A stretch of 47,991 bases of DNA. Origin: an uncultured Halobacteriales archaeon (GTDB lineage: Archaea > Halobacteriota > Halobacteria > Halobacteriales > Haloarculaceae). The notes beneath the pieces are model-generated. The model saw only the letters and a list, made by a program, of their open reading frames with translations, was not told where the DNA came from and made no database searches. The stretch spans positions 1 through 47,991 of the forward strand of contig CAYWNQ010000001.1 of the NCBI GenBank assembly GCA_964459695.1. The letters are read 5' to 3'. Below are positions 1 to 47,991 of this stretch, piece by piece (position 1 is the stretch's first letter; every line of letters starts with the position of its first letter). The translations under genes were made by a program, and so were the position numbers.

Positions 1-922
1 TCCGCGGACAGCCGGTGTTGACGTAGGCGTCGAGCCCGAAGTTCGTCAGCCGGTCGGGCGTCACCTCGTCCATCGTCAGCAGGTAGGCGTCGTCGTCGGC
101 GTCGACGATGCGCTCGGCGGTCTCCCACCGGCCCTGGCCGATCTTGGTGCAGTAGATGACGCCCCAGCGCTCGGCGTCCATGGCGGCGTGGACCGCCGCG
201 TAGCGCTGGCGCATGAACCGCTCGGCGTCGGCGACGGTGACGACGTTGTTGACGGGGTCGGCGATGACGACGTGCTTGTCGGGGTGCTCCATCGCGAGGC
301 CCAGCGGGTGGAACTTGCCGCCGCCGACGTACAGCACCTGGTCGGCGGCGAGGTCGGCGGAGGCGTAGTTGCACCCCAGCACCTGGCCCTCGTGGGTCAG
401 CCGCTCGTCGCCGCGGCGGGTGTGGACCTCGTAGCCCCGGTCCTCGAGGGTCGCCCGCATCTCGTCGAACCGGTTCATGTGCTGGGCCGTCGTGACGAGC
501 CCGACGTCGCCGTCCTCGCCCGGCGCCGCCAGCTCCTCGTCGGTCGCCCGCTCGACGATGGGCGTCACCTCGACGTTCGAGAACAGCGGGACGTAGACCA
601 CCTTGTCGGACTCCTTCATCGGAGAGTGGCCGAAGTGGACGAACACGTCCGACCGCCGCATCAGCTCGGTGTCGAGGTCGCAGGCGCCGTAGCAGGGCTG
701 GCCGGAGATGAGGACCGTGACGTCGTCGTCGAGCAACGCCCGGAGGTCGTCGGCGACCGCCGGGGCGCGCCGCTTCAGCCCCTCCGGGAACTGGAGGGCG
801 ACCGACGATGCCGACCGCTCGGCGACCGCGTCGACGATGCGGTCGAGCTCGTAGTCCCAGGTGCGGTCGTGCTTGAGGGCCATCCCCGTACGCGTGAGGT
901 CGCCCGCCCGCTGCTCGCTCAT
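1..922 (-). CDS. dph2: diphthamide synthesis enzyme Dph2 (2-(3-amino-3-carboxypropyl)histidine synthase); C-terminus lies beyond the left edge
   Basis: Missing from the ORF track only because it runs off the window edge. The reverse strand from ATG (comp. 920-922) reads MSEQRAGDLTRTGMALKHDRTWDYELDRIV..QFPEGLKRRA..GQPCYGACD..HFGHS..TTAQHMN..GQVLGCNY..GGGKFHPLGLA..NTGCPR, the conserved archaeal Dph2 blocks. GC3 is high. The + ORF 188-949 is its antisense shadow. Confidence 0.9.
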   Translation of the reverse strand, partial: MSEQRAGDLTRTGMALKHDRTWDYELDRIVDAVAERSASSVALQFPEGLKRRAPAVADDLRALLDDDVTVLISGQPCYGACDLDTELMRRSDVFVHFGHSPMKESDKVVYVPLFSNVEVTPIVERATDEELAAPGEDGDVGLVTTAQHMNRFDEMRATLEDRGYEVHTRRGDERLTHEGQVLGCNYASADLAADQVLYVGGGKFHPLGLAMEHPDKHVVIADPVNNVVTVADAERFMRQRYAAVHAAMDAERWGVIYCTKIGQGRWETAERIVDADDDAYLLTMDEVTPDRLTNFGLDAYVNTGCPR

Positions 923-1012
923 CACCCGGGATTGTCCCCCGACCGGTAAAACCCCCGCGTTCCAACTCGACCGTCCGGAGGCCTTTAGGCCCGAGGGGAC
1001 AAGTCACGGCCG

Positions 1013-1408
1013 ATGAGCATCGACACACCCGCAGCCGACGCCGAGGCCACCGATGTCGACGCCCTGGCCGCCGACCTCGGCGACGCCATCGCCGACCTGC
1101 CGGAGTACCGCCGCTTCGCCGAGGCCAAGGCCGACGTCGAGGCCGACGAGGCGGCCCAGGAACACATCCGGGAGTTCGAACAGCTCCGCGAGGAGTTCAT
1201 GCTCGCCCGCCAGACGGGCGACGCCACCAACGAGGACCTCCGGGAGCTCCAGGCCGCCCAGGAGGAGCTCCACGACGTCCCCGTGATGGCCGACTTCCTC
1301 GAGGCCAAGTCCGACCTGGAGCTCCGGCTCCAGGAGCTCAACGAGCGCATCTCCGACCCGCTGGCGGTCGACTTCGGCGAGAAGGCCGGCGGGTGCTGTC
1401 AGGACTAG
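1013..1408 (+). CDS. YlbF/YmcA-like small helical protein
   Basis: 131-aa acidic helical ORF (..LPEYRRFAEAKADVEADEAAQEHIREFEQLREEF..DLRELQAAQEEL..FLEAKSDLELRLQELNERIS..CCQD), matching the YlbF/UPF0342 pattern. A TTTAGG TATA-like box lies at 985-990, 23-28 nt upstream of the ATG. Confidence 0.7.
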   Translation: MSIDTPAADAEATDVDALAADLGDAIADLPEYRRFAEAKADVEADEAAQEHIREFEQLREEFMLARQTGDATNEDLRELQAAQEELHDVPVMADFLEAKSDLELRLQELNERISDPLAVDFGEKAGGCCQD

Positions 1409-1711
1409 GCTCGGTCGCTCGCGGTATCGTCGTTGTCCGCGGTCGCTGCCCTTGCTGGACCCCGCTCTGTCGTGGTGATGACGATACCGCCCGGTAACCC
1501 CGGCCGCCCGAGTCGAGCGTACGGGGGGCTTTCCGGCGGTGCTCCGCGGTTCAGGCACGAACAGCGGTCGGCGGAGGCGGTCAGCAGACGCGTAACGGGA
1601 GGCGCCATATCCGGTCGATGCAATCGCTCGTTCGAGCGCTTCATCCACGTCCACCACCAACGGTGCCCAGGGACCGACACGACCATATGCCGGCCCACGC
1701 CACGCCCCGCC

Positions 1712-2536
1712 ATGGTCACCAGCGACTGGGGCGACTGGCTGCCCCGGGCCGTCGCCGACGACGACCCGGAGGGCGTCGCGGTGTGGTACCTCGGCTGCAA
1801 CGGCTTCGTCCTGACGAGCGGCGACACCACCGTCTTCGTCGACCCGTACCTCGGGACCGGCGACCCGCCCCGGACCGTCCGGATGATCCCGGTGCCGTTC
1901 GACCCCACCGACGTCGAGGCGGCCGACGCGGTGCTGGCCACCCACGAGCACAGCGACCACGTCCACGGGCCCTCGCAGGCGCCGCTGCTGGAGGCGGGCG
2001 CCACCTTCGTCGGCCCGGACGACTCGCTGGCCGTCGCCCGCGAGGAGGGCTGGGCCGACGACTGGGACGTCGACCCGGAGGGGTTCCGCGAGGTGGCTGC
2101 CGGCGACCGGTTCGAGGTCGGCCCCTTCACCGTCCACGTCGAGGCGGCGAACGACCCGGACGCGACGCAGCCGGTGTCGTACGTCCTCGAGCACGACGCG
2201 GGGACGTTCTTCCACGGCGGCGACGCCCGGCCCGGCGAGCCGTTCGCCGACGTCGGCGCCCGCTACGACCTCGACCTGGGGGCGCTGGCGTTCGGCTCCG
2301 CCGGGACCATCCTCGACAAGGAGACGCGCGAGCCGACCTACACCGAGTGGTACGCCGACGAGAACCAGGTGGTCGAGGCGGCCCGCCAGCTGGAGCTCGA
2401 CCGGCTCGTGCCGACCCACTGGGACATGTGGAAGGGCCTGACGGCGGACCCGACGGCACTCCACGACCACGTCCAGTCGTTCGAGTACCCGCGGCGGCTG
2501 GAGCTGCTGGAGATCGGCGACCGCACGTCGGTCTGA
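1712..2536 (+). CDS. MBL-fold metallo-hydrolase (UlaG-like)
   Basis: The in-frame ATG at 1712 within ORF 1433-2536 starts the acidic part MVTSDWGDW..VWYLGCNGFVL..VFVDPYL..ATHEHSDHVHG (HxHxDH metallo-beta-lactamase motif). The upstream part of the ORF is Arg/Gly-rich and looks non-coding. Confidence 0.85.
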   Translation: MVTSDWGDWLPRAVADDDPEGVAVWYLGCNGFVLTSGDTTVFVDPYLGTGDPPRTVRMIPVPFDPTDVEAADAVLATHEHSDHVHGPSQAPLLEAGATFVGPDDSLAVAREEGWADDWDVDPEGFREVAAGDRFEVGPFTVHVEAANDPDATQPVSYVLEHDAGTFFHGGDARPGEPFADVGARYDLDLGALAFGSAGTILDKETREPTYTEWYADENQVVEAARQLELDRLVPTHWDMWKGLTADPTALHDHVQSFEYPRRLELLEIGDRTSV

Positions 2537-2598
2537 GACCGTCAGACGTTCCGACTCCGGGCGGTTCGACGCTCGATTCGCGGCGTGTCTTTATAGGC

Positions 2599-2618
2599 GA
2601 CGAACGAGCACGTTCGTC
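2599..2618. promoter_or_regulatory. perfect 8+8 palindrome (gacgaacg-agca-cgttcgtc) between the TATA box and the start codon of the coiled-coil gene
   Basis: gacgaacg (2599-2606) and cgttcgtc (2611-2618) are exact reverse complements. A TATA-like ctttatagg box lies at 2589-2597 and the ATG at 2622. Confidence 0.5.
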
Positions 2619-2621
2619 TCC

Positions 2622-3812
2622 ATGACCAACCTCGAGGAGGCCAGCATCGTCGTCGAGCACGACGGGGTGACCGTCCACAAGAGCTTCGAGGACGAGGACT
2701 TCCCGGTGCCGGCCATCGCGTTCGAGGTGCACGCCGACCGCCAGGAGGCCGTCGACGTGACCATCACCGACGTGGTGCCGCCGGAGGTACCCTCGGAGAA
2801 CATCGGGTTCCACCCCGAGTTCGGCGCCGAGTTCTGGTCCATCGAGGGCGACGACATCGTGTTCGAGCGGCGGTTCGACGCGGGCGAGGAGTACACCACC
2901 GTCTACGGCATCCGGCCCGAGCAGGTCGACGACGTCGAGAGCCACCTCGAGGAGCCCGACCTCGCGACGTCGCCCGCCGGGAGCCTGGCCGGCTCCGACG
3001 AGATCGGCGGCGTCGACGGCGACATCACCGTCGAGCCGCTGGACCTGGACGCCGACGTCGACGCCGACGAACCCGACCAGCACGAGGAGCCCGACCCCTC
3101 GCCCGGGGACGGCGTCGACGGGGAGGGACCGCCCCGGACCGACTCGCCCGAGGAGGGCGTCGTCGCCGCCCTGGCAGCGGAGATCCGGTCTGGCGAGGTC
3201 GACGACGCCGAGCTCCGGGCGCTCAGGGAGGCGCTGCTCGACGTCGACCCCGAGGGCGCCGGCGACAGCCAGGACGCCCGCGTCGCCCATCTCCAGGCCG
3301 CCGTCAGCGACCTCCGGGCCTACACCGACGCGATGGAGCGGTTCCTCGACGAGAACGGCGGGGGCCGGGCGGCGATCACGGACCTGCGCGAGCAGGTGAC
3401 TGCGGTTGAGTCCGAGGTCGAGGCCCTCGAGGACCGGACCGAGGACACCGCCGACCTCGCCCACAGACTCGGCTCCGACGTCGAGGAGCTGACCGGGGAT
3501 CTCGAGACGATCGACGACCGGCTCGCCGACCTCGAGGCCGGCATGGACGGAGCCCGCGACGAGGTGGCCGACGTCGAGGCGGAGGTCGAGACCGTCTACG
3601 AGGAGCTCGACGACCTCCACGTCGACGTCGAGGAGCTCACGGCTGACCTCGAGACGGTCCGCGAGGAGTCGGGCGGCGCGGACGACGTGGACGACCGGCT
3701 GACCGCGCTGGAGGACGACGTCGACGCCATCCGGCGCGACCTCGAGGACCTCGCGGAGATGCGCGACCGGATGGCGTCGGTGTTCGGGGCCCTCGACGCC
3801 GACGGCGAGTGA
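2622..3812 (+). CDS. acidic protein with an N-terminal globular domain and a long C-terminal coiled coil; function unknown
   Basis: 396-aa ORF with good GC3. The N-terminal ~110 aa read MTNLEEASIVVEHDGVTVHKSFEDEDFPVPAIAFEVH.. Next comes a D/E/P-rich linker, then heptad-like repeats (DLETIDDRLADLEAGMDGARDEVADVEAEVETVYEELDDLHVDVEELTADLETVREE). Confidence 0.75.
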   Translation: MTNLEEASIVVEHDGVTVHKSFEDEDFPVPAIAFEVHADRQEAVDVTITDVVPPEVPSENIGFHPEFGAEFWSIEGDDIVFERRFDAGEEYTTVYGIRPEQVDDVESHLEEPDLATSPAGSLAGSDEIGGVDGDITVEPLDLDADVDADEPDQHEEPDPSPGDGVDGEGPPRTDSPEEGVVAALAAEIRSGEVDDAELRALREALLDVDPEGAGDSQDARVAHLQAAVSDLRAYTDAMERFLDENGGGRAAITDLREQVTAVESEVEALEDRTEDTADLAHRLGSDVEELTGDLETIDDRLADLEAGMDGARDEVADVEAEVETVYEELDDLHVDVEELTADLETVREESGGADDVDDRLTALEDDVDAIRRDLEDLAEMRDRMASVFGALDADGE

Positions 3813-3831
3813 ACGTCGGCTCGCACTCTTC

Positions 3832-4968
3832 TCAGGACTCCCGCCGCCACTGGACGGCCATCACCGACGCGCTCGCGAGCAGGCAGCCGGCCAGTCCGGC
3901 GAACGCGGCGCCGTAGCCGGCGACCGTCGAGACGACCCCCATGTAGGTCGCCCCGAACGCGCCGACGCCGAGGAACAGTGCCCGGGCCGCTCCCAGGTCG
4001 CCGCCGGCGTTCTCCGCCGGGGCGACGTCGAGCAGGAGCGCGTCCACGAGGGGGAACTGGGCCTTGTAGCCGACCGCCATCACGCAGACCGCCGCGAAGA
4101 CCGCCAGCCGGCCGCCGGCCACCACGAGGCCGGCCATCGCGGCGACGGCCACCAGGAGGCCCCCGATGCCGATGGCGTGGCGGCTCATCCGGTCCGAGAG
4201 GCTGCCGGCCATCGGCTTCACGCCGGCGCCGACGACGAAGACGAGCGCGAACCCGAGGCTCGCCGTGGCCTCGGTGAACGTCTTGGCCTCCTGGAGGTAC
4301 GTCGGGAGGAAGTTGATGAACGCGCCGACGAAGAAGTAGAACAGCGCGTAGGCCACGAGCACCTCCCGCTGGCGGCGCGTCGTGGCCAGCCGCCGGACGG
4401 TGTCGCCGAGCTCGAGGTCGACGTGCTCGAGCGTGTAGTGCTCCCGGTTCCAGAGCGCGTAGAGACCTGCGAGCGCCACCAGCACCCCCGCGATCGGGAC
4501 GAACGGGCCGCGCCAGGTGGCGTAGGCGAGCGCCGCGACCGCGAGCCCCGAGGCGAGGATACCACCCACGTCGGTCCCGGCGGTGTAGATGCCCAGTGCC
4601 CGCCCGCGCCGGGAGACGAACAGCTCCGACACGAGCGCCCGGGTGGGGATGGCGAACAGGCCCTTCCCGACCCCGAGCAGCAGCGTTCCGGCGACGAAGA
4701 CCGCGTAGGTGCGGGCGTTCGCCACGGCCAGGAAGGCGGCGACGAGGACGAGCAGACCGGGCACGACCAGCGTCGCCCGGCCGAGCCGGTCCGACCACCG
4801 GCCTGCGGGATACTGGGTGACGGCGTAGGTGAGCTGGAACCCTGTGAGGGCGAACCCCGCGGTGGCCTTCGTGATCGAGAGGTCCTCGATGATCGCCGGT
4901 AGGAGCGGCGAGAGGAGGAACCGGCCGGTCTGGAGCGCCGCCCAGGCCAGCGACAGGGCGAGCAGCAT
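3832..4968 (-). CDS. MFS transporter
   Basis: A 12-TM-like hydrophobic ORF with the MFS loop motif (YPAGRWSDRLGR..). The start is taken at ATG comp. 4966-4968 (MLLALSLAWAALQ..). An alternative GTG start lies at 5007. The N-terminal extension of the longer ORF to 5103 is Pro/Arg-rich. Confidence 0.85.
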   Translation of the reverse strand: MLLALSLAWAALQTGRFLLSPLLPAIIEDLSITKATAGFALTGFQLTYAVTQYPAGRWSDRLGRATLVVPGLLVLVAAFLAVANARTYAVFVAGTLLLGVGKGLFAIPTRALVSELFVSRRGRALGIYTAGTDVGGILASGLAVAALAYATWRGPFVPIAGVLVALAGLYALWNREHYTLEHVDLELGDTVRRLATTRRQREVLVAYALFYFFVGAFINFLPTYLQEAKTFTEATASLGFALVFVVGAGVKPMAGSLSDRMSRHAIGIGGLLVAVAAMAGLVVAGGRLAVFAAVCVMAVGYKAQFPLVDALLLDVAPAENAGGDLGAARALFLGVGAFGATYMGVVSTVAGYGAAFAGLAGCLLASASVMAVQWRRES

Positions 4969-5213
4969 CCGTCCGCCGTACCCCCGGAAGTCGTCGGTGG
5001 CTGTCACTGGTCCGGCGTCGGGACGGCGGGGCCTTGAGTGGGGTGTTTGGGGCAGGCGGGACCCGCTTTCACGTGTCGGCCCTCCGGGTGGGTGGACCTG
5101 CAAGGGGGTGGGTCAGTCCCCCTCCACCGAGCAGTTCACGTTCTCGGCCGAGAACCACGGTGGGACGGCGGCCGTCTCGGGTGGAGTGAACGGGTATCGG
5201 GGAGCCCGCAGTT

Positions 5214-5237
5214 CTGTATAGCGACATAGAGTTTACA
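5214..5237. repeat. left terminal inverted repeat (ctgtatagcgacatagagtttaca)
   Basis: Its reverse complement tgtaaactctatgtcgctatacag matches 8025-8048 (tataaactgtatatcgctatatca) at 18 of the first 21 positions by hand alignment. It lies 61 nt beyond the integrase stop codon. Confidence 0.6.
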
Positions 5238-5298
5238 CGGGGCTGGCTGTTCCGAAATCCGCCCTCCAGAAAGCGACACAATTCTGCCGAAAACGCCC

Positions 5299-6345
5299 TC
5301 ACACCACCGAGTAGATGTTCGCCTCGTACACCTCCCGCACCCGGTCGCCCCAGTTGTGGGTGTAGGTGTCGATGACGTCCTGGGCGACGTCGCCGCGCAG
5401 GTACTTGACGACGCCGCGGTCGCCGGTCCGGTCCCGGAGGTGGGTCGTGAAGAAGTGCCGGAAGTAGTGGGGCGTGACGTTGTCCTCGGCGTTCCCGCCG
5501 GCACGGTACCACCCGACTGCGGACGCGTGGTCGGCCACGATCGACCGGACCATCGCGGGCGTGACCCGCCGCCCCCACTCCCGCGTCGAGCAAAACAGGG
5601 GCTCGGCGGGCGACCTGGCCGTCGGCCGGATTGCGAGATATCGCCGGAGGGTCCGCTTGAGCTCGGCGTCGACCGGTATCACGGTCGAGCGTTTGCGCTT
5701 GTTCGACGCCGTCCGCTCCTCGCCGCCGACCACGTCGCCCCGCGAGACGTCGCTGGCGACGAACAGCGAGCCCGGACGGCCGTCGAGCGTGCCGCGGTGG
5801 TCCACGTCGTAGGCCGCCTGCACGTCCGGATCCGCGAGGTGCAGGTCCCGGAGGTCGAGGTTGCACAACTCGCCCACCCGGACGCCGGTCTTGACCAGCG
5901 TCACCACCAGCGCACGGTCCAGCGGGTGGGTGATGTCGCGGACGAAGGCCCCCATCCCGGCAACAGAGACCTCCCGGCGCGCCGGGTCGGTGTCGACGGA
6001 CTCGTCCATCTCCTCCATCACGAGGGTCATGGGGTTCGCGTCGAACTCGCCCACCTGGGTCATGTAGGCGTAGAACCGGTGGACGTAGGAGGCGTACGTC
6101 GCGACGGTCGACGACGCGAGGTCCCCGCGGATGCGGTGGACCCACGCCATGCACTCGTGGCGCGTCGCCTCCGGCAGGGAGGTGTTCCTGTCGGCCACGT
6201 AGGCCTCGAACCGCCGCAGGACGCGCTCGTATGCGTCTCGCGTCCGCCGGGTCTTGCCGTGGTACTCCAGGTCCTCGAGGAAGTAGCCGACGGGGTCGTC
6301 GCTCGCGTCGACCGACGGCCCCTCGCGCTCGCCGGCCTCACTCAT
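5299..6345 (-). CDS. tyrosine recombinase / phage-type integrase (XerC/D-like)
   Basis: 348 aa. The N-terminal SAM-like core-binding region reads RTRDAYERVLRRFEAYV. The catalytic blocks are VKTGVRVGELCNLDLRDL (Arg), TPHYFRHFFTTHL (H-x-x-R) and VIDTYTHNW (Tyr). Confidence 0.92.
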   Translation of the reverse strand: MSEAGEREGPSVDASDDPVGYFLEDLEYHGKTRRTRDAYERVLRRFEAYVADRNTSLPEATRHECMAWVHRIRGDLASSTVATYASYVHRFYAYMTQVGEFDANPMTLVMEEMDESVDTDPARREVSVAGMGAFVRDITHPLDRALVVTLVKTGVRVGELCNLDLRDLHLADPDVQAAYDVDHRGTLDGRPGSLFVASDVSRGDVVGGEERTASNKRKRSTVIPVDAELKRTLRRYLAIRPTARSPAEPLFCSTREWGRRVTPAMVRSIVADHASAVGWYRAGGNAEDNVTPHYFRHFFTTHLRDRTGDRGVVKYLRGDVAQDVIDTYTHNWGDRVREVYEANIYSVV

Positions 6346-6760
6346 CCTCCACCACCCGGTAGCCGCCCTCCCGGGGACTGTGAACGACGGCGTTCTCGCT
6401 CTGGAGCTCGGCGATGGTCTCCTCCAGGCGGTCCTCGATGTCGTCGGTCAGCGCGGCAAGGAGCTCGTCCCACGAGCAGACCCCCTCCTCGGCGAGGACG
6501 TCGAGCACCCGGTCATCCAGGTCGTTACCCCCGGGGTCGGTGGGCGGAGCATCCGGCTCGACGGTGTTCCCGCCGTCGGCGTCGAAGTCGAAGTCCCGGA
6601 CGCCGGCCTGGACCATCGTGCGGACGAACTCGCTGGCGCTCATGTCCATCGACTCCGCGCGCTCGCGCCACTCCTCGCGCTGGTAGGCCGGGACGTAGGT
6701 CCGGACCGCGACCCGCTCGGTCTCCTCCTCGGCTGACATGTCCCCCGGTTCAGCGTCCAT
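6338..6760 (-). CDS. ribbon-helix-helix (CopG-like) DNA-binding protein coupled to the integrase
   Basis: RVAVRTYVPAYQREEWRERAESMDMSASEFVRTMVQAGV has a strand-helix-helix pattern, followed by an acidic C-terminal domain. It overlaps the integrase start by 8 nt. From memory it resembles the family often found upstream of haloarchaeal integrases (possibly DUF5805). An alternative start lies at 6739. Confidence 0.8.
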   Translation of the reverse strand: MDAEPGDMSAEEETERVAVRTYVPAYQREEWRERAESMDMSASEFVRTMVQAGVRDFDFDADGGNTVEPDAPPTDPGGNDLDDRVLDVLAEEGVCSWDELLAALTDDIEDRLEETIAELQSENAVVHSPREGGYRVVEDE

Positions 6761-7296
6761 CTACTTCAATCTGTGTCAGACATCTAGATAAAAGCCCTTA
6801 TCGTTCAATCTAATGCGTTCAGATCACCGATAGAGTCAGATATCGTGAATTCTGACACACTATTTTCAGTTGGCATTGTCAGAATAGGCGATAAGAGAAT
6901 ATGTCGAGAATTGTGGCTCCAGCGGGGAGCGGGACCGTTGCATCAACATGAACGTTTATTACAAACCACCTCCTGCGATCGGTACAGACAGATGCTCGGG
7001 ATCGTACGCGCGAACTGATTCTCCCCCGCCCGAGTACCGTCTCCGACCGCCACCGCCGTTCAACCGATGACAGCCACACGCCACACCGACGACATTGAAC
7101 CGCTCGTTCCCGAACTGCCGCCGGAGCCACGCACCGACGGTGGCCGGCCAGCTCCCCCCGAGCCGACGTCCGGCACACCGACCCGGGAACCCGGCCAACC
7201 CCAGAAGGGAATCAACCCGCTCGTCCCGGACCTCAGGTGAGGCCGTAGCGAGACTTTTTGGCAAGCCTAAAATACTCGCGCCGGATAGCGCCGGTG
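6761..7296. promoter_or_regulatory. AT-rich divergent control region with GTCAGA/TCTGAC repeats
   Basis: By hand count, 46 of 120 nt are G/C in 6781-6900. GTCAGA occurs at 6775, 6835 and 6878, and TCTGAC at 6851. tgtgtcaga (6772-6780) and tctgacaca (6851-6859) form a perfect 9-bp inverted repeat. GTCAGAYATC occurs twice (6775, 6835). A TATA-like cctaaaatac lies at 7266-7275, before the GT2 ATG. Confidence 0.55.
7067..7240 (+). CDS. possible 57-aa Pro-rich micro-ORF with an internal PLVP[ED]L repeat
   Basis: MTATRHTDDIEPLVPELPPEPRTDGGRPAPPEPTSGTPTREPGQPQKGINPLVPDLR. It is below the ORF-track length cut-off. Codon bias is mixed and I recognise no homology. Confidence 0.2.
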   Translation: MTATRHTDDIEPLVPELPPEPRTDGGRPAPPEPTSGTPTREPGQPQKGINPLVPDLR

Positions 7297-7998
7297 ATGA
7301 CAGCGGACTCGGAGGAGCCGTACACGTTCGACGACGTGAGCGTCGTCATGGGGACGTACGACGAGGAGGCGGCCGTCGGCTCTGTGCTGGCCGACGTCGA
7401 CCACGTCACCGACGGCCGCGCGGAGGTGGTCTGCGTCGACGGGTCCTCGGACAGGACCCCCGAGATCGCCCGCGAGCACGGCGCACGCGTCGTCGAGCAG
7501 GAGCCCCGGGGGTACGGGGTCGCCGTGAGCCGGGCGCTGCACGAGGCGTCGCGTCCCGTGGTCGTCACCACCGACTGCGACGACACCTATCCGATGGAGG
7601 CGCTGCCGCGGTTCCTCGAACGGATCAACGAGGGGTACGACGTCGTCAGCGGCGACCGGCTCTACCACGGTGCCGACGCAATGCCGTCGGCCAACCGCGT
7701 CGGCAACGCCGCGTTCGCTCTCCTGGCCTCGGTGCTGCTGGGCGAACGGGTCCACGACACCACGACCGGCATGCGTGCCTACCGGCGCGAGGTCGTCGAG
7801 TCCATCGAGTGGACCGAGAACACCGGGCTCTCCGCCGAGTTGCTCATCAGGCCACTGGCCCGGGGGTTCGACGTCGTCGAGGAGCCCATCGACTACCGCG
7901 AGCGGGCCGGGGAGACCACCCTGGATCCGCTGGCGGGCGGCGCTGCAATCGCCACCTCCATCGTCCGGGTGTGCGTCGAGGAACAGTTGGGTTCATGA
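7297..7998 (+). CDS. GT2 glycosyltransferase (Dpm1 / polyprenyl-phosphate-sugar synthase-like)
   Basis: VSVVMGTYDEEAAVGSVL..VVCVDGSSDRTPEIA..VVTTDCDDTYP..VVSGDR..TTGMRAYRR are GT-A/GT2 signatures with a DxD-type motif. The start is taken at ATG 7297 inside ORF 7258-7998. Confidence 0.85.
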   Translation: MTADSEEPYTFDDVSVVMGTYDEEAAVGSVLADVDHVTDGRAEVVCVDGSSDRTPEIAREHGARVVEQEPRGYGVAVSRALHEASRPVVVTTDCDDTYPMEALPRFLERINEGYDVVSGDRLYHGADAMPSANRVGNAAFALLASVLLGERVHDTTTGMRAYRREVVESIEWTENTGLSAELLIRPLARGFDVVEEPIDYRERAGETTLDPLAGGAAIATSIVRVCVEEQLGS

Positions 7999-8024
7999 CA
8001 GGAATCCTCTGGAGAGAAGCTAGC

Positions 8025-8048
8025 TATAAACTGTATATCGCTATATCA
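8025..8048. repeat. right terminal inverted repeat (tataaactgtatatcgctatatca)
   Basis: Partner of 5214-5237. It begins 26 nt after the GT2 stop codon and contains the near-palindrome tatatcgctata. Confidence 0.6.
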
Positions 8049-8207
8049 AATCGGTTCCCGTGCGGGACCAGAGAATCGCAGTATGGAATGCTACAAATCA
8101 GACGCTGACTGACAGGTCTCTGGACGCCCTGTCACGACGGCCCCAAGCCAGTTTGTCTGAGGTCGTCCGTGCTAACATATTTCCTCGATGCCGGGGTCAA
8201 GGAAGGT

Positions 8208-8789
8208 ATGGCAGACGTGGAAGACCTGCGGAAACGGCTCCTCGGACAGCGGTTCTACGACAAGCAGGAGGACGAGGCCTTCACCGTGGTCGGCGTCACC
8301 AGCCAGCCGCCGCTCGCCCTCCTCCAGTACGACGACGGCGTCGGGTGGGACGAGGCGGCGTCGAACTTCACTGTCGATGAGGACACCGCCCGGAAGGCGG
8401 GACTCGACGAGCACGGACTGGACTCCGAGCGGTACCACCAGCTTGGGCCGGGGCCGCGCATCGACCATACCTGCGACCTCGATGAACACAACTGGTTCCC
8501 GCGGCCGGACGACCTCTGGCAGGACGTCCCTTCGGGCGACCAGCGCAAACAAACCCCCGGCCATCCCCGGGACTTCTACAACCGGATTGCGCGGTGCAAG
8601 CGGTGCGGGCTCTCCGGGAGCGTCGCCGGCCAATTCGGAAACTACGGGGCAAAGGGTCACCATCAGACGCCGTGGTTCTGCCACGAGTGCAGCGACGTCC
8701 TCCCCGGGCACGAACTCCGCTACGTCGGTGACGTGGCTCACTGTCCCGAGTGCGCCGCCGCAAAAGAGGAGGGACGGGACGGCGAGTGA
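8208..8789 (+). CDS. hypothetical protein with C-terminal Cys-pair (zinc-ribbon-like) motifs
   Basis: MADVEDLRKRLLGQRFYDKQEDEAF.. is acidic with good GC3. The Cys pairs are CKRCG..CHEC..CPEC. A TATA-like gctaacatatttcc lies ~28 nt upstream. I recognise no family. Confidence 0.6.
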   Translation: MADVEDLRKRLLGQRFYDKQEDEAFTVVGVTSQPPLALLQYDDGVGWDEAASNFTVDEDTARKAGLDEHGLDSERYHQLGPGPRIDHTCDLDEHNWFPRPDDLWQDVPSGDQRKQTPGHPRDFYNRIARCKRCGLSGSVAGQFGNYGAKGHHQTPWFCHECSDVLPGHELRYVGDVAHCPECAAAKEEGRDGE

Positions 8790-8887
8790 GACGCAGGACG
8801 GGGGCACGGCCGCCCGCCACGCGCCCGAAGCTACTTCAGGGACGACTGCAACAGGACGCGTCGATTTCCGACACGTTCGAACCGTGG

Positions 8888-9400
8888 GTGACCGACCGGG
8901 GCGAGATCGCCCACCGGAACGAGACCGGCGAGTGCGTGTGCGGCGGCGACGACCTCGGCCTGCTCGGCCGGTTCCACGATTACGACTGGTGCGGGGAGTG
9001 CGACCGTGAGTACGTCTGGCAAGATGGGGAGGCCGTCCATCCCGAGGAGATCCTTGCTACCGACCGCGAGAGACTCGTCCACGCCAGCGAGGAGTGGGAG
9101 GCGTTCAAACCTCCTATGCGAGTACGACAAAACGTTCCGCGACCACATCAAGTTCGGCGCGACGGCCGACGACGAGGCTGGCTGTGAGCGCACGACAGTC
9201 TCTACATCGGCTACCTGCTGTACAAGTGGGACACGCTCCCACAACTCCTCGTCGTTCACGGCTACCGCGAGCAGGGCCACGGCACTCGGTTCGTTGAGAA
9301 GCGGTTCGACCGCCTCGGCGAGGAGGAGATTGAGGTGATGAGTTTTGATGAACGGGAGTCGTTCTACCGCGAGCCGGACGTCCCGTTCGCGAACGTCTAA
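8888..9400 (+). pseudogene. disrupted CDS of unknown function (two compensating frameshifts plus an in-frame TGA)
   Basis: The coding-like frame (GC3, acidic) runs in frame 2 from ~8888 (..TDRGEIAHRNETGECVCGGDDLGLLGRFHDYDWCGECDREYVWQDGEAVHPEEILATDRERLVHASEEWEAF). It switches to frame 0 over ~9108-9195 (CEYDKTFRDHIKFGATADDEAGCERTT). It then returns to frame 2 (HDSLYIGYLLYKWDTLPQLLVVHGYREQGHGTRFVEKRFDRLGEEEIEVMSFDERESFYREPDVPFANV*, stop 9398-9400). In frame 2 a TGA lies at 9185-9187. Confidence 0.4.
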
Positions 9401-9656
9401 CTGCGTAGCACTGAATGCTCTCGCGGTTCGTGAACCGTGTCGGCGTTCGGTGGTCACCGCCCCGACGTTCGAGCCGCGGGAACCCGCCGGAGTTGCCCGG
9501 TATGCACACTATCTCCGTCAGAATCCCCACAGACGTCCACAACGGTGTTAAACGGGGACGACTTGCCGTCCACAGCCTTCGAGTTCGGTTGACACGGGAA
9601 GGGCGCGACCCGCCATCTGGGGCGCTCTTTTCACCGCCGGGGAGATATGGTAGACT

Positions 9657-9890
9657 GTGGATAGAAGATCATTTCTGAGGAACACCACCGCCGTCGCGGC
9701 TTTCGGTGTCGGAATGAGCGGCTATCTCGACACCGGCGGCGAGAAGGAGAACCCAACTCCGAACGGAGGTGGCACCAACCGTGCGGACGTACCGACCGGT
9801 CGACACGAAGCGGGTGCCTCTGACCCGACAGGTGGCCCGTACCCCACGCAAGGTCGAGTTATCCCGTACCGGCGGGCGCGAAACGGGTGA
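9657..9890 (+). CDS. orphan 77-aa ORF starting with a twin-arginine (Tat) signal; possibly a gene remnant
   Basis: (GTG)MDRRSFLRNTTAVAAFGVGMSGYLDTGG.. is a canonical haloarchaeal Tat leader. A Gly/Pro-rich low-complexity tail follows. Low-GC codons (aga aga tca ttt) are atypical for this window. Confidence 0.35.
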   Translation: MDRRSFLRNTTAVAAFGVGMSGYLDTGGEKENPTPNGGGTNRADVPTGRHEAGASDPTGGPYPTQGRVIPYRRARNG

Positions 9891-9953
9891 AACGGACGGA
9901 ACTGTCGGTGCTCGTTATTACCCCTCCACCGCAACCGACGGTACTTCGATTCC

Positions 9954-11015
9954 ATGCCATCGGGATTGCCGGATTCCACCCGAACGCTACTGGTCGTCGT
10001 GACGGTCGCGGTCGTGGTCTCGATGGTCGCTGGCGTGGCCAGCGCGGCCCCGGACGAGACGGGTGCAGTCGCCTCCCCCGACGGGACGCTCCCCGACGAG
10101 GGGGCTCTCCCGCCCATGGACGTCCCGTTCGGACCCGTCGCCGGCGCCGGAACCGGATCGGAGGCCGGCGACGCGGGGCCAGGGTCACCCGTCGAGGCCG
10201 GCCAGACGGGGTGGGCACCACCGGTCGGGCCGGATCGGACGACGGCGGCGTCACCCGAACCGCAGCCACCGGTCCAGCAGCTACCGACCGGCCGAGTGAC
10301 CCTCGACGTTCCCCGGACGGAGGCCGTCGACCACGGGACCCCGTGGCTCTCCGGGACGAACGACGGGGGTCGGCTGGCCGGCCACGCAGGCGACGGCCGG
10401 CCGGGACCGCGCGCGCTGGCGTGGTTCCTCACCGGTCTCACCGCGCTGCTCGCGGACGCCGCGGGCGTCATCGGCACTGTCGCGGCGGTCGCGGAGGCGG
10501 CCGTGACGACGGTTCCGGTCGTCGCCGGGCTCCTGGATGCGGCCATCGGAGTCGCCGGCATCCTGTCGGGACTGCTCGTGCACGCGCTGTATCGCGACCT
10601 CGCGGCGAGTCCGAGTGGACTGACCGCGGCCGTCCGACAGCTCCCGTTCGCGGACCTGGACGCCGGTCGCCGACTGGGAGCGTGGGCCTGGTGGCTGCCC
10701 GGCGGTGCCAGGGCCGCGGCATCTCGCGGGGAGGACGAGCCGGGGGCAACGAACGGGCCCGACGTCGACAAGGGGAGCGACGAACTCGTGCCCGACAGCC
10801 TCGTCGTTCAGCGGATACTGGAGTCGAACGAGGGCCGCCTGAAGCAGGGCGCCATCGTCGAAGCGACGGGGTGGTCCAAGTCGAAGGTCAGCCGGCGCCT
10901 GTCCCGGATGGCAGACGACGGCCGTATCGTGAAGGTCAGACTCGGGCGCGAGAACCTCATCTGTCTGGACGGGGCCGAGCCGGACGTCGTCTCGGGAGGA
11001 CCGACACCGGCGTGA
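9954..11015 (+). CDS. membrane-tethered winged-helix (MarR/ArsR-like) transcriptional regulator
   Basis: The N-terminal TM/signal anchor is TLLVVVTVAVVVSMVAGVASA. A ~130-aa Pro/Gly-rich segment and two further hydrophobic helices follow. The C-terminal wHTH reads VVQRILESNEGRLKQGAIVEATGWSKSKVSRRLSRMADDGRIVKVRLGRENLICL. Confidence 0.75.
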   Translation: MPSGLPDSTRTLLVVVTVAVVVSMVAGVASAAPDETGAVASPDGTLPDEGALPPMDVPFGPVAGAGTGSEAGDAGPGSPVEAGQTGWAPPVGPDRTTAASPEPQPPVQQLPTGRVTLDVPRTEAVDHGTPWLSGTNDGGRLAGHAGDGRPGPRALAWFLTGLTALLADAAGVIGTVAAVAEAAVTTVPVVAGLLDAAIGVAGILSGLLVHALYRDLAASPSGLTAAVRQLPFADLDAGRRLGAWAWWLPGGARAAASRGEDEPGATNGPDVDKGSDELVPDSLVVQRILESNEGRLKQGAIVEATGWSKSKVSRRLSRMADDGRIVKVRLGRENLICLDGAEPDVVSGGPTPA

Positions 11016-11248
11016 CCACGGCTTCGGTGTCCGGGGGTCGGATCCGTCACGGTGGCGGCGGTCTCGCGTCCTCGAACTGGGCGTCCGGGTGCAGTCGCGG
11101 CGTGGTCGTAGAACCTCCCGGCCGGTGCGGTGGTCAGATCCCGGACCGCCCCTGTCCCCGCGGGTGTACTCCGGCCGAAATCGACCGCCGACGGAGTGTC
11201 GTTCGTCGGAGGTGGGGCGGGCGTCCCGGCCGCGGAACGGCCACGCGA

Positions 11249-11307
11249 GAAACGGTTTCGTCGACCGTTTCACCCCGAAACGTCCCCCAACGGTGCGCAA
11301 CGGTTTC
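11249..11307. promoter_or_regulatory. cluster of GAAAC/GTTTC pentamers (operator-like) upstream of the glycosylation operon
   Basis: gaaac at 11249-53, gtttc at 11255-59, gtttc at 11267-71, gaaac at 11277-81 and gtttc at 11303-07. aacggt recurs at 11251, 11289 and 11299. All lie 55-115 nt upstream of the ATG at 11363. Confidence 0.4.
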
Positions 11308-11362
11308 GCCGATTGATGGACTGGTCCGGTCAACGGGCGGGTGCCTCGATCGGGCACGAACC

Positions 11363-12157
11363 ATGACAGCACAACGGACACACGCGGACGAACGCACCGA
11401 TGCTACCGGGGTCTCCGTCGTGATCCCCACGTACAACGAGCGGGAGAACGTCGCGCCGATGGTGCGGTCGTGTCGTCGCGCACTCGCGGAGTACGACGCG
11501 GAGGTCATCGTGGTCGACGACGACAGCCCCGACGGGACGTGGCGGCGCGTCGACCGGGAGTTCGGCGACGCGGACGACGTGCGACTCGTACGCCGGGTCG
11601 ACGACCAGGGACTCGCGACCGCGGTCGTCGAGGGGTTCGACGCGTCGCGCAACGAGCACCTCGGCGTCATCGACGGCGACTTCCAGCACCCGCCGGACCG
11701 GCTCCCGGACCTCGTCGACGCCCTGCAGACGTTCCGGGCCGACGTCGCCGTGGGCAGTCGCTACCTGGCTCACGGCGGGATCGAGGAGTGGTCCTCCGGG
11801 CGCAAGGCCCTGAGTTACGGCGCGACGCTGATGACCCGAACGCTCGTCCCCGACGCGAGACGCCTGTCGGACCCGCTGAGCGGGTTCTTCGCCGTTCGGC
11901 GGGACCTCGTCGACGACGTCTCGCTGTCGCCGACCGGGTACAAGATCCTGCTCGAGATCCTCACGGAGTGCTCCGTCGACCGGATCGCCGAGGTCCCGTT
12001 CACGTTCTCGGACCGGGACAGCGGGGAGTCCAAGGCGACCGTCGACGAGTACGCCAAGTTCCTCAACCACCTCGTCTCGTGTTCGTACCGCACCCGTATC
12101 CACGACGACGGCCGCCCCGCCGACCCCGTGGCGCTGACCCCCGAGTTCGAACGATGA
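11363..12157 (+). CDS. GT2 polyprenyl/dolichyl-phosphate hexose synthase (GtrB/Dpm1/AglD-like)
   Basis: VSVVIPTYNERENV..VIVVDDDSPDGT..VIDGDFQHPP..AVGSRY..LSDPLSGFFAVRR..GYKILLE is the classical Dpm1/GtrB block order. The start is ATG 11363, in frame within the artefactual 756-aa ORF 9887-12157. Confidence 0.9.
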   Translation: MTAQRTHADERTDATGVSVVIPTYNERENVAPMVRSCRRALAEYDAEVIVVDDDSPDGTWRRVDREFGDADDVRLVRRVDDQGLATAVVEGFDASRNEHLGVIDGDFQHPPDRLPDLVDALQTFRADVAVGSRYLAHGGIEEWSSGRKALSYGATLMTRTLVPDARRLSDPLSGFFAVRRDLVDDVSLSPTGYKILLEILTECSVDRIAEVPFTFSDRDSGESKATVDEYAKFLNHLVSCSYRTRIHDDGRPADPVALTPEFER

Positions 12158-12293
12158 GCCGGGGAACGCGGGCCGCCGACGGGTTCGACGCACGCCCGAT
12201 CCGGTGCCCGTTGCGTTGCCGGTCCCGCGCGCGCTCTCGCCGGGGCCGAACCGATGTCGCCGGTCGGCGGTCGGTCGAGGGGTGTCGACGTCG

Positions 12294-13316
12294 ATGAGCG
12301 TCGCGATGTGCCCGCACCTCTCGGTCGAGCACTACCGGGGCGGCGAGAAGTGGACCGTCATGGTGGCGAACAGGCTGGCCGCCGACGGCGTCGACGTCGA
12401 CGTCCGGGCGCTCCCCTACGCGCCCGGGGGGACGCGCCGCGTCTCGGCTACGGACGTGCTCCACGACGCCGTCAGCTACCGTGAGGCGTGGCGCCACGAC
12501 CTCTCCGGGTACGACGTCTCCTACGTGTTCTACAACCCCCTCTCGGAGGCGTTCTTCGGCGGCGACACCTACCGGATCGCGGGGATCCACTCGTGGGCGT
12601 ACGTGACGGACCGGCTCTTCGAGTCCCACTACGGCGCCGTCCCCACCCTGGTCAAGGCCCTCTACTGGACGTTCGGCGACCGCGAACTCGGCCGGTTCGA
12701 CGCCGTCCACACCTGCACCGGGGCGTTCGACTCCCCGAACGAGAACACCGTCCACATCCCCAACTACGTCGACGCCGACCGCTACCACCCCGACGCCGCC
12801 GAGACCGGAGACGAGTTCACCGTCCTGGTCACGGCGGCCCGCATCAGGGAGAAGGGCTGGGACCGCGTCCGGGCGACGGCGGCCGAGCTCGGCGAGGAGG
12901 ACGTCCGGGTGGTCGCCACCGGCAGCGCGGACGACGGAGCGACCGGCTCCCGTCCCGTCGAGGACCTCGGGTTCCTCGAGGAGGCGGAGCTCGCGGCGTG
13001 GTACGCCCGCGCCCACGCCGTGTTGCATCCGACGCGGGTCGACGCCGACAGCATCGTGATGAAGGAATCGCTGGCCGCCGGGACGCCGGTGGTCACCACG
13101 TCGCTTCCCACCCACCGGGCCCACGCCGACCGGCCCGCGATCCTGTTCGGCGACTCGGTGGACGAACTCGCCGACGGGATACGCCGACTCCGTCGCGAGT
13201 GGGGCCGCTCGACCCGGTACGCCGACAGGGCCCGGTCGGCTCGCGACCTCGGCGAGCGATACGACGAGTCGGTCGTGTTTCCCCGGCTCAAGGCACTCCT
13301 GACCCGCGATACATGA
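12294..13316 (+). CDS. GT-B fold glycosyltransferase (GT4-like)
   Basis: MSVAMCPHLSVEHYRGGEKWTVMVANRL.. The C-terminal part has the GT4 pattern (FLEEAELAAWYARAHAVLHPTRVDADSIVMKESLAAGTPVV). The stop overlaps the next start (ATGA at 13313-13316). Confidence 0.8.
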   Translation: MSVAMCPHLSVEHYRGGEKWTVMVANRLAADGVDVDVRALPYAPGGTRRVSATDVLHDAVSYREAWRHDLSGYDVSYVFYNPLSEAFFGGDTYRIAGIHSWAYVTDRLFESHYGAVPTLVKALYWTFGDRELGRFDAVHTCTGAFDSPNENTVHIPNYVDADRYHPDAAETGDEFTVLVTAARIREKGWDRVRATAAELGEEDVRVVATGSADDGATGSRPVEDLGFLEEAELAAWYARAHAVLHPTRVDADSIVMKESLAAGTPVVTTSLPTHRAHADRPAILFGDSVDELADGIRRLRREWGRSTRYADRARSARDLGERYDESVVFPRLKALLTRDT

Positions 13317-15778
13317 GTACGCTCGCGCCGAACCGGCACGACGCTCGCGTCAGGCGCTTCGCCCAGTACGTGGTGGTTGGCGCGGTCGGAATTGCCATCA
13401 ACGAGGGGACGCTGTTCCTCTCGACGGCGTACCTCGGCGTCTCCTACGTCGGCGGTGGCGCCCTGGGTCGCGTCCTGAGCGTCCTGTTCAACTACGTCGT
13501 CAACGACCAGTGGACGTGGGGGAGTCACGGGGACGGCGGGGCGGGCCGGTGGGTACTCCGCGGCGGGAAGTACGTCGCGACCCGGCTGGTCGGGATGGCC
13601 ATCGGGCTGACGACGCTCGTGGTACTCGTCGAGTTCGGGGGCGTCCACTACCTCCTCGCGAACCTCGTCGCCATCGGGGCCGGCGTCGCCTGGGGGTTCC
13701 TCGCGAGCGAGCTCTGGGTCTGGGGTGCCCACGAGTCGAGCGACCTCGACGTCGCGGCGGTCCGGCGCCGCGCGGCCTCGGTCCTGTCGCGGGTCGACAC
13801 CAACACCTGGATCGTCCTCCTGGTCTCGCTCGCGCTCTTCGTCGTCCTCTCGGCGTACACCGTCTCCCTGTTCCGGAGTTTCTGGTCGACCGGGGCCGAC
13901 CTGGGTGCGTACGTGCACGCGTTCGCGACGACGCTCGACGGGTCGGGGTTCCTCCAGCAGGGCAAGTACCGGGTCAACCACCCGGGCGGCTCCTACTGGG
14001 GCGCTCACTTCTCGCTGACCGTCCTCGGATTCCTGGTCCCCTTCGCCGTCCACCAGTCGCCGGTGACGCTGCTCGTCGTGAAGTCGTTCGTCATCGCGGC
14101 GGGCGTGCCGGTGTTCTGGCTGGTCGCCCGCGACCACGTCGAGAGCGACAACGTCGCGGTCCTGCTGACCGTGTCCTACGCGCTCAACCCGTTCCTGTGG
14201 ACGGCCGCCATCTACGACTTCCAGGAGCAGATCCTCCTGCCGGTCCTCGTCATCGGCGCCTACTACGCCTACCGGAAGGAACGATACCTCCCCTTCCTGG
14301 GGCTGTTCGCGCTCGCGCTGCTGACGAACGAGTTCGTAATCTACGTCGCGGCGGGCTTCCTCGGCGGCCTCGCCGTCGCCGGCCTCCGGACGGGGCGCCT
14401 GCGGGAGGAGGCGACGGTCTTCGCCGCCGCGGGCGGGCTCCTGGTGGCCACGAAGGCGCTGGCGACCTACGTGATCGGACGGTACAGCCGGTTCTCGGGG
14501 ATCCCGACCGACCGCCTGGCCGACCCGATCGTCGCTGCCGTCGCGGGCGACGGGGCGACCCCGGTCCGCATCCCCCTGACCGACGTCCTCGCCACGCTGC
14601 TCGGCGAACCCCTGCTGGCGGTGGACTCGTTGCTGATCAACTGGGAGCTCAAGCTCCTGTTCTTCGGCCTGCTCGGGCTCCCGGTGATGTACCTGCCGCT
14701 CGCCGACGAACCGGCGGTGGGTGCGCTCGTTCCGTACCTCGGGCTCGCCTGGATACTGGCGGACAACCCGGCGTACTACCACTTCGGCGCCCACTACTCG
14801 CTGTACGTCCTCCCGTTCCTCTACGTCGGCGCCGCACGGAGCTTCGGATGGGTGAGCAGCCGGATCTCCCGGCAGCGGATGGCGAGTCTCACCACCGGCG
14901 CCGTCGGCGTCTGCATCGTGGCGACGCTGGTCGGCGGCGTGCTCGTGACCGGCCTGGGATACCAGATGGTCCCGGCCAACGACGACCACACGGAGACGCT
15001 CGAGGAGGCGATCGACGCCGTCCCGGAAAACGCCTCGCTGGTGACCCAGAACACGGTCTACCCCCACGTCGCGACCCGGCCGAACGCGACGTTCGTCATG
15101 GACGACGAGTACTTCGAGCGGTACCAGCGACGGTACGGGGAGGTGCAGCCCCGGTACATCCTGATCGACACGAGACTGGACACCCGCCCGAAGGACTGGG
15201 CCCTGCCGGTCCACCAGGCCTACAGCGACGAGTTCGGCGACGAGTACGGCCTGTACCGGTACCAGGACGGGATCTTCGTCTTCAAGCGCGGCTACGACGG
15301 GCCCACGACGGGGATCACGAGAGCGGAGTACACCGTCGACACGCGCCGATACCGCCCCTCCCGGTCGGTGATCGCGGGCATCGACTTCGACGACGTCGCG
15401 GCCGACGAGCCGCGGAACGCCGAGAACGTCACCTGGAAGGGGCCGTGGACGATCGACCACGCGACGCTCCCGCCCGGGACGTACACCGCGACCTTCAGGG
15501 TGAACGCGACCGCCCCGGACGGGACCGGGACGACCGACCGCCGACCGCCAGGGTCGACGCCGACCCGGCAGTCGGCCGGGTCGCAGTACGTCGGCGTCTC
15601 CAGCGCCGACGAGGGGTTGGTCGCGACGCGGGCGGTCAACCGGACCGGGACCTGGACGAACGTCACGGTCGCGTTCACGCTGGACCGGAGCGGCGTCGTC
15701 GACTTCCACGGCTTCGAGGCCGGGGACCGGTCGATCCGGGTCGAGTGGATCGAGGTCCGGGAGGTGCGCGTGTCGTGA
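13313..15778 (+). CDS. fusion protein: GtrA-like domain + DUF2079-type polytopic membrane domain (putative GT-C-like transferase) + C-terminal soluble domain
   Basis: Residues ~10-135 are GtrA-like (RFAQYVVVGAVGIAINEGTLFL..NYVVNDQWTWG..VHYLLANLVAIGAGVAWGFLASELWVWG). Residues ~150-600 show the DUF2079 pattern (GADLGAYVHAF..GAHFSLTVL..YDFQEQILLPVLV..LLTNEF). The C-terminal ~220 aa are hydrophilic with six N-x-S/T sequons. The start is ATG 13313, in frame in ORF 12488-15778. Confidence 0.85.
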   Translation: MSTLAPNRHDARVRRFAQYVVVGAVGIAINEGTLFLSTAYLGVSYVGGGALGRVLSVLFNYVVNDQWTWGSHGDGGAGRWVLRGGKYVATRLVGMAIGLTTLVVLVEFGGVHYLLANLVAIGAGVAWGFLASELWVWGAHESSDLDVAAVRRRAASVLSRVDTNTWIVLLVSLALFVVLSAYTVSLFRSFWSTGADLGAYVHAFATTLDGSGFLQQGKYRVNHPGGSYWGAHFSLTVLGFLVPFAVHQSPVTLLVVKSFVIAAGVPVFWLVARDHVESDNVAVLLTVSYALNPFLWTAAIYDFQEQILLPVLVIGAYYAYRKERYLPFLGLFALALLTNEFVIYVAAGFLGGLAVAGLRTGRLREEATVFAAAGGLLVATKALATYVIGRYSRFSGIPTDRLADPIVAAVAGDGATPVRIPLTDVLATLLGEPLLAVDSLLINWELKLLFFGLLGLPVMYLPLADEPAVGALVPYLGLAWILADNPAYYHFGAHYSLYVLPFLYVGAARSFGWVSSRISRQRMASLTTGAVGVCIVATLVGGVLVTGLGYQMVPANDDHTETLEEAIDAVPENASLVTQNTVYPHVATRPNATFVMDDEYFERYQRRYGEVQPRYILIDTRLDTRPKDWALPVHQAYSDEFGDEYGLYRYQDGIFVFKRGYDGPTTGITRAEYTVDTRRYRPSRSVIAGIDFDDVAADEPRNAENVTWKGPWTIDHATLPPGTYTATFRVNATAPDGTGTTDRRPPGSTPTRQSAGSQYVGVSSADEGLVATRAVNRTGTWTNVTVAFTLDRSGVVDFHGFEAGDRSIRVEWIEVREVRVS

Positions 15779-17151
15779 AAGCGCTGCTGGTCACCGTCGA
15801 CGCCTGGCGGTTCGACCACGCCGACTTCCTGCCCGACGGGACGGCGGTGGAGACGACGCCGCGCCTGGACGCGTTCGCCGAGGACGCCGTCGCCTTCTCG
15901 CAGGCGGTGAGCCACGGCCCGGCGACCCCCTACGCGTTTCCCGGCGTGTTCACCTCGACGCTGCCGCTGGACCACGGCGGGTACGAGACGCTCGGCGACG
16001 ACAGGACGCTCGTGACCGAGGCGCTCGCCGACGCGGGGTGGCGGTGTGCCGGCTTCCACGCGAACCCGTGGCTGGGCGAGCAGTACGGCTACGCCCGGGG
16101 CTACGAGACCTACCGGGACACCGGCGAGTTCGGTCTGCCCCTCCTCGACCGCGGGCGGACCGCCCTCATCGACCGGTTCGGGCTCGACCACCCGGTCTAC
16201 CGGACGGCCAGGCGCGTCTACCGGCACGCCCAGAAACCGCTGCGCCGGCTCACCTCCGAGGGCGGGTCGGCGGCGAGTTCGGCCCTCGGGACGGTCCGGT
16301 CGATGGACGACGAGGCGTTCGCCTGGGTGCACCTGCTCGCCCCGCACGCGCCCTACGACCCGCCCGCTCGCCACCGCGAGGCCGTGGGCGCGCCGTCGCT
16401 CGACGCCGCGGCGTCGACGCTGGTGACGAGGGCCCAGCGCGACCCCGGCGCGCTGGACCGGGCCGAGCGGACCGCGGTCGAGGCGCTCTACGCGGCCGCG
16501 GTCCGTCACGCCGACGAACAGGTCGGCGACCTGCTCGACGCGGTGGACGACGACGCGCTCGTGGTGGTGACCGCCGACCACGGGGAGGCGCTGTTCGACC
16601 ACGGGCAGGTCGGTCACGACCCGGCGCTGTACGACGAACTCCTCCGGGTGCCGCTGCTGGTCCGTCCGCCGGCCGGGACCGACCGCCGCGTCGTCGACTC
16701 GCAGGTCCGCCACGTCGACCTCGCGCCGACGATCCTCGACTACGCGGGCGTCCCGTCGCCCGACTCGTGGCGGGGGCGCTCGCTCCGCCCGTTCCTGGTC
16801 GGGGAGTGGGGGACCGACGACGGCGGGCGCCCGGCGGTCAGCGAGGTCGCGTCGACGAAGCAGACCCCCGGGCGCGTCGACGCCGATGCCCTCCAGGTCG
16901 CCGTCCGGACACCCCGCCGGAAACTCGTCGCCGACGACGACATCGTGGGCGGGGCCGACGTCGTCGGCTTCGACCTGCGGACCGACCCGGTCGAGTCCGA
17001 CCCGATCCCGGACCCCGCGGGCGCCCGCTGGGACGACCTGCGGGACAGGCTCGACCGCCGGCTCGAGGCCGTCTCGTTCGACGGTCCGGAGGTGGACCGG
17101 CGCGACGCGGCCGTCCGGGACCGCCTCGAGGACCTCGGCTACCTCGACTGA
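15775..17151 (+). CDS. sulfatase-family (alkaline-phosphatase superfamily) protein lacking an obvious formylglycine motif
   Basis: (GTG)KALLVTVDAWRFDH..SHGPATPYAFPGVFTS..VVVTADHGEALFDHGQVGH..HVDLAPTILDYAG matches the sulfatase/phosphotransferase block order. The GTGA start/stop overlap with the upstream gene lies at 15775-15778. Confidence 0.85.
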   Translation: MKALLVTVDAWRFDHADFLPDGTAVETTPRLDAFAEDAVAFSQAVSHGPATPYAFPGVFTSTLPLDHGGYETLGDDRTLVTEALADAGWRCAGFHANPWLGEQYGYARGYETYRDTGEFGLPLLDRGRTALIDRFGLDHPVYRTARRVYRHAQKPLRRLTSEGGSAASSALGTVRSMDDEAFAWVHLLAPHAPYDPPARHREAVGAPSLDAAASTLVTRAQRDPGALDRAERTAVEALYAAAVRHADEQVGDLLDAVDDDALVVVTADHGEALFDHGQVGHDPALYDELLRVPLLVRPPAGTDRRVVDSQVRHVDLAPTILDYAGVPSPDSWRGRSLRPFLVGEWGTDDGGRPAVSEVASTKQTPGRVDADALQVAVRTPRRKLVADDDIVGGADVVGFDLRTDPVESDPIPDPAGARWDDLRDRLDRRLEAVSFDGPEVDRRDAAVRDRLEDLGYLD

Positions 17152-17652
17152 GTGGACCGCATCGAGCCCCGGGAAGGGCCGCCGTCCCGGACCTCGACCG
17201 CGGTCGGGGCGGCGCCGCCGCCAGGCCGGACCTGGTCGTCGGTCAGCAGCTCCTCGACGGTCATGTAGACGACCTCCTCGTCGGCCCCGGCGAGGAAGTC
17301 CAGGACGCGGTCGGTGACGGCCGACTGCTCGGTGACGGTCCAGACGCCGCGCTGCTCGGTCCGGCGGGTCCCGGTCTCCGGCTCCTCCAGAGCGCGGCGC
17401 AACTGCGTCGCCCGGTGGGTGAACTCCCGGGGGGCGACTGGCGGACGTCGACCAGCCCTTGCTCGCGGAGCTCGTCGACGGCGTCGTACACCCGGGTCCG
17501 GGGGACCTCGGACACGCGCGCCACGTCGCGTGCCGTACCGGTGTCGAGCCCGACGAGCGTCACGAACGTGCCTGCGGCGTAGCTGCTCGGGCCGAACTCC
17601 TCGAGCTGGGTCACGGCCTCGTCGCCGGGGTCTCCGGGGCTTCGTCCGTCAT
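17139..17652 (-). pseudogene. TrmB-family regulator paralog, twice frameshifted and C-terminally truncated
   Basis: Three successive reverse frames carry the homology. The first is MTDEAPE.. (ATG comp. 17650-17652). The second is DEAVTQLEEFGPSSYAAGTFVTLVGLDTGTARDVARVSEVPRTRVYDAVDELREQGLVDVRQSPP. The third is REFTHRATQLRRALEEPETG..VWTVTEQSAVTDRVLDFLAGADEEVVYMTVEELLTDDQV. This is collinear with the intact TrmB at 17950-18750. The shifts fall in the C/G runs 17625-17630 and 17426-17434. The sugar-binding C-terminal half is absent, and the 3' end overlaps the sulfatase-like gene by 13 nt. Confidence 0.7.
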
Positions 17653-17949
17653 CTGGCTCCCTCGAACCCGGCCACGCGGGGTGACCGGACCGGGCGCGCA
17701 GCGATTGTGGTTGGGACACAAAGGTGACTGCGCGCCGGAAACCGGTAGGAGGCGGGCTGATATAACATTTTTGTGATGAACCGAGTTACAGCCGTGCCGG
17801 CGGCTGACAGCGCCGGCACCCGTGCGGTGGCGAGGACGGCGACGGTGTTATCGGTTTCGTGACGACCCTGGTGCGGTGACAACGCCTATGAGTTCCGGGA
17901 CCGTCTGTGGTCGCAGCTCCGGACCCGTTCCGGACGCAGGTTGGGACAC

Positions 17950-18750
17950 ATGAGCACGGACGAAACACTCGAAGACGCCGTCGAGACCCTCCAGCAGCTG
18001 GGCCTCAAGGAGTACGAGTCCAGGTGCTTCGTGGGGCTCTCCCGGCTCTCGACGGCCACTGCCAAGGAGCTCAGCGAGGTGACCGACGTGCCGCGGACCC
18101 GCGTCTATGACGCCATCAGGGTCCTGGAGGCCGAGGGGCTGGTCGAGGTCCAGCACTCCAGCCCCCAGAAGTTCCGTGCGGTCCCGCTCGACGAAGCGCT
18201 CTCGACCTTCCGGGCCAGCTACGAGACGCGGGTGGACCGCCTCCGGGCCACGCTCGAGGGCATCGACACCCTGGAGGGCCGCGACGACGCGTCCGCCCAG
18301 GAGGTGTGGGCGATCGCCGACGAGCGGGCCATCGCCAACCGGACGGCCGAGCTCATCGCCGACGCCGAGGAGGAGGTCGTGCTGGTCGTCGGCGACGACT
18401 CGCTGGTGACCGACGAACTCCTGAGACAGCTCCGGGCGGTCGACGACGGCGTGACGCTCCTCGTCGGGACGTACAGCTCCACCATCAGCGACCACGTCGA
18501 GTCCGAGGTCCCCCACGCGACCACGTTCGTCTCGGGGCTGGAGTGGCTGGAGTCGGGTGACCCCGCCGAACAGGTGGCCGTCGGTCGACTGCTGCTGGTC
18601 GACCGCTCGACCATCCTCCTGAGCTCCATCGTCGGCGACACCAAGCGCGAACAGGCGGTGTTCGGCACCGGGTTCGGCAACGGCCTCGTGGTCATCGCCC
18701 GGCGGCTGATGGCCCAGGGACTCGACGGGATCCGGGACCCGTCGGACTGA
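17950..18750 (+). CDS. TrmB-family sugar-responsive transcriptional regulator (full length)
   Basis: The N-terminal wHTH is MSTDETLEDAVETLQQLGLKEYESRCFVGLSRLSTATAKELSEVTDVPRTRVYDAIRVLEAEGLVEVQHSSPQKFRAVP. A coiled linker and the C-terminal TrmB effector domain follow. The start is ATG 17950 (the track begins at TTG 17941). Confidence 0.9.
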   Translation: MSTDETLEDAVETLQQLGLKEYESRCFVGLSRLSTATAKELSEVTDVPRTRVYDAIRVLEAEGLVEVQHSSPQKFRAVPLDEALSTFRASYETRVDRLRATLEGIDTLEGRDDASAQEVWAIADERAIANRTAELIADAEEEVVLVVGDDSLVTDELLRQLRAVDDGVTLLVGTYSSTISDHVESEVPHATTFVSGLEWLESGDPAEQVAVGRLLLVDRSTILLSSIVGDTKREQAVFGTGFGNGLVVIARRLMAQGLDGIRDPSD

Positions 18751-18766
18751 GGCGGTCGACGCCGCC

Positions 18767-19906
18767 CTACGACCGCGCGGGATACCAGGCCAGCCGGTGG
18801 TCGGCAACCAGCTCCACGTCGACCGGCCGACCGACCGGGAACTCGTCGGCGTGGTTGTGCATGCAGTGGAGCACGTCGCCGGTCTCGAGTTCGGCCCGGT
18901 AGACGAACGACGGGCCCGAGTACTGGCGGTGGACGATCTCGCCGTCGGCCCCGTCGCCGCTCGCGGGGACGACCCGGAGGTCGTCGGGCCGGACGAGCAC
19001 GTCCACGCGCGCGCCCTCGTAGGCGTGGAGGTCGCCGGCGATCTGGGCGTGGTCGATGGGGCCGACGCCGGTCTCGACGTGGTCGTCCCAGACGTAGCCC
19101 GAGAGGAAGCCAGCCTGGCCGAGGAACGACGCGACGAACCGCGACTCGGGGTGCTGGAACACCGTCGTCGGCTCGCCGACCTGCTCGATGTGGCCCTCGG
19201 ACATCACCGCCACCCGGTCGCTGATGGACAGCGCCTCCTCCTGGTCGTGGGTGACCGAGACGGCGGTGACGCCGGCCTCCTTGAGGATGGCGCGGACCTC
19301 CTCGCGCATCTCCACGCGCAGCCGGACGTCGAGGTTCGAGAACGGCTCGTCGAGCAGGAGGACCGCCGGTTCGGGCGCCAGCGCCCGCGCGAGCGCGACC
19401 CGCTGCTGCTGGCCGCCACTGAGCTGGTCCGGGCGGCGGTCCCGGTGGGAATCCAGCCCGACGAGGTCGAGCAGGTCGTCGACCCGCCCGGCCCGCGTCT
19501 CGGCGTCGGCGTCGCCCAGCCCGAAGCCGACGTTCTCGGCGACGGACATGTGGGGGAACAGCGCGAAGTCCTGGAACACGATGCCGACGTCGCGGTCCTC
19601 GGGCTCGCGGAACCGCCCGTCGCCGGCGACGGTCTCGCCACCGACGGCGACCGTACCCTCGGTGGGTCGCTCGAGGCCGGCCAGCAGCCGGAGGGTGGTG
19701 GTCTTCCCGCAGCCCGACGGCCCCAGGAGGGTCAGCAGCTCGCCCTCGTAGACGGAGAGCGACAGGCCCTCGACGGCGGTCTCCGGGCCGTACTCCTTCG
19801 TGACGCCGTCGAGGCCCAGGACGACGTCGCCCGCCGGCGGCTCGTCGGCGCCGCCGCTCTCGACGGACTCCGGCTCCTCCTCGGGGACTGCGTGGGTCTC
19901 AGCCAT
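18767..19906 (-). CDS. ABC transporter ATP-binding protein (FbpC/PotA/MalK-type with a C-terminal TOBE-like domain)
   Basis: Walker A is GPSGCGKTT, the Q-loop FQDFALFPHM, the signature LSGGQQQRVALARAL, Walker B LLLDEPFSNLD and the H-loop VTHDQEEA. Confidence 0.92.
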   Translation of the reverse strand: MAETHAVPEEEPESVESGGADEPPAGDVVLGLDGVTKEYGPETAVEGLSLSVYEGELLTLLGPSGCGKTTTLRLLAGLERPTEGTVAVGGETVAGDGRFREPEDRDVGIVFQDFALFPHMSVAENVGFGLGDADAETRAGRVDDLLDLVGLDSHRDRRPDQLSGGQQQRVALARALAPEPAVLLLDEPFSNLDVRLRVEMREEVRAILKEAGVTAVSVTHDQEEALSISDRVAVMSEGHIEQVGEPTTVFQHPESRFVASFLGQAGFLSGYVWDDHVETGVGPIDHAQIAGDLHAYEGARVDVLVRPDDLRVVPASGDGADGEIVHRQYSGPSFVYRAELETGDVLHCMHNHADEFPVGRPVDVELVADHRLAWYPARS

Positions 19907-20041
19907 CGTCTCCTGTCACCCGTCGGCCGGCGAGCGGGGCGGGGCTGCCGTCACGCGAATCGGGGACTCGCCGGTGGTTGGGCACCGGGGGTCCAAAGGC
20001 TGTCGGCCCGACGGCGCGGTCCCTCGCTGGTGCGTGGCTGG

Positions 20042-20575
20042 TCACGCCCCGGGCCCCCGCTGGTAGCTCGCCAGCCCGCCGGGGTGACCCTGCGGGTTCT
20101 CGATACCGACCAGCTCACCGCCGGTCGGCGAGGCGTACAGCGCGAACAGCAGCTCGTTGACCACGTGGAACCGGACGCGCTCGACGTCCGACCCCGTCGG
20201 GTCCGGGTCGGCGACGTCAGCGCCCATCTCGCGAAGGACGCCGTCCCGGGTCTCCCGGTCGAGCGTGCCGAACCGCTCGCCGTGCCACGACTCGGCGTAG
20301 GCGTCGAGGTAGTCCGCCGCCGACGCGATCCCGGTCGCGTGGTCGTGGCGCTCTGCGGCCAGCCCCCGGACGTACCGCCGGACGAACGCCTCGACGTCGT
20401 CGACGGCGTCGGGGTAGAGCACGTCGGCGGCGGCGACGAGCGTCGCGACCTGGGAGGCGGCGACCGGGCCCGGCGGGTCGTCGCCGTCGAGTGCGAGCTG
20501 GGCCGCGGACCCGCCGCCGACGGCCACGCCGGTGGTTGCCAGGGCGGCCACCGCGTCCCGTCGCGTCAGCTCCAT
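20042..20575 (-). CDS. gluconate 2-dehydrogenase subunit 3-family protein (Tat signal); no GMC oxidoreductase partner nearby
   Basis: The Tat-like leader is MELTRRDAVAALATTGVAVGGG. The C-terminal block is RVRFHVVNELLFALYASPTGGELVGIENPQGHPGG, which I recall as typical of this family. Confidence 0.7.
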   Translation of the reverse strand: MELTRRDAVAALATTGVAVGGGSAAQLALDGDDPPGPVAASQVATLVAAADVLYPDAVDDVEAFVRRYVRGLAAERHDHATGIASAADYLDAYAESWHGERFGTLDRETRDGVLREMGADVADPDPTGSDVERVRFHVVNELLFALYASPTGGELVGIENPQGHPGGLASYQRGPGA

Positions 20576-20586
20576 CCTTCCTCCGA

Positions 20587-20602
20587 TTTAGGAGGGCCTA
20601 AA
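20587..20602. promoter_or_regulatory. TTTAGG-AGGG-CCTAAA palindrome (TATA-like) upstream of 20042-20575
   Basis: A perfect 6+6 palindrome with a 4-nt spacer. On the coding (minus) strand the TTTAGG half spans -27 to -22 relative to the ATG at 20575. Confidence 0.55.
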
Positions 20603-20603
20603 C

Positions 20604-22619
20604 TTAGGGGTTGGGTTCGCGGGCCGACAGCGCCGTCCGGACGAACACCCCCTCGGGGGCGGTCGCCGGGACGTGGGTCGCGGCCCCGCCACAGGCCCGG
20701 ACGTTCCGGCAGCGCTCGACGCGGGGCGACAGCGCCCGGACCGTCCCGTCGCCGGCCCGGACCGGGAGGTCGAACCGGTAGGCGAAGCCGCCACCGCCCG
20801 CGTAGTCGACGAAGACCGTCAGCCGGACCGTGTCCCGGCCGTCGACGGCGAGCGTCCGGTCGCCCACCGGCCGGACGTCGCCCGAGGCCCGGACCGACGA
20901 GGCGGTGACGTCGAGGTCGACGGCGACCTCGTCGGTGACGTTCGGCGCCACGTAGTAGGCGCTCCCGTCGTCGGTCGCGACGCGGAGGGTGACGCCGACG
21001 GCGCCGTCGGGGACGCCGACGGTGGTCGCCAGCCGGACCCGCTCGCCGGTGACGTCCCGGATACGCTGGAGCCGGGCGGCGTCCGGGGAGCCGGCGGCCG
21101 GTGCCCAGACACCCCGGTAGCCGTAGCGGTACAGCCGGCGGTCCGGGAACGCGTCGGCGACGGCGAACGGTCGGTCGTGGAGGGCGTAGACGGCCCGGCC
21201 GTCGTAGCCGGGGTCGTTGCGGAGCTCCTGGAACGGGTGGTTGAGCCAGTCGCCGTAGGGGTCGGGCACGAGGACGACCGAGTCCGCCGGCGGTCCGCCC
21301 GCGAACGGCTCGTAGGCGTCCTCGTAGGTGCGTGTCACCGCCATGTTCTCGTCGACCCGCCGGTCGAGGTCGGTGGCGGTGACGGCCCCGACGGCGCAGG
21401 TGCCCGACACGAGCACCACCGCCAGCGCCACCCTGGCGTGGCGGCGATCGAGCCGGGTGTCGAGGGCGCGGCGGGCGGAGTCGGCGAGCCAGAGCGCCCC
21501 CGTCGCGGCGAACACCGCCGTCGGGACCAGGAGGTCGAAGTGGTAGTAGGGCCCGAACGCCGCGACCAGCCCGTCGCCGGCGGCGTCGAGATCGCCCAGG
21601 ATATTGTAGTTTCCCCAGAACAGCAGGTTGCCGGCGGGAACGGTGACGAACAGGCCGGCCAGCGCCGCCGTCCGGTCGTCCAACCCGCGACGGACCGCGA
21701 GGCCGAGCCCCACCGCCGCGAGCAGGGTCCCGAGGACGCCACCCGCCACCCACTCGGTGAACAGCAGTTCGAGCACCGCCCGGTTGGCACGGAGCGCCAG
21801 CTCGGGCGTGTAGTCGACCCCGTGGCCCAGCAGCGCCCGGTGGCCGAAGCCGATGCCGTCGCGGGGCCCGAACGCCCGGTAGGGGAACAGCCAGGCCGAC
21901 CCCGTCACGACGGCGTTGTACCCCAGCGCGACGCCGACGCCGGCCAGCCCCACCGCCGCCGTCACCGCCTGCCGGGGCAGCACCGTCCGCGGCGCCCGTG
22001 CGATCGTCCAGCACGCGTGGGCGACGAACGGCGACGCGAACAGGACGGCGGTGAACGGCCGCGCGAAGAACGCCAGCCCGGCCCCGGCGCCGGCCACCGC
22101 CGCCCACCGGCGGTCGTCGGTCCGGTCGGCCCGGAGGTAGCCGTACGCGAAGACGAGGTTCAGCAGCGTGGTCGGCGCGTACGGTAGGAACACCGACGAG
22201 TCGACGAGGAACAGCGGCGACGCGAGCACGAACGCGCCGGCGAGCAGGCCGGTCCGGCGGTCGAACAGCGCCCGGCCGACGCCGACGACCAGCGCGACGT
22301 TCGCCGCGGCGATGCCGACCAGCGCCAGCCGGTAGCCGCCGGCGAGCCGCCCGAGCGCGAACATCGCGGCGGGGACGGGCGCGTACTTCGGATAGAGCCG
22401 GTCGCCGGCATCGACGAAGAACCACGGCCGGAACGCGTCCTCCAGCGGCGGCCGGAGGGAAAACTGGCCCTCCAGGAGCATCGCGGCCTGCTGGAGGTAC
22501 ACCGCCTCGTCGTGGTTCGCCGAGTGGTACGGGAACACCTGGGTCGCGACGACCCAGACGGTGACCGCGCCGGCGACCGACAGCGCGGCGGTCGCGACCC
22601 GGTACGTCCGGCGCTCCAT
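20604..22619 (-). CDS. GT-C fold glycosyltransferase (ArnT/PMT, GT39/GT83-like) polytopic membrane protein
   Basis: 671 aa with at least 10 hydrophobic helices. An acidic first-loop motif (HSANHDEAVYLQQAAML) is typical of lipid-phosphate-sugar-dependent GT-C enzymes. The C-terminal ~250 aa are soluble. Confidence 0.8.
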   Translation of the reverse strand: MERRTYRVATAALSVAGAVTVWVVATQVFPYHSANHDEAVYLQQAAMLLEGQFSLRPPLEDAFRPWFFVDAGDRLYPKYAPVPAAMFALGRLAGGYRLALVGIAAANVALVVGVGRALFDRRTGLLAGAFVLASPLFLVDSSVFLPYAPTTLLNLVFAYGYLRADRTDDRRWAAVAGAGAGLAFFARPFTAVLFASPFVAHACWTIARAPRTVLPRQAVTAAVGLAGVGVALGYNAVVTGSAWLFPYRAFGPRDGIGFGHRALLGHGVDYTPELALRANRAVLELLFTEWVAGGVLGTLLAAVGLGLAVRRGLDDRTAALAGLFVTVPAGNLLFWGNYNILGDLDAAGDGLVAAFGPYYHFDLLVPTAVFAATGALWLADSARRALDTRLDRRHARVALAVVLVSGTCAVGAVTATDLDRRVDENMAVTRTYEDAYEPFAGGPPADSVVLVPDPYGDWLNHPFQELRNDPGYDGRAVYALHDRPFAVADAFPDRRLYRYGYRGVWAPAAGSPDAARLQRIRDVTGERVRLATTVGVPDGAVGVTLRVATDDGSAYYVAPNVTDEVAVDLDVTASSVRASGDVRPVGDRTLAVDGRDTVRLTVFVDYAGGGGFAYRFDLPVRAGDGTVRALSPRVERCRNVRACGGAATHVPATAPEGVFVRTALSAREPNP

Positions 22620-22720
22620 CTCAGCGACGCACCGTGTTCAGCCAGCCGTGGGGCGGCAGGGCCCGGCTGCGCACAGGCCCGTCGTCCCCGGCCGGCGGCT
22701 CATCTCCGGCCCGCGGGTCC

Positions 22721-24343
22721 TCACTGGCCGACACTCCGACCTCCCTCCCCTGCCAGGATGACGCCCATCGAGAGCCCGGAGACCACCACGAGGACCAGCG
22801 CGGGGACGGCGGCCTGGCCGTAGAGGCCAGCCTCCTGGACGCGCCAGATGTAGGTCACCAGCGTGTCGAACCGCAGCGGCCGTAGCAGCAGCGTCGCCGG
22901 TAGCTCCTTCATCGTGGTGAGGAACACCAGCGCGGCACCCGTCGCGACGCCCGGGAGGATGAGCGGCAGCGTTATCGACCGGAACGCCCGGAGTCGCGAG
23001 CGCCCGAGGGTGCGCGCGGCCTCGACCAGGCGGTCGTCGACCTGGAGGGTCGACGAGCGGATGGACCCGATGGCCTGGGGCATGAACCGGACGACGTAGG
23101 CGAACACGAGCAGCGGCAGGGTCTTGTACAGCGCCGGGACGACGTCGAGGCTGAAGCTCACCAGCGCGATGGCCAGCACGATGCCGGGCGTCGCGTAGCC
23201 GACGTACGGGGCGCGGTCGGCGAGCCACGCGAGCCGCGAGCCCGAGACCGCCGACCGCACCGCGATGGGGAGCGCGACGACGACCGCGGCCCCGGCGGCC
23301 AGCAGCGCGACGTACACCGAGTGCCAGCCGTAGAGCCAGGAGAACTCCATCGTGCCGGTGGCGTAGCCGGGCCCGGTCCGCACGAGCCACATGCCGAATA
23401 TGCCGATGGGCAGCAGGATGGCCACCAGCCCGACCGCCGCCGGGAGCGCCACCGCGGCGTACCGCCACCGGCCGAGCGAGAGCGTGGCGCGCCCGCGCGT
23501 CCCGCGGCCGCCGTAGGCGTCGGACTCGTCGATGCCGATGCGGGACTCGATGGCCAGGATCACCGCGGTGACGGCGAACAGCTGGAGCGACAGCAGCGCC
23601 GCGTAGTCGCCCATGAACGCCTCGTTCCGGGCGTAGATGAACTGGGTGAACACCTCCACGCGCATGATGTTGGGGGTGCCGAAGTCCGACAGCGTGTAGA
23701 GGGCGACCAGCAGCGCGCCCGCGGTGACGCCCGGCGTGATCTGGGGCAGGACGACCCGGCGGAACGCCTCCCATCGCCCGGAGTCCAGCGTCCGGGCCGC
23801 CTCGACGAGCGAGGCGTCCAGCGACAGGAGCGACGCGCGCGTCGTGAGGTAGACGTACGGATAGGTGTACAGCGTCAGGACCAGTGCGGCGCCGCCGAAG
23901 CCGTAGATGGTCGGCACCCGCTCGATGCCCAGCGGCGCGAGCGCCGAGGCGAGGACGCCGCGTGGCCCGAACGCCGAGACCGCCGCGAACGCACCGAGGT
24001 AGCTCGGGATGGCCAGCGGCAGCGCGGCGACGACGGTCCACAGGCGCCTGAACGGGATGGCGACCTGGACCGTGACGATGGCCAGCGGGACGCCCACCAG
24101 GACGCTGGCGACCGTCACGACCGCCACCAGGGCGACGCTGCGCGCGAGCACCTCGAGCGTCGTCGGGGCCACGGCGAGGTCCAGCGCCCGGGGCCCCAGC
24201 CCGAGGGCGTCGACGACGAGCCACCCCAGCGGCGCGACCACGGCGGCCGCGATGGCCGCCGCCAGCAGCGTCAGGCCGGTGTCCGTCGCCGACGCTCCCG
24301 GGAGCCGGCGACCGACCGCCTCGACCAGGTCCTGGCGTCCCAT
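22721..24343 (-). CDS. ABC transporter permease, duplicated two-domain type (FbpB/ThiP-like)
   Basis: 540 aa with two repeats of the binding-protein-dependent permease fold, each with an EAA-like loop (LVEAARTLDSGRWEAFRRVVLP and LVEAARTLGRSRLRAFRSITLP). Confidence 0.9.
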   Translation of the reverse strand: MGRQDLVEAVGRRLPGASATDTGLTLLAAAIAAAVVAPLGWLVVDALGLGPRALDLAVAPTTLEVLARSVALVAVVTVASVLVGVPLAIVTVQVAIPFRRLWTVVAALPLAIPSYLGAFAAVSAFGPRGVLASALAPLGIERVPTIYGFGGAALVLTLYTYPYVYLTTRASLLSLDASLVEAARTLDSGRWEAFRRVVLPQITPGVTAGALLVALYTLSDFGTPNIMRVEVFTQFIYARNEAFMGDYAALLSLQLFAVTAVILAIESRIGIDESDAYGGRGTRGRATLSLGRWRYAAVALPAAVGLVAILLPIGIFGMWLVRTGPGYATGTMEFSWLYGWHSVYVALLAAGAAVVVALPIAVRSAVSGSRLAWLADRAPYVGYATPGIVLAIALVSFSLDVVPALYKTLPLLVFAYVVRFMPQAIGSIRSSTLQVDDRLVEAARTLGRSRLRAFRSITLPLILPGVATGAALVFLTTMKELPATLLLRPLRFDTLVTYIWRVQEAGLYGQAAVPALVLVVVSGLSMGVILAGEGGRSVGQ

Positions 24344-24346
24344 GCC

Positions 24347-25516
24347 TCAGCCGAGCACGTCGGCGTCGCGCATGAGGTCCAGCGTCGGTTCGAGGTCCGA
24401 CAGCTCCGAGAGGTCGACGTCCGGCTGGTTCAGCTGGTCGACGGTCGGGAGGTCGGCCGGCGGTGCGACGCCCGGGATCATCGGGTAGGCGAAGCTGACG
24501 GTGGTGAAGAACTCCTGGGCCTCCGCCGAGAGCAGGTGCCGGATGAACTGGTTGACGAGCTCGTCCTTCTCGGTGCCCTTGATGCGCAGCGCGCCGGCGA
24601 CGTTCACCAGCGCCCCGGCGTCGCCGCTGGTGAACGCCAGGTCCAGCGGTGCCGAGGGCCGGCTGTTCTTGACCCGGAGGGCGTAGTAGTGGTTCGCGAA
24701 GCCCGCGGCCAGCGTCCCGTCGGCGACCTGGTTCGAGACGACCCACTCGTCGGGGAACCGACGGGTGCCGGCCTCGCGCATCGAGACCAGCCACTCCCTG
24801 GTCGCCTCCTCGCCCTCGAGCAGCCGCATGGCCGTCACGAAGGACTTGAAGGCGCCGTAGGTCGGAGCCCAGCCCATCGTGCCGGCCAGCGCGTCGGTCT
24901 CCGGGAACGCCATCACGGTGTCGGGGACGTCGCCCTCGCTCAACCGGTCGGTGTTGTACGGGACGCTCCGCGCCCGGCCGGCGACGCCGACCCAGGCGCC
25001 GTCCGCCCCCCGGAACCCCTCCGGGACGGGCGAGACGACCTCCTGGGGGAGGGGCTCGTAGGCATCGTTGTCGGCCACGTAGCCCAGCGAGCTCGCGTCG
25101 ATGGACCAGAACACGTCGGCCTGGGGCCGCCCCGCGGAGACCTCCTCGACGACGGTCTGGGCCCACGACGACGAGGAGGCGCTGCTCGAGAAGACCTGGA
25201 ACTCGGGGTAGATCTCCTGGAGCATCTCCACGAACTGGAGGTAGATGCCGCCCTCGCCGCCGCCGATGTAGAGGTTCAGCGACCCCGAGAGGTCCGGGAG
25301 CTCCTCGATGGAGGTCCCGCCCGGCGCCGGGCGCCCCTCGACGAGCGCGGCCGAGCCCCGGAAGGAGCTCAGGGAAGGTATCTCCACGTTCTGGGCGGGG
25401 TCGTCGCCGTCGCCGCCACCGCCGAACAGGCCCGAGCAGCCGGCCAGGCCGGCCGTCGCACCCGCCGCTGCCGTCGTGAGAACCGTCCGCCGGTCGAATC
25501 GCGTGTGGTCGGTCAT
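24347..25516 (-). CDS. ABC transporter substrate-binding lipoprotein (family-1 SBP; iron(III)/thiamine/polyamine-like, substrate unresolved)
   Basis: The Tat leader plus lipobox is MTDHTRFDRRTVLTTAAAGATAGLAGC. A Gly/Asp linker and an SBP-like body follow. The stop lies 3 nt before the permease start. Confidence 0.88.
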   Translation of the reverse strand: MTDHTRFDRRTVLTTAAAGATAGLAGCSGLFGGGGDGDDPAQNVEIPSLSSFRGSAALVEGRPAPGGTSIEELPDLSGSLNLYIGGGEGGIYLQFVEMLQEIYPEFQVFSSSASSSSWAQTVVEEVSAGRPQADVFWSIDASSLGYVADNDAYEPLPQEVVSPVPEGFRGADGAWVGVAGRARSVPYNTDRLSEGDVPDTVMAFPETDALAGTMGWAPTYGAFKSFVTAMRLLEGEEATREWLVSMREAGTRRFPDEWVVSNQVADGTLAAGFANHYYALRVKNSRPSAPLDLAFTSGDAGALVNVAGALRIKGTEKDELVNQFIRHLLSAEAQEFFTTVSFAYPMIPGVAPPADLPTVDQLNQPDVDLSELSDLEPTLDLMRDADVLG

Positions 25517-25520
25517 TGTT

Positions 25521-25536
25521 TTTAGGGTTACCTAAA
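25521..25536. promoter_or_regulatory. TTTAGG-GTTA-CCTAAA palindrome upstream of the SBP gene
   Basis: A perfect 6+6 palindrome with a 4-nt spacer, located between the RGP-like stop (25561) and the SBP start (25516). Confidence 0.5.
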
Positions 25537-25560
25537 TCGACAAATGCGTTGTGGTTCGGG

Positions 25561-26784
25561 TCAGTCGTCGTCCGCGACGGCACGACGCCGGGTGGGGGTC
25601 GCCTCGACGGCCTCCAGGCACGCCAGCCAGTCGTGCATGTACTCCCCGCAGTGGGTGAGGAACGCGCCGTTGGCCCAGTCGCTCCAGTCGCCGGCGACCA
25701 GCTCGTCGGCGACGGCCTCGAGGACGGCTGCATACGCGTCGGCGTCGTCGCCGACGCCGTCGGACGGCTCCGCAGTCCGAGCGGCCCGTGGAACCTCCGG
25801 TTCCACGCCGTCGACGACGCGCCAGAGGTGCTCGTTGAGCTCCAGGCCCGGCGCCTCGTTCGTCAGGTCGTCGAACGTCGACCGGGGGGCCTTGTCGTGG
25901 CGACACAGCGGCGCGCCGTTGTGGATGCGCCTGCCGAGCACGTCGCAGGCGCGCTTGAGCACGACGCCCGACCAGATGTCGTCGAACCGGCCGACGTCCC
26001 ACCGGTTGTCGTCCATCGGGAACTGGTAGAACGCCGGGATGACCTCCCGCCGGAACGCCAGGTTCATCGAGCAGACGGTGAGGTAGTTGCCCCGCGCGGC
26101 CACGAAGTCCCCGTCGTAGTCCTCGGCGGTGGTCCGGGTGCGGGCCTGGCCCCGCAGGTCGCCGTCCATCAGGATGCGGACGGCGTCCAGGTCGGGGACG
26201 TTCGTCCAGAGGCCCTGGGAGGCGACGACCTCGCCCGGCGCCACCTCGACCGTCGTCGTCTCGACGGTCTCGTCCATCGCCGCGTAGGGGTAGCCCCGTG
26301 GGTAGAGCCCGTGGTCGTCGTGGTTCTGGTAGAGGACGTTGACCCAGTCCTCGTCGGAGGCCACGGCCTCGATCTCGCCCGCGAACGCGAGGTTGTCGTA
26401 GTGTGTGCCGAAGAAGTCGACGTCGTCGTGGGGCCGGGTGTCGTCGTCGAGGAAGACGACGTACTCGAAGGCGGGCTCGGCCCAGGCGTACAGCAGCCCG
26501 AAGCTGGTCTCGGCGTGGCTGGCCGCCGGCACGACGTGGTCGTACTCGGCGGCGCCGTGCTCGCGGAACCACGCCTCGCGGCGCGAGCCGTCGAACACCT
26601 CGCCCGAGACGCCCAGGTCGTCCAACATCGCGGCCATGGCGTCGACGTCACAGAAGTCCTCGGTCACCAGGACGACGTGGAGCCGGTCGACGTCGATCCC
26701 GTGGTCGCGTGCGTTGGCGACGTACTCCCTGACGCAGTCGTACTCGCGGACGGTCGGGACCACGACGCAGGTGTCGGCGTGCAT
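25561..26784 (-). CDS. reversibly-glycosylated-polypeptide (RGP) family protein, UDP-arabinopyranose-mutase-like (GT75-like)
   Basis: The RGP-family blocks seen are VVFLDDDTRP (DxD), GLYPRGYPY, SQGLWTNVPDLDA, TVCSMNLAFRREVIPAFY, GRFDDIWSGVVLKRACD and LCRHDKA. By memory these are collinear with plant RGP/UAM sequences. Confidence 0.8.
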   Translation of the reverse strand: MHADTCVVVPTVREYDCVREYVANARDHGIDVDRLHVVLVTEDFCDVDAMAAMLDDLGVSGEVFDGSRREAWFREHGAAEYDHVVPAASHAETSFGLLYAWAEPAFEYVVFLDDDTRPHDDVDFFGTHYDNLAFAGEIEAVASDEDWVNVLYQNHDDHGLYPRGYPYAAMDETVETTTVEVAPGEVVASQGLWTNVPDLDAVRILMDGDLRGQARTRTTAEDYDGDFVAARGNYLTVCSMNLAFRREVIPAFYQFPMDDNRWDVGRFDDIWSGVVLKRACDVLGRRIHNGAPLCRHDKAPRSTFDDLTNEAPGLELNEHLWRVVDGVEPEVPRAARTAEPSDGVGDDADAYAAVLEAVADELVAGDWSDWANGAFLTHCGEYMHDWLACLEAVEATPTRRRAVADDD

Positions 26785-26797
26785 TCGGCCGTAGATG

Positions 26798-26813
26798 TTT
26801 AGGGGGGCCTAAA
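26798..26813. promoter_or_regulatory. TTTAGG-GGGG-CCTAAA palindrome (TATA-like) upstream of the RGP-like gene
   Basis: A perfect 6+6 palindrome with a 4-nt spacer. The minus-strand TTTAGG half spans -29 to -24 relative to the ATG at 26784. Confidence 0.55.
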
Positions 26814-27076
26814 ACACTTGCGAACTTTCGGCCGACCGAAAACGGTGGGACACCCCCGACGGCCGACACGTCGAGGTACCATTAAGGGCGCGTCCGTGGT
26901 ACGGCCGACAGTTCGATGACATCCCCGCCCCACCCGAAGTCACTACGCGACACGGGGACGCCCGGTCCCCCGCCGGAGAACGGGTCCGCCACCGAATCTG
27001 CCCGGGACAGTCCGGGGACGCACCGCGGTCTGGGGGCCGCCCGCCGACGTGGGCCCCGGGGACGCGGGGCGCCGGC

Positions 27077-27826
27077 GTGACCATGCTCCTCGAGGACAAG
27101 ACCTGCGTGGTCACGGGCGCGTCGCGGGGCATCGGCCGGGCCATCGCCGAGGAGTTCGGCGACCACGGTGCCGACGTCGTCGTCAACTACCGCACCTCCG
27201 AGGGGCTGGCCCACGAGGTGGCAGACGCCATCGAGGACGGTCCCGGGCGGGCGGTGCCCGTCCAGGCCGACGTCTCCGACCCCGAGGCGGTCGCGGCGAT
27301 GGCCGAGACGACCCACGAGGCGTTCGGCCCCGCCGACGTGCTGGTCAACAACGCCGGGCTCACCATCGACAAGAAGTTCGAGAACATGACCCGCGACGAC
27401 TGGGAGACGGTGATGGAGGTCAACCTCGGCGGCGTGTTCAACGCGACGAAGGCGTACTTCGAGGACATCAAGCGCTCCGAAGCCGGCCGGCTCGTCAACA
27501 TCTCCTCGGTGGTCGGCCAGCAGGGCAACTACGGCCAGGCCAACTACGCCACCACGAAGTCCGGCCTGTTCGGGTTCACCAGGACCATTGCGCTGGAGCT
27601 GGCCTCGACCGGGTCGACGGCCAACTGCGTCGCCCCAGGATTCGTCGAGACCGACATGCTCGAGGAGGTGCCCGAGCGGGTCAAGGAGAAGATCCTCCGG
27701 CGCATCCCGCTCGACCGGTTCGCGACGACCGACGACGTCGCGGGCATCGTCCGGTTCATCGCCAGCGACGACGCCGCCTACATGACGGGGCAGATCCTGG
27801 CGGTCAACGGCGGCATGGAGTGGTGA
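27077..27826 (+). CDS. fabG: 3-oxoacyl-[ACP]/acetoacetyl-CoA reductase (SDR; FabG/PhaB-like)
   Basis: TGASRGIGRAIA (cofactor site), NNAG and S..Y..xK (SSVVGQQGNYGQANYATTKSG) are classical SDR motifs. An ATG alternative start lies at 27083. Confidence 0.9.
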   Translation: MTMLLEDKTCVVTGASRGIGRAIAEEFGDHGADVVVNYRTSEGLAHEVADAIEDGPGRAVPVQADVSDPEAVAAMAETTHEAFGPADVLVNNAGLTIDKKFENMTRDDWETVMEVNLGGVFNATKAYFEDIKRSEAGRLVNISSVVGQQGNYGQANYATTKSGLFGFTRTIALELASTGSTANCVAPGFVETDMLEEVPERVKEKILRRIPLDRFATTDDVAGIVRFIASDDAAYMTGQILAVNGGMEW

Positions 27827-27884
27827 CCGGTCGGGACCCGGCCGCTGCACAAGAGTTACCACCGCCTGCGGCGAGGGCAGTGAC

Positions 27885-29042
27885 ATGCGCGACGTCGCCA
27901 TCGTGGGCGCCTCGATGACGCAGTTCGGCCAGCGCGAGGCGTGGGTGCTGGAGCTGCTCGCCGAGGCGGGCCGGGCCTGCCTCGACGACGCCGGGGCGAC
28001 CCCCGACGAGGTCGAGCACTGCTACGTCGCAAACATGGCCAGCGGCGAGTTCGAGGGCCAGACCGGCGTGCCCAACGCGCTGGTCCACGACCTGGGTGCG
28101 ATGCCCGCCTACGCCCAGCGCGTCGACCAGACCTCCGCGTCGGGCGGCGCCGGCACCTACGCCGCCTGGCAGTCGGTCGCCTCCGGGGCCAGCGACGCGA
28201 CGCTGCTGGTGGGCGGCGAGAAGATGACCCACCGCACCACCGGCGAGGCCACCGACGTCATCGCCTCGCTGACCCACCCCGTCGAGTACAAGCACGGCGT
28301 CACCCTGCCGTCGTTCGCCGGGCTCACGGCGCGGCTGTACCTCGACCGGTTCGACGCCCCCCGGGAGTCGCTGGCGAAGGTCGCCGTCAAGAACCACGCC
28401 AACGGCGTCCACAACCCCCACGCCCAGTTCCGCACGGAGGTCGACGTCGAGACCGTCCTCTCCTCGCCGGTGGTCGCCGACCCGCTCCGGCTGTACGACT
28501 TCTGTCCCATCACCGACGGCTCGGCGGCGCTGCTGTTCGTCCCCGCCGACGCCGCCGGGTCCTACGCCGGCCCCCACGCCCGGGTCGCCGGCGTCGCCGG
28601 CGCCACCGACACCCACGTCGTCCACGAGCGCGCCGACCCGACGACCATGCGCGGTGTCGTCGAGTCCGGCCGGGCGGCCTACGAGCGGGCCGGCATCGGC
28701 CCGGAGGAGGTGGACGTCGCGGAGCTCCACGACATGTTCACCATCCTGGAGCTCCTCCAGATGGAGGGCCTGGCCCTCGCCGAGACCGGTCGCGCCTGGG
28801 AGCGCGTCGAGGCCGGCGAGACCGACCTCGACGGCGACCTCCCCGTCAACACCTCCGGCGGGCTGAAGAGCAAGGGCCACCCGCTCGGGGCCTCCGGCGT
28901 CGCGCAGGTCCACGAGATCTACCGCCAGCTCACCGGCGAGGCCGGCGACCGCCAGGTCGACGCCGACGTCGGGCTGGCGTGCAACGTGGGCGGGTTCGGC
29001 AACTGCGTCACCACGACGGTGCTGGAGGGGGTGGCGGCGTGA
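27885..29042 (+). CDS. thiolase (acetyl-CoA acetyltransferase / beta-ketothiolase catalytic subunit, archaeal SCP-x type)
   Basis: MRDVAIVGASMTQFG..QTSASGGAG..LYDFCPITDGSAALLF..NTSGGLKSKGHPLGASG..NVGGFG follows the thiolase block order. Confidence 0.9.
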   Translation: MRDVAIVGASMTQFGQREAWVLELLAEAGRACLDDAGATPDEVEHCYVANMASGEFEGQTGVPNALVHDLGAMPAYAQRVDQTSASGGAGTYAAWQSVASGASDATLLVGGEKMTHRTTGEATDVIASLTHPVEYKHGVTLPSFAGLTARLYLDRFDAPRESLAKVAVKNHANGVHNPHAQFRTEVDVETVLSSPVVADPLRLYDFCPITDGSAALLFVPADAAGSYAGPHARVAGVAGATDTHVVHERADPTTMRGVVESGRAAYERAGIGPEEVDVAELHDMFTILELLQMEGLALAETGRAWERVEAGETDLDGDLPVNTSGGLKSKGHPLGASGVAQVHEIYRQLTGEAGDRQVDADVGLACNVGGFGNCVTTTVLEGVAA

Positions 29043-29404
29043 GCCTCGAGGCCCACCGGTGTCCGTCGGGCCACCTCACCTATCCGGCCCACCCGGTCTG
29101 CCCGGACTGTGGCGCCGACCAGACCGGGACGGTCGACCTGACCGACCGGACGGCCACCGTCGTGACCTGGACCACCTCGACGGCGACCCCGCCGGGCGTC
29201 CGCGAGCCGAACCACCTGGCCATCGTGGCGTTCGAGGTCGACGGCACCACGGTCCGGGCCCTCGGCCAGCTCACCACCGGCGACGTGGCGATCGGCGACG
29301 AGGTCGAGCCGACCTACGTGGCCGAGCTCCGCGAGCCGGGCGCCGGCATCCGCCACCCGGACAGCCAGGCCTGGGACGGCTACCGGTTCGCCCCCGTCGA
29401 GTAG
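29039..29404 (+). CDS. Zn-ribbon + OB-fold (DUF35) thiolase partner subunit
   Basis: The GTG start overlaps the thiolase stop (GTGA 29039-29042). The Zn ribbon is CPSGHLTYPAHPVCPDCG and an OB-fold-like C-terminus follows. The ORF lies in frame inside the track ORF 27941-29404. Confidence 0.85.
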   Translation: MSLEAHRCPSGHLTYPAHPVCPDCGADQTGTVDLTDRTATVVTWTTSTATPPGVREPNHLAIVAFEVDGTTVRALGQLTTGDVAIGDEVEPTYVAELREPGAGIRHPDSQAWDGYRFAPVE

Positions 29405-29465
29405 CGAGGCGTGGCGCGTGGGCGCAAGATTATTGTACGTCCGGTTCTCCGTATGAAAGAAGACG

Positions 29466-30119
29466 ATGGACGGACACCCGGACGAGGAACTGTTCCCCCA
29501 GGCACTGGCGGGGCTGAAGCGACGGGGGAGCAGTCTCCTCGTCGTGGGCGGCGCGGCGGGCGACGGCCAGCTCGCGGCCTGCGGCCGGCTGCTCGGCTCG
29601 ACGGCGGCGGACCGCGAGCGCCTGCTGGTCTGCACCGGCGAGGGCGACCACCTGGACGAGCGGGTCGAGGCGGTCGAGGCGAGGAGCGTCCACGTGCTGG
29701 ACGCCGGCAACTGCACGCGGAGCACCGCGACCCGGACCGGGGCGCCGGTGCCCCCTTCGACCGCCGACGTGCCGGACGGGGACCTGGACGCGCTCCGCGC
29801 GGCGACCGTCGCGGAGATCGAGTCCCGCGGCGACCTCGAGTCGGGACGGCTCCGGGTCTGCGTCGACACGCTGGCGCCGCTGCTCGAGGCCCACGGACGG
29901 GCCGACGTCACCGGCTTCCTGCAGTCGGTGACCAGTGAGGTCGGCGACGCCAGCGGGATCGGTCACGTCCACCTCCCGGTCGACCGGGACGACGCGGTGG
30001 TCCAGACGCTGGCGCCGCTGTTCGACGCGGTGCTCGAGGTCCGGACCGAGGGGGGCGAGCACAGCCACCGGTGGCACCTCCGGGACCCGGAGCTGACCAC
30101 CGACTGGCTCGCGCTCTGA
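29466..30119 (+). CDS. conserved haloarchaeal hypothetical protein (degenerate RecA/KaiC-like pattern)
   Basis: 217-aa acidic ORF with good GC3. SLLVVGGAAGDGQLAACGRLL sits where a P-loop would be, but no GK[ST] is present. A TATA-like aagattattgta lies ~30 nt upstream. Confidence 0.6.
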   Translation: MDGHPDEELFPQALAGLKRRGSSLLVVGGAAGDGQLAACGRLLGSTAADRERLLVCTGEGDHLDERVEAVEARSVHVLDAGNCTRSTATRTGAPVPPSTADVPDGDLDALRAATVAEIESRGDLESGRLRVCVDTLAPLLEAHGRADVTGFLQSVTSEVGDASGIGHVHLPVDRDDAVVQTLAPLFDAVLEVRTEGGEHSHRWHLRDPELTTDWLAL

Positions 30120-30177
30120 GCCGGAGCGATTTAGGCCGACCAAAACCCTTATCTCCGAGGGGTGCCGCCATCCGACG

Positions 30178-30330
30178 ATGGCAGTCCACCGGCAGCGCGA
30201 CGGGGCGTCGGTCGACGGCGAGCCGACCATCGCGGTCCACGGCACCTCGCCGGACCGCGCGGTCTTCACGGAGTCCGGCAACCCCGACGGGTGGATCGCG
30301 ACGGACCTGACGGTGCGGCTGGAGCGGTAG
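30178..30330 (+). CDS. 50-aa conserved-looking small protein (not in the ORF track)
   Basis: MAVHRQRDGASVDGEPTIAVHGTSPDRAVFTESGNPDGWIATDLTVRLER. Almost every third position is G/C. A TATA-like cccttatct lies 24-32 nt upstream. Confidence 0.5.
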   Translation: MAVHRQRDGASVDGEPTIAVHGTSPDRAVFTESGNPDGWIATDLTVRLER

Positions 30331-30368
30331 CGGAGACGGGAGATTCCGAATTTCTCGCGGCCGCGGTC

Positions 30369-30917
30369 CTACTCCATCGCGTCCTCGACGACGAGGGTGT
30401 CGTCCTCGAGGTAGTGCTCGAAGTGGTGGGCGTGCTCCTCGACGTCCTCGAGCACGTCCCGCAGCAGTTCGCTGGTGGCGTAGTCGCCGAGGTCCTCGGC
30501 CAGCGCGACGTGGTCGCGCAGCGTCTCGATGATGTCGCCGAACATCGCCATGTCGTTGGCCAGCGACGTCCGGATGTCGTAGACGTCGTCGTCCTCGGGC
30601 TCGACGGGCGCTTGGGCCGACAGCGCGTCCATGCCGGCGGTGGGGACGCCGCCCAGCGCCTGGGCGCGCTCGGCGATGGCGTCGGCGCCCTCCTCGAGGT
30701 CCGCGGCGACCTCGCCGAGGTACTCGTGGATGCCGAGGAACTCCGCGCCCTCGACGTTCCAGTGGTGCTTCTTCACCTGGTGGTACGCGACGTAGGTCGC
30801 CGCGAGGTCGGTGTTGAGCGCGTCGATGATCTGCTCGGCCTTCTCCGCGTCGAGCCGGAGGGCCTCGCTCTCCTCGACCTCGCCGGGACGCTGACGGACG
30901 GTCTTCTGGGTGCTCAT
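30369..30917 (-). CDS. dps: DNA starvation/stationary-phase protection protein (Dps, ferritin-like)
   Basis: MSTQKTVRQRPGEVEESEALRLD..TYVAYHQVKKHHWNVEGAEFLGIHEYLGE..HHFEHYLEDD. The Dps ferroxidase-site His/Asp/Glu pattern is present. The start is ATG comp. 30915-30917, in frame in ORF 30369-31268. Confidence 0.92.
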   Translation of the reverse strand: MSTQKTVRQRPGEVEESEALRLDAEKAEQIIDALNTDLAATYVAYHQVKKHHWNVEGAEFLGIHEYLGEVAADLEEGADAIAERAQALGGVPTAGMDALSAQAPVEPEDDDVYDIRTSLANDMAMFGDIIETLRDHVALAEDLGDYATSELLRDVLEDVEEHAHHFEHYLEDDTLVVEDAME

Positions 30918-30961
30918 TGCGTACGGGAATTGGGCGGGCTCGCACTTAAAACTTTGTGCCA

Positions 30962-30985
30962 CGAGAACAGAAGTTCCGTTTCTCG
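30962..30985. promoter_or_regulatory. imperfect palindrome cgagaa-N12-ttctcg in the dps promoter
   Basis: cgagaacagaagttccgtttctcg has perfect 6-bp outer arms. It lies 45-68 nt upstream of the dps ATG, next to a TATA-like aaagttttaag (reverse strand). Confidence 0.35.
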
Positions 30986-30988
30986 AAA

Positions 30989-31774
30989 TTATTTTTCGGT
31001 GTTCCCGTCGAAGATGCCGACGCGGGCCCGCGTCTCGTCGAACTCTCCGGGGTCTAAGTCGACGACGAGGTCCTGCTCGCCGGTGGCGAGCGCGGCCTTC
31101 ACGCTGCCGTCCGGCCGGGCGACCAGCGACCGGCCGGCGTAGGTCGTCGGCGTCGCGTCGGGGAGGTCCCGGCGACCGGTGCGGCCGGCGGCGACGGCCC
31201 ACCGCGCGCCGTCCAGCGCCCGGGCGCGGACGAGCAGTCGCCAGTTGGTCGCGTGGGCCGCCGGCCACGCGCCGAGCACCAGCAGGGCGTCGACCCGGTC
31301 CGCGGTGAAGGCCGCCGACTCGGCGACGAAGTTGAGGTCGTAGCAGGTGACGACGCCGGCCCGGCCGACGGGCGTGTCCACGACGACCCGCTCGTCGCCC
31401 GGCGCGAGCAGGTCGCGCTCGCCGCCCCAGAGGTGGCGCTTGCGGTAGGTCGTCGTCGTCGCGCCGTCGCTCTCGACGTACAGCGCGGCGTTGTGGAGGT
31501 CCTCGCCCGCCCGGGTCACCGCCCCGACCAGGAGGTCCAGCCCCTCGTCGGCGGCCAGGTCGCGCAGGCGGGCCACCGCCGGCCCGTCGGGGTCGACGGC
31601 GGCGCCGCGGACGCGCCCGTCGGCGACGAAGCCGGTCAGCGCCAGCTCGGGGAACACCGCCAGGTCGACCCGGTCGGGCAGGCCCCTCGCGCGGTCGGCG
31701 ACCGCGGCGAGGTTGCGCTCGACGTCGAGGTCCGCGACCGAGAGCTGGCAGGCGGCGACGGTGGCGGCGTCCAT
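30989..31774 (-). CDS. carbon-nitrogen hydrolase (nitrilase superfamily)
   Basis: The start is MDAATVAACQLSVADLDVERN.. The family blocks are FPELALTGF (Glu), YRKRHLW (Lys) and GVVTCYDLNF (Cys). The start is ATG comp. 31772-31774. Confidence 0.85.
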   Translation of the reverse strand: MDAATVAACQLSVADLDVERNLAAVADRARGLPDRVDLAVFPELALTGFVADGRVRGAAVDPDGPAVARLRDLAADEGLDLLVGAVTRAGEDLHNAALYVESDGATTTTYRKRHLWGGERDLLAPGDERVVVDTPVGRAGVVTCYDLNFVAESAAFTADRVDALLVLGAWPAAHATNWRLLVRARALDGARWAVAAGRTGRRDLPDATPTTYAGRSLVARPDGSVKAALATGEQDLVVDLDPGEFDETRARVGIFDGNTEK

Positions 31775-31852
31775 GGCGGGAGCCGGGGCGGCCCGGCCTT
31801 CACGGTTCCGGCGACCGAAAGGCACGTGGCGCTACGGCGACCGGTTGCAGCC

Positions 31853-32155
31853 ATGGACGCCCAGGACCGCGTGGCGCGGTTCGTCGCCGCGAACGACCTG
31901 GAGGCCGACCCTGCGTACCGACTGCTCGACCTGACCGCGGAGGTCGGCGAACTGGCCGCCGACGCGACGGCGTCGTCCGGCTACGGCGCCCGCCCGGCGG
32001 ACCTCGCGGTGGCCGAGGACGAGCTCGGCGATGCGCTGTTCGCGCTGCTGGCGCTCGCCGAGTCGCTGGACGTCGACGCCGGGGCCGCGCTGGAGACGTC
32101 GCTGGCGAAGTACGAGGCACGCATCGACGACCGGGGCGACCCCGGGAGTCAGTAG
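31853..32155 (+). CDS. MazG-like nucleotide pyrophosphohydrolase domain protein
   Basis: 100-aa all-helical ORF with the E-x-x-E..D pattern (LTAEVGELAAD..AEDELGDALFALLALAE). Confidence 0.8.
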   Translation: MDAQDRVARFVAANDLEADPAYRLLDLTAEVGELAADATASSGYGARPADLAVAEDELGDALFALLALAESLDVDAGAALETSLAKYEARIDDRGDPGSQ

Positions 32156-32628
32156 TCCCGGTCGGCGACGGTCTCGCCGTCGTGGGTGACGACGACGCTG
32201 CCGACCTCGCCGTCGTAGTCGACGGTCGCCTCGTAGTCGATGTCGACGATGCACTGGATGCAGGCCGTCTCGTCGCCGCCCTCCTCGCGGGTCGTCACGG
32301 CGACCCGGAGCTCGTCGCCGTCGAAGGCCGCGCGCTCCAGTACCGCCGTGTAGCAGCCGTTGTTGCCGGTGGCCGTCCCGTCGACGGTCACCGTGCCGTC
32401 CTCGCTGGTCACCGTGGCACCGGCGCCGCCGGTGCCACAGCTCTGGTCGGTGACGGCGAACCCGGTGTCCGTGACCGCCGGCTCGGGCGTCGGTGACGGC
32501 GTGGGCGTCGGCGTCGCCTCGTCGGTGGGCGTGTCGTCGCCGTCCCCGCCGGGTGCGCCCTGGCCGAGGCAGCCGGCGAGCCCCGCCGCGATTCCCGCAC
32601 CGGCAGTGAGCAGCGTCCGTCGTCGCAT
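32149..32628 (-). CDS. secreted lipoprotein of unknown function (Tat signal + lipobox)
   Basis: The leader is MRRRTLLTAGAGIAAGLAGC. A Thr/Pro linker and a beta-rich acidic domain with 4 Cys follow. Confidence 0.75.
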   Translation of the reverse strand: MRRRTLLTAGAGIAAGLAGCLGQGAPGGDGDDTPTDEATPTPTPSPTPEPAVTDTGFAVTDQSCGTGGAGATVTSEDGTVTVDGTATGNNGCYTAVLERAAFDGDELRVAVTTREEGGDETACIQCIVDIDYEATVDYDGEVGSVVVTHDGETVADRDY

Positions 32629-32729
32629 ACCTCGACGGATGGGTGGCTCGGAAAAACCCCTTCCCCATCCTCAAACGTCCGTTTGAACCATCCGACAGCG
32701 ATAAGCGGCCGGCCCCGGAGACCGGCTGT

Positions 32730-33200
32730 ATGCACCCCCGCGCCAGCGAGTTCGCCGACCGGGCGGCCGACGAGCACGGCGTCTCGGTGGAGGTCAGGGA
32801 GTTCCAGTCCGGCACCAGGACAGCCGGCGACGCCGCCGAGGCCATCGGTTGCGACGTGGCCCAGATCGCCTCCAGCCTGGCGTTCGCCGTCGACGGCGAG
32901 CTGGTGGTCGTCGTCACGAGCGGGGCCAACCGGGTCGACGAGGCGCGGCTGGCCGACCTGCTCGACGCCGACGAGGTGCGGATGGCCGAGGCCGACGAGG
33001 TCAAGGAGACGCTGGGCTGGGCCATCGGCGGCGTCCCGCCGTTCTGTCACGACCGCGCGGTACCGACCTACGTCGACGAGACGCTGCTCGCCCACGACGT
33101 CGTCTGGGCCGCCGCCGGCACCCCCGACGCGGTGTTCCCCATCGACCCGGCGCGGCTCCGGGCGGTCGCCGACGCGACGCCGGTCGCCGTCACCGGCTGA
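32730..33200 (+). CDS. YbaK/EbsC-family aminoacyl-tRNA deacylase domain protein
   Basis: MHPRASEFADRAADEHGVSVEVREF..TAGDAAEAIGCDVAQIASSLAF..GWAIGGVPPF matches the YbaK pattern. The ATG at 32730 is in frame in ORF 32643-33200. Confidence 0.85.
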   Translation: MHPRASEFADRAADEHGVSVEVREFQSGTRTAGDAAEAIGCDVAQIASSLAFAVDGELVVVVTSGANRVDEARLADLLDADEVRMAEADEVKETLGWAIGGVPPFCHDRAVPTYVDETLLAHDVVWAAAGTPDAVFPIDPARLRAVADATPVAVTG

Positions 33201-33246
33201 GACCGCGGCGGACCTTTCTCCCCCCGTCTCGTCGTTGTCACCGACG

Positions 33247-33452
33247 ATGTGGCTGGCGACGCTGTTCGACCCCGACTCCGTCGCCCTGGTCGGGGCCTCC
33301 GGGAGCCGGGCTCGGTCGGTCGAGCCGTCCTCGAGAACCTCCGACGGTTCGACGGCGAGGTGGTGGCCGTCAACCCGGGCTACGACCCCGCCCTCGGCGT
33401 CGAGCGCCACGACGAGCTGCCGCGGCGGGTCGACCTCGCGGACGACGCCTGA
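33247..33452 (+). pseudogene. N-terminal remnant of an ADP-forming acyl/acetyl-CoA synthetase (CoA-binding domain), frameshifted and truncated
   Basis: MWLATLFDPDSVALVGAS (frame of ATG 33247) continues in the +2 frame as REPGSVGRAVLENLRRFDGEVVAVNPGYDPALG.. This is the typical start of ACD alpha subunits. The shift lies near 33298-33303 and a stop follows after ~68 codons. Confidence 0.6.
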
Positions 33453-33625
33453 ACCGTCGGCACCTTTTATACTGGCGGCGAACCGACCGTCGCGTGGAGC
33501 CGAGACGGGCTCCGTAGTGTCACACGGGGGCACACACCCCCCGGCGCACTACCGCCACATCGCGACGGCGGCGTGCGGTAGCCGCTCCGCGCGGGCCGCG
33601 GTTCTCCGACGCTCAGACGGGTCGG

Positions 33626-34015
33626 TCAGGCGTGGCGCTCGATCAGTCCCGCGAGTTCGGCCTTCTCGGTGACCCCCACGACGCGCTCGGCAGGTTCGCC
33701 GCCGGCGAACAGCACCAGCGTCGGCACTCCCTGGACGCCGAACTCCCCGGCCAGCCCCTGGTGGGCGTCGACGTCGACCTTCGCGACCGCCGCCCGGGTC
33801 TCGGCGGCCAGCTCCTCGACGACCGGCTCGAGCATCTTGCACGGCCCACACCAGTCGGCGTAGAAGTCCGCGAGCACGACGTCGTGCTCCTCGCGGAGCT
33901 CCCGGAGGTGGTCGGGTCCCTCGACGTGGACCGGTTCCTCCGGCACGTCGACCGCCGCGAGCAGCTCCTCGCGCTTGCGCTCCCTGATGTCCTCGGCGTC
34001 GTCCGCACGTCCCAT
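33626..34015 (-). CDS. trxA: thioredoxin
   Basis: The WCGPC active site is present (ADFYADWCGPCKMLEP). The start is ATG comp. 34013-34015 (MGRADDAEDI..). Confidence 0.9.
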   Translation of the reverse strand: MGRADDAEDIRERKREELLAAVDVPEEPVHVEGPDHLRELREEHDVVLADFYADWCGPCKMLEPVVEELAAETRAAVAKVDVDAHQGLAGEFGVQGVPTLVLFAGGEPAERVVGVTEKAELAGLIERHA

Positions 34016-34158
34016 GCGTCGACGATGGGGCCGGGGGCAGATAAGTACCGCGCGCTCGGGTCGGCCCGTGCCTGTGCCGGCCAGCCGGTGGCGTGGCCGC
34101 AAGACGGCCGGCGAACGCGCGCAGCAACCATTAAGTCCCGGCCCCCCAAGCCGCCGGT

Positions 34159-34461
34159 ATGGGCGTCCAGCAGGAGTCCGCTCCCCAGGAGATAACCAAC
34201 CTGGTCGGTCGCGAAGTGTACTCGAACAACGGCGTGTTCGTCGGCGAGGTCGAGGACCTCCGGCTCGACCTCGACCGCCAGCAGGTCACGGGGCTGGCAC
34301 TCGCGGACCTCAACGTCGAGCTGTTCCGGGACGCCGTCGAGGGGTCGCGGGGGGTCATCCTGCCGTACCGCTGGGTGCGGGCCGTCGGCGACGTCGTGCT
34401 GGTCAACGACGTCGTCGAGCGCATCCGCGAGGCCGACGAGGACGAGGAAGCGGCGGCCTGA
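34159..34461 (+). CDS. PRC-barrel domain protein
   Basis: ITNLVGREVYSNNGVFVGEVEDLRLDLDRQQVTGLAL..VILPYRWVRAVGDVVLV is the PRC-barrel pattern common in haloarchaea. Confidence 0.8.
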   Translation: MGVQQESAPQEITNLVGREVYSNNGVFVGEVEDLRLDLDRQQVTGLALADLNVELFRDAVEGSRGVILPYRWVRAVGDVVLVNDVVERIREADEDEEAAA

Positions 34462-34493
34462 CCGGAGCCCGGCGGGCGTGACCGCGCCGCCAC

Positions 34494-35630
34494 TCACCGC
34501 TCGTCCAGCGGCGTCCACGTCCGGCCCTCGGCACCGACGTACCTGCTCCGGGGCCGGATGAGCCGGTTGTCGGCCTTCTGCTCGAGGGCGTGGGCCGTCC
34601 AGCCGCCGACCCGCGCCACGCCGAACGTCGCCGAGAACAGGTCCCGGGGGACGCCAACCCCGTGGAGCAGCGCGGCGGTGTAGAACTCCACGTTGGTCTC
34701 CAGGACCCTGTCGGGACTGTGCTCGGCCAGCAGGTCGGTCGCGACCTCCTCCACCTCGGTGACCGTCTCGAAGAAGCGCTGGCCGTCGGGCGAGACCTCG
34801 TAGAACGTCCGCGCGGCCGCCGAGAGGACGGCTGCACGGGGGTCCCGGGTGCGGTACACCCGGTGGCCGAAGCCCATCAGGCGCTCGCCCGCCTCGAGCC
34901 GGTTCCGCAGCCAGCCCTCGGCGTCACCGGAGTCGTGGATCGCCAGCAGCATGTCCAGCACCGGGCCCGGGGCACCGCCGTGGAGCGGCCCCTTCAGCGC
35001 ACCGACGGCGGCGGTCACCGCCGACACGACGTCGGATTCGGTCGACACGACCGTCCGCGCGGCGAACGTCGAGGCGTTGAAGCCGTGGTCGACGACGGTG
35101 TTGAGGTAGGTCTCCAGACCCCTGACGGCTGCCTCGTCGGGCTCGTCGCCGGTGAGCATGTGGAGGTAGTTGGCGGCGTGGCCCAGGTCGGCCCGCGGCG
35201 GGACGTAGTCCTCGCCCTCGCGGAACCGGTGGAACGCGGCGACCACGGTGGGGACCACGGCGACGGCACGGCGTGCCGCCGACGCGTCGTCGCCGTCGCC
35301 CGCGAGGTCGGCCGCGGCGACGCCCATCCGGAGCGCGTCCATCGCGCCCCGGTCGGCCTCGGCGGCCCGCCGGAGCACGTCCCTGACCGCCGGGTCGACC
35401 TCCCGCCGGTCAGCCAGGTCGGCCCGGAACGCCGACAGCTCGTCGGCGTCGGGGAGCCGGTCCTCGTACAGCAGGAACAGCGTCTCCTCGTAGGTCGCGC
35501 GGTCGGCCAGCTCCGCGAGCGGGTAGCCCGCGACGACGAGCTCGCCGGCCTCGCCGTCGATGCGCGAGAGCCGGGTGTCGCCCGCCACGACGCCCTCGAG
35601 CCCCGGGTGGTAGTTCAGATCGTCCGTCAT
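34494..35630 (-). CDS. citZ: citrate synthase
   Basis: MTDDLNYHPGLEGVVAGDT..HGFNASTFAARTV..GALKGPLHGGA..MGFGHRVYRTRDPR..NVEFYTA are the citrate synthase catalytic His/His/Asp blocks. The start is ATG comp. 35628-35630. Confidence 0.92.
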   Translation of the reverse strand: MTDDLNYHPGLEGVVAGDTRLSRIDGEAGELVVAGYPLAELADRATYEETLFLLYEDRLPDADELSAFRADLADRREVDPAVRDVLRRAAEADRGAMDALRMGVAAADLAGDGDDASAARRAVAVVPTVVAAFHRFREGEDYVPPRADLGHAANYLHMLTGDEPDEAAVRGLETYLNTVVDHGFNASTFAARTVVSTESDVVSAVTAAVGALKGPLHGGAPGPVLDMLLAIHDSGDAEGWLRNRLEAGERLMGFGHRVYRTRDPRAAVLSAAARTFYEVSPDGQRFFETVTEVEEVATDLLAEHSPDRVLETNVEFYTAALLHGVGVPRDLFSATFGVARVGGWTAHALEQKADNRLIRPRSRYVGAEGRTWTPLDER

Positions 35631-35805
35631 CGGTTCGGGGTTGGGTGGCGTCGCGAATAGTGGTTTGCGTCGAGGAACCGGAGCGAGTTGCGGGTCGACG
35701 GGCACCGGGGGTTCCGGACCGCTCCATCCGAGAGGGCCCCACGGCACTCCCGCACCGCCGCTCTCCGTGGTCGGGGAGGTCCCGAGCGCCACGACCACGT
35801 GGGGG

Positions 35806-37254
35806 CTAGGAGCCGTTCGATCCCTCGCTGCCCTCCACGCCCATCGCGGCGAACAGCTTCGACCGGACGGCCTCCTCGGTCAGCTCCAGCAGCGTCTCGC
35901 GGTTGTCCTCGGTGGTCTCGATGCCGGTGAAGATGCCCAGCGGGATCTCCGCCGAGGCGTCCGTGGAGTGACCGACGACCTGGCCCATCTCGCCGAACGC
36001 GCTCTGGAGGACGTTGCCGATGTCCATCCGGATGTCCTTCGAGCGGGCCGCGAGGTAGATCTCCTCGTCGGCGATGGCGAAGACGGCGGTCGTCGTGATG
36101 CCCTCGAGGTTCAGGAGGTGCTGGGCCGCCTGCGAGAGCGCGTCGCGGTCGGTGATGAACCCGGCGTTGGAGACCAGGTGGCTGCCCTTTACCTCGCGGT
36201 TCCGGATGGCCTCGGCGAGCACGTCCAGGGTCTCCGGACTCATCGACGGCGACTCGACCTGCTCGAGGGTGTCGTGGTCGGCGAAGGGGTAGAGGTACGC
36301 CGCAGCCGTCAGGTCCGCCGGCGTCGTGTCGCGCTTGAAGTCCAGGGTCTCGGCCCGGATGCCGTACAGGAGGGCGGTGGCGACCTCCTCGGTCAGGCTG
36401 AGGTCGAACTCCTGGAGGTACTTCGTGAGGATGGTCGACGTCGAGGAGACGTTCGGCCGGATGTCGACGAACCCCGCGTCGTACTCCACGTCGGGTTCGA
36501 AGTGGTCGATGAGCACGTCGACCTCACGGTCCATCTGCGGGTCGGTCGCCTTGGCGTAGTCGACCAGCGCGATGGTGTCGTAGTCGGCCAGGTCCACCTC
36601 CTCGCGGGGCGTCAGCTCGATGCCCAGGAGGTTGACGAACGCCCGGTTCTCCTGGTGGCCGATCTCGCCCTCGTAGATGATGTCGGCCTCGACGTCCCGG
36701 GAGGCCGCGATGGCCTGGAGCGCGACCGCCGACGCGATGGAGTCGGGGTCGGGCGAGCGGTGGGCGAAGATGGCCAGCCGGTCGCCGGAGTCGATGACGG
36801 CGGCGAGCTTCTCGGCCTTGTACTCCAGCTCCCCGGACTCCAGCGAGCGCAGCGCCGAGTCGGCGATGACCGCCGAGGGGTTGATGACCACGTCGGCGCC
36901 GGCCCCGCGTATCTCGTCGGCGCTGATGGGGTCCGAGGCACGGACCACCACGAACTGGTCGCCACCGCGCTCGCGAATGTTCCGGACGGCCTCCTCGTTG
37001 GCGTCGACGTCGGAGGACATGATGAGGACGACGTCGCGGTCGGCGACGGCCTCGGCCACCTCCTCGTCGCGGATGTCCGCCGTCCGGGCGTCGAGGTCCT
37101 GGTCCCGGAGGGCCTCGACGCGGCCCTCGTCGCGGTCGATGATGAGCACGTCCTTGCCCTCCTCGACGAGCCCGTCGGCGACGGCGTGGCCCACGCTGCC
37201 ACAGCCCAGAATGGCGTACGACGACATCGAGGCCATCGAGATGGCGTCACTCAT
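35806..37254 (-). CDS. DHH/DHHA1 phosphoesterase with an N-terminal TrkA-N (Rossmann) domain
   Basis: The TrkA-N part is YAILGCGSVGHAVADGLVEEGKDVLIIDRD. DHH-family blocks follow (AIFAHRSPDPDSIASAVAL, DHFEP, GHSTDASAEIP). The start is ATG comp. 37252-37254. Confidence 0.85.
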   Translation of the reverse strand: MSDAISMASMSSYAILGCGSVGHAVADGLVEEGKDVLIIDRDEGRVEALRDQDLDARTADIRDEEVAEAVADRDVVLIMSSDVDANEEAVRNIRERGGDQFVVVRASDPISADEIRGAGADVVINPSAVIADSALRSLESGELEYKAEKLAAVIDSGDRLAIFAHRSPDPDSIASAVALQAIAASRDVEADIIYEGEIGHQENRAFVNLLGIELTPREEVDLADYDTIALVDYAKATDPQMDREVDVLIDHFEPDVEYDAGFVDIRPNVSSTSTILTKYLQEFDLSLTEEVATALLYGIRAETLDFKRDTTPADLTAAAYLYPFADHDTLEQVESPSMSPETLDVLAEAIRNREVKGSHLVSNAGFITDRDALSQAAQHLLNLEGITTTAVFAIADEEIYLAARSKDIRMDIGNVLQSAFGEMGQVVGHSTDASAEIPLGIFTGIETTEDNRETLLELTEEAVRSKLFAAMGVEGSEGSNGS

Positions 37255-37348
37255 TCGTCGGAAGTGTGGTACGACGCTACTTAAATCGCGCACCTTCGCA
37301 CGGGGGGAACACAACCTATTTGGGTGAACCCCGGTAACTCGAATCCGC

Positions 37349-37422
37349 GGGCCGATAGCTCAGTCAGGGAGAGCGACGGCCTCTTAAGCCGTCGGTCGAG
37401 GGTTCAAATCCCTCTCGGCCCG
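37349..37422 (+). tRNA. tRNA-Lys (anticodon CUU)
   Basis: Hand-folded cloverleaf. The acceptor is GGGCCGA/TCGGCCC, the D arm GCTC-AGTCAGGGA-GAGC, the anticodon arm ACGGC-CTCTTAA-GCCGT (CTT at 37383-37385) and the T arm GAGGG-TTCAAAT-CCCTC. The discriminator is G and no CCA is encoded. Confidence 0.95.
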
Positions 37423-37545
37423 CTCCTGCGACGAACGGACGTGAGGAGCGGAGCGGCCGGGGATTTGAACGAGAGGAGACGCAGCCCGCGCAGCGTAGCG
37501 AGCAGGAACGTCTCCGCGTAGTTCAAATCCCGGTAGGCTCAGTTC
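37423..37545. repeat. tRNA-trailing palindromic element A with T-loop-mimicking arms
   Basis: The small hairpin is cgctcc/ggagcg (37421-26 / 37445-50). The long hairpin arms are ccggggatttgaac (37457-70) and gttcaaatcccgg (37521-33). The inner 7-bp stem is ggagacg/cgtctcc (37475-81 / 37509-15). The core gcgcagcgtagcgagca is shared with element B. Confidence 0.6.
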
Positions 37546-37605
37546 CGCCTAGGGTACTTAAGGCCACAGCTTACTTCCCCGACCCGTCCCAACCGTCCCG
37601 CCGCC

Positions 37606-37734
37606 ATGTCGGGCTTCCAGACCTACGACTGCACGAACTGCGGCACCGCCTTCGTGGCCTATCCGGACGCCAACGCCACCGACGGCCCGTACTGCAGTCC
37701 GGCCTGCGAGTCGGCGGGCGAGGGCTACGCCTGA
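37606..37734 (+). CDS. 42-aa zinc-ribbon micro-protein (not in the ORF track)
   Basis: MSGFQTYDCTNCGTAFVAYPDANATDGPYCSPACESAGEGYA carries CxxC..CxxxC. GC3 is high. Confidence 0.5.
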   Translation: MSGFQTYDCTNCGTAFVAYPDANATDGPYCSPACESAGEGYA

Positions 37735-37740
37735 GCTCGG

Positions 37741-39222
37741 CTACTGCTCGGGGCTGTAGTTGGGCGCCTCGTCGGTGATGACGACGTCGTGGGGGTGGCT
37801 CTCCTGCTGGCCCGCCGGCGAGACCCGGACGAACTCGCTGCGCTCCTTGAACGCGGGCAGCGTCTCGGCGCCGACGTAGCCCATCCCCGACTGCATCCCG
37901 CCGACGAGCTGGTGGAGCTCGTCCTCCAGGGGGCCCTTGTAGGGCTTGGCGGCCTCGACGCCCTCGGGGACGTACTCCTCGTCGGCCTCGTCGTCCTTGA
38001 GGTAGCGGTCGCCGCCGCCGGACTGCATCGCGCCGACGCTGCCCATGCCGCGGTACTGCTTGTACTTCTTGCCGTTCATCGTGATGACTCGCCCGGGGGC
38101 CTCGTCGGTGCCGGCGAAGTACGAGCCCAGCATCACCGCGTCGGCACCGGCGGCGATGGCCTTGATGGCGTCGCCGGAGTAGCGGATGCCGCCGTCGGCG
38201 ATGACCGGCACGCCGTGGCGGCTCGCGACGTCGGCCACCTCGGCGATGGCGGTGATCTGGGGCATGCCGGCGCCGGTGACGACCCGCGTGGTGCAGATCG
38301 AGCCCGGACCGATGCCGACCTTCACGCCGTCGGCGAAGTCGACGACGTCCTCGGCGGCGGCGCTGGTGCCGATGTTGCCGACGACCACGTCCGCGGCGAC
38401 GTCGCCGGCGATGGTGCGGGCGCTGTCGATGACGTCGAGGTTGTGGGCGTGGGCGCAGTCGATGAACAGCACGTCGGCACCGGCCTCGTCGGCGGCGGCG
38501 GCGCGCTCGTGCTCGAATGGGCCGACGGCGACCCCGACCCGGAGCGCGCCCTCCTCGTCGCGTGCGGCGTCGTCGTACTCCCGCCGCGAGAGGATGCCCC
38601 GCATCGTGACGAGGCCGGTGAGCCGGTCGCGCTCGTCGACGACCGGGACGCGCTCGATCTTGTGCTGGTACATCAGCTCCAATGCCTCGCGGGTGTCGAC
38701 GCCCTCCTCGACGGTGACGACCTCGTCGGTCATCGCCTCCCGGACTGGGTCGTCCTCGTTGATGCCGAGGTACGGCCGGATGTCGGTGCCGGAGATGATG
38801 CCCAGCACCCGGTCGTCGTCGTCGACCACCGGCGCGCCGGAGACGTCCTCGCGGTCCATCAGCCGGTCGACCTCCGCGACGGTCTGGTCCGGTTCGGCGG
38901 TCACGACGTCGCGGATGACCAGCTCGTCGGCGCGCTTGACCGTCTCGACCTGCCGGGCGGTCTCCTCGGGCTGCATGTTGCGGTGGAGGACCCCGAGCCC
39001 GCCCTGGCGGGCCATCTCGACGGCGAGTTCGGCCTCGGTGACGGTGTCCATCGCCGCCGAGAGCACGGGCACCGTCAGCTCGACCCCGGTGGTGACCTGC
39101 GTCGTCAGGTCCGCGTCGTCGGGCTCCACGCGGCTCTCCTTGGGCCGGAGGAGCACGTCGTCGAACGTGAGGGCGTCCGGAACGCGGAGTTTCTCCGAGA
39201 AGAACGCGGAGTCGTTCGCCAT
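37741..39222 (-). CDS. guaB: IMP dehydrogenase
   Basis: [27 protein letters not shown].. followed by a tandem CBS insert. The catalytic loop is [11 protein letters not shown], and GGIRYSGD is present. The start is ATG comp. 39220-39222. Confidence 0.95.
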
Positions 39223-39337
39223 GTAATCGGTGGTGGCGCCCGGGACTAAAACGTTGCGAGACACCCGGTAGGGCGGCCAGGCCCCGTGTGGACGCGACCC
39301 ACGCAACGCTTATCCCCGCGTCGCCAGTTTTGCCGGT

Positions 39338-39547
39338 ATGGACTCCGCCAGTCCCACCCAGTCGCGTACCGTCCGTCGGCACAGCCCCGTCTCCGGGGCG
39401 CCGACATTCGGGGACGGTACCGGGAAAACGGCGGAGTCGCGCCAGGTGTCCTTCCTGTTCGACTGGTTTGCCGACCTCGCGTCGGCCCCGACCAGGCACC
39501 GCGGCGCACACCACCGCCGGGCCACCGGAGAGGCCCACGCTCCCTGA
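39338..39547 (+). CDS. possible 69-aa basic small protein upstream of the membrane protein gene
   Basis: GC3 is high throughout. A TATA-like cgcttatcc lies ~25-30 nt upstream, and the stop is 3 nt before the next ATG. The basic composition is unusual for a halophile and I recognise no family. Confidence 0.35.
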   Translation: MDSASPTQSRTVRRHSPVSGAPTFGDGTGKTAESRQVSFLFDWFADLASAPTRHRGAHHRRATGEAHAP

Positions 39548-39550
39548 GGC

Positions 39551-40465
39551 ATGAGCGTCTCGCGGCACCCGATAGCGCTCCGGCTAGAGCGCACCGTGGG
39601 CGAGGGGACCAGACTCCTGGCCGTCGTGATGGGGCTCCCGCTGGTCGACGGCATCTTCCCGGCCCTCGTGCTGGCCGGTGCCGTCGGCAGTCCGCTGGGG
39701 ATCCTCGAGATCGGCCTGCTCGTGTTCGGCGGGTCGGCCACCGTCGCGGTCGTGCTGGCCGAGATGGAGGGCTCGCGGCGCGACCAGGTGACCCGCGTGC
39801 TGGCGGTCGGCACCATCGTGGTCGCCGTCGCCGCCCTGGAGGCCGCACTCGCGCCGACCATCGCCGGCCTGCTCGACCTCGCCACCTTCGAGCGGTTCGC
39901 CGCGCTGGTCATCCTCGCCGTCGCCGCCAAGACGGCGTCGGCCACCGTCGGCGAGTACCTCCCGCGTCCCGCCGTCATCGTAGGCCTCGGACTGGTGGCC
40001 AGCTTCCAGCCCACCGACCCGACGCTGCGGCTGGCCGCCGACCCGATGCTGGTCGCGCAGGGCGCCGCCGCTGCGGCGGTCGGCGTCGGCTTCGCCCTGG
40101 CCGTCGCACTGGCGGCCCCGTGGCTCCGCGGGTCGGTCGACCTCGACCGGTTCCGGTTCGGCAGCGCCGTCGCACTGGGCGTGCTCCCCCTGTCGCTGCT
40201 GGGGGTCGTCTCGGCGGACGTCCCGCTGGCGCTGTCGGTGCTGGCGGTGACCGCCGTGCTGTCGTTCGATCCGGACGGCCTCTGGAACCCGCTGCCCGCC
40301 ACGGCCATCGCCGCCGAGGACGACGGCGCCGGGACCGACCCCGCCGCCGTGACCGAGTCGACGACCGCCGACGGCGGTCCCACGACTCCCGAGTCCGATG
40401 GCACCGACACCGACCCGTCGGGCACCCCGGGCGTCTCGGACGGCGACCGGGCGCCGTGGCTCTGA
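39551..40465 (+). CDS. conserved haloarchaeal polytopic membrane protein with an acidic Thr/Asp/Pro-rich tail (possibly DUF5794; name from memory)
   Basis: 304 aa with ~7 hydrophobic helices (LLAVVMGLPLVDGIFPALVLAGAV..) and a C-terminal low-complexity acidic tail. Confidence 0.8.
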   Translation: MSVSRHPIALRLERTVGEGTRLLAVVMGLPLVDGIFPALVLAGAVGSPLGILEIGLLVFGGSATVAVVLAEMEGSRRDQVTRVLAVGTIVVAVAALEAALAPTIAGLLDLATFERFAALVILAVAAKTASATVGEYLPRPAVIVGLGLVASFQPTDPTLRLAADPMLVAQGAAAAAVGVGFALAVALAAPWLRGSVDLDRFRFGSAVALGVLPLSLLGVVSADVPLALSVLAVTAVLSFDPDGLWNPLPATAIAAEDDGAGTDPAAVTESTTADGGPTTPESDGTDTDPSGTPGVSDGDRAPWL

Positions 40466-40506
40466 GGGAGGACAACGCTTAGGCCCCTCCGTCGCCCTGT
40501 TCCGGT

Positions 40507-40734
40507 ATGGCCGACAACCGGGTCGTGCAGGGGCGGATGGTGACCCCCGGCAAGCTCGCCGAGCTGGTCGAGGGCGACGACGTGATGGACGCCGAGGCCA
40601 TCGAGGACGCCGACGTCGACTGTCCCGACTGCGGCGGCGACGTGCTGGCCGTCGGCTACATGCCCAGCGTCACCGAGTTCGTGACCGGATACAAGTGCCA
40701 GGACTGCGACTGGGCCGACGACGACCGCGAGTAG
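40507..40734 (+). CDS. 75-aa zinc-ribbon protein
   Basis: The CxxC pairs are CPDCGG..CQDC. The ORF is acidic with good GC3. Confidence 0.7.
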   Translation: MADNRVVQGRMVTPGKLAELVEGDDVMDAEAIEDADVDCPDCGGDVLAVGYMPSVTEFVTGYKCQDCDWADDDRE

Positions 40735-40781
40735 CACGGACCGTAACCCCTTTCACCCGAACCAGCGTACCGCCGGCCCGC

Positions 40782-40960
40782 GGGGCTGTGGCCAAGCCAG
40801 GAATGGCGACTGACTCCAGAGGTCACGCGCCCGGTGACGAGACTCCAGACTGATATACCGAGCGGCCGGCTGATCACCGCGCCGTGATGACGACCCTCTG
40901 GAGACCCGAGGCGCATCCGGAGATATCAGTCGATCGGGGGTTCAAATCCCTCCGGCCCCA
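40782..40960 (+). tRNA. tRNA-Trp (anticodon CCA) with a 105-nt intron at the canonical 37/38 position
   Basis: The acceptor is GGGGCTG/CGGCCCC, the D arm GCC-AAGCCAGGAAT-GGC and the anticodon stem ACTGA..TCAGT with loop CTCCAGA (CCA at 40816-18). The T arm is GGGGG-TTCAAAT-CCCTC and the discriminator is A. Exon 1 spans 40782-40819 and exon 2 spans 40925-40960. Confidence 0.93.
40820..40924 (+). ncRNA. box C/D guide RNA embedded in the tRNA-Trp intron (targets C34 and U39 of its own pre-tRNA)
   Basis: The C box is gtgacga at 40834-40 and the D' box ccga at 40858-61. The C' box is gtgatga at 40884-90 and the D box ccga at 40906-09. Guide 40895-40903 pairs over 9 bp with 40814-22, so that C34 (40816) faces the 5th nt upstream of D. 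Guide 40848-56 pairs over 9 bp with 40923-31, so that U39 (40926) faces the 5th nt upstream of D'. Confidence 0.8.
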
Positions 40961-41085
40961 TGCGTTCTGCTGCGAGCGAACGCGAGCAGCGAACGCCGTC
41001 GTCGGAGGGATTCGAACCGGGGAGGTCGCGCACAGCGCAGCGAGCACGTCCGGCCGTGGTTCAAATCCCTCCAGTTACTCGGTCC
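40961..41085. repeat. tRNA-trailing palindromic element B (homolog of element A)
   Basis: The arms are ggagggattcgaacc (41004-18) and ggttcaaatccctcc (41058-72): 14 bp with 1 mismatch. The right arm is identical over 15 nt to the T arm of the adjacent tRNA-Trp. The core is cagcgcagcgagca. Confidence 0.6.
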
Positions 41086-41092
41086 GATTCGC

Positions 41093-41233
41093 TCAGACCA
41101 CGAGGACGACGACGAGACCGATCACGACCACCAGGCCGAGGACCAGAAGTGTCCACCACTGTCTGCTCCAGGACGCGTTCCGGGACGGGACGTCGACCTC
41201 CGTGGGGTCCTGATAGGGAGCCAGTGGCGCCAC
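41093..41233 (-). CDS. possible 46-aa tail-anchored micro-protein
   Basis: (GTG)MAPLAPYQDPTEVDVPSRNASWSRQWWTLLVLGLVVVIGLVVVLVV has one C-terminal TM helix. An in-frame stop lies 3 codons upstream of the GTG. Confidence 0.3.
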   Translation of the reverse strand: MAPLAPYQDPTEVDVPSRNASWSRQWWTLLVLGLVVVIGLVVVLVV

Positions 41234-41444
41234 TAACGGGTGTCAGAATCCGGACCGTGTGAGCAAGCTCGAGTCCCCCGTCGCATCGTTTCGTACTCGC
41301 CGGGGTACCTACCGCTGGAACCGTCGGCGACCGTCAGCGTCAGCACGGCGAGTCGTCGACCAGGACGGCACTCGCGGGCGCCGTCGGCCCGTAGTTGGCT
41401 CAGTTACGGCGGTCGTCGCGCGGCGGACTGACGTGTCAGCCGGG

Positions 41445-41564
41445 TCACACCAGCGCGACGACGAGGATCAGCAGGCCGACCAGCAGAATGAACCCCACGA
41501 CTGCAGCCGTCAGCGCCAGCTGGACGCCGGTGAGCGTCCTGGTGGAGTCCTCGGCGGCGGTCAT
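41445..41564 (-). CDS. 39-aa single-TM micro-protein (not in the ORF track)
   Basis: MTAAEDSTRTLTGVQLALTAAVVGFILLVGLLILVVALV. Its ATG overlaps the stop of the upstream gene (ATGA at 41561-64). Confidence 0.5.
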   Translation of the reverse strand: MTAAEDSTRTLTGVQLALTAAVVGFILLVGLLILVVALV

Positions 41565-41740
41565 CGCCAGTCCTCGAGGCTCCGTTCGGTCCCCGCCCCG
41601 ACGGCGATCCACCGGTCGTCGCCCGTGGTCTCGGCCACGCAGTAGAGGACCTCGCCCCCGCAGTAGTCGTAGACGCCGACGACCTCCCGCTCCTCCGGCA
41701 GGTCCTCGGGGTCCGGCACGGTCGGGACCGGCTCGGTCAT
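41561..41740 (-). CDS. 59-aa acidic small protein, translationally coupled to the 39-aa TM peptide
   Basis: MTEPVPTVPDPEDLPEEREVVGVYDYCGGEVLYCVAETTGDDRWIAVGAGTERSLEDWR. The start is ATG comp. 41738-40, in frame in ORF 41561-41770. Confidence 0.6.
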   Translation of the reverse strand: MTEPVPTVPDPEDLPEEREVVGVYDYCGGEVLYCVAETTGDDRWIAVGAGTERSLEDWR

Positions 41741-41824
41741 GGAGGGCCGTTCCGAGGGACCTCCCACCACTCTAGGGACCGTATCGCTGGCCGACTCGAA
41801 TCTCGATACGTCTCGGGCCGTCGC

Positions 41825-41980
41825 TCACTCGACGACGGGGGCCAGGTGATCGGCGTAGCAGTCCCGACACAGATAGCGGTCGAGGACGTCGCGATCGTCC
41901 TCGTGGGTGTGGACCAGCAGGTGGACGGTGTCCGCGAACGGCACGCGGTCGCCACAGACGGCGCAGTCCTCGGCGGTCAC
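41825..41980 (-). CDS. 51-aa zinc-ribbon micro-protein (not in the ORF track)
   Basis: (GTG)MTAEDCAVCGDRVPFADTVHLLVHTHEDDRDVLDRYLCRDCYADHLAPVVE carries CxxC..CxxC. An in-frame TGA lies upstream of the GTG. GC3 is good. Confidence 0.45.
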   Translation of the reverse strand: MTAEDCAVCGDRVPFADTVHLLVHTHEDDRDVLDRYLCRDCYADHLAPVVE

Positions 41981-42073
41981 CGTGTGGGACCGTCACACGG
42001 GTCGAGCTTAAGTGGCCCGGGAGACCGGCCCCGTCACGACAACCGTTATGGGACGCCGGGCGCCACCGCCACC

Positions 42074-43684
42074 ATGCCGACCGACAGGCGACGGTCGTTC
42101 TGGGCCTGGGGCTGGGACGACCGGCTGCCGACCGACGAGGACCGCCGGGAGCTGAAGGACCGCATCGAAGGGATGCTCGGGTTCCCGGAGCGACCGCTGC
42201 TCGACCTGCCGACGCTGGAGGCCGTCTCGCTACCGGCACCGGCGGTCGACCCGCCGTTCCCGTTCTGTACCACGGACAAGGGCACCCGCGCCCGACACAC
42301 GTACGGCAAGGCCTACCGGGACCTCGTCCGGGGGTTCCACGGCGAGTACGGCCCCGCCCCCGACGCGGTCGCCCGGCCCGGCGGCGAGGACGAGGTCGCG
42401 ACACTGCTCGACTGGGCCGCCGACGAACAGGTCGCCGTCGTCCCCTTCGGCGGCGGCACGAGCGTCGTCGGCGGGGTCGAGTGCGAGGGCGATGGATACG
42501 CCGGCGTCGTGACCCTGGACACGCGGGCGATGGACCGGGTCCGGGAGGTCGACGACCTCTCGCGGAGCGCCCGCATCGGCGCCGGCGCCACGGGGCCGGA
42601 GATCAGCGACCAGCTTGCCGACCACGGCCTCCAGCTCAGGCACTACCCCCAGTCCTACGAGTTCTCGACGTTCGGGGGCTGGGTCGCCACGCGCGCCGGC
42701 GGCCACTTCGCCACGCGTTACACCCACATCGACGACTTCGTCGAGTCGGTCCGTGCCGTCACGCCGGCGGGGCGGCTGGAGACCCGCCGGGTGCCGGCCT
42801 CGGGCGCCGGCCCCGACCCGAACCGGTTCCTGCTGGGTAGCGAGGGCGCCTTCGGCGTCATCACCGAGGGCTGGACCCGGGTCCAGTCCCGGCCGCCGTA
42901 CCGGTCGCGGTGCACCGTGCGGTTCGACGACTACTGGGACGGCGTCGCCGCGGTCCGGGAGATCGTCCAGGCCCGGCTGACGCCGGCGAACTGCCGGCTG
43001 CTCGACGCCAACGAGGCGATGCTCAACGAGCTGGCGTTCGACGGGAGCCACCTGCTCGTCCTGGGGTTCGAGTCGACCGACCACCCCCAGCACGACGCCC
43101 TCGAGCGGGCGCTGGCCATCGCGCGCGACCACGGCGGCGACCCCGAGGACCAGACCCACGAGGACCGCGACGCGGCGGGCGACGACGCGGGCCGCGACGA
43201 CGACCGCGAGGGCACCGAGGGCGACTGGCGGTCGTCGTTCTTCGAGGCACCGTACATGTTCAACACGCTGGTCTCCATCGGCGTGCTGGTCGACACCTTC
43301 GAGACCGCGGTGACCTGGGAGCAGTTCCCGGACCTCCACGAGGCCGTCCGGCGGCGCGTCGGCGACCGGATGGACGAGGTGTGTGGCGCCGGCTTCATCT
43401 CGTGTCGGTTCACCCACGTCTACGAGGACGGGCCGGCACCGTACTACACACTCCTGGCGCCGGCGGACGTGGGCCGGGAGCTCGAGCAGTGGCGCGCCAT
43501 CAAGGAGACCGCCTCGGACACCCTGCTGGACCACGGCGCGACGATCACCCACCACCACGCCGTCGGGCGGGTCCACCGCGACCACTACCACCAGGAGGCA
43601 CCCGACCCCTACCTCGACGCGCTCCGGTCGATGAAGCGGACCCTGGACCCCGCGGGCATCATGAACCCCGGCGCGCTGCTGTGA
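42074..43684 (+). CDS. FAD-linked oxidase (alkyl-DHAP synthase / D-lactate dehydrogenase-like, PCMH fold)
   Basis: MPTDRRRSFWAWGW..VAVVPFGGGTSVVGG (FAD-binding)..GSEGAFGVITE..THHHAVGRVH..LDPAGIMNPG matches ADAPS-like block order. An acidic insert reads DRDAAGDDAGRDDDREG. Confidence 0.88.
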   Translation: MPTDRRRSFWAWGWDDRLPTDEDRRELKDRIEGMLGFPERPLLDLPTLEAVSLPAPAVDPPFPFCTTDKGTRARHTYGKAYRDLVRGFHGEYGPAPDAVARPGGEDEVATLLDWAADEQVAVVPFGGGTSVVGGVECEGDGYAGVVTLDTRAMDRVREVDDLSRSARIGAGATGPEISDQLADHGLQLRHYPQSYEFSTFGGWVATRAGGHFATRYTHIDDFVESVRAVTPAGRLETRRVPASGAGPDPNRFLLGSEGAFGVITEGWTRVQSRPPYRSRCTVRFDDYWDGVAAVREIVQARLTPANCRLLDANEAMLNELAFDGSHLLVLGFESTDHPQHDALERALAIARDHGGDPEDQTHEDRDAAGDDAGRDDDREGTEGDWRSSFFEAPYMFNTLVSIGVLVDTFETAVTWEQFPDLHEAVRRRVGDRMDEVCGAGFISCRFTHVYEDGPAPYYTLLAPADVGRELEQWRAIKETASDTLLDHGATITHHHAVGRVHRDHYHQEAPDPYLDALRSMKRTLDPAGIMNPGALL

Positions 43685-43737
43685 GGACCCGAACGACGAG
43701 TCGCCGGGCTTTTCCCCCGGCGGTGCCGCCCAGCGAC

Positions 43738-44004
43738 ATGGCCTCGCTCGCCGACCTCGCGGTCGAACTCGCTCGCATCGTCGTCTCGTTCGTGCTCGTC
43801 ATCCTGCTGGCCATCGGTGCGTTCTACGTCACCGTGTTCGTCGTCTCGACGGGCGCCGAACTGGCGGGCTACGACCCCAGCGGCGACTTCGTGGTGCTGT
43901 CGGCGGCGCTGCTGGTCGTGGCCGGCCTGCTGGGCGGCATCCCGCTCGCCGGTCGGGGGAGCAGCCGGGACGCCGAGCCCGGCCCCGGTGCCGGCTTCGA
44001 GTAA
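43738..44004 (+). CDS. 88-aa two-TM membrane protein
   Basis: MASLADLAVELARIVVSFVLVILLAIGAFYVTVFVV..FVVLSAALLVVAGLLGGIPLAG. The ATG at 43738 is in frame in ORF 42910-44004. Confidence 0.65.
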   Translation: MASLADLAVELARIVVSFVLVILLAIGAFYVTVFVVSTGAELAGYDPSGDFVVLSAALLVVAGLLGGIPLAGRGSSRDAEPGPGAGFE

Positions 44005-44062
44005 CCTCCACTTCCGCCCCGGCCCGGAAAGGTTGAGGGTGCCCGAAGCCCTCCGTCCGCCC

Positions 44063-45283
44063 GTGGCCCGCGAACGCCTCCCGGGGGCGCCGTCCCGCGA
44101 CCGCGACCGGGTCGTCGCCCACGTCGACGTCGACTGCTTCTACGCCGCCTGCGAACGGCTGCGCGAGCCCGAACTCCGGGGCGAGCCGGTGGTCGTCGGC
44201 ATGGGCTACGAGCACGGCGAGCCCCACGGCGCCGTCGCGACGGCCTCCTACGAGGCCCGCGAGCACGGCGTCGAGAGCGCGATGCCCATCTCCGAGGCGA
44301 TGGAGCTGCTGCCCCGCCGTGCCACCGCCGACGAGGACGTCTCGCCGACCGGCCGCTACCGGCCGGTCGACATGGCGTACTACGAGTCGGTCGCCGCCGA
44401 CGTCAAGGCGGTGCTCCACGACGTCGCCGACGTCGTCCGGGAGGTCAGCGTCGACGAGGCCTACCTCGACGTCACCGACGCCGTCGCGTGGGACGACGCG
44501 GCGGCGTTCGGCCGGCGGCTGAGAGAGCGCATCGCCGAGGAGGCCGGCGTGGCTGCCAGCGTCGGCGTCGCGCCGAACATGGCGACGGCGAAGGTCGCCT
44601 CCGACCACGACAAGCCCGACGGGCTGGTCGTCGTCGGTCCCGGGGAGGCCGCCGACTTCCTGGCGCCGCTGCCGGTCGAGGAGCTCCACGGCGTCGGCCC
44701 CGTCACCGCCGGCGAGCTCCACGAGCTGGGCATCGAGACCGCCGGGGACGTGGCCGACGCCGACCCCGCCGACCTGGGCGACGCGTTCGGCGACCGGGGC
44801 CGGGAGATCCACCGCCACGCCCGCGGCGTCGACCAGCGCGAGGTCGAGCCGACGGGCGAGCCGAAGTCACTGTCCTCCGAGTCCTCCCTGGTCGAGCCGA
44901 CCGACGAGGTCGAGGTCCTCCGCGACCAGGTCCGGGGTCTGGCCGCCGAGGTCGCCGAGCGCGCCCGCGCCCGGGACGCGCTGTATCGCACCATCGGCAT
45001 CAAGGTCGTGACCCCGCCGTTCGACGTCAACACCCGCGCCCGGTCGCTGCCGGGGCCGGTCGACGAGCCGCCGCTGGTCGAGGAGGTCGCCCTGGAGCTC
45101 CTCGCGGAGTTCGAGGGCGACGCGACCGTCCGGAAGCTCGGCGTCAGGGTCTCGAACCTCTCAATCGGCGCCCAGGACCAGGCCAGCCTCGAGGGCTACG
45201 ACGGGGACGCCGACGACGGGGGACGGTTCGACTTCGCGAGCGGCCCCGGGCCGGGCCAGACCACTCTTCGGGAGTTCCTGTAG
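44063..45283 (+). CDS. dinB: Y-family DNA polymerase IV
   Basis: VAHVDVDCFYAACERLREPELRGEPVVVG..ASYEAREHGV..VSVDEAYLDVT..SVGVAPNMATAKVASDHDKPDG..LHGVGPVTA. The start is tentatively GTG 44063. Confidence 0.9.
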   Translation: MARERLPGAPSRDRDRVVAHVDVDCFYAACERLREPELRGEPVVVGMGYEHGEPHGAVATASYEAREHGVESAMPISEAMELLPRRATADEDVSPTGRYRPVDMAYYESVAADVKAVLHDVADVVREVSVDEAYLDVTDAVAWDDAAAFGRRLRERIAEEAGVAASVGVAPNMATAKVASDHDKPDGLVVVGPGEAADFLAPLPVEELHGVGPVTAGELHELGIETAGDVADADPADLGDAFGDRGREIHRHARGVDQREVEPTGEPKSLSSESSLVEPTDEVEVLRDQVRGLAAEVAERARARDALYRTIGIKVVTPPFDVNTRARSLPGPVDEPPLVEEVALELLAEFEGDATVRKLGVRVSNLSIGAQDQASLEGYDGDADDGGRFDFASGPGPGQTTLREFL

Positions 45284-45520
45284 GGGATTTCGTCCCGGCA
45301 ACTGGGGCTCTCCGGCGGTACGATCGGTGCGAGCACGATGGCGGTGCCGGGCTACGGTGGCGGTCGGGAGAGAGGGGCTCTCGAGCCGAACGATCGAGTC
45401 GGGCACGAGTCACGGTCGGCGGTTGCGGGCCAGTGGATCCTCGAACCGGCCGAGAACCCAGCCGACCGACGAAGCGGGCGATGCCCCACAGCTTATGACC
45501 GCCGGCACGGTAGCCGGCGC

Positions 45521-45799
45521 ATGAACCGGTTGGCGCCCGTCGGCGAGGACCGGTGGCACCTCCCGCGTCACGCCCAGCTGGTGGTCCACGAGACCAGCGA
45601 CGGCAACGAGTTCCTCACCGTCTACGACTGCGGCGCCGCCCAGAAGCCGCCCTCCGCCCAGGTCATCGGCAACCTGGTGCGCGTCGCCGCGGACCACGAG
45701 ACCGTCCGGCAGCCGACGGGCTACATCGTCCGGATGCGCGAGCAGTCGGTGCTGGTGAGACAGGACCCGGACCACTGGGTCGTCCGGGCCGACGCCTGA
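45521..45799 (+). CDS. 92-aa hypothetical protein
   Basis: MNRLAPVGEDRWHLPRHAQLVVHETSDGNEFLTVYDCGAAQKPPSAQVIGNLVRVAADHETVRQPTGYIVRMREQSVLVRQDPDHWVVRADA. The longer ORF from 45338 has an Arg/Gly-rich, unlikely N-terminus. Confidence 0.55.
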   Translation: MNRLAPVGEDRWHLPRHAQLVVHETSDGNEFLTVYDCGAAQKPPSAQVIGNLVRVAADHETVRQPTGYIVRMREQSVLVRQDPDHWVVRADA

Positions 45800-45814
45800 C
45801 CGGTCGGCCCGCCG

Positions 45815-46459
45815 TTACGCCCCGGCGACGAGGTCCGCCAGCGCGGCCCGGGGGTCGTCGGCCTTTGCGACGCCCGAGGCGAGCAGCACGCCGTCGGCCC
45901 CCAGGTCCGCCGCCGCGGCCACGTCGTCGCCGGTGGAGATGCCGGCGCCGCAGTAGACGTCGACGTCGGCGTCGACCCCCTCTGCCGCGGCGACGGCGTC
46001 GGTGACCACGTCCGGGTCCGCGCCGCTCACCGGCGTCCCGGTGCCGATGAGCTCGGGGGGCTCGACGGCCACCGCGTCCGGGCCCAGGGCCGCGGCGGCG
46101 GCGACCTGCGCGGGGTTGTTCGCGCAGACGCAGGTGGTGAGGTCGGCGTCGCCGGCTGCGCCGAGCGCGTCGTCGACGTCGGCGAGCCGGAGCCGGCGCT
46201 CGCTGTGGTTGAGCAGCGTGCCGACCGCGCCGGCGTCCGCCGCGGCACCCGCGTGACTGCTCCCGGTATGGCTACCGTGGCCCACCGGCGAGACGTGCTG
46301 GGCCCAGGTCTCGACGCCCGTCGCCGCGACGCGGTCCAGGTGGGCGGTCTGGGGCGCGACGGCGACGCGGACCCCCGACTCGTTGGCGACGTCGAAGGCC
46401 GCCTCCGCGATGGCCACCGGATCGCAGTCGTAGGCCTTCAGGTTGACGAGGACGAACAC
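45815..46459 (-). CDS. tpiA: triosephosphate isomerase (archaeal type)
   Basis: (GTG)[56 protein letters not shown] follows archaeal TIM block order. The GTG start at comp. 46457-59 is in frame in ORF 45815-47299. Confidence 0.9.
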
Positions 46460-46573
46460 GTCCGGGGGCGCGGGTGGCGGCGAGAAAAGGCTACCGCACC
46501 GACGGCTCCCGTAGACTGCCGGGCACTCGGGCGGGTGGGAAGCCTCTTGGCGGTGCCGCGTCCAGCCCGATCC

Positions 46574-47215
46574 GTGCGACGACGCGTCCTGCTCGGTGCC
46601 CTGGCCGGGACCGTCGGCCTCGCGGGCTGTGCCGGCGACCCGACGTCGGGATCGCCATCCGCGGGCGACTCCCCGGCCGGGTCGCCCAAGGGCACCCCGA
46701 CGGCGTCGGCGACGCCGACGCGGGCGCCGGGGACGGTGCCTCCCGACAGGACCGTCGCCAGCGAGGCGGTGGCCTCGGACGGGCTGGCGGCCAGGGCCGA
46801 GCGGTGGTTCGGCCTCGAACGGGTGCGGTACCGCGACCCCGACACCGGCGACCTGGCGTGGGTCGGCGCCCCCGAGGGACGGTTCGTGGCCTACGAGTTC
46901 CGCCTGCGCAACGCCGGCGAGGAGTCGCTCCCGGCGGTCCGGGACGGCCGGTTCCGGCTCCGGGTCGCGGGCACCGGCTACGAGCACGTCCACCGGTTGC
47001 CGGGCGGCGTCAGCTTCCACAGCCTCGCCCAGCCCGAGGGCCGTCCGACCATCCGGTCGCTCGCCTGGTACGACGGGCTGGCACCCGGCGCGACGGTCGA
47101 CCTCCAGCTGGTGTTCCAGGCGCCCGTCGAGCCGAGCCACCGCCACTACCTCGCGTGGGACCCCGGGGCCGAGGTCGACGGCAGCTCGGACCCCGTGTAC
47201 CTGTACCCGCAGTGA
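46574..47215 (+). CDS. secreted lipoprotein (Tat signal + lipobox), DUF4352-like beta domain
   Basis: The leader is (GTG)[20 protein letters not shown] Ser/Pro/Thr linker follows, then [26 protein letters not shown]. The start is uncertain (46553 or 46574). Confidence 0.7.
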
Positions 47216-47243
47216 TTTCCGTCCCGACGCCGACCGGCCGGGC

Positions 47244-47426
47244 ATGGACGAGGGGACCCCTGTGGAGGTGACCGTCGGGGACGAGCGACGGGCGGGCACC
47301 GTCCTCGACCGGAGCTACACGCCCAGGCAGGGGACGGCGCTGGTGGCCGTGTCGCTCGCCGAGCCCCTGCCCGACGGTCGCGAGCGCGCCGTCGTCCCCG
47401 CCGACGCGGTCAGTCCTTCCGCTTGA
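47244..47426 (+). CDS. 60-aa hypothetical protein
   Basis: [62 protein letters not shown]3 is good. It converges on and overlaps mbf1 by 17 nt. Confidence 0.45.
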
Positions 47427-47949
47427 CGACGTCGCCCAGCGTCGTCTCGCCGGGGCCCGAGCCGCCCTCCCACTCGGCGTCCTCCCCGCCGGAGCCGCCC
47501 GCAGACAGCGAGATGTCAAGGCCGCGCTCGAGCTTGCGCTGGACCTCGTCGCTCGGCAGCACGTCGCCGTGCTCGAGCTTCCGGATGAGGCTGGCCTTCT
47601 CGTTGAGCTGGTCGGCCAGCTCCTCCTGGCTCAGGTCGCGGGCCTCGCGGGCCTCCCGGATCCGCTGGTCGTAGTCCCGGGCGACCTCGTCCATCTCGTC
47701 GAACATGTCCCGCCGGCGCGAGCCGCCCGAAGAGCCACCGCTCGACCCGCCGCCCCCGCCAGACGAATCCGACCCCGAGGACGTCCCGGACGACGACGTC
47801 GAGTACTTGGTCGACGTGCTCGACGTGTCCTGGGTGGTGACCGCGGTGCCGAACTCCGTGCAGTCGTCGCAGACCTCCAGCTCGGCCCCCTCGACCTTGA
47901 TGGTCGTGGGCGAGCCGGTCTCGGTGCCACACATCTCACACTGGACCAT
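47410..47949 (-). CDS. mbf1: multiprotein bridging factor 1 (N-terminal zinc ribbon + C-terminal HTH-XRE)
   Basis: The zinc ribbon is MVQCEMCGTE..CDDC. A Ser/Gly linker follows, then the HTH (IREAREARDLSQEELADQLNEKASLIRKLEHG). An alternative upstream ATG lies at 47976. Confidence 0.88.
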   Translation of the reverse strand: MVQCEMCGTETGSPTTIKVEGAELEVCDDCTEFGTAVTTQDTSSTSTKYSTSSSGTSSGSDSSGGGGGSSGGSSGGSRRRDMFDEMDEVARDYDQRIREAREARDLSQEELADQLNEKASLIRKLEHGDVLPSDEVQRKLERGLDISLSAGGSGGEDAEWEGGSGPGETTLGDVVKRKD

Positions 47950-47991
47950 GCCCGACGGAAGGCCGCCGCCGGCCATAAATCGTTCCCCGCG

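Follow-up and report, generated by a model that had tools for sequence, protein, structure and literature searches.

The locus considered here raises the question of what a pair of imperfect inverted repeats is doing around a tyrosine recombinase, a small DNA-binding protein and a glycosyltransferase, an arrangement that a first-pass annotation of the window (the whole stretch of 47,991 nucleotides analysed) had read as an invertible or mobile cassette for glycan modification. Read directly from the sequence, the repeats are TGTAAACTCTATGTCGCTATACAG (reverse complement of 5214-5237) and TATAAACTGTATATCGCTATATCA (8025-8048), and they are present as annotated, with identity at 18 of the 21 leading positions and with spacings of 61 nt past the integrase stop and 26 nt past the GT2 stop. 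A repeat search returned arms at 5217-5235 and 8027-8045 (19 nt, 89% complementary), and a degenerate 21-mer with at most three mismatches matched only these two repeats in the 47,991 bases searched, compared with a chance expectation of 0 matches from 100 dinucleotide shuffles. The 24-nt repeats are therefore real, but the conserved element is longer, about 35 bp. Scored with a 35-column weight matrix derived from other genomes, the window contains two such sites, at 5209-5243 on the minus strand (35.3 bits) and at 8019-8053 on the plus strand (44.5 bits), the next-best position scoring -3.6; the 99.99th percentile of the background is 15 bits and true sites score 25-58 bits. The R-site (GCCCCGTGTAAACTCTATGTCGCTATACAGAACTG) lies 55 nt past the integrase stop and includes the left 24-mer, while the L-site (GCTAGCTATAAACTGTATATCGCTATATCAAATCG) lies 20 nt past the GT2 stop and includes the right 24-mer, and both read outward.

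Each site is built as a TAT-N6-ATA dyad (with R15/Y28 and Y13/R30), in which half-sites YnRTAT and ATAYnR flank an asymmetric 6-bp centre, RTYGCT, within the ~35-bp conserved block. The dyad is 11-6-11-like, and its arm CTATAYCRAAT matches the Pyrococcus abyssi dif arm TTATATCCAAT at 9 of 11 positions. The central 6-mers of the two sites in the window differ, as do the L and R centres in 84% of genomes; that they are identical in just 16% is an observation that speaks against a role as recombination targets. Within one genome, L and R nonetheless share 22.95 matches, compared with 21.94 ± 0.27 between genomes (0 of 2000 permutations reach 22.95), the excess similarity being concentrated at central positions 19-21. 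As for other elements nearby, the only real tRNAs in the window lie ~30 kb away (37349-37422 and 40782-40960), which leaves no tRNA-linked att site, and an ARAGORN tRNA-Ala at 10443 was rejected for lack of Rfam support. A larger island was likewise rejected, as no direct repeats bounding one were found in the window. The L-site was also considered, and dismissed, as a promoter for the adjoining outside gene: the ORF at 8060, 6 nt past the motif, has no coding signal, and the real gene outside the L-site starts at 8208.

The enzyme encoded between the sites (5299-6345, minus strand) is an Xer-like tyrosine recombinase of 348 aa with Pfam Phage_integrase and Phage_int_SAM_1 domains; the gene assignments made at first pass stand in the light of Pfam and NCBIfam. 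In an alignment of 24 sequences, R156, H293, R296 and Y328 are invariant. In the same alignment, and by comparison with XerD in the PDB, the position of the catalytic XerD residue His270 is occupied by an invariant Asp, D319, a substitution that weighs against an Xer-type function. Furthermore, an insertion of ~40 aa (about 41 extra residues) separates the XerD-aligned blocks, because of which the catalytic lysine could not be placed. The PDB matches of the recombinase are XerD and XerA, but its NCBIfam scores fall under the cut-offs of the curated families (recomb_XerA_Arch, 110.2 versus 220 bits; XerC, 89 versus 335; XerD, 87 versus 330), which places it outside all three. Among the matches listed, its named relatives are exclusively haloarchaeal. 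Halobacteria are without canonical Xer and possess Xer-like ‘Arch1’ recombinases with an insertion (PMC8138268), simple tyrosine recombinases that are Halobacteria-specific, carry a short distinct insertion and are assigned by HMM (Smyshlyaev et al., 2021). The present enzyme fits the description of this group and is a candidate member of it; the group has been proposed as the Xer stand-in for Halobacteria.

Upstream of the recombinase in all 80 of the loci compared, and in the window overlapping its start by 8 nt as first annotated, is a gene for a 140-aa accessory DNA-binding protein (6338-6760, minus strand; Pfam DUF5805, 7.9e-28). The description of this protein as RHH is reasonable for its N-terminus, but an AlphaFold model places after it a disordered linker and a C-terminal winged helix (pLDDT >90), the latter being the DUF5805 domain. 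All DUF5805 homologues with a source-given name are haloarchaeal; a Foldseek search of the model against the PDB returned nothing significant (best E-value 0.7, a VapB antitoxin), and no literature on DUF5805 was found. The AT-rich control region ahead of the gene (6761-7066) has a GC content of 50%, and 43% in 6771-6930, rather than the ~38% given previously. It contains four GTCAGA/TCTGAC repeats and, on the plus strand at 6787-6802, a GATAAG-N4-CTTATC-like palindrome overlapping a TTTTATC TATA box ~30 nt ahead of the DUF5805 ATG at 6760, which is the putative operon promoter; the GATAAG..CTTATC and GTCTGAC..ATTGA block is conserved ahead of DUF5805 in other genera. Beyond the control region, upstream of GT2, lies a small conserved ORF of 57 aa (7067-7240, plus strand) with a PLVPxL motif at each end, for which tblastn finds homologues at the same position in four further loci (L001, L004, L019 and L008) and similar small ORFs in L002/L003.

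Compared with what would be expected of a mobile element, the conservation of this arrangement is extensive. In 62 of 81 haloarchaeal loci, which cover all major genera, the DUF5805-integrase operon stands between two copies of the motif that are inverted in the same way as in the window; most of the other loci are truncated contigs. The site 3' of the integrase stop lies within ~130 nt in most of 80 genome loci and up to ~590 nt away in a few, and upstream sites are on the minus strand and downstream sites on the plus strand, the exceptions being two weak matches (≤16 bits) that overlap a strong site. Relatives of the recombinase occur in 516 species genomes at 65-75% identity, and their tree follows taxonomy. 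The gene is single-copy, with two copies among the genomes listed only in Halomarina halobia (one on the chromosome and one on a 1.16-Mb plasmid); it is found in only two records of the plasmid collection, both ~1 Mb, and on no viral contig in IMG/VR. Its neighbourhood is semi-conserved across loci. Variable location, patchy distribution and presence on plasmids or viruses, the marks of a mobile element, were thus not found for the module, and since the motif brackets the gene pair in nearly every haloarchaeon examined, it is a fixture of the chromosome of ancient date rather than a cassette that moves or switches. What is borne out from the first-pass annotation is that the repeats are non-random, are linked to a tyrosine recombinase and are not the attL/attR of a prophage.

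The segment has the layout of an inverton, with inverted repeats bounding a candidate cognate recombinase, and it has in fact inverted. A conserved block of neighbouring genes (E245/B396/F505/G312) is next to the R-site in loci of the L004 type and next to the L-site (at <100 nt) in those of the L069 type; in L048, true orthologues of C395, D726 and GT2 lie on the opposite side; and the two cassette orientations are scattered across the recombinase tree. Over deep evolutionary time the cassette has changed its orientation several times with respect to the conserved flanks. A broader case, in which both flanks appeared swapped as judged from the ABC ATPase C395, was rejected: most of the configuration-II matches are 30-38% identical and probably paralogous, and the inversion case therefore relies on the four-gene block and L048. 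The earlier view of an invertible segment is accordingly retained for inversion during evolution but not for an active switch, against which stand the differing central 6-mers and the absence of swapped flanks in all 102 close locus pairs (recombinase nucleotide identity ≥85%). Only one orientation is present in all 24 contigs of a Halobacterium DL1-like population, and a Halohasta isolate and metagenome contigs show no flip, differing left of the operon as a mosaic (a block of 78% identity) without a clean breakpoint at the site. That no recent inversion is seen is also an observation against a recombinational role.

The glycosyltransferase (GT2; 7297-7998, plus strand), taken at first pass as the cargo of the cassette, is a dolichyl-phosphate hexose transferase of the equivalog NF041391 (NCBIfam, 401.9 bits versus a cut-off of 375). 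Orthologues of 71-80% identity are present at 22 of the 80 loci, whether within the sites or beyond them, and in L004-, L064- and L048-type loci the gene adjoins a PMT_2-type partner on whichever side it stands, while the minimal unit between the sites is without any cargo gene. GT2, which like the recombinase has the status of a core gene, is a housekeeping neighbour that lies within the repeats in some lineages only; here and in related genomes it stands on the inner side of the left-hand site and is therefore enclosed as a passenger. Because its own TATA-like element (CCTAAAATA at 7266) is inside the segment, flipping would not switch it. In fact, the promoter-like elements of both GT2 and the operon are internal and the flanking genes vary among genomes, so that no coupling of promoter to target by inversion was found. 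The proposal of an actively invertible or transferable cassette, which would switch or move the glycosyltransferase to give phase-variable or mobile glycan modification, had in its favour the co-occurrence of inverted sites, internal recombinase and GT2 in the window, as well as the evolutionary inversions, but the cargo-free minimal module, the housekeeping GT2 with its internal promoter, the uniform orientation in close pairs and in one population, and the absence of the recombinase from viral contigs and its near absence from the plasmid collection largely refute it, and we consider it very improbable.

The motif is not confined to the recombinase operon. Two further modules, rio2 and a NifU-like gene pair, are bracketed by it without any recombinase in the vicinity, and in each of these three settings it reads outward from the enclosed genes. 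Pairs of sites lacking a recombinase fit poorly with a recombination target, and no inversion of the rio2 module was seen among genomes with comparable flanks; the distance between the 5' site of rio2 and the ATG is constant, at ~50 nt, in at least eight contigs and in Haloarcula marismortui, a spacing suggestive of regulation. Three tailed-virus contexts have the motif between two genes, in the direction of transcription, where it exactly occupies the gap that begins at the stop codon (TAA) of the first and ends 0-6 nt short of the ATG of the second, a terminase or MuF gene; CGAAC, TAAA and TA then stand at BRE, -27 and -10 distances (TAAA between about -26 and -32, the invariant TA near -10), a placement that again runs counter to a recombination site. 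These features, together with the position of sites 20-130 nt past stop codons, their constant outward polarity, the lack of recent inversions and the usually unlike L and R centres, could be explained if the motif were a protein-bound transcriptional element, that is, a polar boundary or roadblock, or a specialised outward promoter, marking the ends of the recombinase operon, rio2 and the NifU-like pair and reused by viruses and plasmids, the ancient inversions being rare accidents between short inverted repeats. We regard this as rather unlikely, albeit a serious alternative. An ORF starts within 40 nt past the motif at only 11 of 142 host sites, compared with 25% of random positions; no conserved sequence was found downstream of the motif; the motif has a dyad whose 6-bp centre is asymmetric, and it is without the oligo-T that archaeal terminators typically have; and plasmid copies point antisense into the par operon. 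Furthermore, the motif is rare, with about half of the fairly ascertained copies flanking the recombinase (8 of 16 metagenome sites), and a transcriptional role leaves unexplained both this tight, class-wide linkage and the finding that the motif is the sole conserved flanking non-coding DNA.

On plasmid-like contigs, single copies are found next to par genes and 150-210 nt upstream of unrelated, plasmid-borne tyrosine recombinases, the classical layout for multimer resolution or attP. Three unrelated recombinase families adjoin one motif, an observation that is odd for a specific target site unless all of them recognise a dif-like core. Such copies, and those on tailed-virus contigs, would also suit the idea that the chromosomal sites are attB targets or attL/attR scars of motif-bearing plasmids or viruses and the host module a domesticated remnant, as would the single genes enclosed by extra, directly oriented sites beside the R-site in L013 and L019, and the ~10.6 kb that separates the window's L-site from homologues of C395 and D726 (which adjoin the cassette in L004-type loci), the first ~2 kb being of lower GC. 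This origin is improbable, however: no provirus or plasmid is integrated at either site in ~130 loci, no second site bounding the 10.6-kb stretch was found in the window, the related temperate viruses Humcor1 and BJ1, which have their own integrase, are without the motif, and the class-wide conservation of both sites argues for a host function.

We therefore favour, with a probability of about one half, the reading that the repeats are the dif-like sites on which the recombinase encoded between them, a class-wide enzyme of Xer type, acts. Each repeat would be a dif-like core within its conserved block, which we infer to be bound and cut by the enclosed enzyme, and the recombinase and its RHH/winged-helix partner would be co-expressed from an autoregulated promoter. 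The order ‘site - control region - DUF5805 - recombinase - site’ would represent a fixed, non-mobile chromosomal module, which recombination between its two inverted sites may flip, rarely, over the evolutionary depth of genera and families. The usual task of the system may be to recombine a site with its identical sister copy, so that replicon multimers are resolved, and/or to recombine it with the single copies of that site on plasmids and viruses. A more ambitious version, which we put forward tentatively, is that Halobacteria possess an undescribed class-wide site-specific system, in which an Xer-replacing recombinase and its partner would act on a ~35-bp ‘haloarchaeal dif’, outward-facing inverted pairs being kept around its own operon, rio2 and the NifU-like pair, and plasmids and tailed viruses copying the motif to have their multimers resolved, or their integration performed, by the host enzyme.

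Among known systems, Xer/dif is resembled in the recombinase, which is single, chromosomal, vertically inherited and of the simple tyrosine type with N-terminal SAM-like and catalytic domains, and in the AT-rich site, whose two half-sites flank a 6-bp centre; as in streptococcal XerS/difSL, a site adjoins the recombinase gene. However, Xer uses a single 28-bp dif (11-6-11) per replicon, whereas here there are two inverted sites per module and further pairs elsewhere, along with the obligatory partner gene, the insertion, the Asp replacement and a XerA score of half the cut-off. Acinetobacter pdif modules likewise comprise one or two genes bounded by inverted dif-like sites in varied contexts, with a recombinase able to act in trans, but these are XerC/D sites on plasmids, while the present modules are chromosomal, contain housekeeping genes, are class-wide and in one case encode the recombinase, and the extra neighbouring sites are direct rather than alternating. 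Salmonella Hin/hix and Int1 of halovirus phiCh1 share a recombinase gene inside a segment bounded by its own inverted sites, and phiCh1 illustrates that inversion by a tyrosine recombinase exists in haloarchaeal systems; both differ in that no sign of frequent switching was seen here, that there is no conserved outward promoter/target pair and that the centres of the two sites are mostly unlike. Hin is, in addition, a serine recombinase, and in phiCh1 the repeats form clusters within tail-fibre genes. Integrons have a tyrosine recombinase with a divergent control region, and in L001 and L004 a gene read outward from that region is likewise followed by a site, a weak, remnant site lying on its control-region side, ahead of GT2; unlike integrons, the loci have no cassette arrays (at most one extra site), no attC-type folded sites, all sites being of one motif type, and the ‘cassette’ genes are conserved host neighbours. 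Single host-type sites on plasmids and viruses lacking the host recombinase recall ColE1 cer and CTX-phi-type IMEX, except that some plasmids here carry unrelated integrases beside the site, the viral site sits between structural genes, and integration or resolution was not observed for the site-bearing plasmids and viruses.

Haloarchaea are highly polyploid model archaea for which, to our knowledge, neither a dif site nor a dedicated Xer recombinase has been described, and reviews count 12 XerC/D-like genes in Haloferax volcanii without an assigned site. Consistent with published statements that no haloarchaeal dif site is known (PMC7776575; PMC13532300), no description of a haloarchaeal dif or inversion system was found in the literature. 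The present recombinase, with its wide distribution, constant partner and recurrent bracketing motif, is a concrete candidate for this missing Xer/dif, and one open to a direct test that calls for a 35-bp oligonucleotide, two proteins and a single deletion. The finding also carries a warning for annotation, in that a recombinase labelled ‘integrase’ should not here be taken to mark a mobile element or genomic island. The reuse of the motif at rio2, NifU-like genes, plasmids and the viral terminase suggests either that hosts and mobile elements share a recombination currency or that the motif is a boundary element of a new class, each of which would be new; if the more ambitious version is true, it would supply the long-missing haloarchaeal equivalent of dif/Xer, together with a new kind of self-bracketed module architecture.

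The inverted repeats reported in the first-pass annotation are borne out by alignment, in which 18 of the first 21 bases are identical between the reverse complement of 5214-5237 and the forward strand at 8025-8048, and by a repeat search, which returns an inverted pair of 19 nt with 89% complementarity. In fact, a degenerate 21-mer allowing up to three mismatches finds these two places only in the window, and nothing in 100 shuffles. The gene content is also as claimed: a tyrosine recombinase of 348 aa (Pfam Phage_integrase and SAM_1), a small protein of 140 aa (Pfam DUF5805) whose gene overlaps the recombinase start by 8 nt, and a GT2 glycosyltransferase.

Judged by sequence comparison, the window repeats belong to a class-wide motif. 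The recombinase has ca. 1,600 close relatives (65-75% identical), with exclusively haloarchaeal source-given names among the matches listed, and scanning one genome for each species gave 516 loci with a relative. The best 80 of these 516 formed the comparison set (genera including Natronomonas, Halorarius, Haloglomus, Halomarina, Halobacterium, Haladaptatus, Haloarcula, Halorubrum and Halohasta). The DUF5805 gene lies immediately 5' of the recombinase in 80 of these 80 best loci, and most of them carry a conserved block 3' of the recombinase stop, usually within ca. 130 nt, with the consensus CGAACTCRTAAAYYRTATRTYGCTATAYCRAAT. A weight matrix built from this block stands well clear of background (99.99th percentile, 15 bits; true sites, 25-58 bits) and revealed a second copy on the opposite strand, 5' of the DUF5805 gene. 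Both sites are present in 62 of 81 loci, the remainder being mostly contigs that end too soon, or else loci with a weaker copy. In the window, the copy past the recombinase stop (R-site, 5209-5243, minus strand) scores 35.3 bits and that past the GT2 stop (L-site, 8019-8053, plus strand) 44.5 bits, while the best other position in the 48 kb scores below 0.

The motif is a TAT-N6-ATA dyad, extended by R15/Y28 and Y13/R30, with an asymmetric centre (RTYGCT), and of the 11 positions in one arm, CTATAYCRAAT, 9 agree with the Pyrococcus abyssi dif arm TTATATCCAAT (PMC2958812). Similarity is higher between the two sites of a genome than between sites of different genomes, with the excess at central positions 19-21. 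The recombinase can be aligned to XerD and XerA and falls under every Xer family cut-off; compared with Xer, its catalytic domain contains ca. 41 additional residues. Residues R156, H293, R296 and Y328 are invariant, whereas the position of XerD His270 is occupied by an invariant aspartate (D319, motif YLRGD, window codon 5389-5391) in 24 of 24 aligned orthologues, which is unusual for an active tyrosine recombinase. By description, the protein fits Arch1, a group of Xer-like recombinases specific to Halobacteria that carry an insertion and may stand in for Xer (PMC8138268).

In its structure model, the DUF5805 protein has an RHH-like N-terminus joined by a disordered linker to a winged helix that is modelled with confidence; no significant structural neighbour was found. 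A conserved palindrome, GATAAG..CTTATC (GATAAAAGCCCTTATC in the window, 6787-6802), lies over a TTTTATC box ca. 30 nt before the operon start, which suggests that the recombinase operon is autoregulated. The AT-rich region 5' of the DUF5805 gene (6775-6895) also holds four GTCAGA/TCTGAC copies; the palindrome and a GTCTGAC..ATTGA block are kept in other genera and are likely to form an operator/promoter.

The orientation of the module (the two sites, the control region and the DUF5805 and recombinase genes) was read against a conserved flank block encoding the HTH_10 regulator E245, the coiled-coil proteins B396/F505 and the proteins G312/A335. One orientation is found in Natronomonas, Halorarius, Haloglomus, Halosegnis and the window, and the opposite one in Haloarchaeobius, Halorubrum, Halorussus, Halegenticoccus and Haloarcula. 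Flank-block homology reaches to within 100 nt of the L-site in locus L069, the block begins ca. 380 nt past the R-site in L004, and in L048 the true GT2-PMT_2-ABC orthologues lie on the opposite side. The two orientations are scattered over the recombinase tree, so the module flipped several times independently. Of 102 locus pairs whose recombinase genes share at least 85% nucleotide identity, however, none has swapped flanks and 80 are collinear, and all 24 contigs that represent one Halobacterium population in many samples show a single orientation. Only 16% of genomes have the same central hexamer in both sites (versus 8% expected), and in the window the two differ (GTCGCT versus ATCGCT). 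The invertible segment proposed earlier thus stands for deep evolution, recent flips were not found in these comparisons, and the module is not a phase-variation switch.

Several further features of these loci were observed. A Halohasta litchfieldiae isolate genome and Antarctic metagenome contigs (L135 versus L139) are 99.6% identical rightwards from ca. 160 nt 5' of DUF5805, only 78% identical in the control region and unrelated past the L-site; the difference is a mosaic junction within the module. In L013 (7035-8191) and L019 (7081-7969) one gene, for a DUF5789 protein and a GNAT acetyltransferase respectively, is enclosed by the R-site and another strong site in direct orientation; these genes look like inserted one-gene cassettes. 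In the window, the R-site is separated from the conserved flank genes (1618-3812) by an MFS transporter gene (3832-5103, minus strand), which has no counterpart in any of the 80 other loci and so was probably inserted in this lineage only. The window's homologues of PMT_2 and ABC have been shifted to 18.7-22.7 kb; ca. 10.6 kb (8054-18700) separates the L-site from these genes, which adjoin the cassette in L004-type loci. This stretch has almost no tblastx matches in other loci and is of lower GC (60-67%) in its first ca. 2 kb. Among its products are a 193-aa protein (8208-8789) bearing zinc-ribbon CxxC motifs, a membrane protein with a DUF7343 winged helix, a DUF2079 protein and a further GT2 that includes a GtrA domain; the window contains no second site that bounds the stretch. 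A 57-aa ORF (7067-7240, plus strand) with PLVPxL motifs at both ends (DIEPLVPELP ... INPLVPDLR) and no Pfam family is conserved 5' of GT2 in L001, L004 and L019, and near the cassette in L002, L003 and L008. An ARAGORN call of a 91-nt tRNA-Ala (10443-10533), unsupported by Rfam and within high-GC ORFs, is probably false; an intron-containing tRNA with an Rfam match (40782-40960) was missed by ARAGORN.

Beyond the recombinase loci, a strict pattern scan of metagenomes found at least 154 strong sites. Among those with 3 kb or more of sequence to either side, 8 flank the recombinase, 3 flank rio2 and 5 lie elsewhere (mostly plasmid- or virus-like); the motif is therefore rare. The RIO2 kinase gene rio2 lies within an outward-facing inverted motif pair in at least nine contigs and the Haloarcula marismortui chromosome (L265:4890-5972; L272, AY596297.1:3916-5010; further contigs L246, L197, L212, L238, L154, L196, L231 and L254). 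The 5' site and the ATG are ca. 50 nt apart (eight contigs, 43-53 nt; L238, ca. 168 nt), and the 3' site lies 54-222 nt past the stop; no inversion was seen, flanks being collinear in all comparable genomes. A third bracketed module (L207:3145-4257; L230:3012-4114; L263:1747-2849) encodes a conserved 109-aa protein (MADEFDPEKFEDKY...) and a 125-aa NifU-like protein between inverted copies ca. 1.07 kb apart.

Single copies occur on plasmid-like contigs (54-59% GC; L163:2944-2978, L164:2456-2490, L250:5993-6027, L151:885-919, L226:4704-4738, L264:5103-5137), either 150-210 nt 5' of integrases of 411-422 aa, at most remotely related to the window recombinase, in the order parA, acidic protein, site, ca. 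200 nt, integrase, or ca. 300 nt 5' of a DUF7342 winged-helix gene beside an IS transposase. Tailed-virus contigs akin to HSTV-1, BJ1 and Humcor1 carry one copy that exactly fills an intergenic gap: it begins at the TAA stop of a zinc-ribbon gene and ends 5-6 nt short of the start codon (ATG) for the terminase large subunit. In other viral contigs it lies immediately against the ATG of a MuF-like gene. These viral copies (L091:10408-10442, minus; L113:7093-7127, minus; L119:205-239, plus; also L098, L178, L203 and L270) have neither an integrase gene nor a DUF5805 gene nearby, and the motif is absent from Humcor1 and BJ1, which have their own integrases and tRNA attP sites.

We put at about even odds (ca. 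0.5) the reading that the sites are the recombinase's targets and the system a haloarchaeal counterpart of Xer/dif, because, apart from the motif, no non-coding DNA is conserved next to this strongly conserved recombinase, and because the motif is built like a core site for a tyrosine recombinase, bounds a repeatedly flipped segment and adjoins plasmid integrases in a classical resolution or attP position. Inversion of the module would then be an occasional by-product of this activity. The main rival, that the motif is a protein-bound boundary or promoter-like element, draws on the spacing of the rio2 5' site to the ATG, the viral span from stop to start codon and a BRE/TATA/-10-like spacing; it is nevertheless rather doubtful, since a gene start lies within 40 nt past the site in only 11 of 142 host sites, nothing is conserved downstream of the motif, and the motif is rare.

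That the sites are attachment sites for mobile elements, which may coexist with either of these readings, is unlikely. The claim that the cassette itself is a mobile element finds no backing: the recombinase tree agrees with taxonomy, only two plasmid-collection records (both ca. 1 Mb) hold an orthologue, and none was found in IMG/VR viral contigs. Nor does GT2 behave as cargo. The upstream site lies anywhere from 355 nt to ca. 4.6 kb before the start of DUF5805, and in the shortest versions (L079, L058, L026, L009, L002, L003, L054 and L056) the interval is 355-570 nt of AT-rich non-coding DNA, so that the minimal unit has no cargo gene. GT2, which scores as haloarchaeal dolichyl-phosphate hexose transferase in NCBIfam (401.9 bits, above the equivalog cut-off of 375), was found in 22 of 80 loci, either inside the sites (the window and some others) or outside, adjoining the other site; its neighbours in loci of the L004, L064 and L048 types are an ABC ATPase and a PMT_2/DUF7846 glycosyltransferase. 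In L001 and L004, a weak remnant (19-20 bits) of a site separates GT2 from the control region, which indicates that GT2 was enclosed secondarily. The mobile or switchable glycan unit first suggested is accordingly very improbable.

No description of DUF5805, of a haloarchaeal dif site or of this architecture was found in the literature. The parts are of known kinds, namely a Xer-like recombinase, a dif-like site and inverted-site modules; what appears to be new is that they form a class-wide, self-bracketed arrangement, which also extends to plasmids, viruses and the rio2 and NifU modules.

Follow-up and report, generated by a model that had tools for sequence, protein, structure and literature searches.

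Four adjacent genes in the genome of an uncultured Halobacteriales archaeon probably constitute a haloarchaeal accessory cassette that is a fused variant of the three-component (GT-A, GtrA, GT-C) surface glycosylation system, a reading to which we give a probability of about 0.62. The three expected elements are present, namely a GT-A synthase, a four-helix GtrA domain and a polytopic GT-C module with a conserved acidic residue, and they are co-localised in an operon with 4-bp overlaps and gene neighbours that recur at other loci. The three-component logic is textbook in bacteria; the novelty lies in an archaeal form of a known system in which some components are fused, and not in a new principle.

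Gene layout and the probable GT2 synthase

The four open reading frames are co-directional, all on the + strand, and span positions 11363-17151 of the window, i.e. the whole stretch of 47,991 nucleotides that was analysed. These genes, the domains of the third one and two neighbouring features are as follows:

5299-6345, - strand: integrase (Phage_integrase, 4.5e-13)
11251..11312, + strand: 14-nt direct repeat AACGGTTTCG(T/C)CGA, two copies, 48 bp apart
11363..12157, + strand: GT2, 264 aa
12294 or 12306..13316, + strand: GT4, 340 or 336 aa
13313..15778, + strand: GtrA::DUF2079 fusion, 821 aa
13364..13723, + strand: GtrA/DPMS-type four-helix domain of the fusion (residues 18-137, PF04138)
13877..15277, + strand: DUF2079 polytopic module of the fusion, modelled as GT-C (residues 189-655, PF09852)
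15410..15775, + strand: CBM-like C-terminal beta-sandwich of the fusion (residues ~700-821, Foldseek)
15775..17151, + strand: sulfatase-fold protein, 458 aa, GTG start

The start of the GT4 gene is ambiguous between ATG 12294 and ATG 12306, with GTG 12204 also open. Inspection of the reading frames and the sequence confirmed the co-directional arrangement and the two overlaps described in an earlier note on this DNA: the GT4 stop and the start of the fusion gene share 4 bp (ATGA, 13313-13316), as do the stop of the fusion gene and the start of the sulfatase-like gene (GTGA, 15775-15778). Identical 4-bp start/stop overlaps are present at the homologous loci L001, L003 and L004, and they are therefore conserved rather than due to chance. 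The repeat pair falls within the 347-bp stretch located 5' of the GT2 gene; its 9-mer is not over-represented across the window (7 observed versus 4.3 expected), and the pair could possibly, if speculatively, be considered a candidate operator.

The product of the first gene matched Pfam PF00535 (Glycos_transf_2, 4.4e-32), and its best match in the PDB was the DPMS of Pyrococcus furiosus (PfDPMS, PDB 5mlz), with E 1e-56, 42% identity over 222 columns and 195 bits, the runner-up being at 52 bits. The alignment covers the catalytic residues 2-221 of PfDPMS (native numbering); the other GT2 of the window gave only 58 bits against the same protein. Type-III DPMS enzymes have been defined by the motifs DADxQHPP, SRY, R131, S135 and KIL (PMC12992685), and the cassette protein shows the complete set at aligned positions (DGDFQHPP, GSRY, R131, S135 and YKIL), with an A to G change at position 2 of the first motif; R117/R131/S135/K178, the Dol-P-binding residues, are kept, and so is the DxDxQHPP motif. 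Retention of these residues agrees with the assignment of a GtrB/Dpm1-type polyprenyl-phosphate sugar synthase made beforehand, and from its sequence GT2 would be a probable dolichyl-phosphate hexose synthase, likely for mannose. Its orthologs are named 'polyprenol monophosphomannose synthase' by NCBI, its best NCBIfam match is AglJ (6.6e-18, 65 bits, far under the 325-bit cutoff), and it also matches the PHROG family 'GtrB-like O-antigen conversion' (2.6e-26). The sugar is not readable from sequence, since the DPMS-like AepG turned out to be a GlcA transferase (PMC9943897).

Type-III DPMS is a single polypeptide, whereas the cassette GT2 has no membrane helix, ends (residue 264) at the point where the membrane domain of PfDPMS would start, and has its membrane counterpart encoded by the third gene. 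Its closest relatives (50-56% identity) are short GT2-only cassette orthologs interleaved with GT2::GtrA fusions of 372-449 aa, found in Halopelagius, Halorhabdus, Halospeciosus and Halobium, which indicates that a DPMS-type enzyme was split.

The fusion protein and its predicted cytoplasmic partners

The protein encoded by the third gene consists of the GtrA/DPMS membrane domain, DUF2079, an extracytoplasmic alpha/beta domain and the CBM-like beta-sandwich, in this order, and its AF2 model (pLDDT 83.2, pTM 0.78) was compared with known folds by Foldseek. The N-terminal domain covers the whole PF04138 profile (GtrA_DPMS_TM, 9.7e-21, 1-117 of 117) and resembles the membrane domain of PfDPMS both in sequence (E 5e-06, 31% identity) and in structure (5mlz, rmsd 1.9 A over 131 residues), so that its previous assignment to the GtrA family holds. 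Residues N30 and N60, invariant in 17 fused homologs, correspond to N248 and N277 of the polar pocket of PfDPMS; the gating F338 pairs with V125 in an ambiguous HMMER alignment, with a conserved F129 four residues on, and R341 has no clear counterpart. The catalytic and membrane halves of PfDPMS (PDB 5mlz, 5mm1, 9ep0) match the cassette GT2 and the GtrA domain, respectively, but in the cassette they reside on separate polypeptides and the membrane half is placed at the N-terminus of the GT-C. We propose that this domain is a translocator or hand-off module for Dol-P-sugar. GtrA is encoded separately in Halococcus; its fusion partners elsewhere are PMT_2, GT87, or GT2, GT87 and GH99 together in one protein.

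The same polypeptide matches DUF2079 (PF09852, 2.8e-44), a family for whose members literature searches returned no biochemistry. With the exception of PfDPMS, which covers the N-terminal domain, the top Foldseek matches were all GT-C enzymes (probability 1.00, E 2e-06 to 5e-03). They included STT3 (2.4e-06) as well as PglB (9e-06) and ArnT (2.4e-05), two of the enzymes that the earlier note, suspecting a GT-C-like transferase, had singled out for comparison; DPY19, Emb (EmbB), ALG12 and AftA were further matches. The modelled structure thus bears out that suspicion and points to a GT-C glycosyltransferase fold. In an alignment of 38 sequences, Asp196 is invariant within the motif G-A-D-x-G-x-Y, just past the first membrane helix of DUF2079, as are H232, F303/Q304/E305, T338/N339/E340, H494/Y495, Q579/N580, H585 and D619, while D302 and D465/E466 are kept in 37. 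Membrane topology was read from hydropathy, the positive-inside pattern and the helices of the model; the invariant acidic and polar residues map to loops predicted to face outward, and we infer this orientation for the loop of D196. The C-terminal beta-sandwich, predicted to be extracellular, is weakly similar to that of the arabinanase EndoMA1 (Foldseek 2.7e-03) and to CBM4 and CBM35 (0.015-0.05), and all six N-x-S/T sequons of the protein are located within residues 554-821.

As with the other genes, for which every domain call made earlier was reproduced with Pfam profiles, the second one scored above the gathering thresholds of Glyco_trans_1_4 (1.8e-10, 41.7 bits, cutoff 27) and Glycos_transf_1 (2.3e-07, 31 bits, cutoff 26.4). 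Its sequence had no match in the PDB and gave weak NCBIfam hints toward glycolipid GT4 enzymes (E 5e-4 to 5e-3). It is predicted to encode a cytoplasmic GT4-type (GT-B) glycosyltransferase, and in 24 of the 28 surveyed loci outside the window it immediately precedes GtrA/DUF2079.

The product of the fourth gene matches PF00884 (Sulfatase, 2e-31), and the best Foldseek matches of its AF2 model (pLDDT 90.5) were S1 sulfatases and phosphonate monoester hydrolases (E 1e-23, TM ~0.65), with which it shares the two-domain fold, i.e. an alkaline-phosphatase-type alpha/beta core plus a C-terminal subdomain with an Asp/His metal site, and the metal residues D9 and D268-H269. S1 sulfatases, however, have C/S-x-P-x-R where this protein has 'HGP[A/S]-T51-PYAFP', and the sequence G-P-[A/S]-T-P-Y-A-F-P is present in 19 of 19 orthologs. 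The formylglycine motif is absent from the protein and from all 19, none of which has a signal peptide, nor does the window protein carry an export signal; Ala stands in for the second Asp of the DD pair. T51, D9, D268, H269, H276 and H281 are invariant in the orthologs, a group sharply delimited by identities of at least 51% inside and at most 35% outside, and Thr51 is retained even in relatives of 28-37% identity. Within the alkaline-phosphatase superfamily, it is typically the members with phosphoryl-transfer activity that use Thr as nucleophile. Of the sulfatase-fold enzyme put forward in the earlier note, the S1 fold is upheld by Pfam and Foldseek, but without the formylglycine motif the protein can be called sulfatase-like only; its sequence would correspond to a cytoplasmic alkaline-phosphatase-superfamily enzyme with Thr replacing formylglycine.

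Distribution and proposed pathway

The survey covered 28 loci outside the window that encode a DUF2079 relative, and in 26 of these at least one further cassette gene was present. The related cassettes come from about eight genera, the loci surveyed being from Haladaptatus, Natrarchaeobius, Natrinema, Halomarina, Haloferax, Halegenticoccus, Halococcus, Salinigranum and Salinibaculum. The core order is GT4, GtrA, DUF2079, to which the sulfatase-like and GT2 genes are usually added: GtrA accompanies DUF2079 in 22 of the 28 loci, and GT2 lies within 10 kb of the cassette in 17 of those with both, while two full loci (Natrinema L010 and Salinibaculum L026) have no sulfatase-like gene within 10 kb. 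All the Halococcus genomes recovered carry the cassette, in multiple copies, and duplicated DUF2079 paralogs are present among the surveyed loci. In the window, the cassette occupies a variable segment that is missing from two Halobaculum replicons with the same flanking genes. This segment, along with the patchy distribution and the differing contexts, makes horizontal mobility plausible, and the cassette is probably an accessory trait acquired horizontally.

As suggested by its identity to PfDPMS and its conserved Dol-P and metal motifs, the soluble GT2 would, in the pathway we propose, charge dolichyl phosphate with a single sugar on the cytoplasmic side, mannose supplied by GDP-mannose being the most likely. 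The GtrA/DPMS domain would then take the Dol-P-sugar and move its head group to the outer leaflet, and probably doubles as a docking site for GT2; in GacI/GacJ, a soluble GT-A likewise works together with a small membrane protein that is a polypeptide of its own (PMC8035078). The DUF2079 module, with its modelled GT-C fold, would transfer the sugar via Asp196 to an extracellular acceptor held by the CBM-like beta-sandwich, which would make a glycan polymer probable, rather than a bare protein. The enrichment in Halococcus, together with this domain, also points to a polymer, and a wall heteropolysaccharide, an exopolysaccharide or a lipid-anchored glycan would be candidates: Halococcus has a sulfated heteropolysaccharide wall and no S-layer (PMC13321033), and in Haloarcula Dol-P-GlcA feeds an acidic exopolysaccharide (PMC9943897). 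Strict co-occurrence suggests that GT4 and the Thr-nucleophile sulfatase-fold enzyme may work inside the cell on the donor or on a precursor of the acceptor, for example by starting a lipid-linked glycan or by attaching or taking off an ester of phosphate or sulfate. The whole cassette would have moved between haloarchaeal genera as an accessory trait.

Alternative readings and related systems

The earlier note placed the cassette in an integrase-linked island. Under that explanation it would be carried by an integrase-borne island, (pro)viral or integrative, as a serotype-conversion module altering virus receptors, and a tyrosine integrase plus a DUF5805 gene do occupy positions 5299-6760, the GC content dips to 62-65% at 6-7 kb and 8-10 kb, and the PHROG match of GT2 is with a family of O-antigen conversion. 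The absence of the segment from the Halobaculum replicons would also fit, as would the cassette-bearing Logan contigs, which end at both cassette borders in two samples. However, the integrase lies on the - strand, 5 kb ahead of the cassette, and five other ORFs stand between the two, among them a conserved equivalog of dolichyl-phosphate hexose transferase (402 bits against a cutoff of 375) that separates it from the variable segment. Phage gtrABC modules belong to a prophage or integrative element and directly adjoin its integrase and att site. In the window, no att-like direct repeats were found, and a tRNA-Ala predicted by ARAGORN at 10443 as a potential integration target was a false positive, unconfirmed by Rfam. 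Neither blastn matches to 50,697 phage records nor virion PHROGs were obtained, the GC of the cassette (0.69-0.76) equals the window background, no relatives of the integrase were detected within 10 kb of 27 homologous loci, and the multi-copy Halococcus cassette resembles a resident trait. We conclude that the nearby integrase is not part of the cassette and regard the island as very improbable; of the idea of horizontal transfer, the mobility stays plausible, and its link to the integrase is lost.

The acceptor and the translocation step each admit another explanation, both of them unlikely in our opinion. The cassette could complete a glycan that is N- or O-linked to the S-layer glycoprotein or to pilins, as AglD/AglR/AglS do in Haloferax volcanii by adding the final mannose of the N-linked pentasaccharide. 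That system is also haloarchaeal and follows a like logic, with a Dol-P-hexose made in the cytoplasm and used by an outer-face, GT-C-type membrane transferase (AglS as summarised in PMC12992685); AglJ is the top NCBIfam match of GT2, though far below cutoff, and the strain-specific diversity of haloarchaeal glycans would fit the patchy distribution. Against this, every Halococcus recovered, with its heteropolysaccharide wall instead of an S-layer, has several copies, the CBM-like domain and the duplication of DUF2079 speak for a polymer, and neither aglB nor other agl genes are found within the window. By their description, the AglD/AglR/AglS proteins differ in the families used at the flippase and probably the transferase step, and with no aglB link found the acceptor of the cassette is more likely a polysaccharide. 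As for translocation, the GtrA domain might be a membrane anchor and Dol-P-presenting platform for GT2, flipping being done by another protein or spontaneously, in which case fusion to DUF2079 would merely co-localise synthesis of the donor with its use. The lack of a membrane segment in GT2 is in line with this, as is the support that the isoprenoid chain of the acceptor receives from the PfDPMS membrane domain (PMC12992685); even in bacteria the flippase role of GtrA-family proteins is still a proposal, and it has been challenged for Rv3789. Yet the DPMS membrane domain has been proposed as a flippase, with PfDPMS mutants in this domain retaining synthase activity and flipped Dol-P-Man observed within it (PMC12992685), the polar-pocket Asn pair is invariant in the cassette, and a pure anchor would hardly account for the repeated fusion of the domain to enzymes of unrelated GT-C families that consume the sugar outside the cell.

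The three-component reading, whose gtrB/gtrA/GT-C logic had been anticipated and finds support in the HMM, PfDPMS and structure matches, can be compared with phage SfX GtrB-GtrA-Gtr(type), CsbB/GtlA-GtcA-YfhO/GtlB of Bacillus/Listeria and ArnC-ArnE/F-ArnT. In these bacterial systems, a GT-A synthase, a GtrA module and a polytopic GT-C are also encoded together (PMC8035078, PMC11127046), and the predicted order is the same: the lipid is charged inside and flipped, and transfer occurs outside. The cassette differs in being archaeal, so that its carrier is presumably dolichol, in the covalent joining of GtrA to the GT-C, in a soluble synthase without the C-terminal helices of GtrB, in a GT-C from the uncharacterised DUF2079 family with a CBM-like domain, in the addition of a conserved GT4 and a Thr-type sulfatase-fold enzyme, and in the absence of prophage association. 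For lipoglycans and arabinogalactan, mycobacteria and corynebacteria have Ppm1, the GT4 enzymes PimA/MgtA, the GtrA protein Rv3789 and the GT-C enzymes PimE/MptA/AftA/Emb with C-terminal carbohydrate-binding domains. This is the same combination of GT4 primer, polyprenyl-phosphate sugar synthase, GtrA and GT-C as in the cassette, but there is no sequence-level orthology and the proteins of these bacteria are unfused.

A more ambitious combination, which we consider quite doubtful, would be that the cassette is core machinery for an ester-modified surface heteropolysaccharide of the Halococcus type and is transferable to haloarchaea with an S-layer. GT2 would dock on GtrA, which would pass the Dol-P-sugar straight into the fused GT-C so that all act as a single machine, and the sulfatase-like protein would be a cytoplasmic ester-transferase. 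If it were true, the two alternative fusions, GT2::GtrA and GtrA::GT-C, would provide the first proof from genomes that the DPMS/GtrA membrane domain is the long-sought translocator of Dol-P-monosaccharides, and the Thr-type 'sulfatase' a new cytoplasmic enzyme for ester transfer on lipid-linked sugars.

Besides this, the cassette bears on how Dol-P-monosaccharides cross membranes in archaea and eukaryotes. The GtrA-like membrane domain of an archaeal DPMS was proposed as a translocator in a 2026 structure paper (PMC12992685), and here the candidate domain is detached from the synthase and joined to the enzyme that would use the sugar outside. Across haloarchaeal genomes GtrA appears in three arrangements, fused to a GT-C, separate, or fused to the synthase, and this variation offers independent comparative evidence for a domain that passes a lipid-linked sugar from one side of the membrane to the other. 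The cassette also represents a compact genetic handle for a first function of the DUF2079 GT-C family and for a Thr-type sulfatase-fold enzyme devoid of formylglycine, and it may possibly reveal how the Halococcus wall or haloarchaeal exopolysaccharides are made.

Cassette genes and a probable DPMS-type synthase in two halves

The four genes of the cassette, in a window with a haloarchaeal GC content of about 71%, are the following.

11363-12157, + strand, GT2 glycosyltransferase, 264 aa
12294 or 12306-13316, + strand, GT4 glycosyltransferase, 340 or 336 aa
13313-15778, + strand, GtrA::DUF2079 fusion, 821 aa
15775-17151, + strand, sulfatase-like protein, 458 aa

The co-directional arrangement and the coupling overlaps described in the earlier note were confirmed by the ORF calls, with ATGA at 13313-13316 and GTGA at 15775-15778, and identical 4-bp overlaps are present in homologous loci of three other genera. 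Every domain family proposed there was likewise recovered with Pfam profiles: Glycos_transf_2 (4.4e-32) in the GT2, Glyco_trans_1_4 (1.8e-10) in the GT4, GtrA_DPMS_TM (9.7e-21, residues 18-137) plus DUF2079 (2.8e-44, residues 189-655) in the 821-aa protein, and Sulfatase (2e-31) in the fourth product. A sequence search of the PDB gave no match for the GT4. The sequence AACGGTTTCG(T/C)CGA is directly repeated ahead of the GT2 start, with its 14-nt copies on the + strand at 11251-11264 and 11299-11312, 48 bp apart, and the first of them overlapping the near-palindrome GAAACGGTTTC; the 9-mer shows no window-wide enrichment, and the repeat may be a regulator binding site.

The best solved relative of the GT2 is the dolichyl-phosphate mannose synthase of Pyrococcus furiosus (PfDPMS, PDB 5mlz; E 1e-56, 195 bits, 42% identity over 222 columns), while the next-best PDB match reached 52 bits and the other GT2 of the window (7258-7998) scored only 58 bits against 5mlz. 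The alignment spans the catalytic domain and ends at the onset of the four-helix membrane domain of PfDPMS, a segment that is absent from the GT2 itself. The motifs by which type-III DPMS have been defined (DADxQHPP, SRY, Arg131, Ser135 and KIL; PMC12992685) are present at the aligned positions of the GT2, with DGDFQHPP standing for the first of them. The missing membrane domain sits at the N-terminus of the third cassette gene product: the fusion-family profile matches PfDPMS residues 250-372 in chain numbering (E 1e-08), the isolated GtrA domain matches PfDPMS with 31% identity (E 5e-06), and the AlphaFold model of the fusion superimposes on 5mlz at 1.9 Å over 131 residues. Asn30 and Asn60, invariant in all 17 fused homologs, align with the polar-pocket residues Asn248 and Asn277 of PfDPMS, and the gating Phe338 of the latter has no unambiguous counterpart position in the alignment with the GtrA domain.

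Searches with the GT2 returned two kinds of relative, both at 50-56% identity, namely short GT2-only cassette orthologs, named 'polyprenol monophosphomannose synthase' by NCBI, and GT2::GtrA fusions of 372-449 aa in Halopelagius, Halorhabdus, Halospeciosus and Halobium, which lie in unrelated gene contexts without DUF2079. Since both kinds share the same level of identity, the comparison supports a split origin of the cassette arrangement. These four genera are mesophilic haloarchaea, and their full-length GT2::GtrA proteins of 392-409 aa (proteins P0371, P0395, P0406 and P0421; loci L033 and L034) resemble type-III DPMS in domain architecture, whereas PMC12992685 concludes that type-III DPMS is restricted to hyperthermophiles as a trait.

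The DUF2079 module and the sulfatase-fold protein

The model of the 821-aa fusion is confident (pLDDT 83.2, pTM 0.78). PfDPMS matches its N-terminal domain, and the other leading fold matches in the PDB are GT-C glycosyltransferases, among them STT3 (2.4e-06), PglB (9e-06) and ArnT (2.4e-05), along with DPY19, EmbB, ALG12, AftA, ALG9 and Pmt4. DUF2079 is thus predicted to be a GT-C enzyme, as the earlier note had suspected. Among 38 sequences, invariant residues include D196, F303/Q304/E305, T338/N339/E340 and H494/Y495, and D302 and D465/E466 are kept in 37; D196 belongs to a G-A-D-x-G-x-Y motif directly after the first GT-C helix. In a topology read manually from the model helices and the Arg/Lys distribution, D196, D302-E305, T338-E340, H494/Y495 and the C-terminal soluble domain would be on the outer face, and D465/E466 would lie in a short inner loop. 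All six N-x-S/T sequons fall within residues 554-821, consistent with an outward C-terminus. At the C-terminus, ~120 residues fold in the model as a beta-sandwich, for which the EndoMA1 arabinanase beta-sandwich, CBM4 and CBM35 are weak matches (E 0.003-0.05), and this resemblance to CBM-type domains hints at a glycan acceptor. Nothing functional was found in the literature on DUF2079, PF09852, COG3463 or 'GtrA haloarchaea'.

The fourth protein, called sulfatase-like in the earlier note, shares the sulfatase fold without being a formylglycine sulfatase. In the model (pLDDT 90.5) it reaches a TM of ~0.65 to S1 sulfatases and phosphonate monoester hydrolases, and H-G-P-[A/S]-T-P-Y-A-F-P stands in place of C/S-x-P-x-R. 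All 19 orthologs have Thr51, and relatives with 28-37% identity keep it too; D9, D268, H269, H276 and H281 are also invariant in the orthologs, and Ala takes the place of the second Asp in the usual DD pair. The ortholog group is sharply delimited, with at least 51% identity inside it and at most 35% to the next relatives. Signal peptides are absent from all the orthologs, so a cytoplasmic location is expected. The Thr motif resembles that of LtaS/EptA-type phosphotransferases; such an assignment was rejected, given that the fold search led to S1 sulfatases and phosphonate monoester hydrolases and that there is no membrane anchor. The chemistry may be phosphoryl or sulfuryl transfer, or hydrolysis.

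Distribution and genomic neighbourhood

Lookups and a GTDB scan, with the proteins of the window mapped onto the loci found, yielded 28 further loci that encode a DUF2079 relative; in 26, at least one more cassette gene was present. GT4 lies immediately 5' of GtrA/DUF2079 in 24 of the 28, GtrA (fused or adjacent) accompanies DUF2079 in 22, a sulfatase-like gene is present within 10 kb in 19, and a DPMS-type GT2 within 10 kb, at variable positions, in 17; these counts are lower bounds because some of the contigs are truncated. The hosts are Haladaptatus, Natrarchaeobius, Natrinema, Halomarina (one locus on a 375-kb replicon), Haloferax, Halegenticoccus, Salinigranum, Salinibaculum and Halococcus. 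Every Halococcus genome recovered has the cassette, often in two copies, with GtrA as a separate 164-aa gene; two DUF2079 paralogs occur in Halococcus, in Halegenticoccus and in Salinigranum. Among the Halococcus loci (L005, L011, L014-L019 and L024), the full one, present once per genome seen, comprises GT2, sulfatase-like, GT4, GtrA and two DUF2079 genes, with an arylsulfotransferase-family gene as well in L005. The other locus of each genome is minimal, with GT4 and DUF2079 and without GtrA, which makes these two the most tightly linked pair. Flanking genes differ at each homologous locus. The exact cassette proteins are publicly found only on two Logan contigs of 6.2-6.3 kb, L028 (SRR26668035) and L029 (SRR26668033), which begin at about window position 11190 and stop at about 17510; these assembly breaks on both sides in two samples would fit strain-variable flanks.

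The region upstream of the cassette is organized as follows.

5299-6345, - strand, integrase
6338-6760, - strand, DUF5805 protein
7258-7998, + strand, dolichyl-phosphate hexose transferase equivalog (402 bits, cutoff 375)
8169-8789, + strand, orphan ORF
8831-9457, - strand, orphan ORF
9954-11015, + strand, DUF7343 winged-helix membrane protein
11363-17151, + strand, cassette

The earlier note had placed the cassette in an integrase-bearing island, as a surface-glycan conversion system possibly altering virus receptors, and this framing did not hold. Across 3-24 kb the only att-like direct repeats were GC-rich chance matches, and the 91-nt tRNA-Ala(GGC) called by ARAGORN at 10443-10533 (+), a candidate integration target, was rejected as a probable false positive in GC-rich coding sequence, as it lies inside the DUF7343 ORF and is undetected by Rfam at the gathering threshold. 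No match to 5200-11300 was obtained by blastn against 50,697 phage records, the PHROG search matched nothing beyond the integrase, a family of GtrB-like proteins and one functionally unassigned family that overlaps the GtrA domain, and the cassette has the GC content of the window background. Neither att repeats, nor a genuine tRNA nearby, nor phage similarity, nor a deviating GC content thus marks an island bounded by the integrase. A plasmid origin was also discarded: megablast gave only short matches, to the ABC ATPase, the integrase and one hypothetical gene, and the window is probably chromosomal, because it contains housekeeping genes (diphthamide synthesis, citrate synthase, IMPDH, tRNAs). 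Those short matches led to two Halobaculum megaplasmids (H. lipolyticum and H. roseum) that share, in synteny, the flanking hexose transferase, GT39/PMT_2, ABC ATPase, permease, binding protein and RGP genes and lack the cassette, which delimits a variable segment of ~8.1-18.75 kb with the integrase outside it and the conserved hexose transferase gene in between. The survey of integrase co-occurrence proposed earlier was equally negative, with no relative of the window integrase beside 27 related loci (tblastn, E<0.01, a search that very divergent recombinases would escape). The cassette is conserved and patchy, without integrase linkage, and the virus-receptor framing is not supported.

Other features of the region deserve mention. 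The integrase (XerA-like tyrosine type, below cutoff) overlaps the DUF5805 gene by 8 bp, and this pair (5299-6760) has an MFS transporter gene on one side and the conserved hexose transferase gene on the other. Plasmids of Halomarina and Natrinema contain DNA similar to that of the integrase (74-76%), and the pair may be what is left of a small, separate integrative element. The genes flanking the cassette constitute a second possible Dol-P-hexose/GT-C pairing, at 7258-7998 (+), 18767-19906 (-), 20604-22619 (-) and 22721-26808 (-), with an HVO_1613-type hexose transferase, a PMT_2 + DUF7846 GT-C, an ABC ATPase, permease and binding protein, and an RGP-family 'alpha-1,4-glucan-protein synthase'. 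Converging on the cassette end, and divergent from an intact TrmB gene (17941-18750), is an apparently frameshifted TrmB-family regulator gene (17139-17719, -), whose 152-aa ORF (17261-17719; TrmB HTH domain, 2.1e-12) passes, close to a G6 run at ~17430, out of frame into an 87-aa ORF (17139-17402); either a pseudogene or an error in the sequence could account for this. The stretch 8169-9457 has the lowest GC of the window (62-65%), and its two ORFs, which overlap several alternative-frame and antisense ORFs and are candidate genes only, had no match in Pfam, NCBIfam or PHROG; a plasmid of Halorhabdus tiamatea has a hypothetical gene that a 485-bp piece (~8244-8728) matches at 78.6%. Besides a normal tRNA-Lys(CTT) at 37349-37423, there is a tRNA match of 179 nt at 40782-40960 (+), seen by Rfam (43.9 bits) and not by ARAGORN, in which an intron is presumably included.

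A proposed three-component glycosylation route

The best reading of the cassette is a three-component extracytoplasmic glycosylation system, and the gtr-like logic put forward in the earlier note finds support in the DPMS-type GT2, the GtrA domain and the GT-C fold of DUF2079. The GT2 would make a Dol-P-sugar inside the cell, the GtrA/DPMS membrane domain would carry it across the membrane, and the GT-C module would move the sugar from Dol-P onto a surface glycan, while the GT4 and the Thr-type sulfatase-fold enzyme could act in the cytoplasm on the acceptor or the donor. Searches with the GtrA domain returned GtrA::PMT_2, GtrA::GT87 and GT2::GtrA proteins, so that GtrA is recurrently fused to the synthase or to the consumer, and GtrA::DUF2079 is one of several such Rosetta-stone links rather than a unique one. 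They also returned P0126, a protein of 1201 aa with Glycos_transf_2, GtrA, GT87/PIG-M (GT-C) and GH99 in a single polypeptide, in which all three components are fused together with a glycoside hydrolase.

Each element of the cassette has precedent in known systems: a soluble GT-A with a separate membrane partner in multi-component systems (PMC8035078), a Dol-P-linked donor in the Dol-P-GlcA used for haloarchaeal exopolysaccharide (PMC9943897), and a flipping membrane domain in that of DPMS, proposed to flip Dol-P-Man (PMC12992685). What is new is the archaeal setting, an uncharacterised GT-C family, DUF2079, without literature found, a DPMS split and then re-fused in another arrangement, two conserved accessory enzymes, and the enrichment of the cassette in Halococcus, a genus with a wall of sulfated heteropolysaccharide (PMC13321033).

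What the first reader, a model, noticed from the sequence alone, without database searches (positions are those of the whole stretch)
37423..37545. tRNA-trailing ~110-nt palindromic element whose arms mimic a T-loop (copy A, after tRNA-Lys)
Directly after the tRNA-Lys discriminator base comes a small hairpin (cgctcc..ggagcg). A long imperfect hairpin follows. Its outer arms are ccggggatttgaac (37457-70) and gttcaaatcccgg (37521-33), that is GTTCAAATCC, the tRNA T-loop sequence, and its complement. The inner stem is ggagacg/cgtctcc. A homologous element follows tRNA-Trp 3.5 kb away, with the same order of parts and a shared core gcgcagcg(t)agcgagca. Neither arm folds into a proper T arm, and there is no acceptor or anticodon equivalent, so these are not tRNA genes. 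They could be tRNA-like processing signals (tRNA-like elements cleaved by tRNase Z/RNase P have been reported in Haloferax). Other options are terminators or insulators for tRNA transcription, small MITE-like repeats that target tRNA 3' flanks, or decoys for T-loop-binding factors.
Basis: seen in the sequence. Interest (0 to 1): 0.62.

Follow-up and report, generated by a model that had tools for sequence, protein, structure and literature searches.

The report
Haloarchaeal tRNA-linked hairpin repeat family
The two palindromes behind tRNA-Lys and tRNA-Trp are worn copies of a gene-less hairpin unit of about 120 bases that follows roughly half of all tRNA genes across the salt-loving archaea (Halobacteriales); each unit ends in a copy of its own tRNA's tail, and units come and go like a small mobile element whose mover is unknown.

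Summary
Copies A and B are 71% identical. They belong to a repeat family with 13 copies in this genome and 10-50 copies in 28 of 31 relatives. It occurs in 20 of 21 sampled Halobacteriales and in none of about 130 genomes from other orders of the phylum.

In three complete genomes, 45-55% of tRNA genes carry 1-4 same-strand units directly after the discriminator base. Each unit has three parts:
- an optional small hairpin with a GA-rich loop;
- a long hairpin with a covarying inner stem and a conserved T·T opposition;
- two arms at the base of the long hairpin.

Arm 2 is a direct copy of the neighbouring tRNA from T-loop to discriminator (exact in 63-73% of units). Arm 1 is an inverted copy of that tRNA's T-loop and part of its T-stem 3' strand.

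Near-identical cores sit behind different tRNAs, each with arms matching its own tRNA. One within-genus pair differs by exactly one unit. Units in the same array are mostly dissimilar.

My best reading is a non-autonomous element that targets tRNA 3' ends, an archaeal counterpart of the E. coli tRNA-linked repeats. The enzyme is unknown. No Rfam family matches, and my limited literature searches found no description.

The parts
37349..37422 (+). tRNA-Lys(CTT), host gene of copy A
   Evidence: ARAGORN and Rfam RF00005 at 71.6 bits. An orthologous, 100%-identical tRNA in relative G005 has no unit behind it (L032).
37423..37452 (+). Copy A, small hairpin h1 (stem cgctcc 37421-26 / ggagcg 37445-50; loop GAACGGACGTGA type)
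   Evidence: Read. The h1 helix covaries across the family. The same 29 nt occur behind tRNA-Glu(TTC) on contig C81.
37457..37470 (+). Copy A, arm 1: inverted copy of the T-loop and start of the T-stem 3' strand (ccggggATTTGAAc)
   Evidence: Across the family, arm 1 mirrors the neighbouring tRNA's T-loop variant (Fisher p = 3e-22; per-position profile).
37475..37515 (+). Copy A, core hairpin: inner stem ggagacg 37475-81 / cgtctcc 37509-15 and apex gcgcagcgtagcgagca 37488-504 (two overlapping GCGNAGC motifs)
   Evidence: Covariation of the inner stem is shown. Sense-strand GCGNAGC enrichment is shown.
37521..37543 (+). Copy A, arm 2: decayed direct copy of a tRNA 3' end (gttcaaatcccggtaggctca)
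   Evidence: Only 8 of 13 positions after the T-loop match tRNA-Lys. In the family as a whole, 94 of 149 units match 13/13.
40782..40960 (+). tRNA-Trp(CCA) with a 105-nt intron, host gene of copy B
   Evidence: Rfam RF00005 at 43.9 bits. ARAGORN finds it when introns are allowed.
40962..40996 (+). Copy B, small hairpin h1 (gcgttc-t-gctgc gagcgaacgcga gcagc gaacgc)
41004..41018 (+). Copy B, arm 1 (ggagggATTCGAAcc)
   Evidence: It pairs 14 of 15 with arm 2.
41019..41057 (+). Copy B, core hairpin with apex gcacagcgcagcgagca 41030-46
41058..41079 (+). Copy B, arm 2: direct copy of the tRNA-Trp T-loop and T-stem 3' strand (ggttcaaatccctcc), followed by a decayed acceptor part (agttact)
   Evidence: and repeat family D17. 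8 of 13 positions match after the loop.

Best explanation
Copies A and B are two old, decayed members of a family of gene-less units of about 120 nt found across the Halobacteriales. I read it as an archaeal counterpart of the E. coli tRNA-linked repeats.

Shown:
- Units sit directly behind tRNA genes on the tRNA's strand, 1-4 per gene.
- Each unit ends in a direct copy of that tRNA from T-loop to discriminator.
- Each unit begins its long hairpin with an inverted copy of that tRNA's T-loop and part of its T-stem 3' strand.
- The two hairpins keep their pairing through compensatory changes.
- The core is almost the same sequence behind different tRNAs and in different genera.
- Units are present or absent at the same tRNA in related genomes, with clean boundaries.

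Inferred:
- Units are added one at a time at the 3' end of an intact tRNA gene. The reaction duplicates about 22 nt of the target, so the tRNA stays whole.
- An unlinked enzyme acts in trans. It recognises the folded single strand of sense polarity. That fold has a base helix made by the two arms, a conserved T·T opposition and a GCGNAGC apex.
- Recombination between the direct repeats removes units again.

The element probably rides in the pre-tRNA trailer, but this was not tested. Whether arm 1 is copied from the target, corrected after insertion, or used to choose the target remains open.
For: Size and spread of the family:
- 13 copies in this genome.
- 28 of 31 relatives carry it.
- 20 of 21 Halobacteriales carry it, against 0 of about 130 genomes from other orders.
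- At least 119 loci in about 25 named genera.

Link to tRNA genes:
- 21/42, 19/43 and 26/47 tRNA genes are occupied in three complete genomes, and 99 of 116 hits chain to a tRNA 3' end on the same strand.
- 28 anticodons are represented.

Target copies:
- Arm 2 matches the tRNA 13/13 in 94 of 149 units (null 0.1%).
- Arm 2 follows the tRNA from T-loop to discriminator but not the T-stem 5' strand.
- Arm 1 follows the T-loop variant (counts 88, 6, 2, 33; p = 3e-22) and the T-stem 3' strand (p = 2e-13).

Turnover:
- In 104 pairs with cores at least 88% identical but sitting at different isoacceptors, arm 2 follows its own tRNA 477:4. Arm 1 follows its own tRNA 285 times, the other 71 times, neither 132 times.
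- Units at the same anticodon are no more alike than units at different ones.
- Adjacent units in an array have median identity 0.69, against 0.65 for random pairs, and only 1 of 26 adjacent pairs reaches 90%.
- L207 (empty) and L199 (filled) differ by exactly one 122-nt unit, with flanks 88% identical.
- The window's own tRNA-Lys is unoccupied in G005.

Folded strand:
- 95.1% of cells pair against 77.6% in shuffles, with 284 double-sided changes against 80.
- 47 variants of the inner stem exist, and T·T is kept in 106 of 129 units.
- GCGNAGC occurs on the sense strand in 57% of cores and on the antisense strand in 2%.

Not borne by viruses or plasmids in the collections searched.
Against: - I found no enzyme and no autonomous parent element.
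- No gain was observed within a single lineage. Empty sites could all be secondary deletions between the 22-nt direct repeats.
- Cores 94-98% identical across genera could equally reflect a host function under purifying selection.
- No standard transposition or integrase mechanism explains a direct plus a partial inverted copy of the target.
- The long hairpin folds equally well on both strands.
- The arm and core statistics count related genomes as separate cases.
Confidence: 0.6

Rival explanations
1. The unit is a host-serving module of the pre-tRNA 3' trailer, for example a processing or stability element or a small RNA. It is co-transcribed with the tRNA. Selection keeps the hairpins and the tRNA-tail copy in place, as was proposed for the repeat at the end of E. 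coli RrB. It spreads between tRNA loci by ectopic recombination or gene conversion, using the shared T-loop sequences as anchors.
For: - Compensatory changes and very high core conservation across genera.
- Fixed orientation relative to the tRNA.
- Sense-strand-specific motifs, and the small hairpin is more stable in the sense strand.
- Arm 2 is kept exact in first and later units alike (65% vs 67%), which looks like maintenance.
- A stable 3' trailer of about 60 nt is documented for Haloferax tRNA-His (PMC3495736).
- E. coli RrA/B/F, which are tRNA-linked repeats, are functional small RNAs (PMC8144298).
Against: - About half of all tRNA genes lack a unit, and the same tRNA is occupied or empty in different genera and within one genus.
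- There is no orthology signal.
- Copy number varies from 1 to 4 and the units in an array are dissimilar.
- The two window copies have decayed arms.
- The core hairpin also occurs away from tRNAs.
- There is no tRNA-like fold for tRNase Z or RNase P to recognise.
Confidence: 0.25
2. The units are scars of tyrosine-integrase elements such as SNJ2-type proviruses and islands. On this reading arm 2 is a leftover attR, and the hairpins are remnants of the attP arm left behind when the island was deleted.
For: - Haloarchaeal integrases use a 14-bp core at the tRNA 3' end (PMC5861418).
- Integrase-bearing islands lie next to units at L005, L016, L076, L089 and L131.
- Direct repeats of the tRNA tail are the hallmark of such integration.
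Against: - The same conserved core, at 94-98% identity, lies behind 28 different anticodons, whereas integrases and their att sites are tRNA-specific (PMC5861418).
- Every unit is about 120 nt and gene-less, with the same precise architecture.
- The duplicated block (about 22 nt, including the T-loop) is longer than the 13-14-nt island core.
- At the island loci the units lie outside the island and are displaced by it.
- The element is absent from the phage, plasmid and IMG/VR collections.
Confidence: 0.07
3. A and B are a local duplication or a chance palindrome with no wider meaning.
For: None beyond the two copies lying 3.5 kb apart.
Against: Hundreds of copies behind tRNA genes across a whole order.
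Confidence: 0.01

Closest known systems
E. coli tRNA-linked repeats (TLRs; Egan & Landy 1978; Stenum et al. 2021, PMC8144298)
   Same: Both are gene-less units lying directly behind tRNA (or rRNA) genes, 1-5 per locus. Each unit ends in a copy of the last 18-22 nt of the upstream gene. For most units neither the maker nor the function is known.
   Different: This family is archaeal and order-wide, and occupies about half of all tRNA genes. It also carries an inverted T-loop copy and a conserved, covarying hairpin core. Sequence homology to the E. coli units was not tested and is not expected.
tRNA-gene-integrating elements of haloarchaea (SNJ2-type tyrosine integrases, PMC5861418)
   Same: Both target the 3' end of tRNA genes, and the insert is flanked by direct repeats of the tRNA tail. 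Arm 2 copies contain the 13-14-nt segment that islands use as their core.
   Different: There is no integrase and no gene. One core family serves 28 anticodons. The repeat is longer and includes the T-loop. A partial inverted copy of the target is also present.
MITEs and REP/BIME-type palindromic repeats (e.g. Correia elements, REPs)
   Same: All are short, non-coding, hairpin-forming, high-copy and intergenic. The inverted ends are 11 bp and 93% Watson-Crick paired. The core hairpin and its loop motif also occur in other intergenic hairpin clusters.
   Different: The 'terminal inverted repeats' here are copies of the individual target, not of the element. Site specificity for tRNA 3' ends is near absolute. 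No related IS or RAYT-like gene was identified.
Integron attC sites
   Same: Both are imperfect palindromes bounded by an inverse-core and a core motif (…GAAC / GTTC…) with conserved unpaired positions. Both occur in arrays that look built by successive insertions next to one fixed site.
   Different: This is a resemblance only. No cassette gene is present, no integron integrase was examined, and the core motif differs from GTTRRRY.
Haloferax tRNA-like elements (t-elements cut by RNase P and tRNase Z; cited in PMC4946936)
   Same: Both are haloarchaeal, related to tRNA and non-coding.
   Different: t-elements fold like tRNAs. These units do not, and ARAGORN and the Rfam tRNA model do not call them.

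Membership tests
tRNA-linked repeats (TLR, E. coli type) | The unit lies immediately downstream of a tRNA or rRNA gene in the same orientation | tested here: met
   99 of 116 hits chain to a same-strand tRNA 3' end in three complete genomes. Both window copies start at the base after the discriminator.
tRNA-linked repeats (TLR, E. coli type) | The 3' end of the unit is identical to the last ~18-19 nt of the upstream gene | tested here: met
   Family: 13/13 after the T-loop in 94 of 149 units, and the loop is identical in 111 of 131. Window copies A and B keep the T-loop but only 8 of 13 positions of the rest, so they are decayed.
tRNA-linked repeats (TLR, E. coli type) | One to five units per locus | tested here: met
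   Chains of 1-4 units.
tRNA-linked repeats (TLR, E. coli type) | Sequence relationship to the E. coli units | not tested
   The family is confined to Halobacteriales. The similarity is one of kind, not of descent.
MITE | Terminal inverted repeats | tested here: met
   The 11-bp arm helix is 93% Watson-Crick paired. However, the arms follow each host tRNA, which is unlike a MITE.
MITE | Target-site duplication flanking the insert | tested here: met
   A direct repeat of about 22 nt of the tRNA tail flanks the insert, and the filled and empty sites differ by exactly one unit. The length is unusual for a transposase.
MITE | A related autonomous element with a transposase | not tested
   I did not search for a parent IS. 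The unit is absent from the phage, plasmid and IMG/VR collections.
Integrase att scar or miniature integrative element | One element lineage is tied to one tRNA target through its own att identity block | tested here: not met
   Near-identical cores occur at different isoacceptors, each with its own tRNA's sequence (arm 2 477:4). 28 anticodons are represented.
Integrase att scar or miniature integrative element | An integrase gene or its remnant inside the insert | tested here: not met
   Units are 59-200 nt (median 123) and gene-less. Integrases seen nearby belong to separate islands.
tRNA or tRNA-like element | A cloverleaf, or an acceptor plus T-arm minihelix | tested here: not met
   ARAGORN and Rfam RF00005 call only the true tRNAs, even at E<=1. 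The T-loop sequence is paired, and nothing pairs with the acceptor copy.
Any Rfam 15 family | A match to a curated covariance model | tested here: not met
   No match over the units at the gathering threshold or at E<=1.
Hairpin plus T-run terminator | A run of T directly after the hairpin | tested here: not met
   A run of four or more T lies within 12 nt after arm 2 in 14 of 131 units.

The most novel reading that the evidence does not exclude
The unit is a protein-gene-less insertion element addressed by nucleic acid. As a folded single strand of sense polarity (DNA or RNA), its arm 1 would pair with the T-loop and T-stem segment of a tRNA gene to choose the site. The insertion reaction would then write both arms anew from the target. 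A host enzyme that recognises the conserved core (T·T opposition, GCGNAGC apex) would carry this out. That would be an archaeal, unlinked analogue of guide-directed recombination. It might share a mechanism with the look-alike tRNA-trailing elements that other agents of this scan noted in Patescibacteria, Chloroflexota and Thermococcus.
Probability: 0.1. Interest if true: 0.9.

Novelty: new variant of a known kind. Interest (0 to 1): 0.66.

Why it matters
Repeats behind tRNA genes that end in the tRNA's own tail have been known in E. coli since 1978. Their maker is still unknown, and most have no known function.

This family offers a much better system for that question:
- It has hundreds of copies across a whole order of cultivable, genetically tractable archaea.
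- It has a conserved folded core that can be used as bait to find the protein that binds it.
- It shows clear gain and loss at the same tRNA gene.
- It occupies about half of all tRNA transcription units, so it is likely to affect pre-tRNA 3' processing.
- It supplies extra copies of the tRNA 3'-terminal segment that proviruses and islands use as their integration core.
- It can mislead tRNA, intron and genomic-island annotation.

If the arms prove to be written from the target, or used to find it, that would be a new way for DNA to be addressed to a site.

Tried and rejected
- BLAST of a consensus-like unit against the phage collection gave no hit. Against plasmids it gave one weak hit on a Natrinema megaplasmid.
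- The exact pattern gave no hit in IMG/VR.
- A looser core pattern gave 120 viral hits. None has the arms or the stem, so all are chance matches.
- Strand test by G·U pairs in minimum-free-energy folds was inconclusive. The long hairpin is equally stable on both strands and the antisense fold has more G·U pairs. In the anchored arm helix, G·T outnumbers A·C 53:23.
- The idea that the core flips between the inverted arms is rejected. The apparent reverse matches are the other strand of the same units, and model hits keep the tRNA's orientation.
- The expectation that the unit nearest the tRNA is youngest is not supported. Arm 2 is exact in 65% of first units and 67% of later ones.
- K-turn or K-loop reading of the GA-rich loops: by eye, the required 3-nt bulge followed by GA is missing.
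- Bulge-helix-bulge (intron) reading of the segment between the two T-loops: by eye, the splice-site regions do not pair.
- Arm 1 as a full inverted copy of the tRNA tail is rejected. There is no signal in the acceptor part (2.42 vs 2.36 of 8). Only rare copies extend that far (own-genome contig C138, and locus L004).
- Literature searches found the E. coli repeats, Haloferax t-elements and trailers, a Methanopyrus motif downstream of tRNA genes, and SNJ2-type att sites. They found no description of this family. The library is incomplete, so this is not proof that none exists.

Full report
**1. The observation**

The window is contig C1 of an incomplete genome: 2.3 Mb, 332 contigs, 72% G+C and 81.5% complete by the genome tool's estimate. 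It is a haloarchaeon.

tRNA-Lys(CTT) lies at 37349-37422. An intron-bearing tRNA-Trp lies at 40782-40960.
- a small hairpin directly after the discriminator base;
- outer arms ccggggatttgaac and gttcaaatcccgg;
- inner stem ggagacg/cgtctcc;
- the shared apex gcgcagcgNagcgagca.

The two copies are 71% identical. They fold better than shuffles, with z = -2.5 and -3.6.

**2. It is a large family**

Reading the DNA downstream of every tRNA in this genome showed the same layout behind at least a dozen other tRNAs. I aligned ten full copies (A1) and built a covariance model from them (R1). The model finds:
- 13 copies in this genome;
- 10-50 copies per genome in 28 of 31 relatives;
- 20 of 21 sampled genomes of the order, and none of about 130 genomes from other orders of the phylum.

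These lie in about 25 named genera, among them Haloarcula, Halorubrum, Halosimplex, Natronomonas, Halorhabdus, Halobellus and Halobiforma. Three bacterial hits there are probably chance matches.

In three complete genomes, 21 of 42, 19 of 43 and 26 of 47 tRNA genes are followed by 1-4 units on the same strand. Of 116 model hits, 99 chain to a tRNA 3' end. The rest are weak echoes from the opposite strand, or units pushed to the far end of integrase-bearing islands that inserted into the tRNA (L005, L016, L076, L089, L131). Units that seemed to lack a tRNA mostly follow intron-containing tRNAs. In all, 187 distinct units sit behind 28 anticodons for 16 amino acids.

**3. Anatomy**

In the tRNA's orientation, a unit reads as follows:
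- **h1**, an optional small hairpin. Its stem covaries and its loop is of the type GAACGNACGTGA.
- A variable linker.
- **Arm 1.**
- **The core hairpin.**
- **Arm 2.**

*Arm 2.* It is a direct copy of the neighbouring tRNA from the two G before the T-loop through to the discriminator.
- The 13 nt after the loop match exactly in 94 of 149 units (null 0.1%).
- The T-stem part is exact in 85% and the acceptor part in 73%.
- Arm 2 does not follow the T-stem 5' strand.

*Arm 1.* It is an inverted copy of the T-loop and, fading outward, of the T-stem 3' strand.
- It mirrors the A/G variant at loop position 4 (counts 88, 6, 2, 33; Fisher p = 3e-22).
- It mirrors the rare loops TTCAATT and TTCGAAC.
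- It follows T-stem positions 3-5 at 0.44-0.65, against 0.25-0.45 by chance.
- It shows no signal in the acceptor part.

*The arm helix.* The two arms form an 11-bp helix that is 93% Watson-Crick paired.

*The core.* Inside the arms is a stem of the form xxxAG-T-CG / CG-T-CTxxx.
- It has 47 compensated variants.
- A T·T opposition is kept in 106 of 129 units.
- On the 127-row alignment, 95.1% of cells pair against 77.6% in shuffles. There are 284 double-sided changes against 80. The covariation score is 0.39, against 0.03-0.06 for slid controls. That alignment was fitted to the model, so it leans toward the structure.
- The apex carries GCGNAGC on the sense strand in 57% of cores and on the antisense strand in 2%. 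That is 13 per kb, against 0.5 per kb in the genome. From memory (Hirao, Yoshizawa and co-workers), this heptamer is the consensus of unusually stable DNA mini-hairpins. That is a lead, not a test.

*Strand preference.* h1 folds better in the sense strand. The long hairpin folds equally well on both strands.

*Copies A and B.* They are decayed members. They keep the T-loop helix, but arm 2 matches the tRNA at only 8 of 13 positions.

**4. Dynamics**

- *tRNA-Lys(CTT) across genera.* The site is empty in about eight genera and holds 1-3 units in others. In G005 the tRNA is 100% identical to the window's and is followed directly by TACTACTTTTTT, with similar DNA further downstream.
- *A clean pair within one genus.* L207 and L199 have flanks 88% identical over 334 columns. 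They differ by exactly one 122-nt unit that ends in the tRNA tail. L195 has one more unit, and L187 keeps only a stub.
- *No orthology signal.* Units at the same anticodon in different genomes are no more alike than units at different anticodons: identity 0.64 vs 0.63 for h1 and 0.65 vs 0.64 for the core.
- *Arrays are not recent tandem duplications.* Adjacent units have median identity 0.69, against 0.65 for random pairs. Only 1 of 26 adjacent pairs reaches 90%.
- *Arms follow the host tRNA, not the core lineage.* In 104 pairs, cores at least 88% identical (up to 98%) sit at different isoacceptors, often in different genera. Where the two tRNAs differ, arm 2 follows its own tRNA 477:4. Arm 1 follows its own 285 times, the other 71 times and neither 132 times. 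h1 is only 40-67% identical in the listed pairs.

So the core is the conserved part, the arms belong to the site, and h1 assorts separately.

**5. Explanation**

The pattern matches a small non-autonomous element. It is added at the 3' end of intact tRNA genes with duplication of about 22 nt of the target, and it is lost again by recombination between the repeats.

The covarying stems, the conserved mismatch and the strand-specific apex point to recognition of a folded single strand of sense polarity by a protein encoded elsewhere.

I could not identify that protein. I also could not explain how a partial inverted copy of the target arises. Three routes remain open:
- copying from the target at insertion;
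- correction or compensation afterwards, to keep the arm helix paired;
- target choice by pairing.

My confidence in the mobile-element reading is 0.6.

**6. Rivals**

- *A host-serving trailer RNA (0.25).* This would explain the conservation and the fixed orientation, and it has precedents. It fits poorly with half-occupancy, turnover, dissimilar arrays and decayed copies such as A and B.
- *Integrase scars (0.07).* This fails because one core family serves 28 anticodons and the units are uniformly gene-less. Haloarchaeal islands use a 14-bp, tRNA-specific core, and at the island loci the units lie outside the islands.
- *tRNA-like processing elements.* Not supported: there is no tRNA-like fold.
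- *Terminators.* Not supported.

**7. Comparison and novelty**

The nearest described thing is the E. coli tRNA-linked repeat. There are 22 units at ten loci, 1-5 per locus, each ending in the last 18-19 bp of the upstream tRNA or rRNA gene, and most have no known function (PMC8144298).

The haloarchaeal family shares those defining features. It adds an inverted T-loop arm, a conserved hairpin core, order-wide spread and half-occupancy of tRNA genes.

It matches no Rfam family. It was absent from the phage and IMG/VR collections, with one weak plasmid hit. I found no description of it in five literature searches.

Notes from other agents of this scan describe look-alike elements in Patescibacteria, Chloroflexota and Thermococcus, and one haloarchaeal repeat downstream of tRNA-Leu. 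I used these as leads only. I repeated their test of whether each core carries its own gene's letters, and I read the E. coli paper they pointed to.

**8. Limits**

- Counts treat related genomes as independent cases.
- Many loci were found with a pattern that fixes part of the core, which biases core similarity upward.
- Empty sites may be secondary losses.

Noticed in passing
own genome contigs C33:~9850, C36:~4082, C47:~100, C50:~68, C55:~523, C56:~4623, C90:~1081: A second structured repeat family of about 150 nt, reading GGGACTGAAAGGGGC…long stem…AGCACTGCAGCGAACGNAGTGAGCGAAGCGCGCAGCGAG…GGGGCTTTCCGGCGGTG. It has at least 7 copies, is not linked to tRNAs, and shares the loop motif of the tRNA-linked units.
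   Followed up: partly
own genome, 17 sites, e.g. C25:193, C98:5587, C122:6439: The 18-nt motif AGCGAACGNAGTGAGCGA forms the loop of many perfect GC-rich hairpins, for example GGTGGCGCG…GCGCCACC. 14 of the 17 sites lie away from tRNA genes. It can itself fold as GC / tandem G·A / AC-GU / GNA triloop. It may be a common protein-binding or structural module of haloarchaeal intergenic repeats.
   Followed up: partly
L180:1517-1579, L181:1555-1611, L182:1533-1588, L183:1552-1607, L184:1566-1613: The core hairpin (GAAGTCGCAGCCCGCGCAGCGAGCGAAGCGAGCGAGCAGGACCGTCTTCC) occurs without T-loop arms inside GC-rich hairpin clusters of about 450 nt. In L180 and L181 the cluster is preceded by a TATA-like box (TTATAAAT). 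No Rfam match at E<=0.01. This may be an uncatalogued ncRNA or a BIME-like cluster.
   Followed up: partly
own genome C164:3380-3830 (minus strand): Behind tRNA-Leu(CAA), a 75-nt direct repeat (28 nt of the tRNA 3' end plus 47 nt of downstream DNA) brackets an insert of about 180 nt. The insert carries the core hairpin but no arm 1. This is a variant with a much longer duplicated segment.
   Followed up: no
L089:3266-7800 (Halosimplex amylolyticum): An integrase gene is followed by a partial tRNA tail and a unit. About 3 kb of cargo follows (AMP-binding-like and metallo-beta-lactamase genes), then a second partial tail and a near-identical unit. This is consistent with islands inserting into different tail copies of a two-unit array.
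   Followed up: partly
L186-L215 (genus g23, tRNA-Lys(CTT) 3' flank): This tRNA is an integration hot spot. At least two different island families begin directly after it (starts CTCCGTTAATAAA… and CTTCTTCACCGAACGATTCCGAGTCG…) in many species, alongside the hairpin units.
   Followed up: no
L185:1454-1950 (G010, tRNA-Ser(CGA)): An array of three units that lack the small hairpin. Only a T-rich 7-nt linker (TTTTGTC) separates each tRNA-tail copy from arm 1. Unit 1 has the standard core, and units 2-3 have a different short core. Arm 1 (GAGATTTGA) mirrors this tRNA's unusual T-stem (CTCCC).
   Followed up: no
window 10443-10533: ARAGORN calls a 91-nt tRNA-Ala(GGC) here. Rfam's tRNA model does not, and the 3' end lacks a T-loop. 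It is probably a false positive.
   Followed up: no
window 40820-40925: The 105-nt tRNA-Trp intron contains GTGATGA and CTGA boxes. This fits the box C/D guide RNA known from haloarchaeal tRNA-Trp introns (from my own knowledge).
   Followed up: no
G153:C1:63203-63567: Three tandem units with identical model scores and a period of about 122 nt. This is a rare case of recent tandem amplification of a unit.
   Followed up: no
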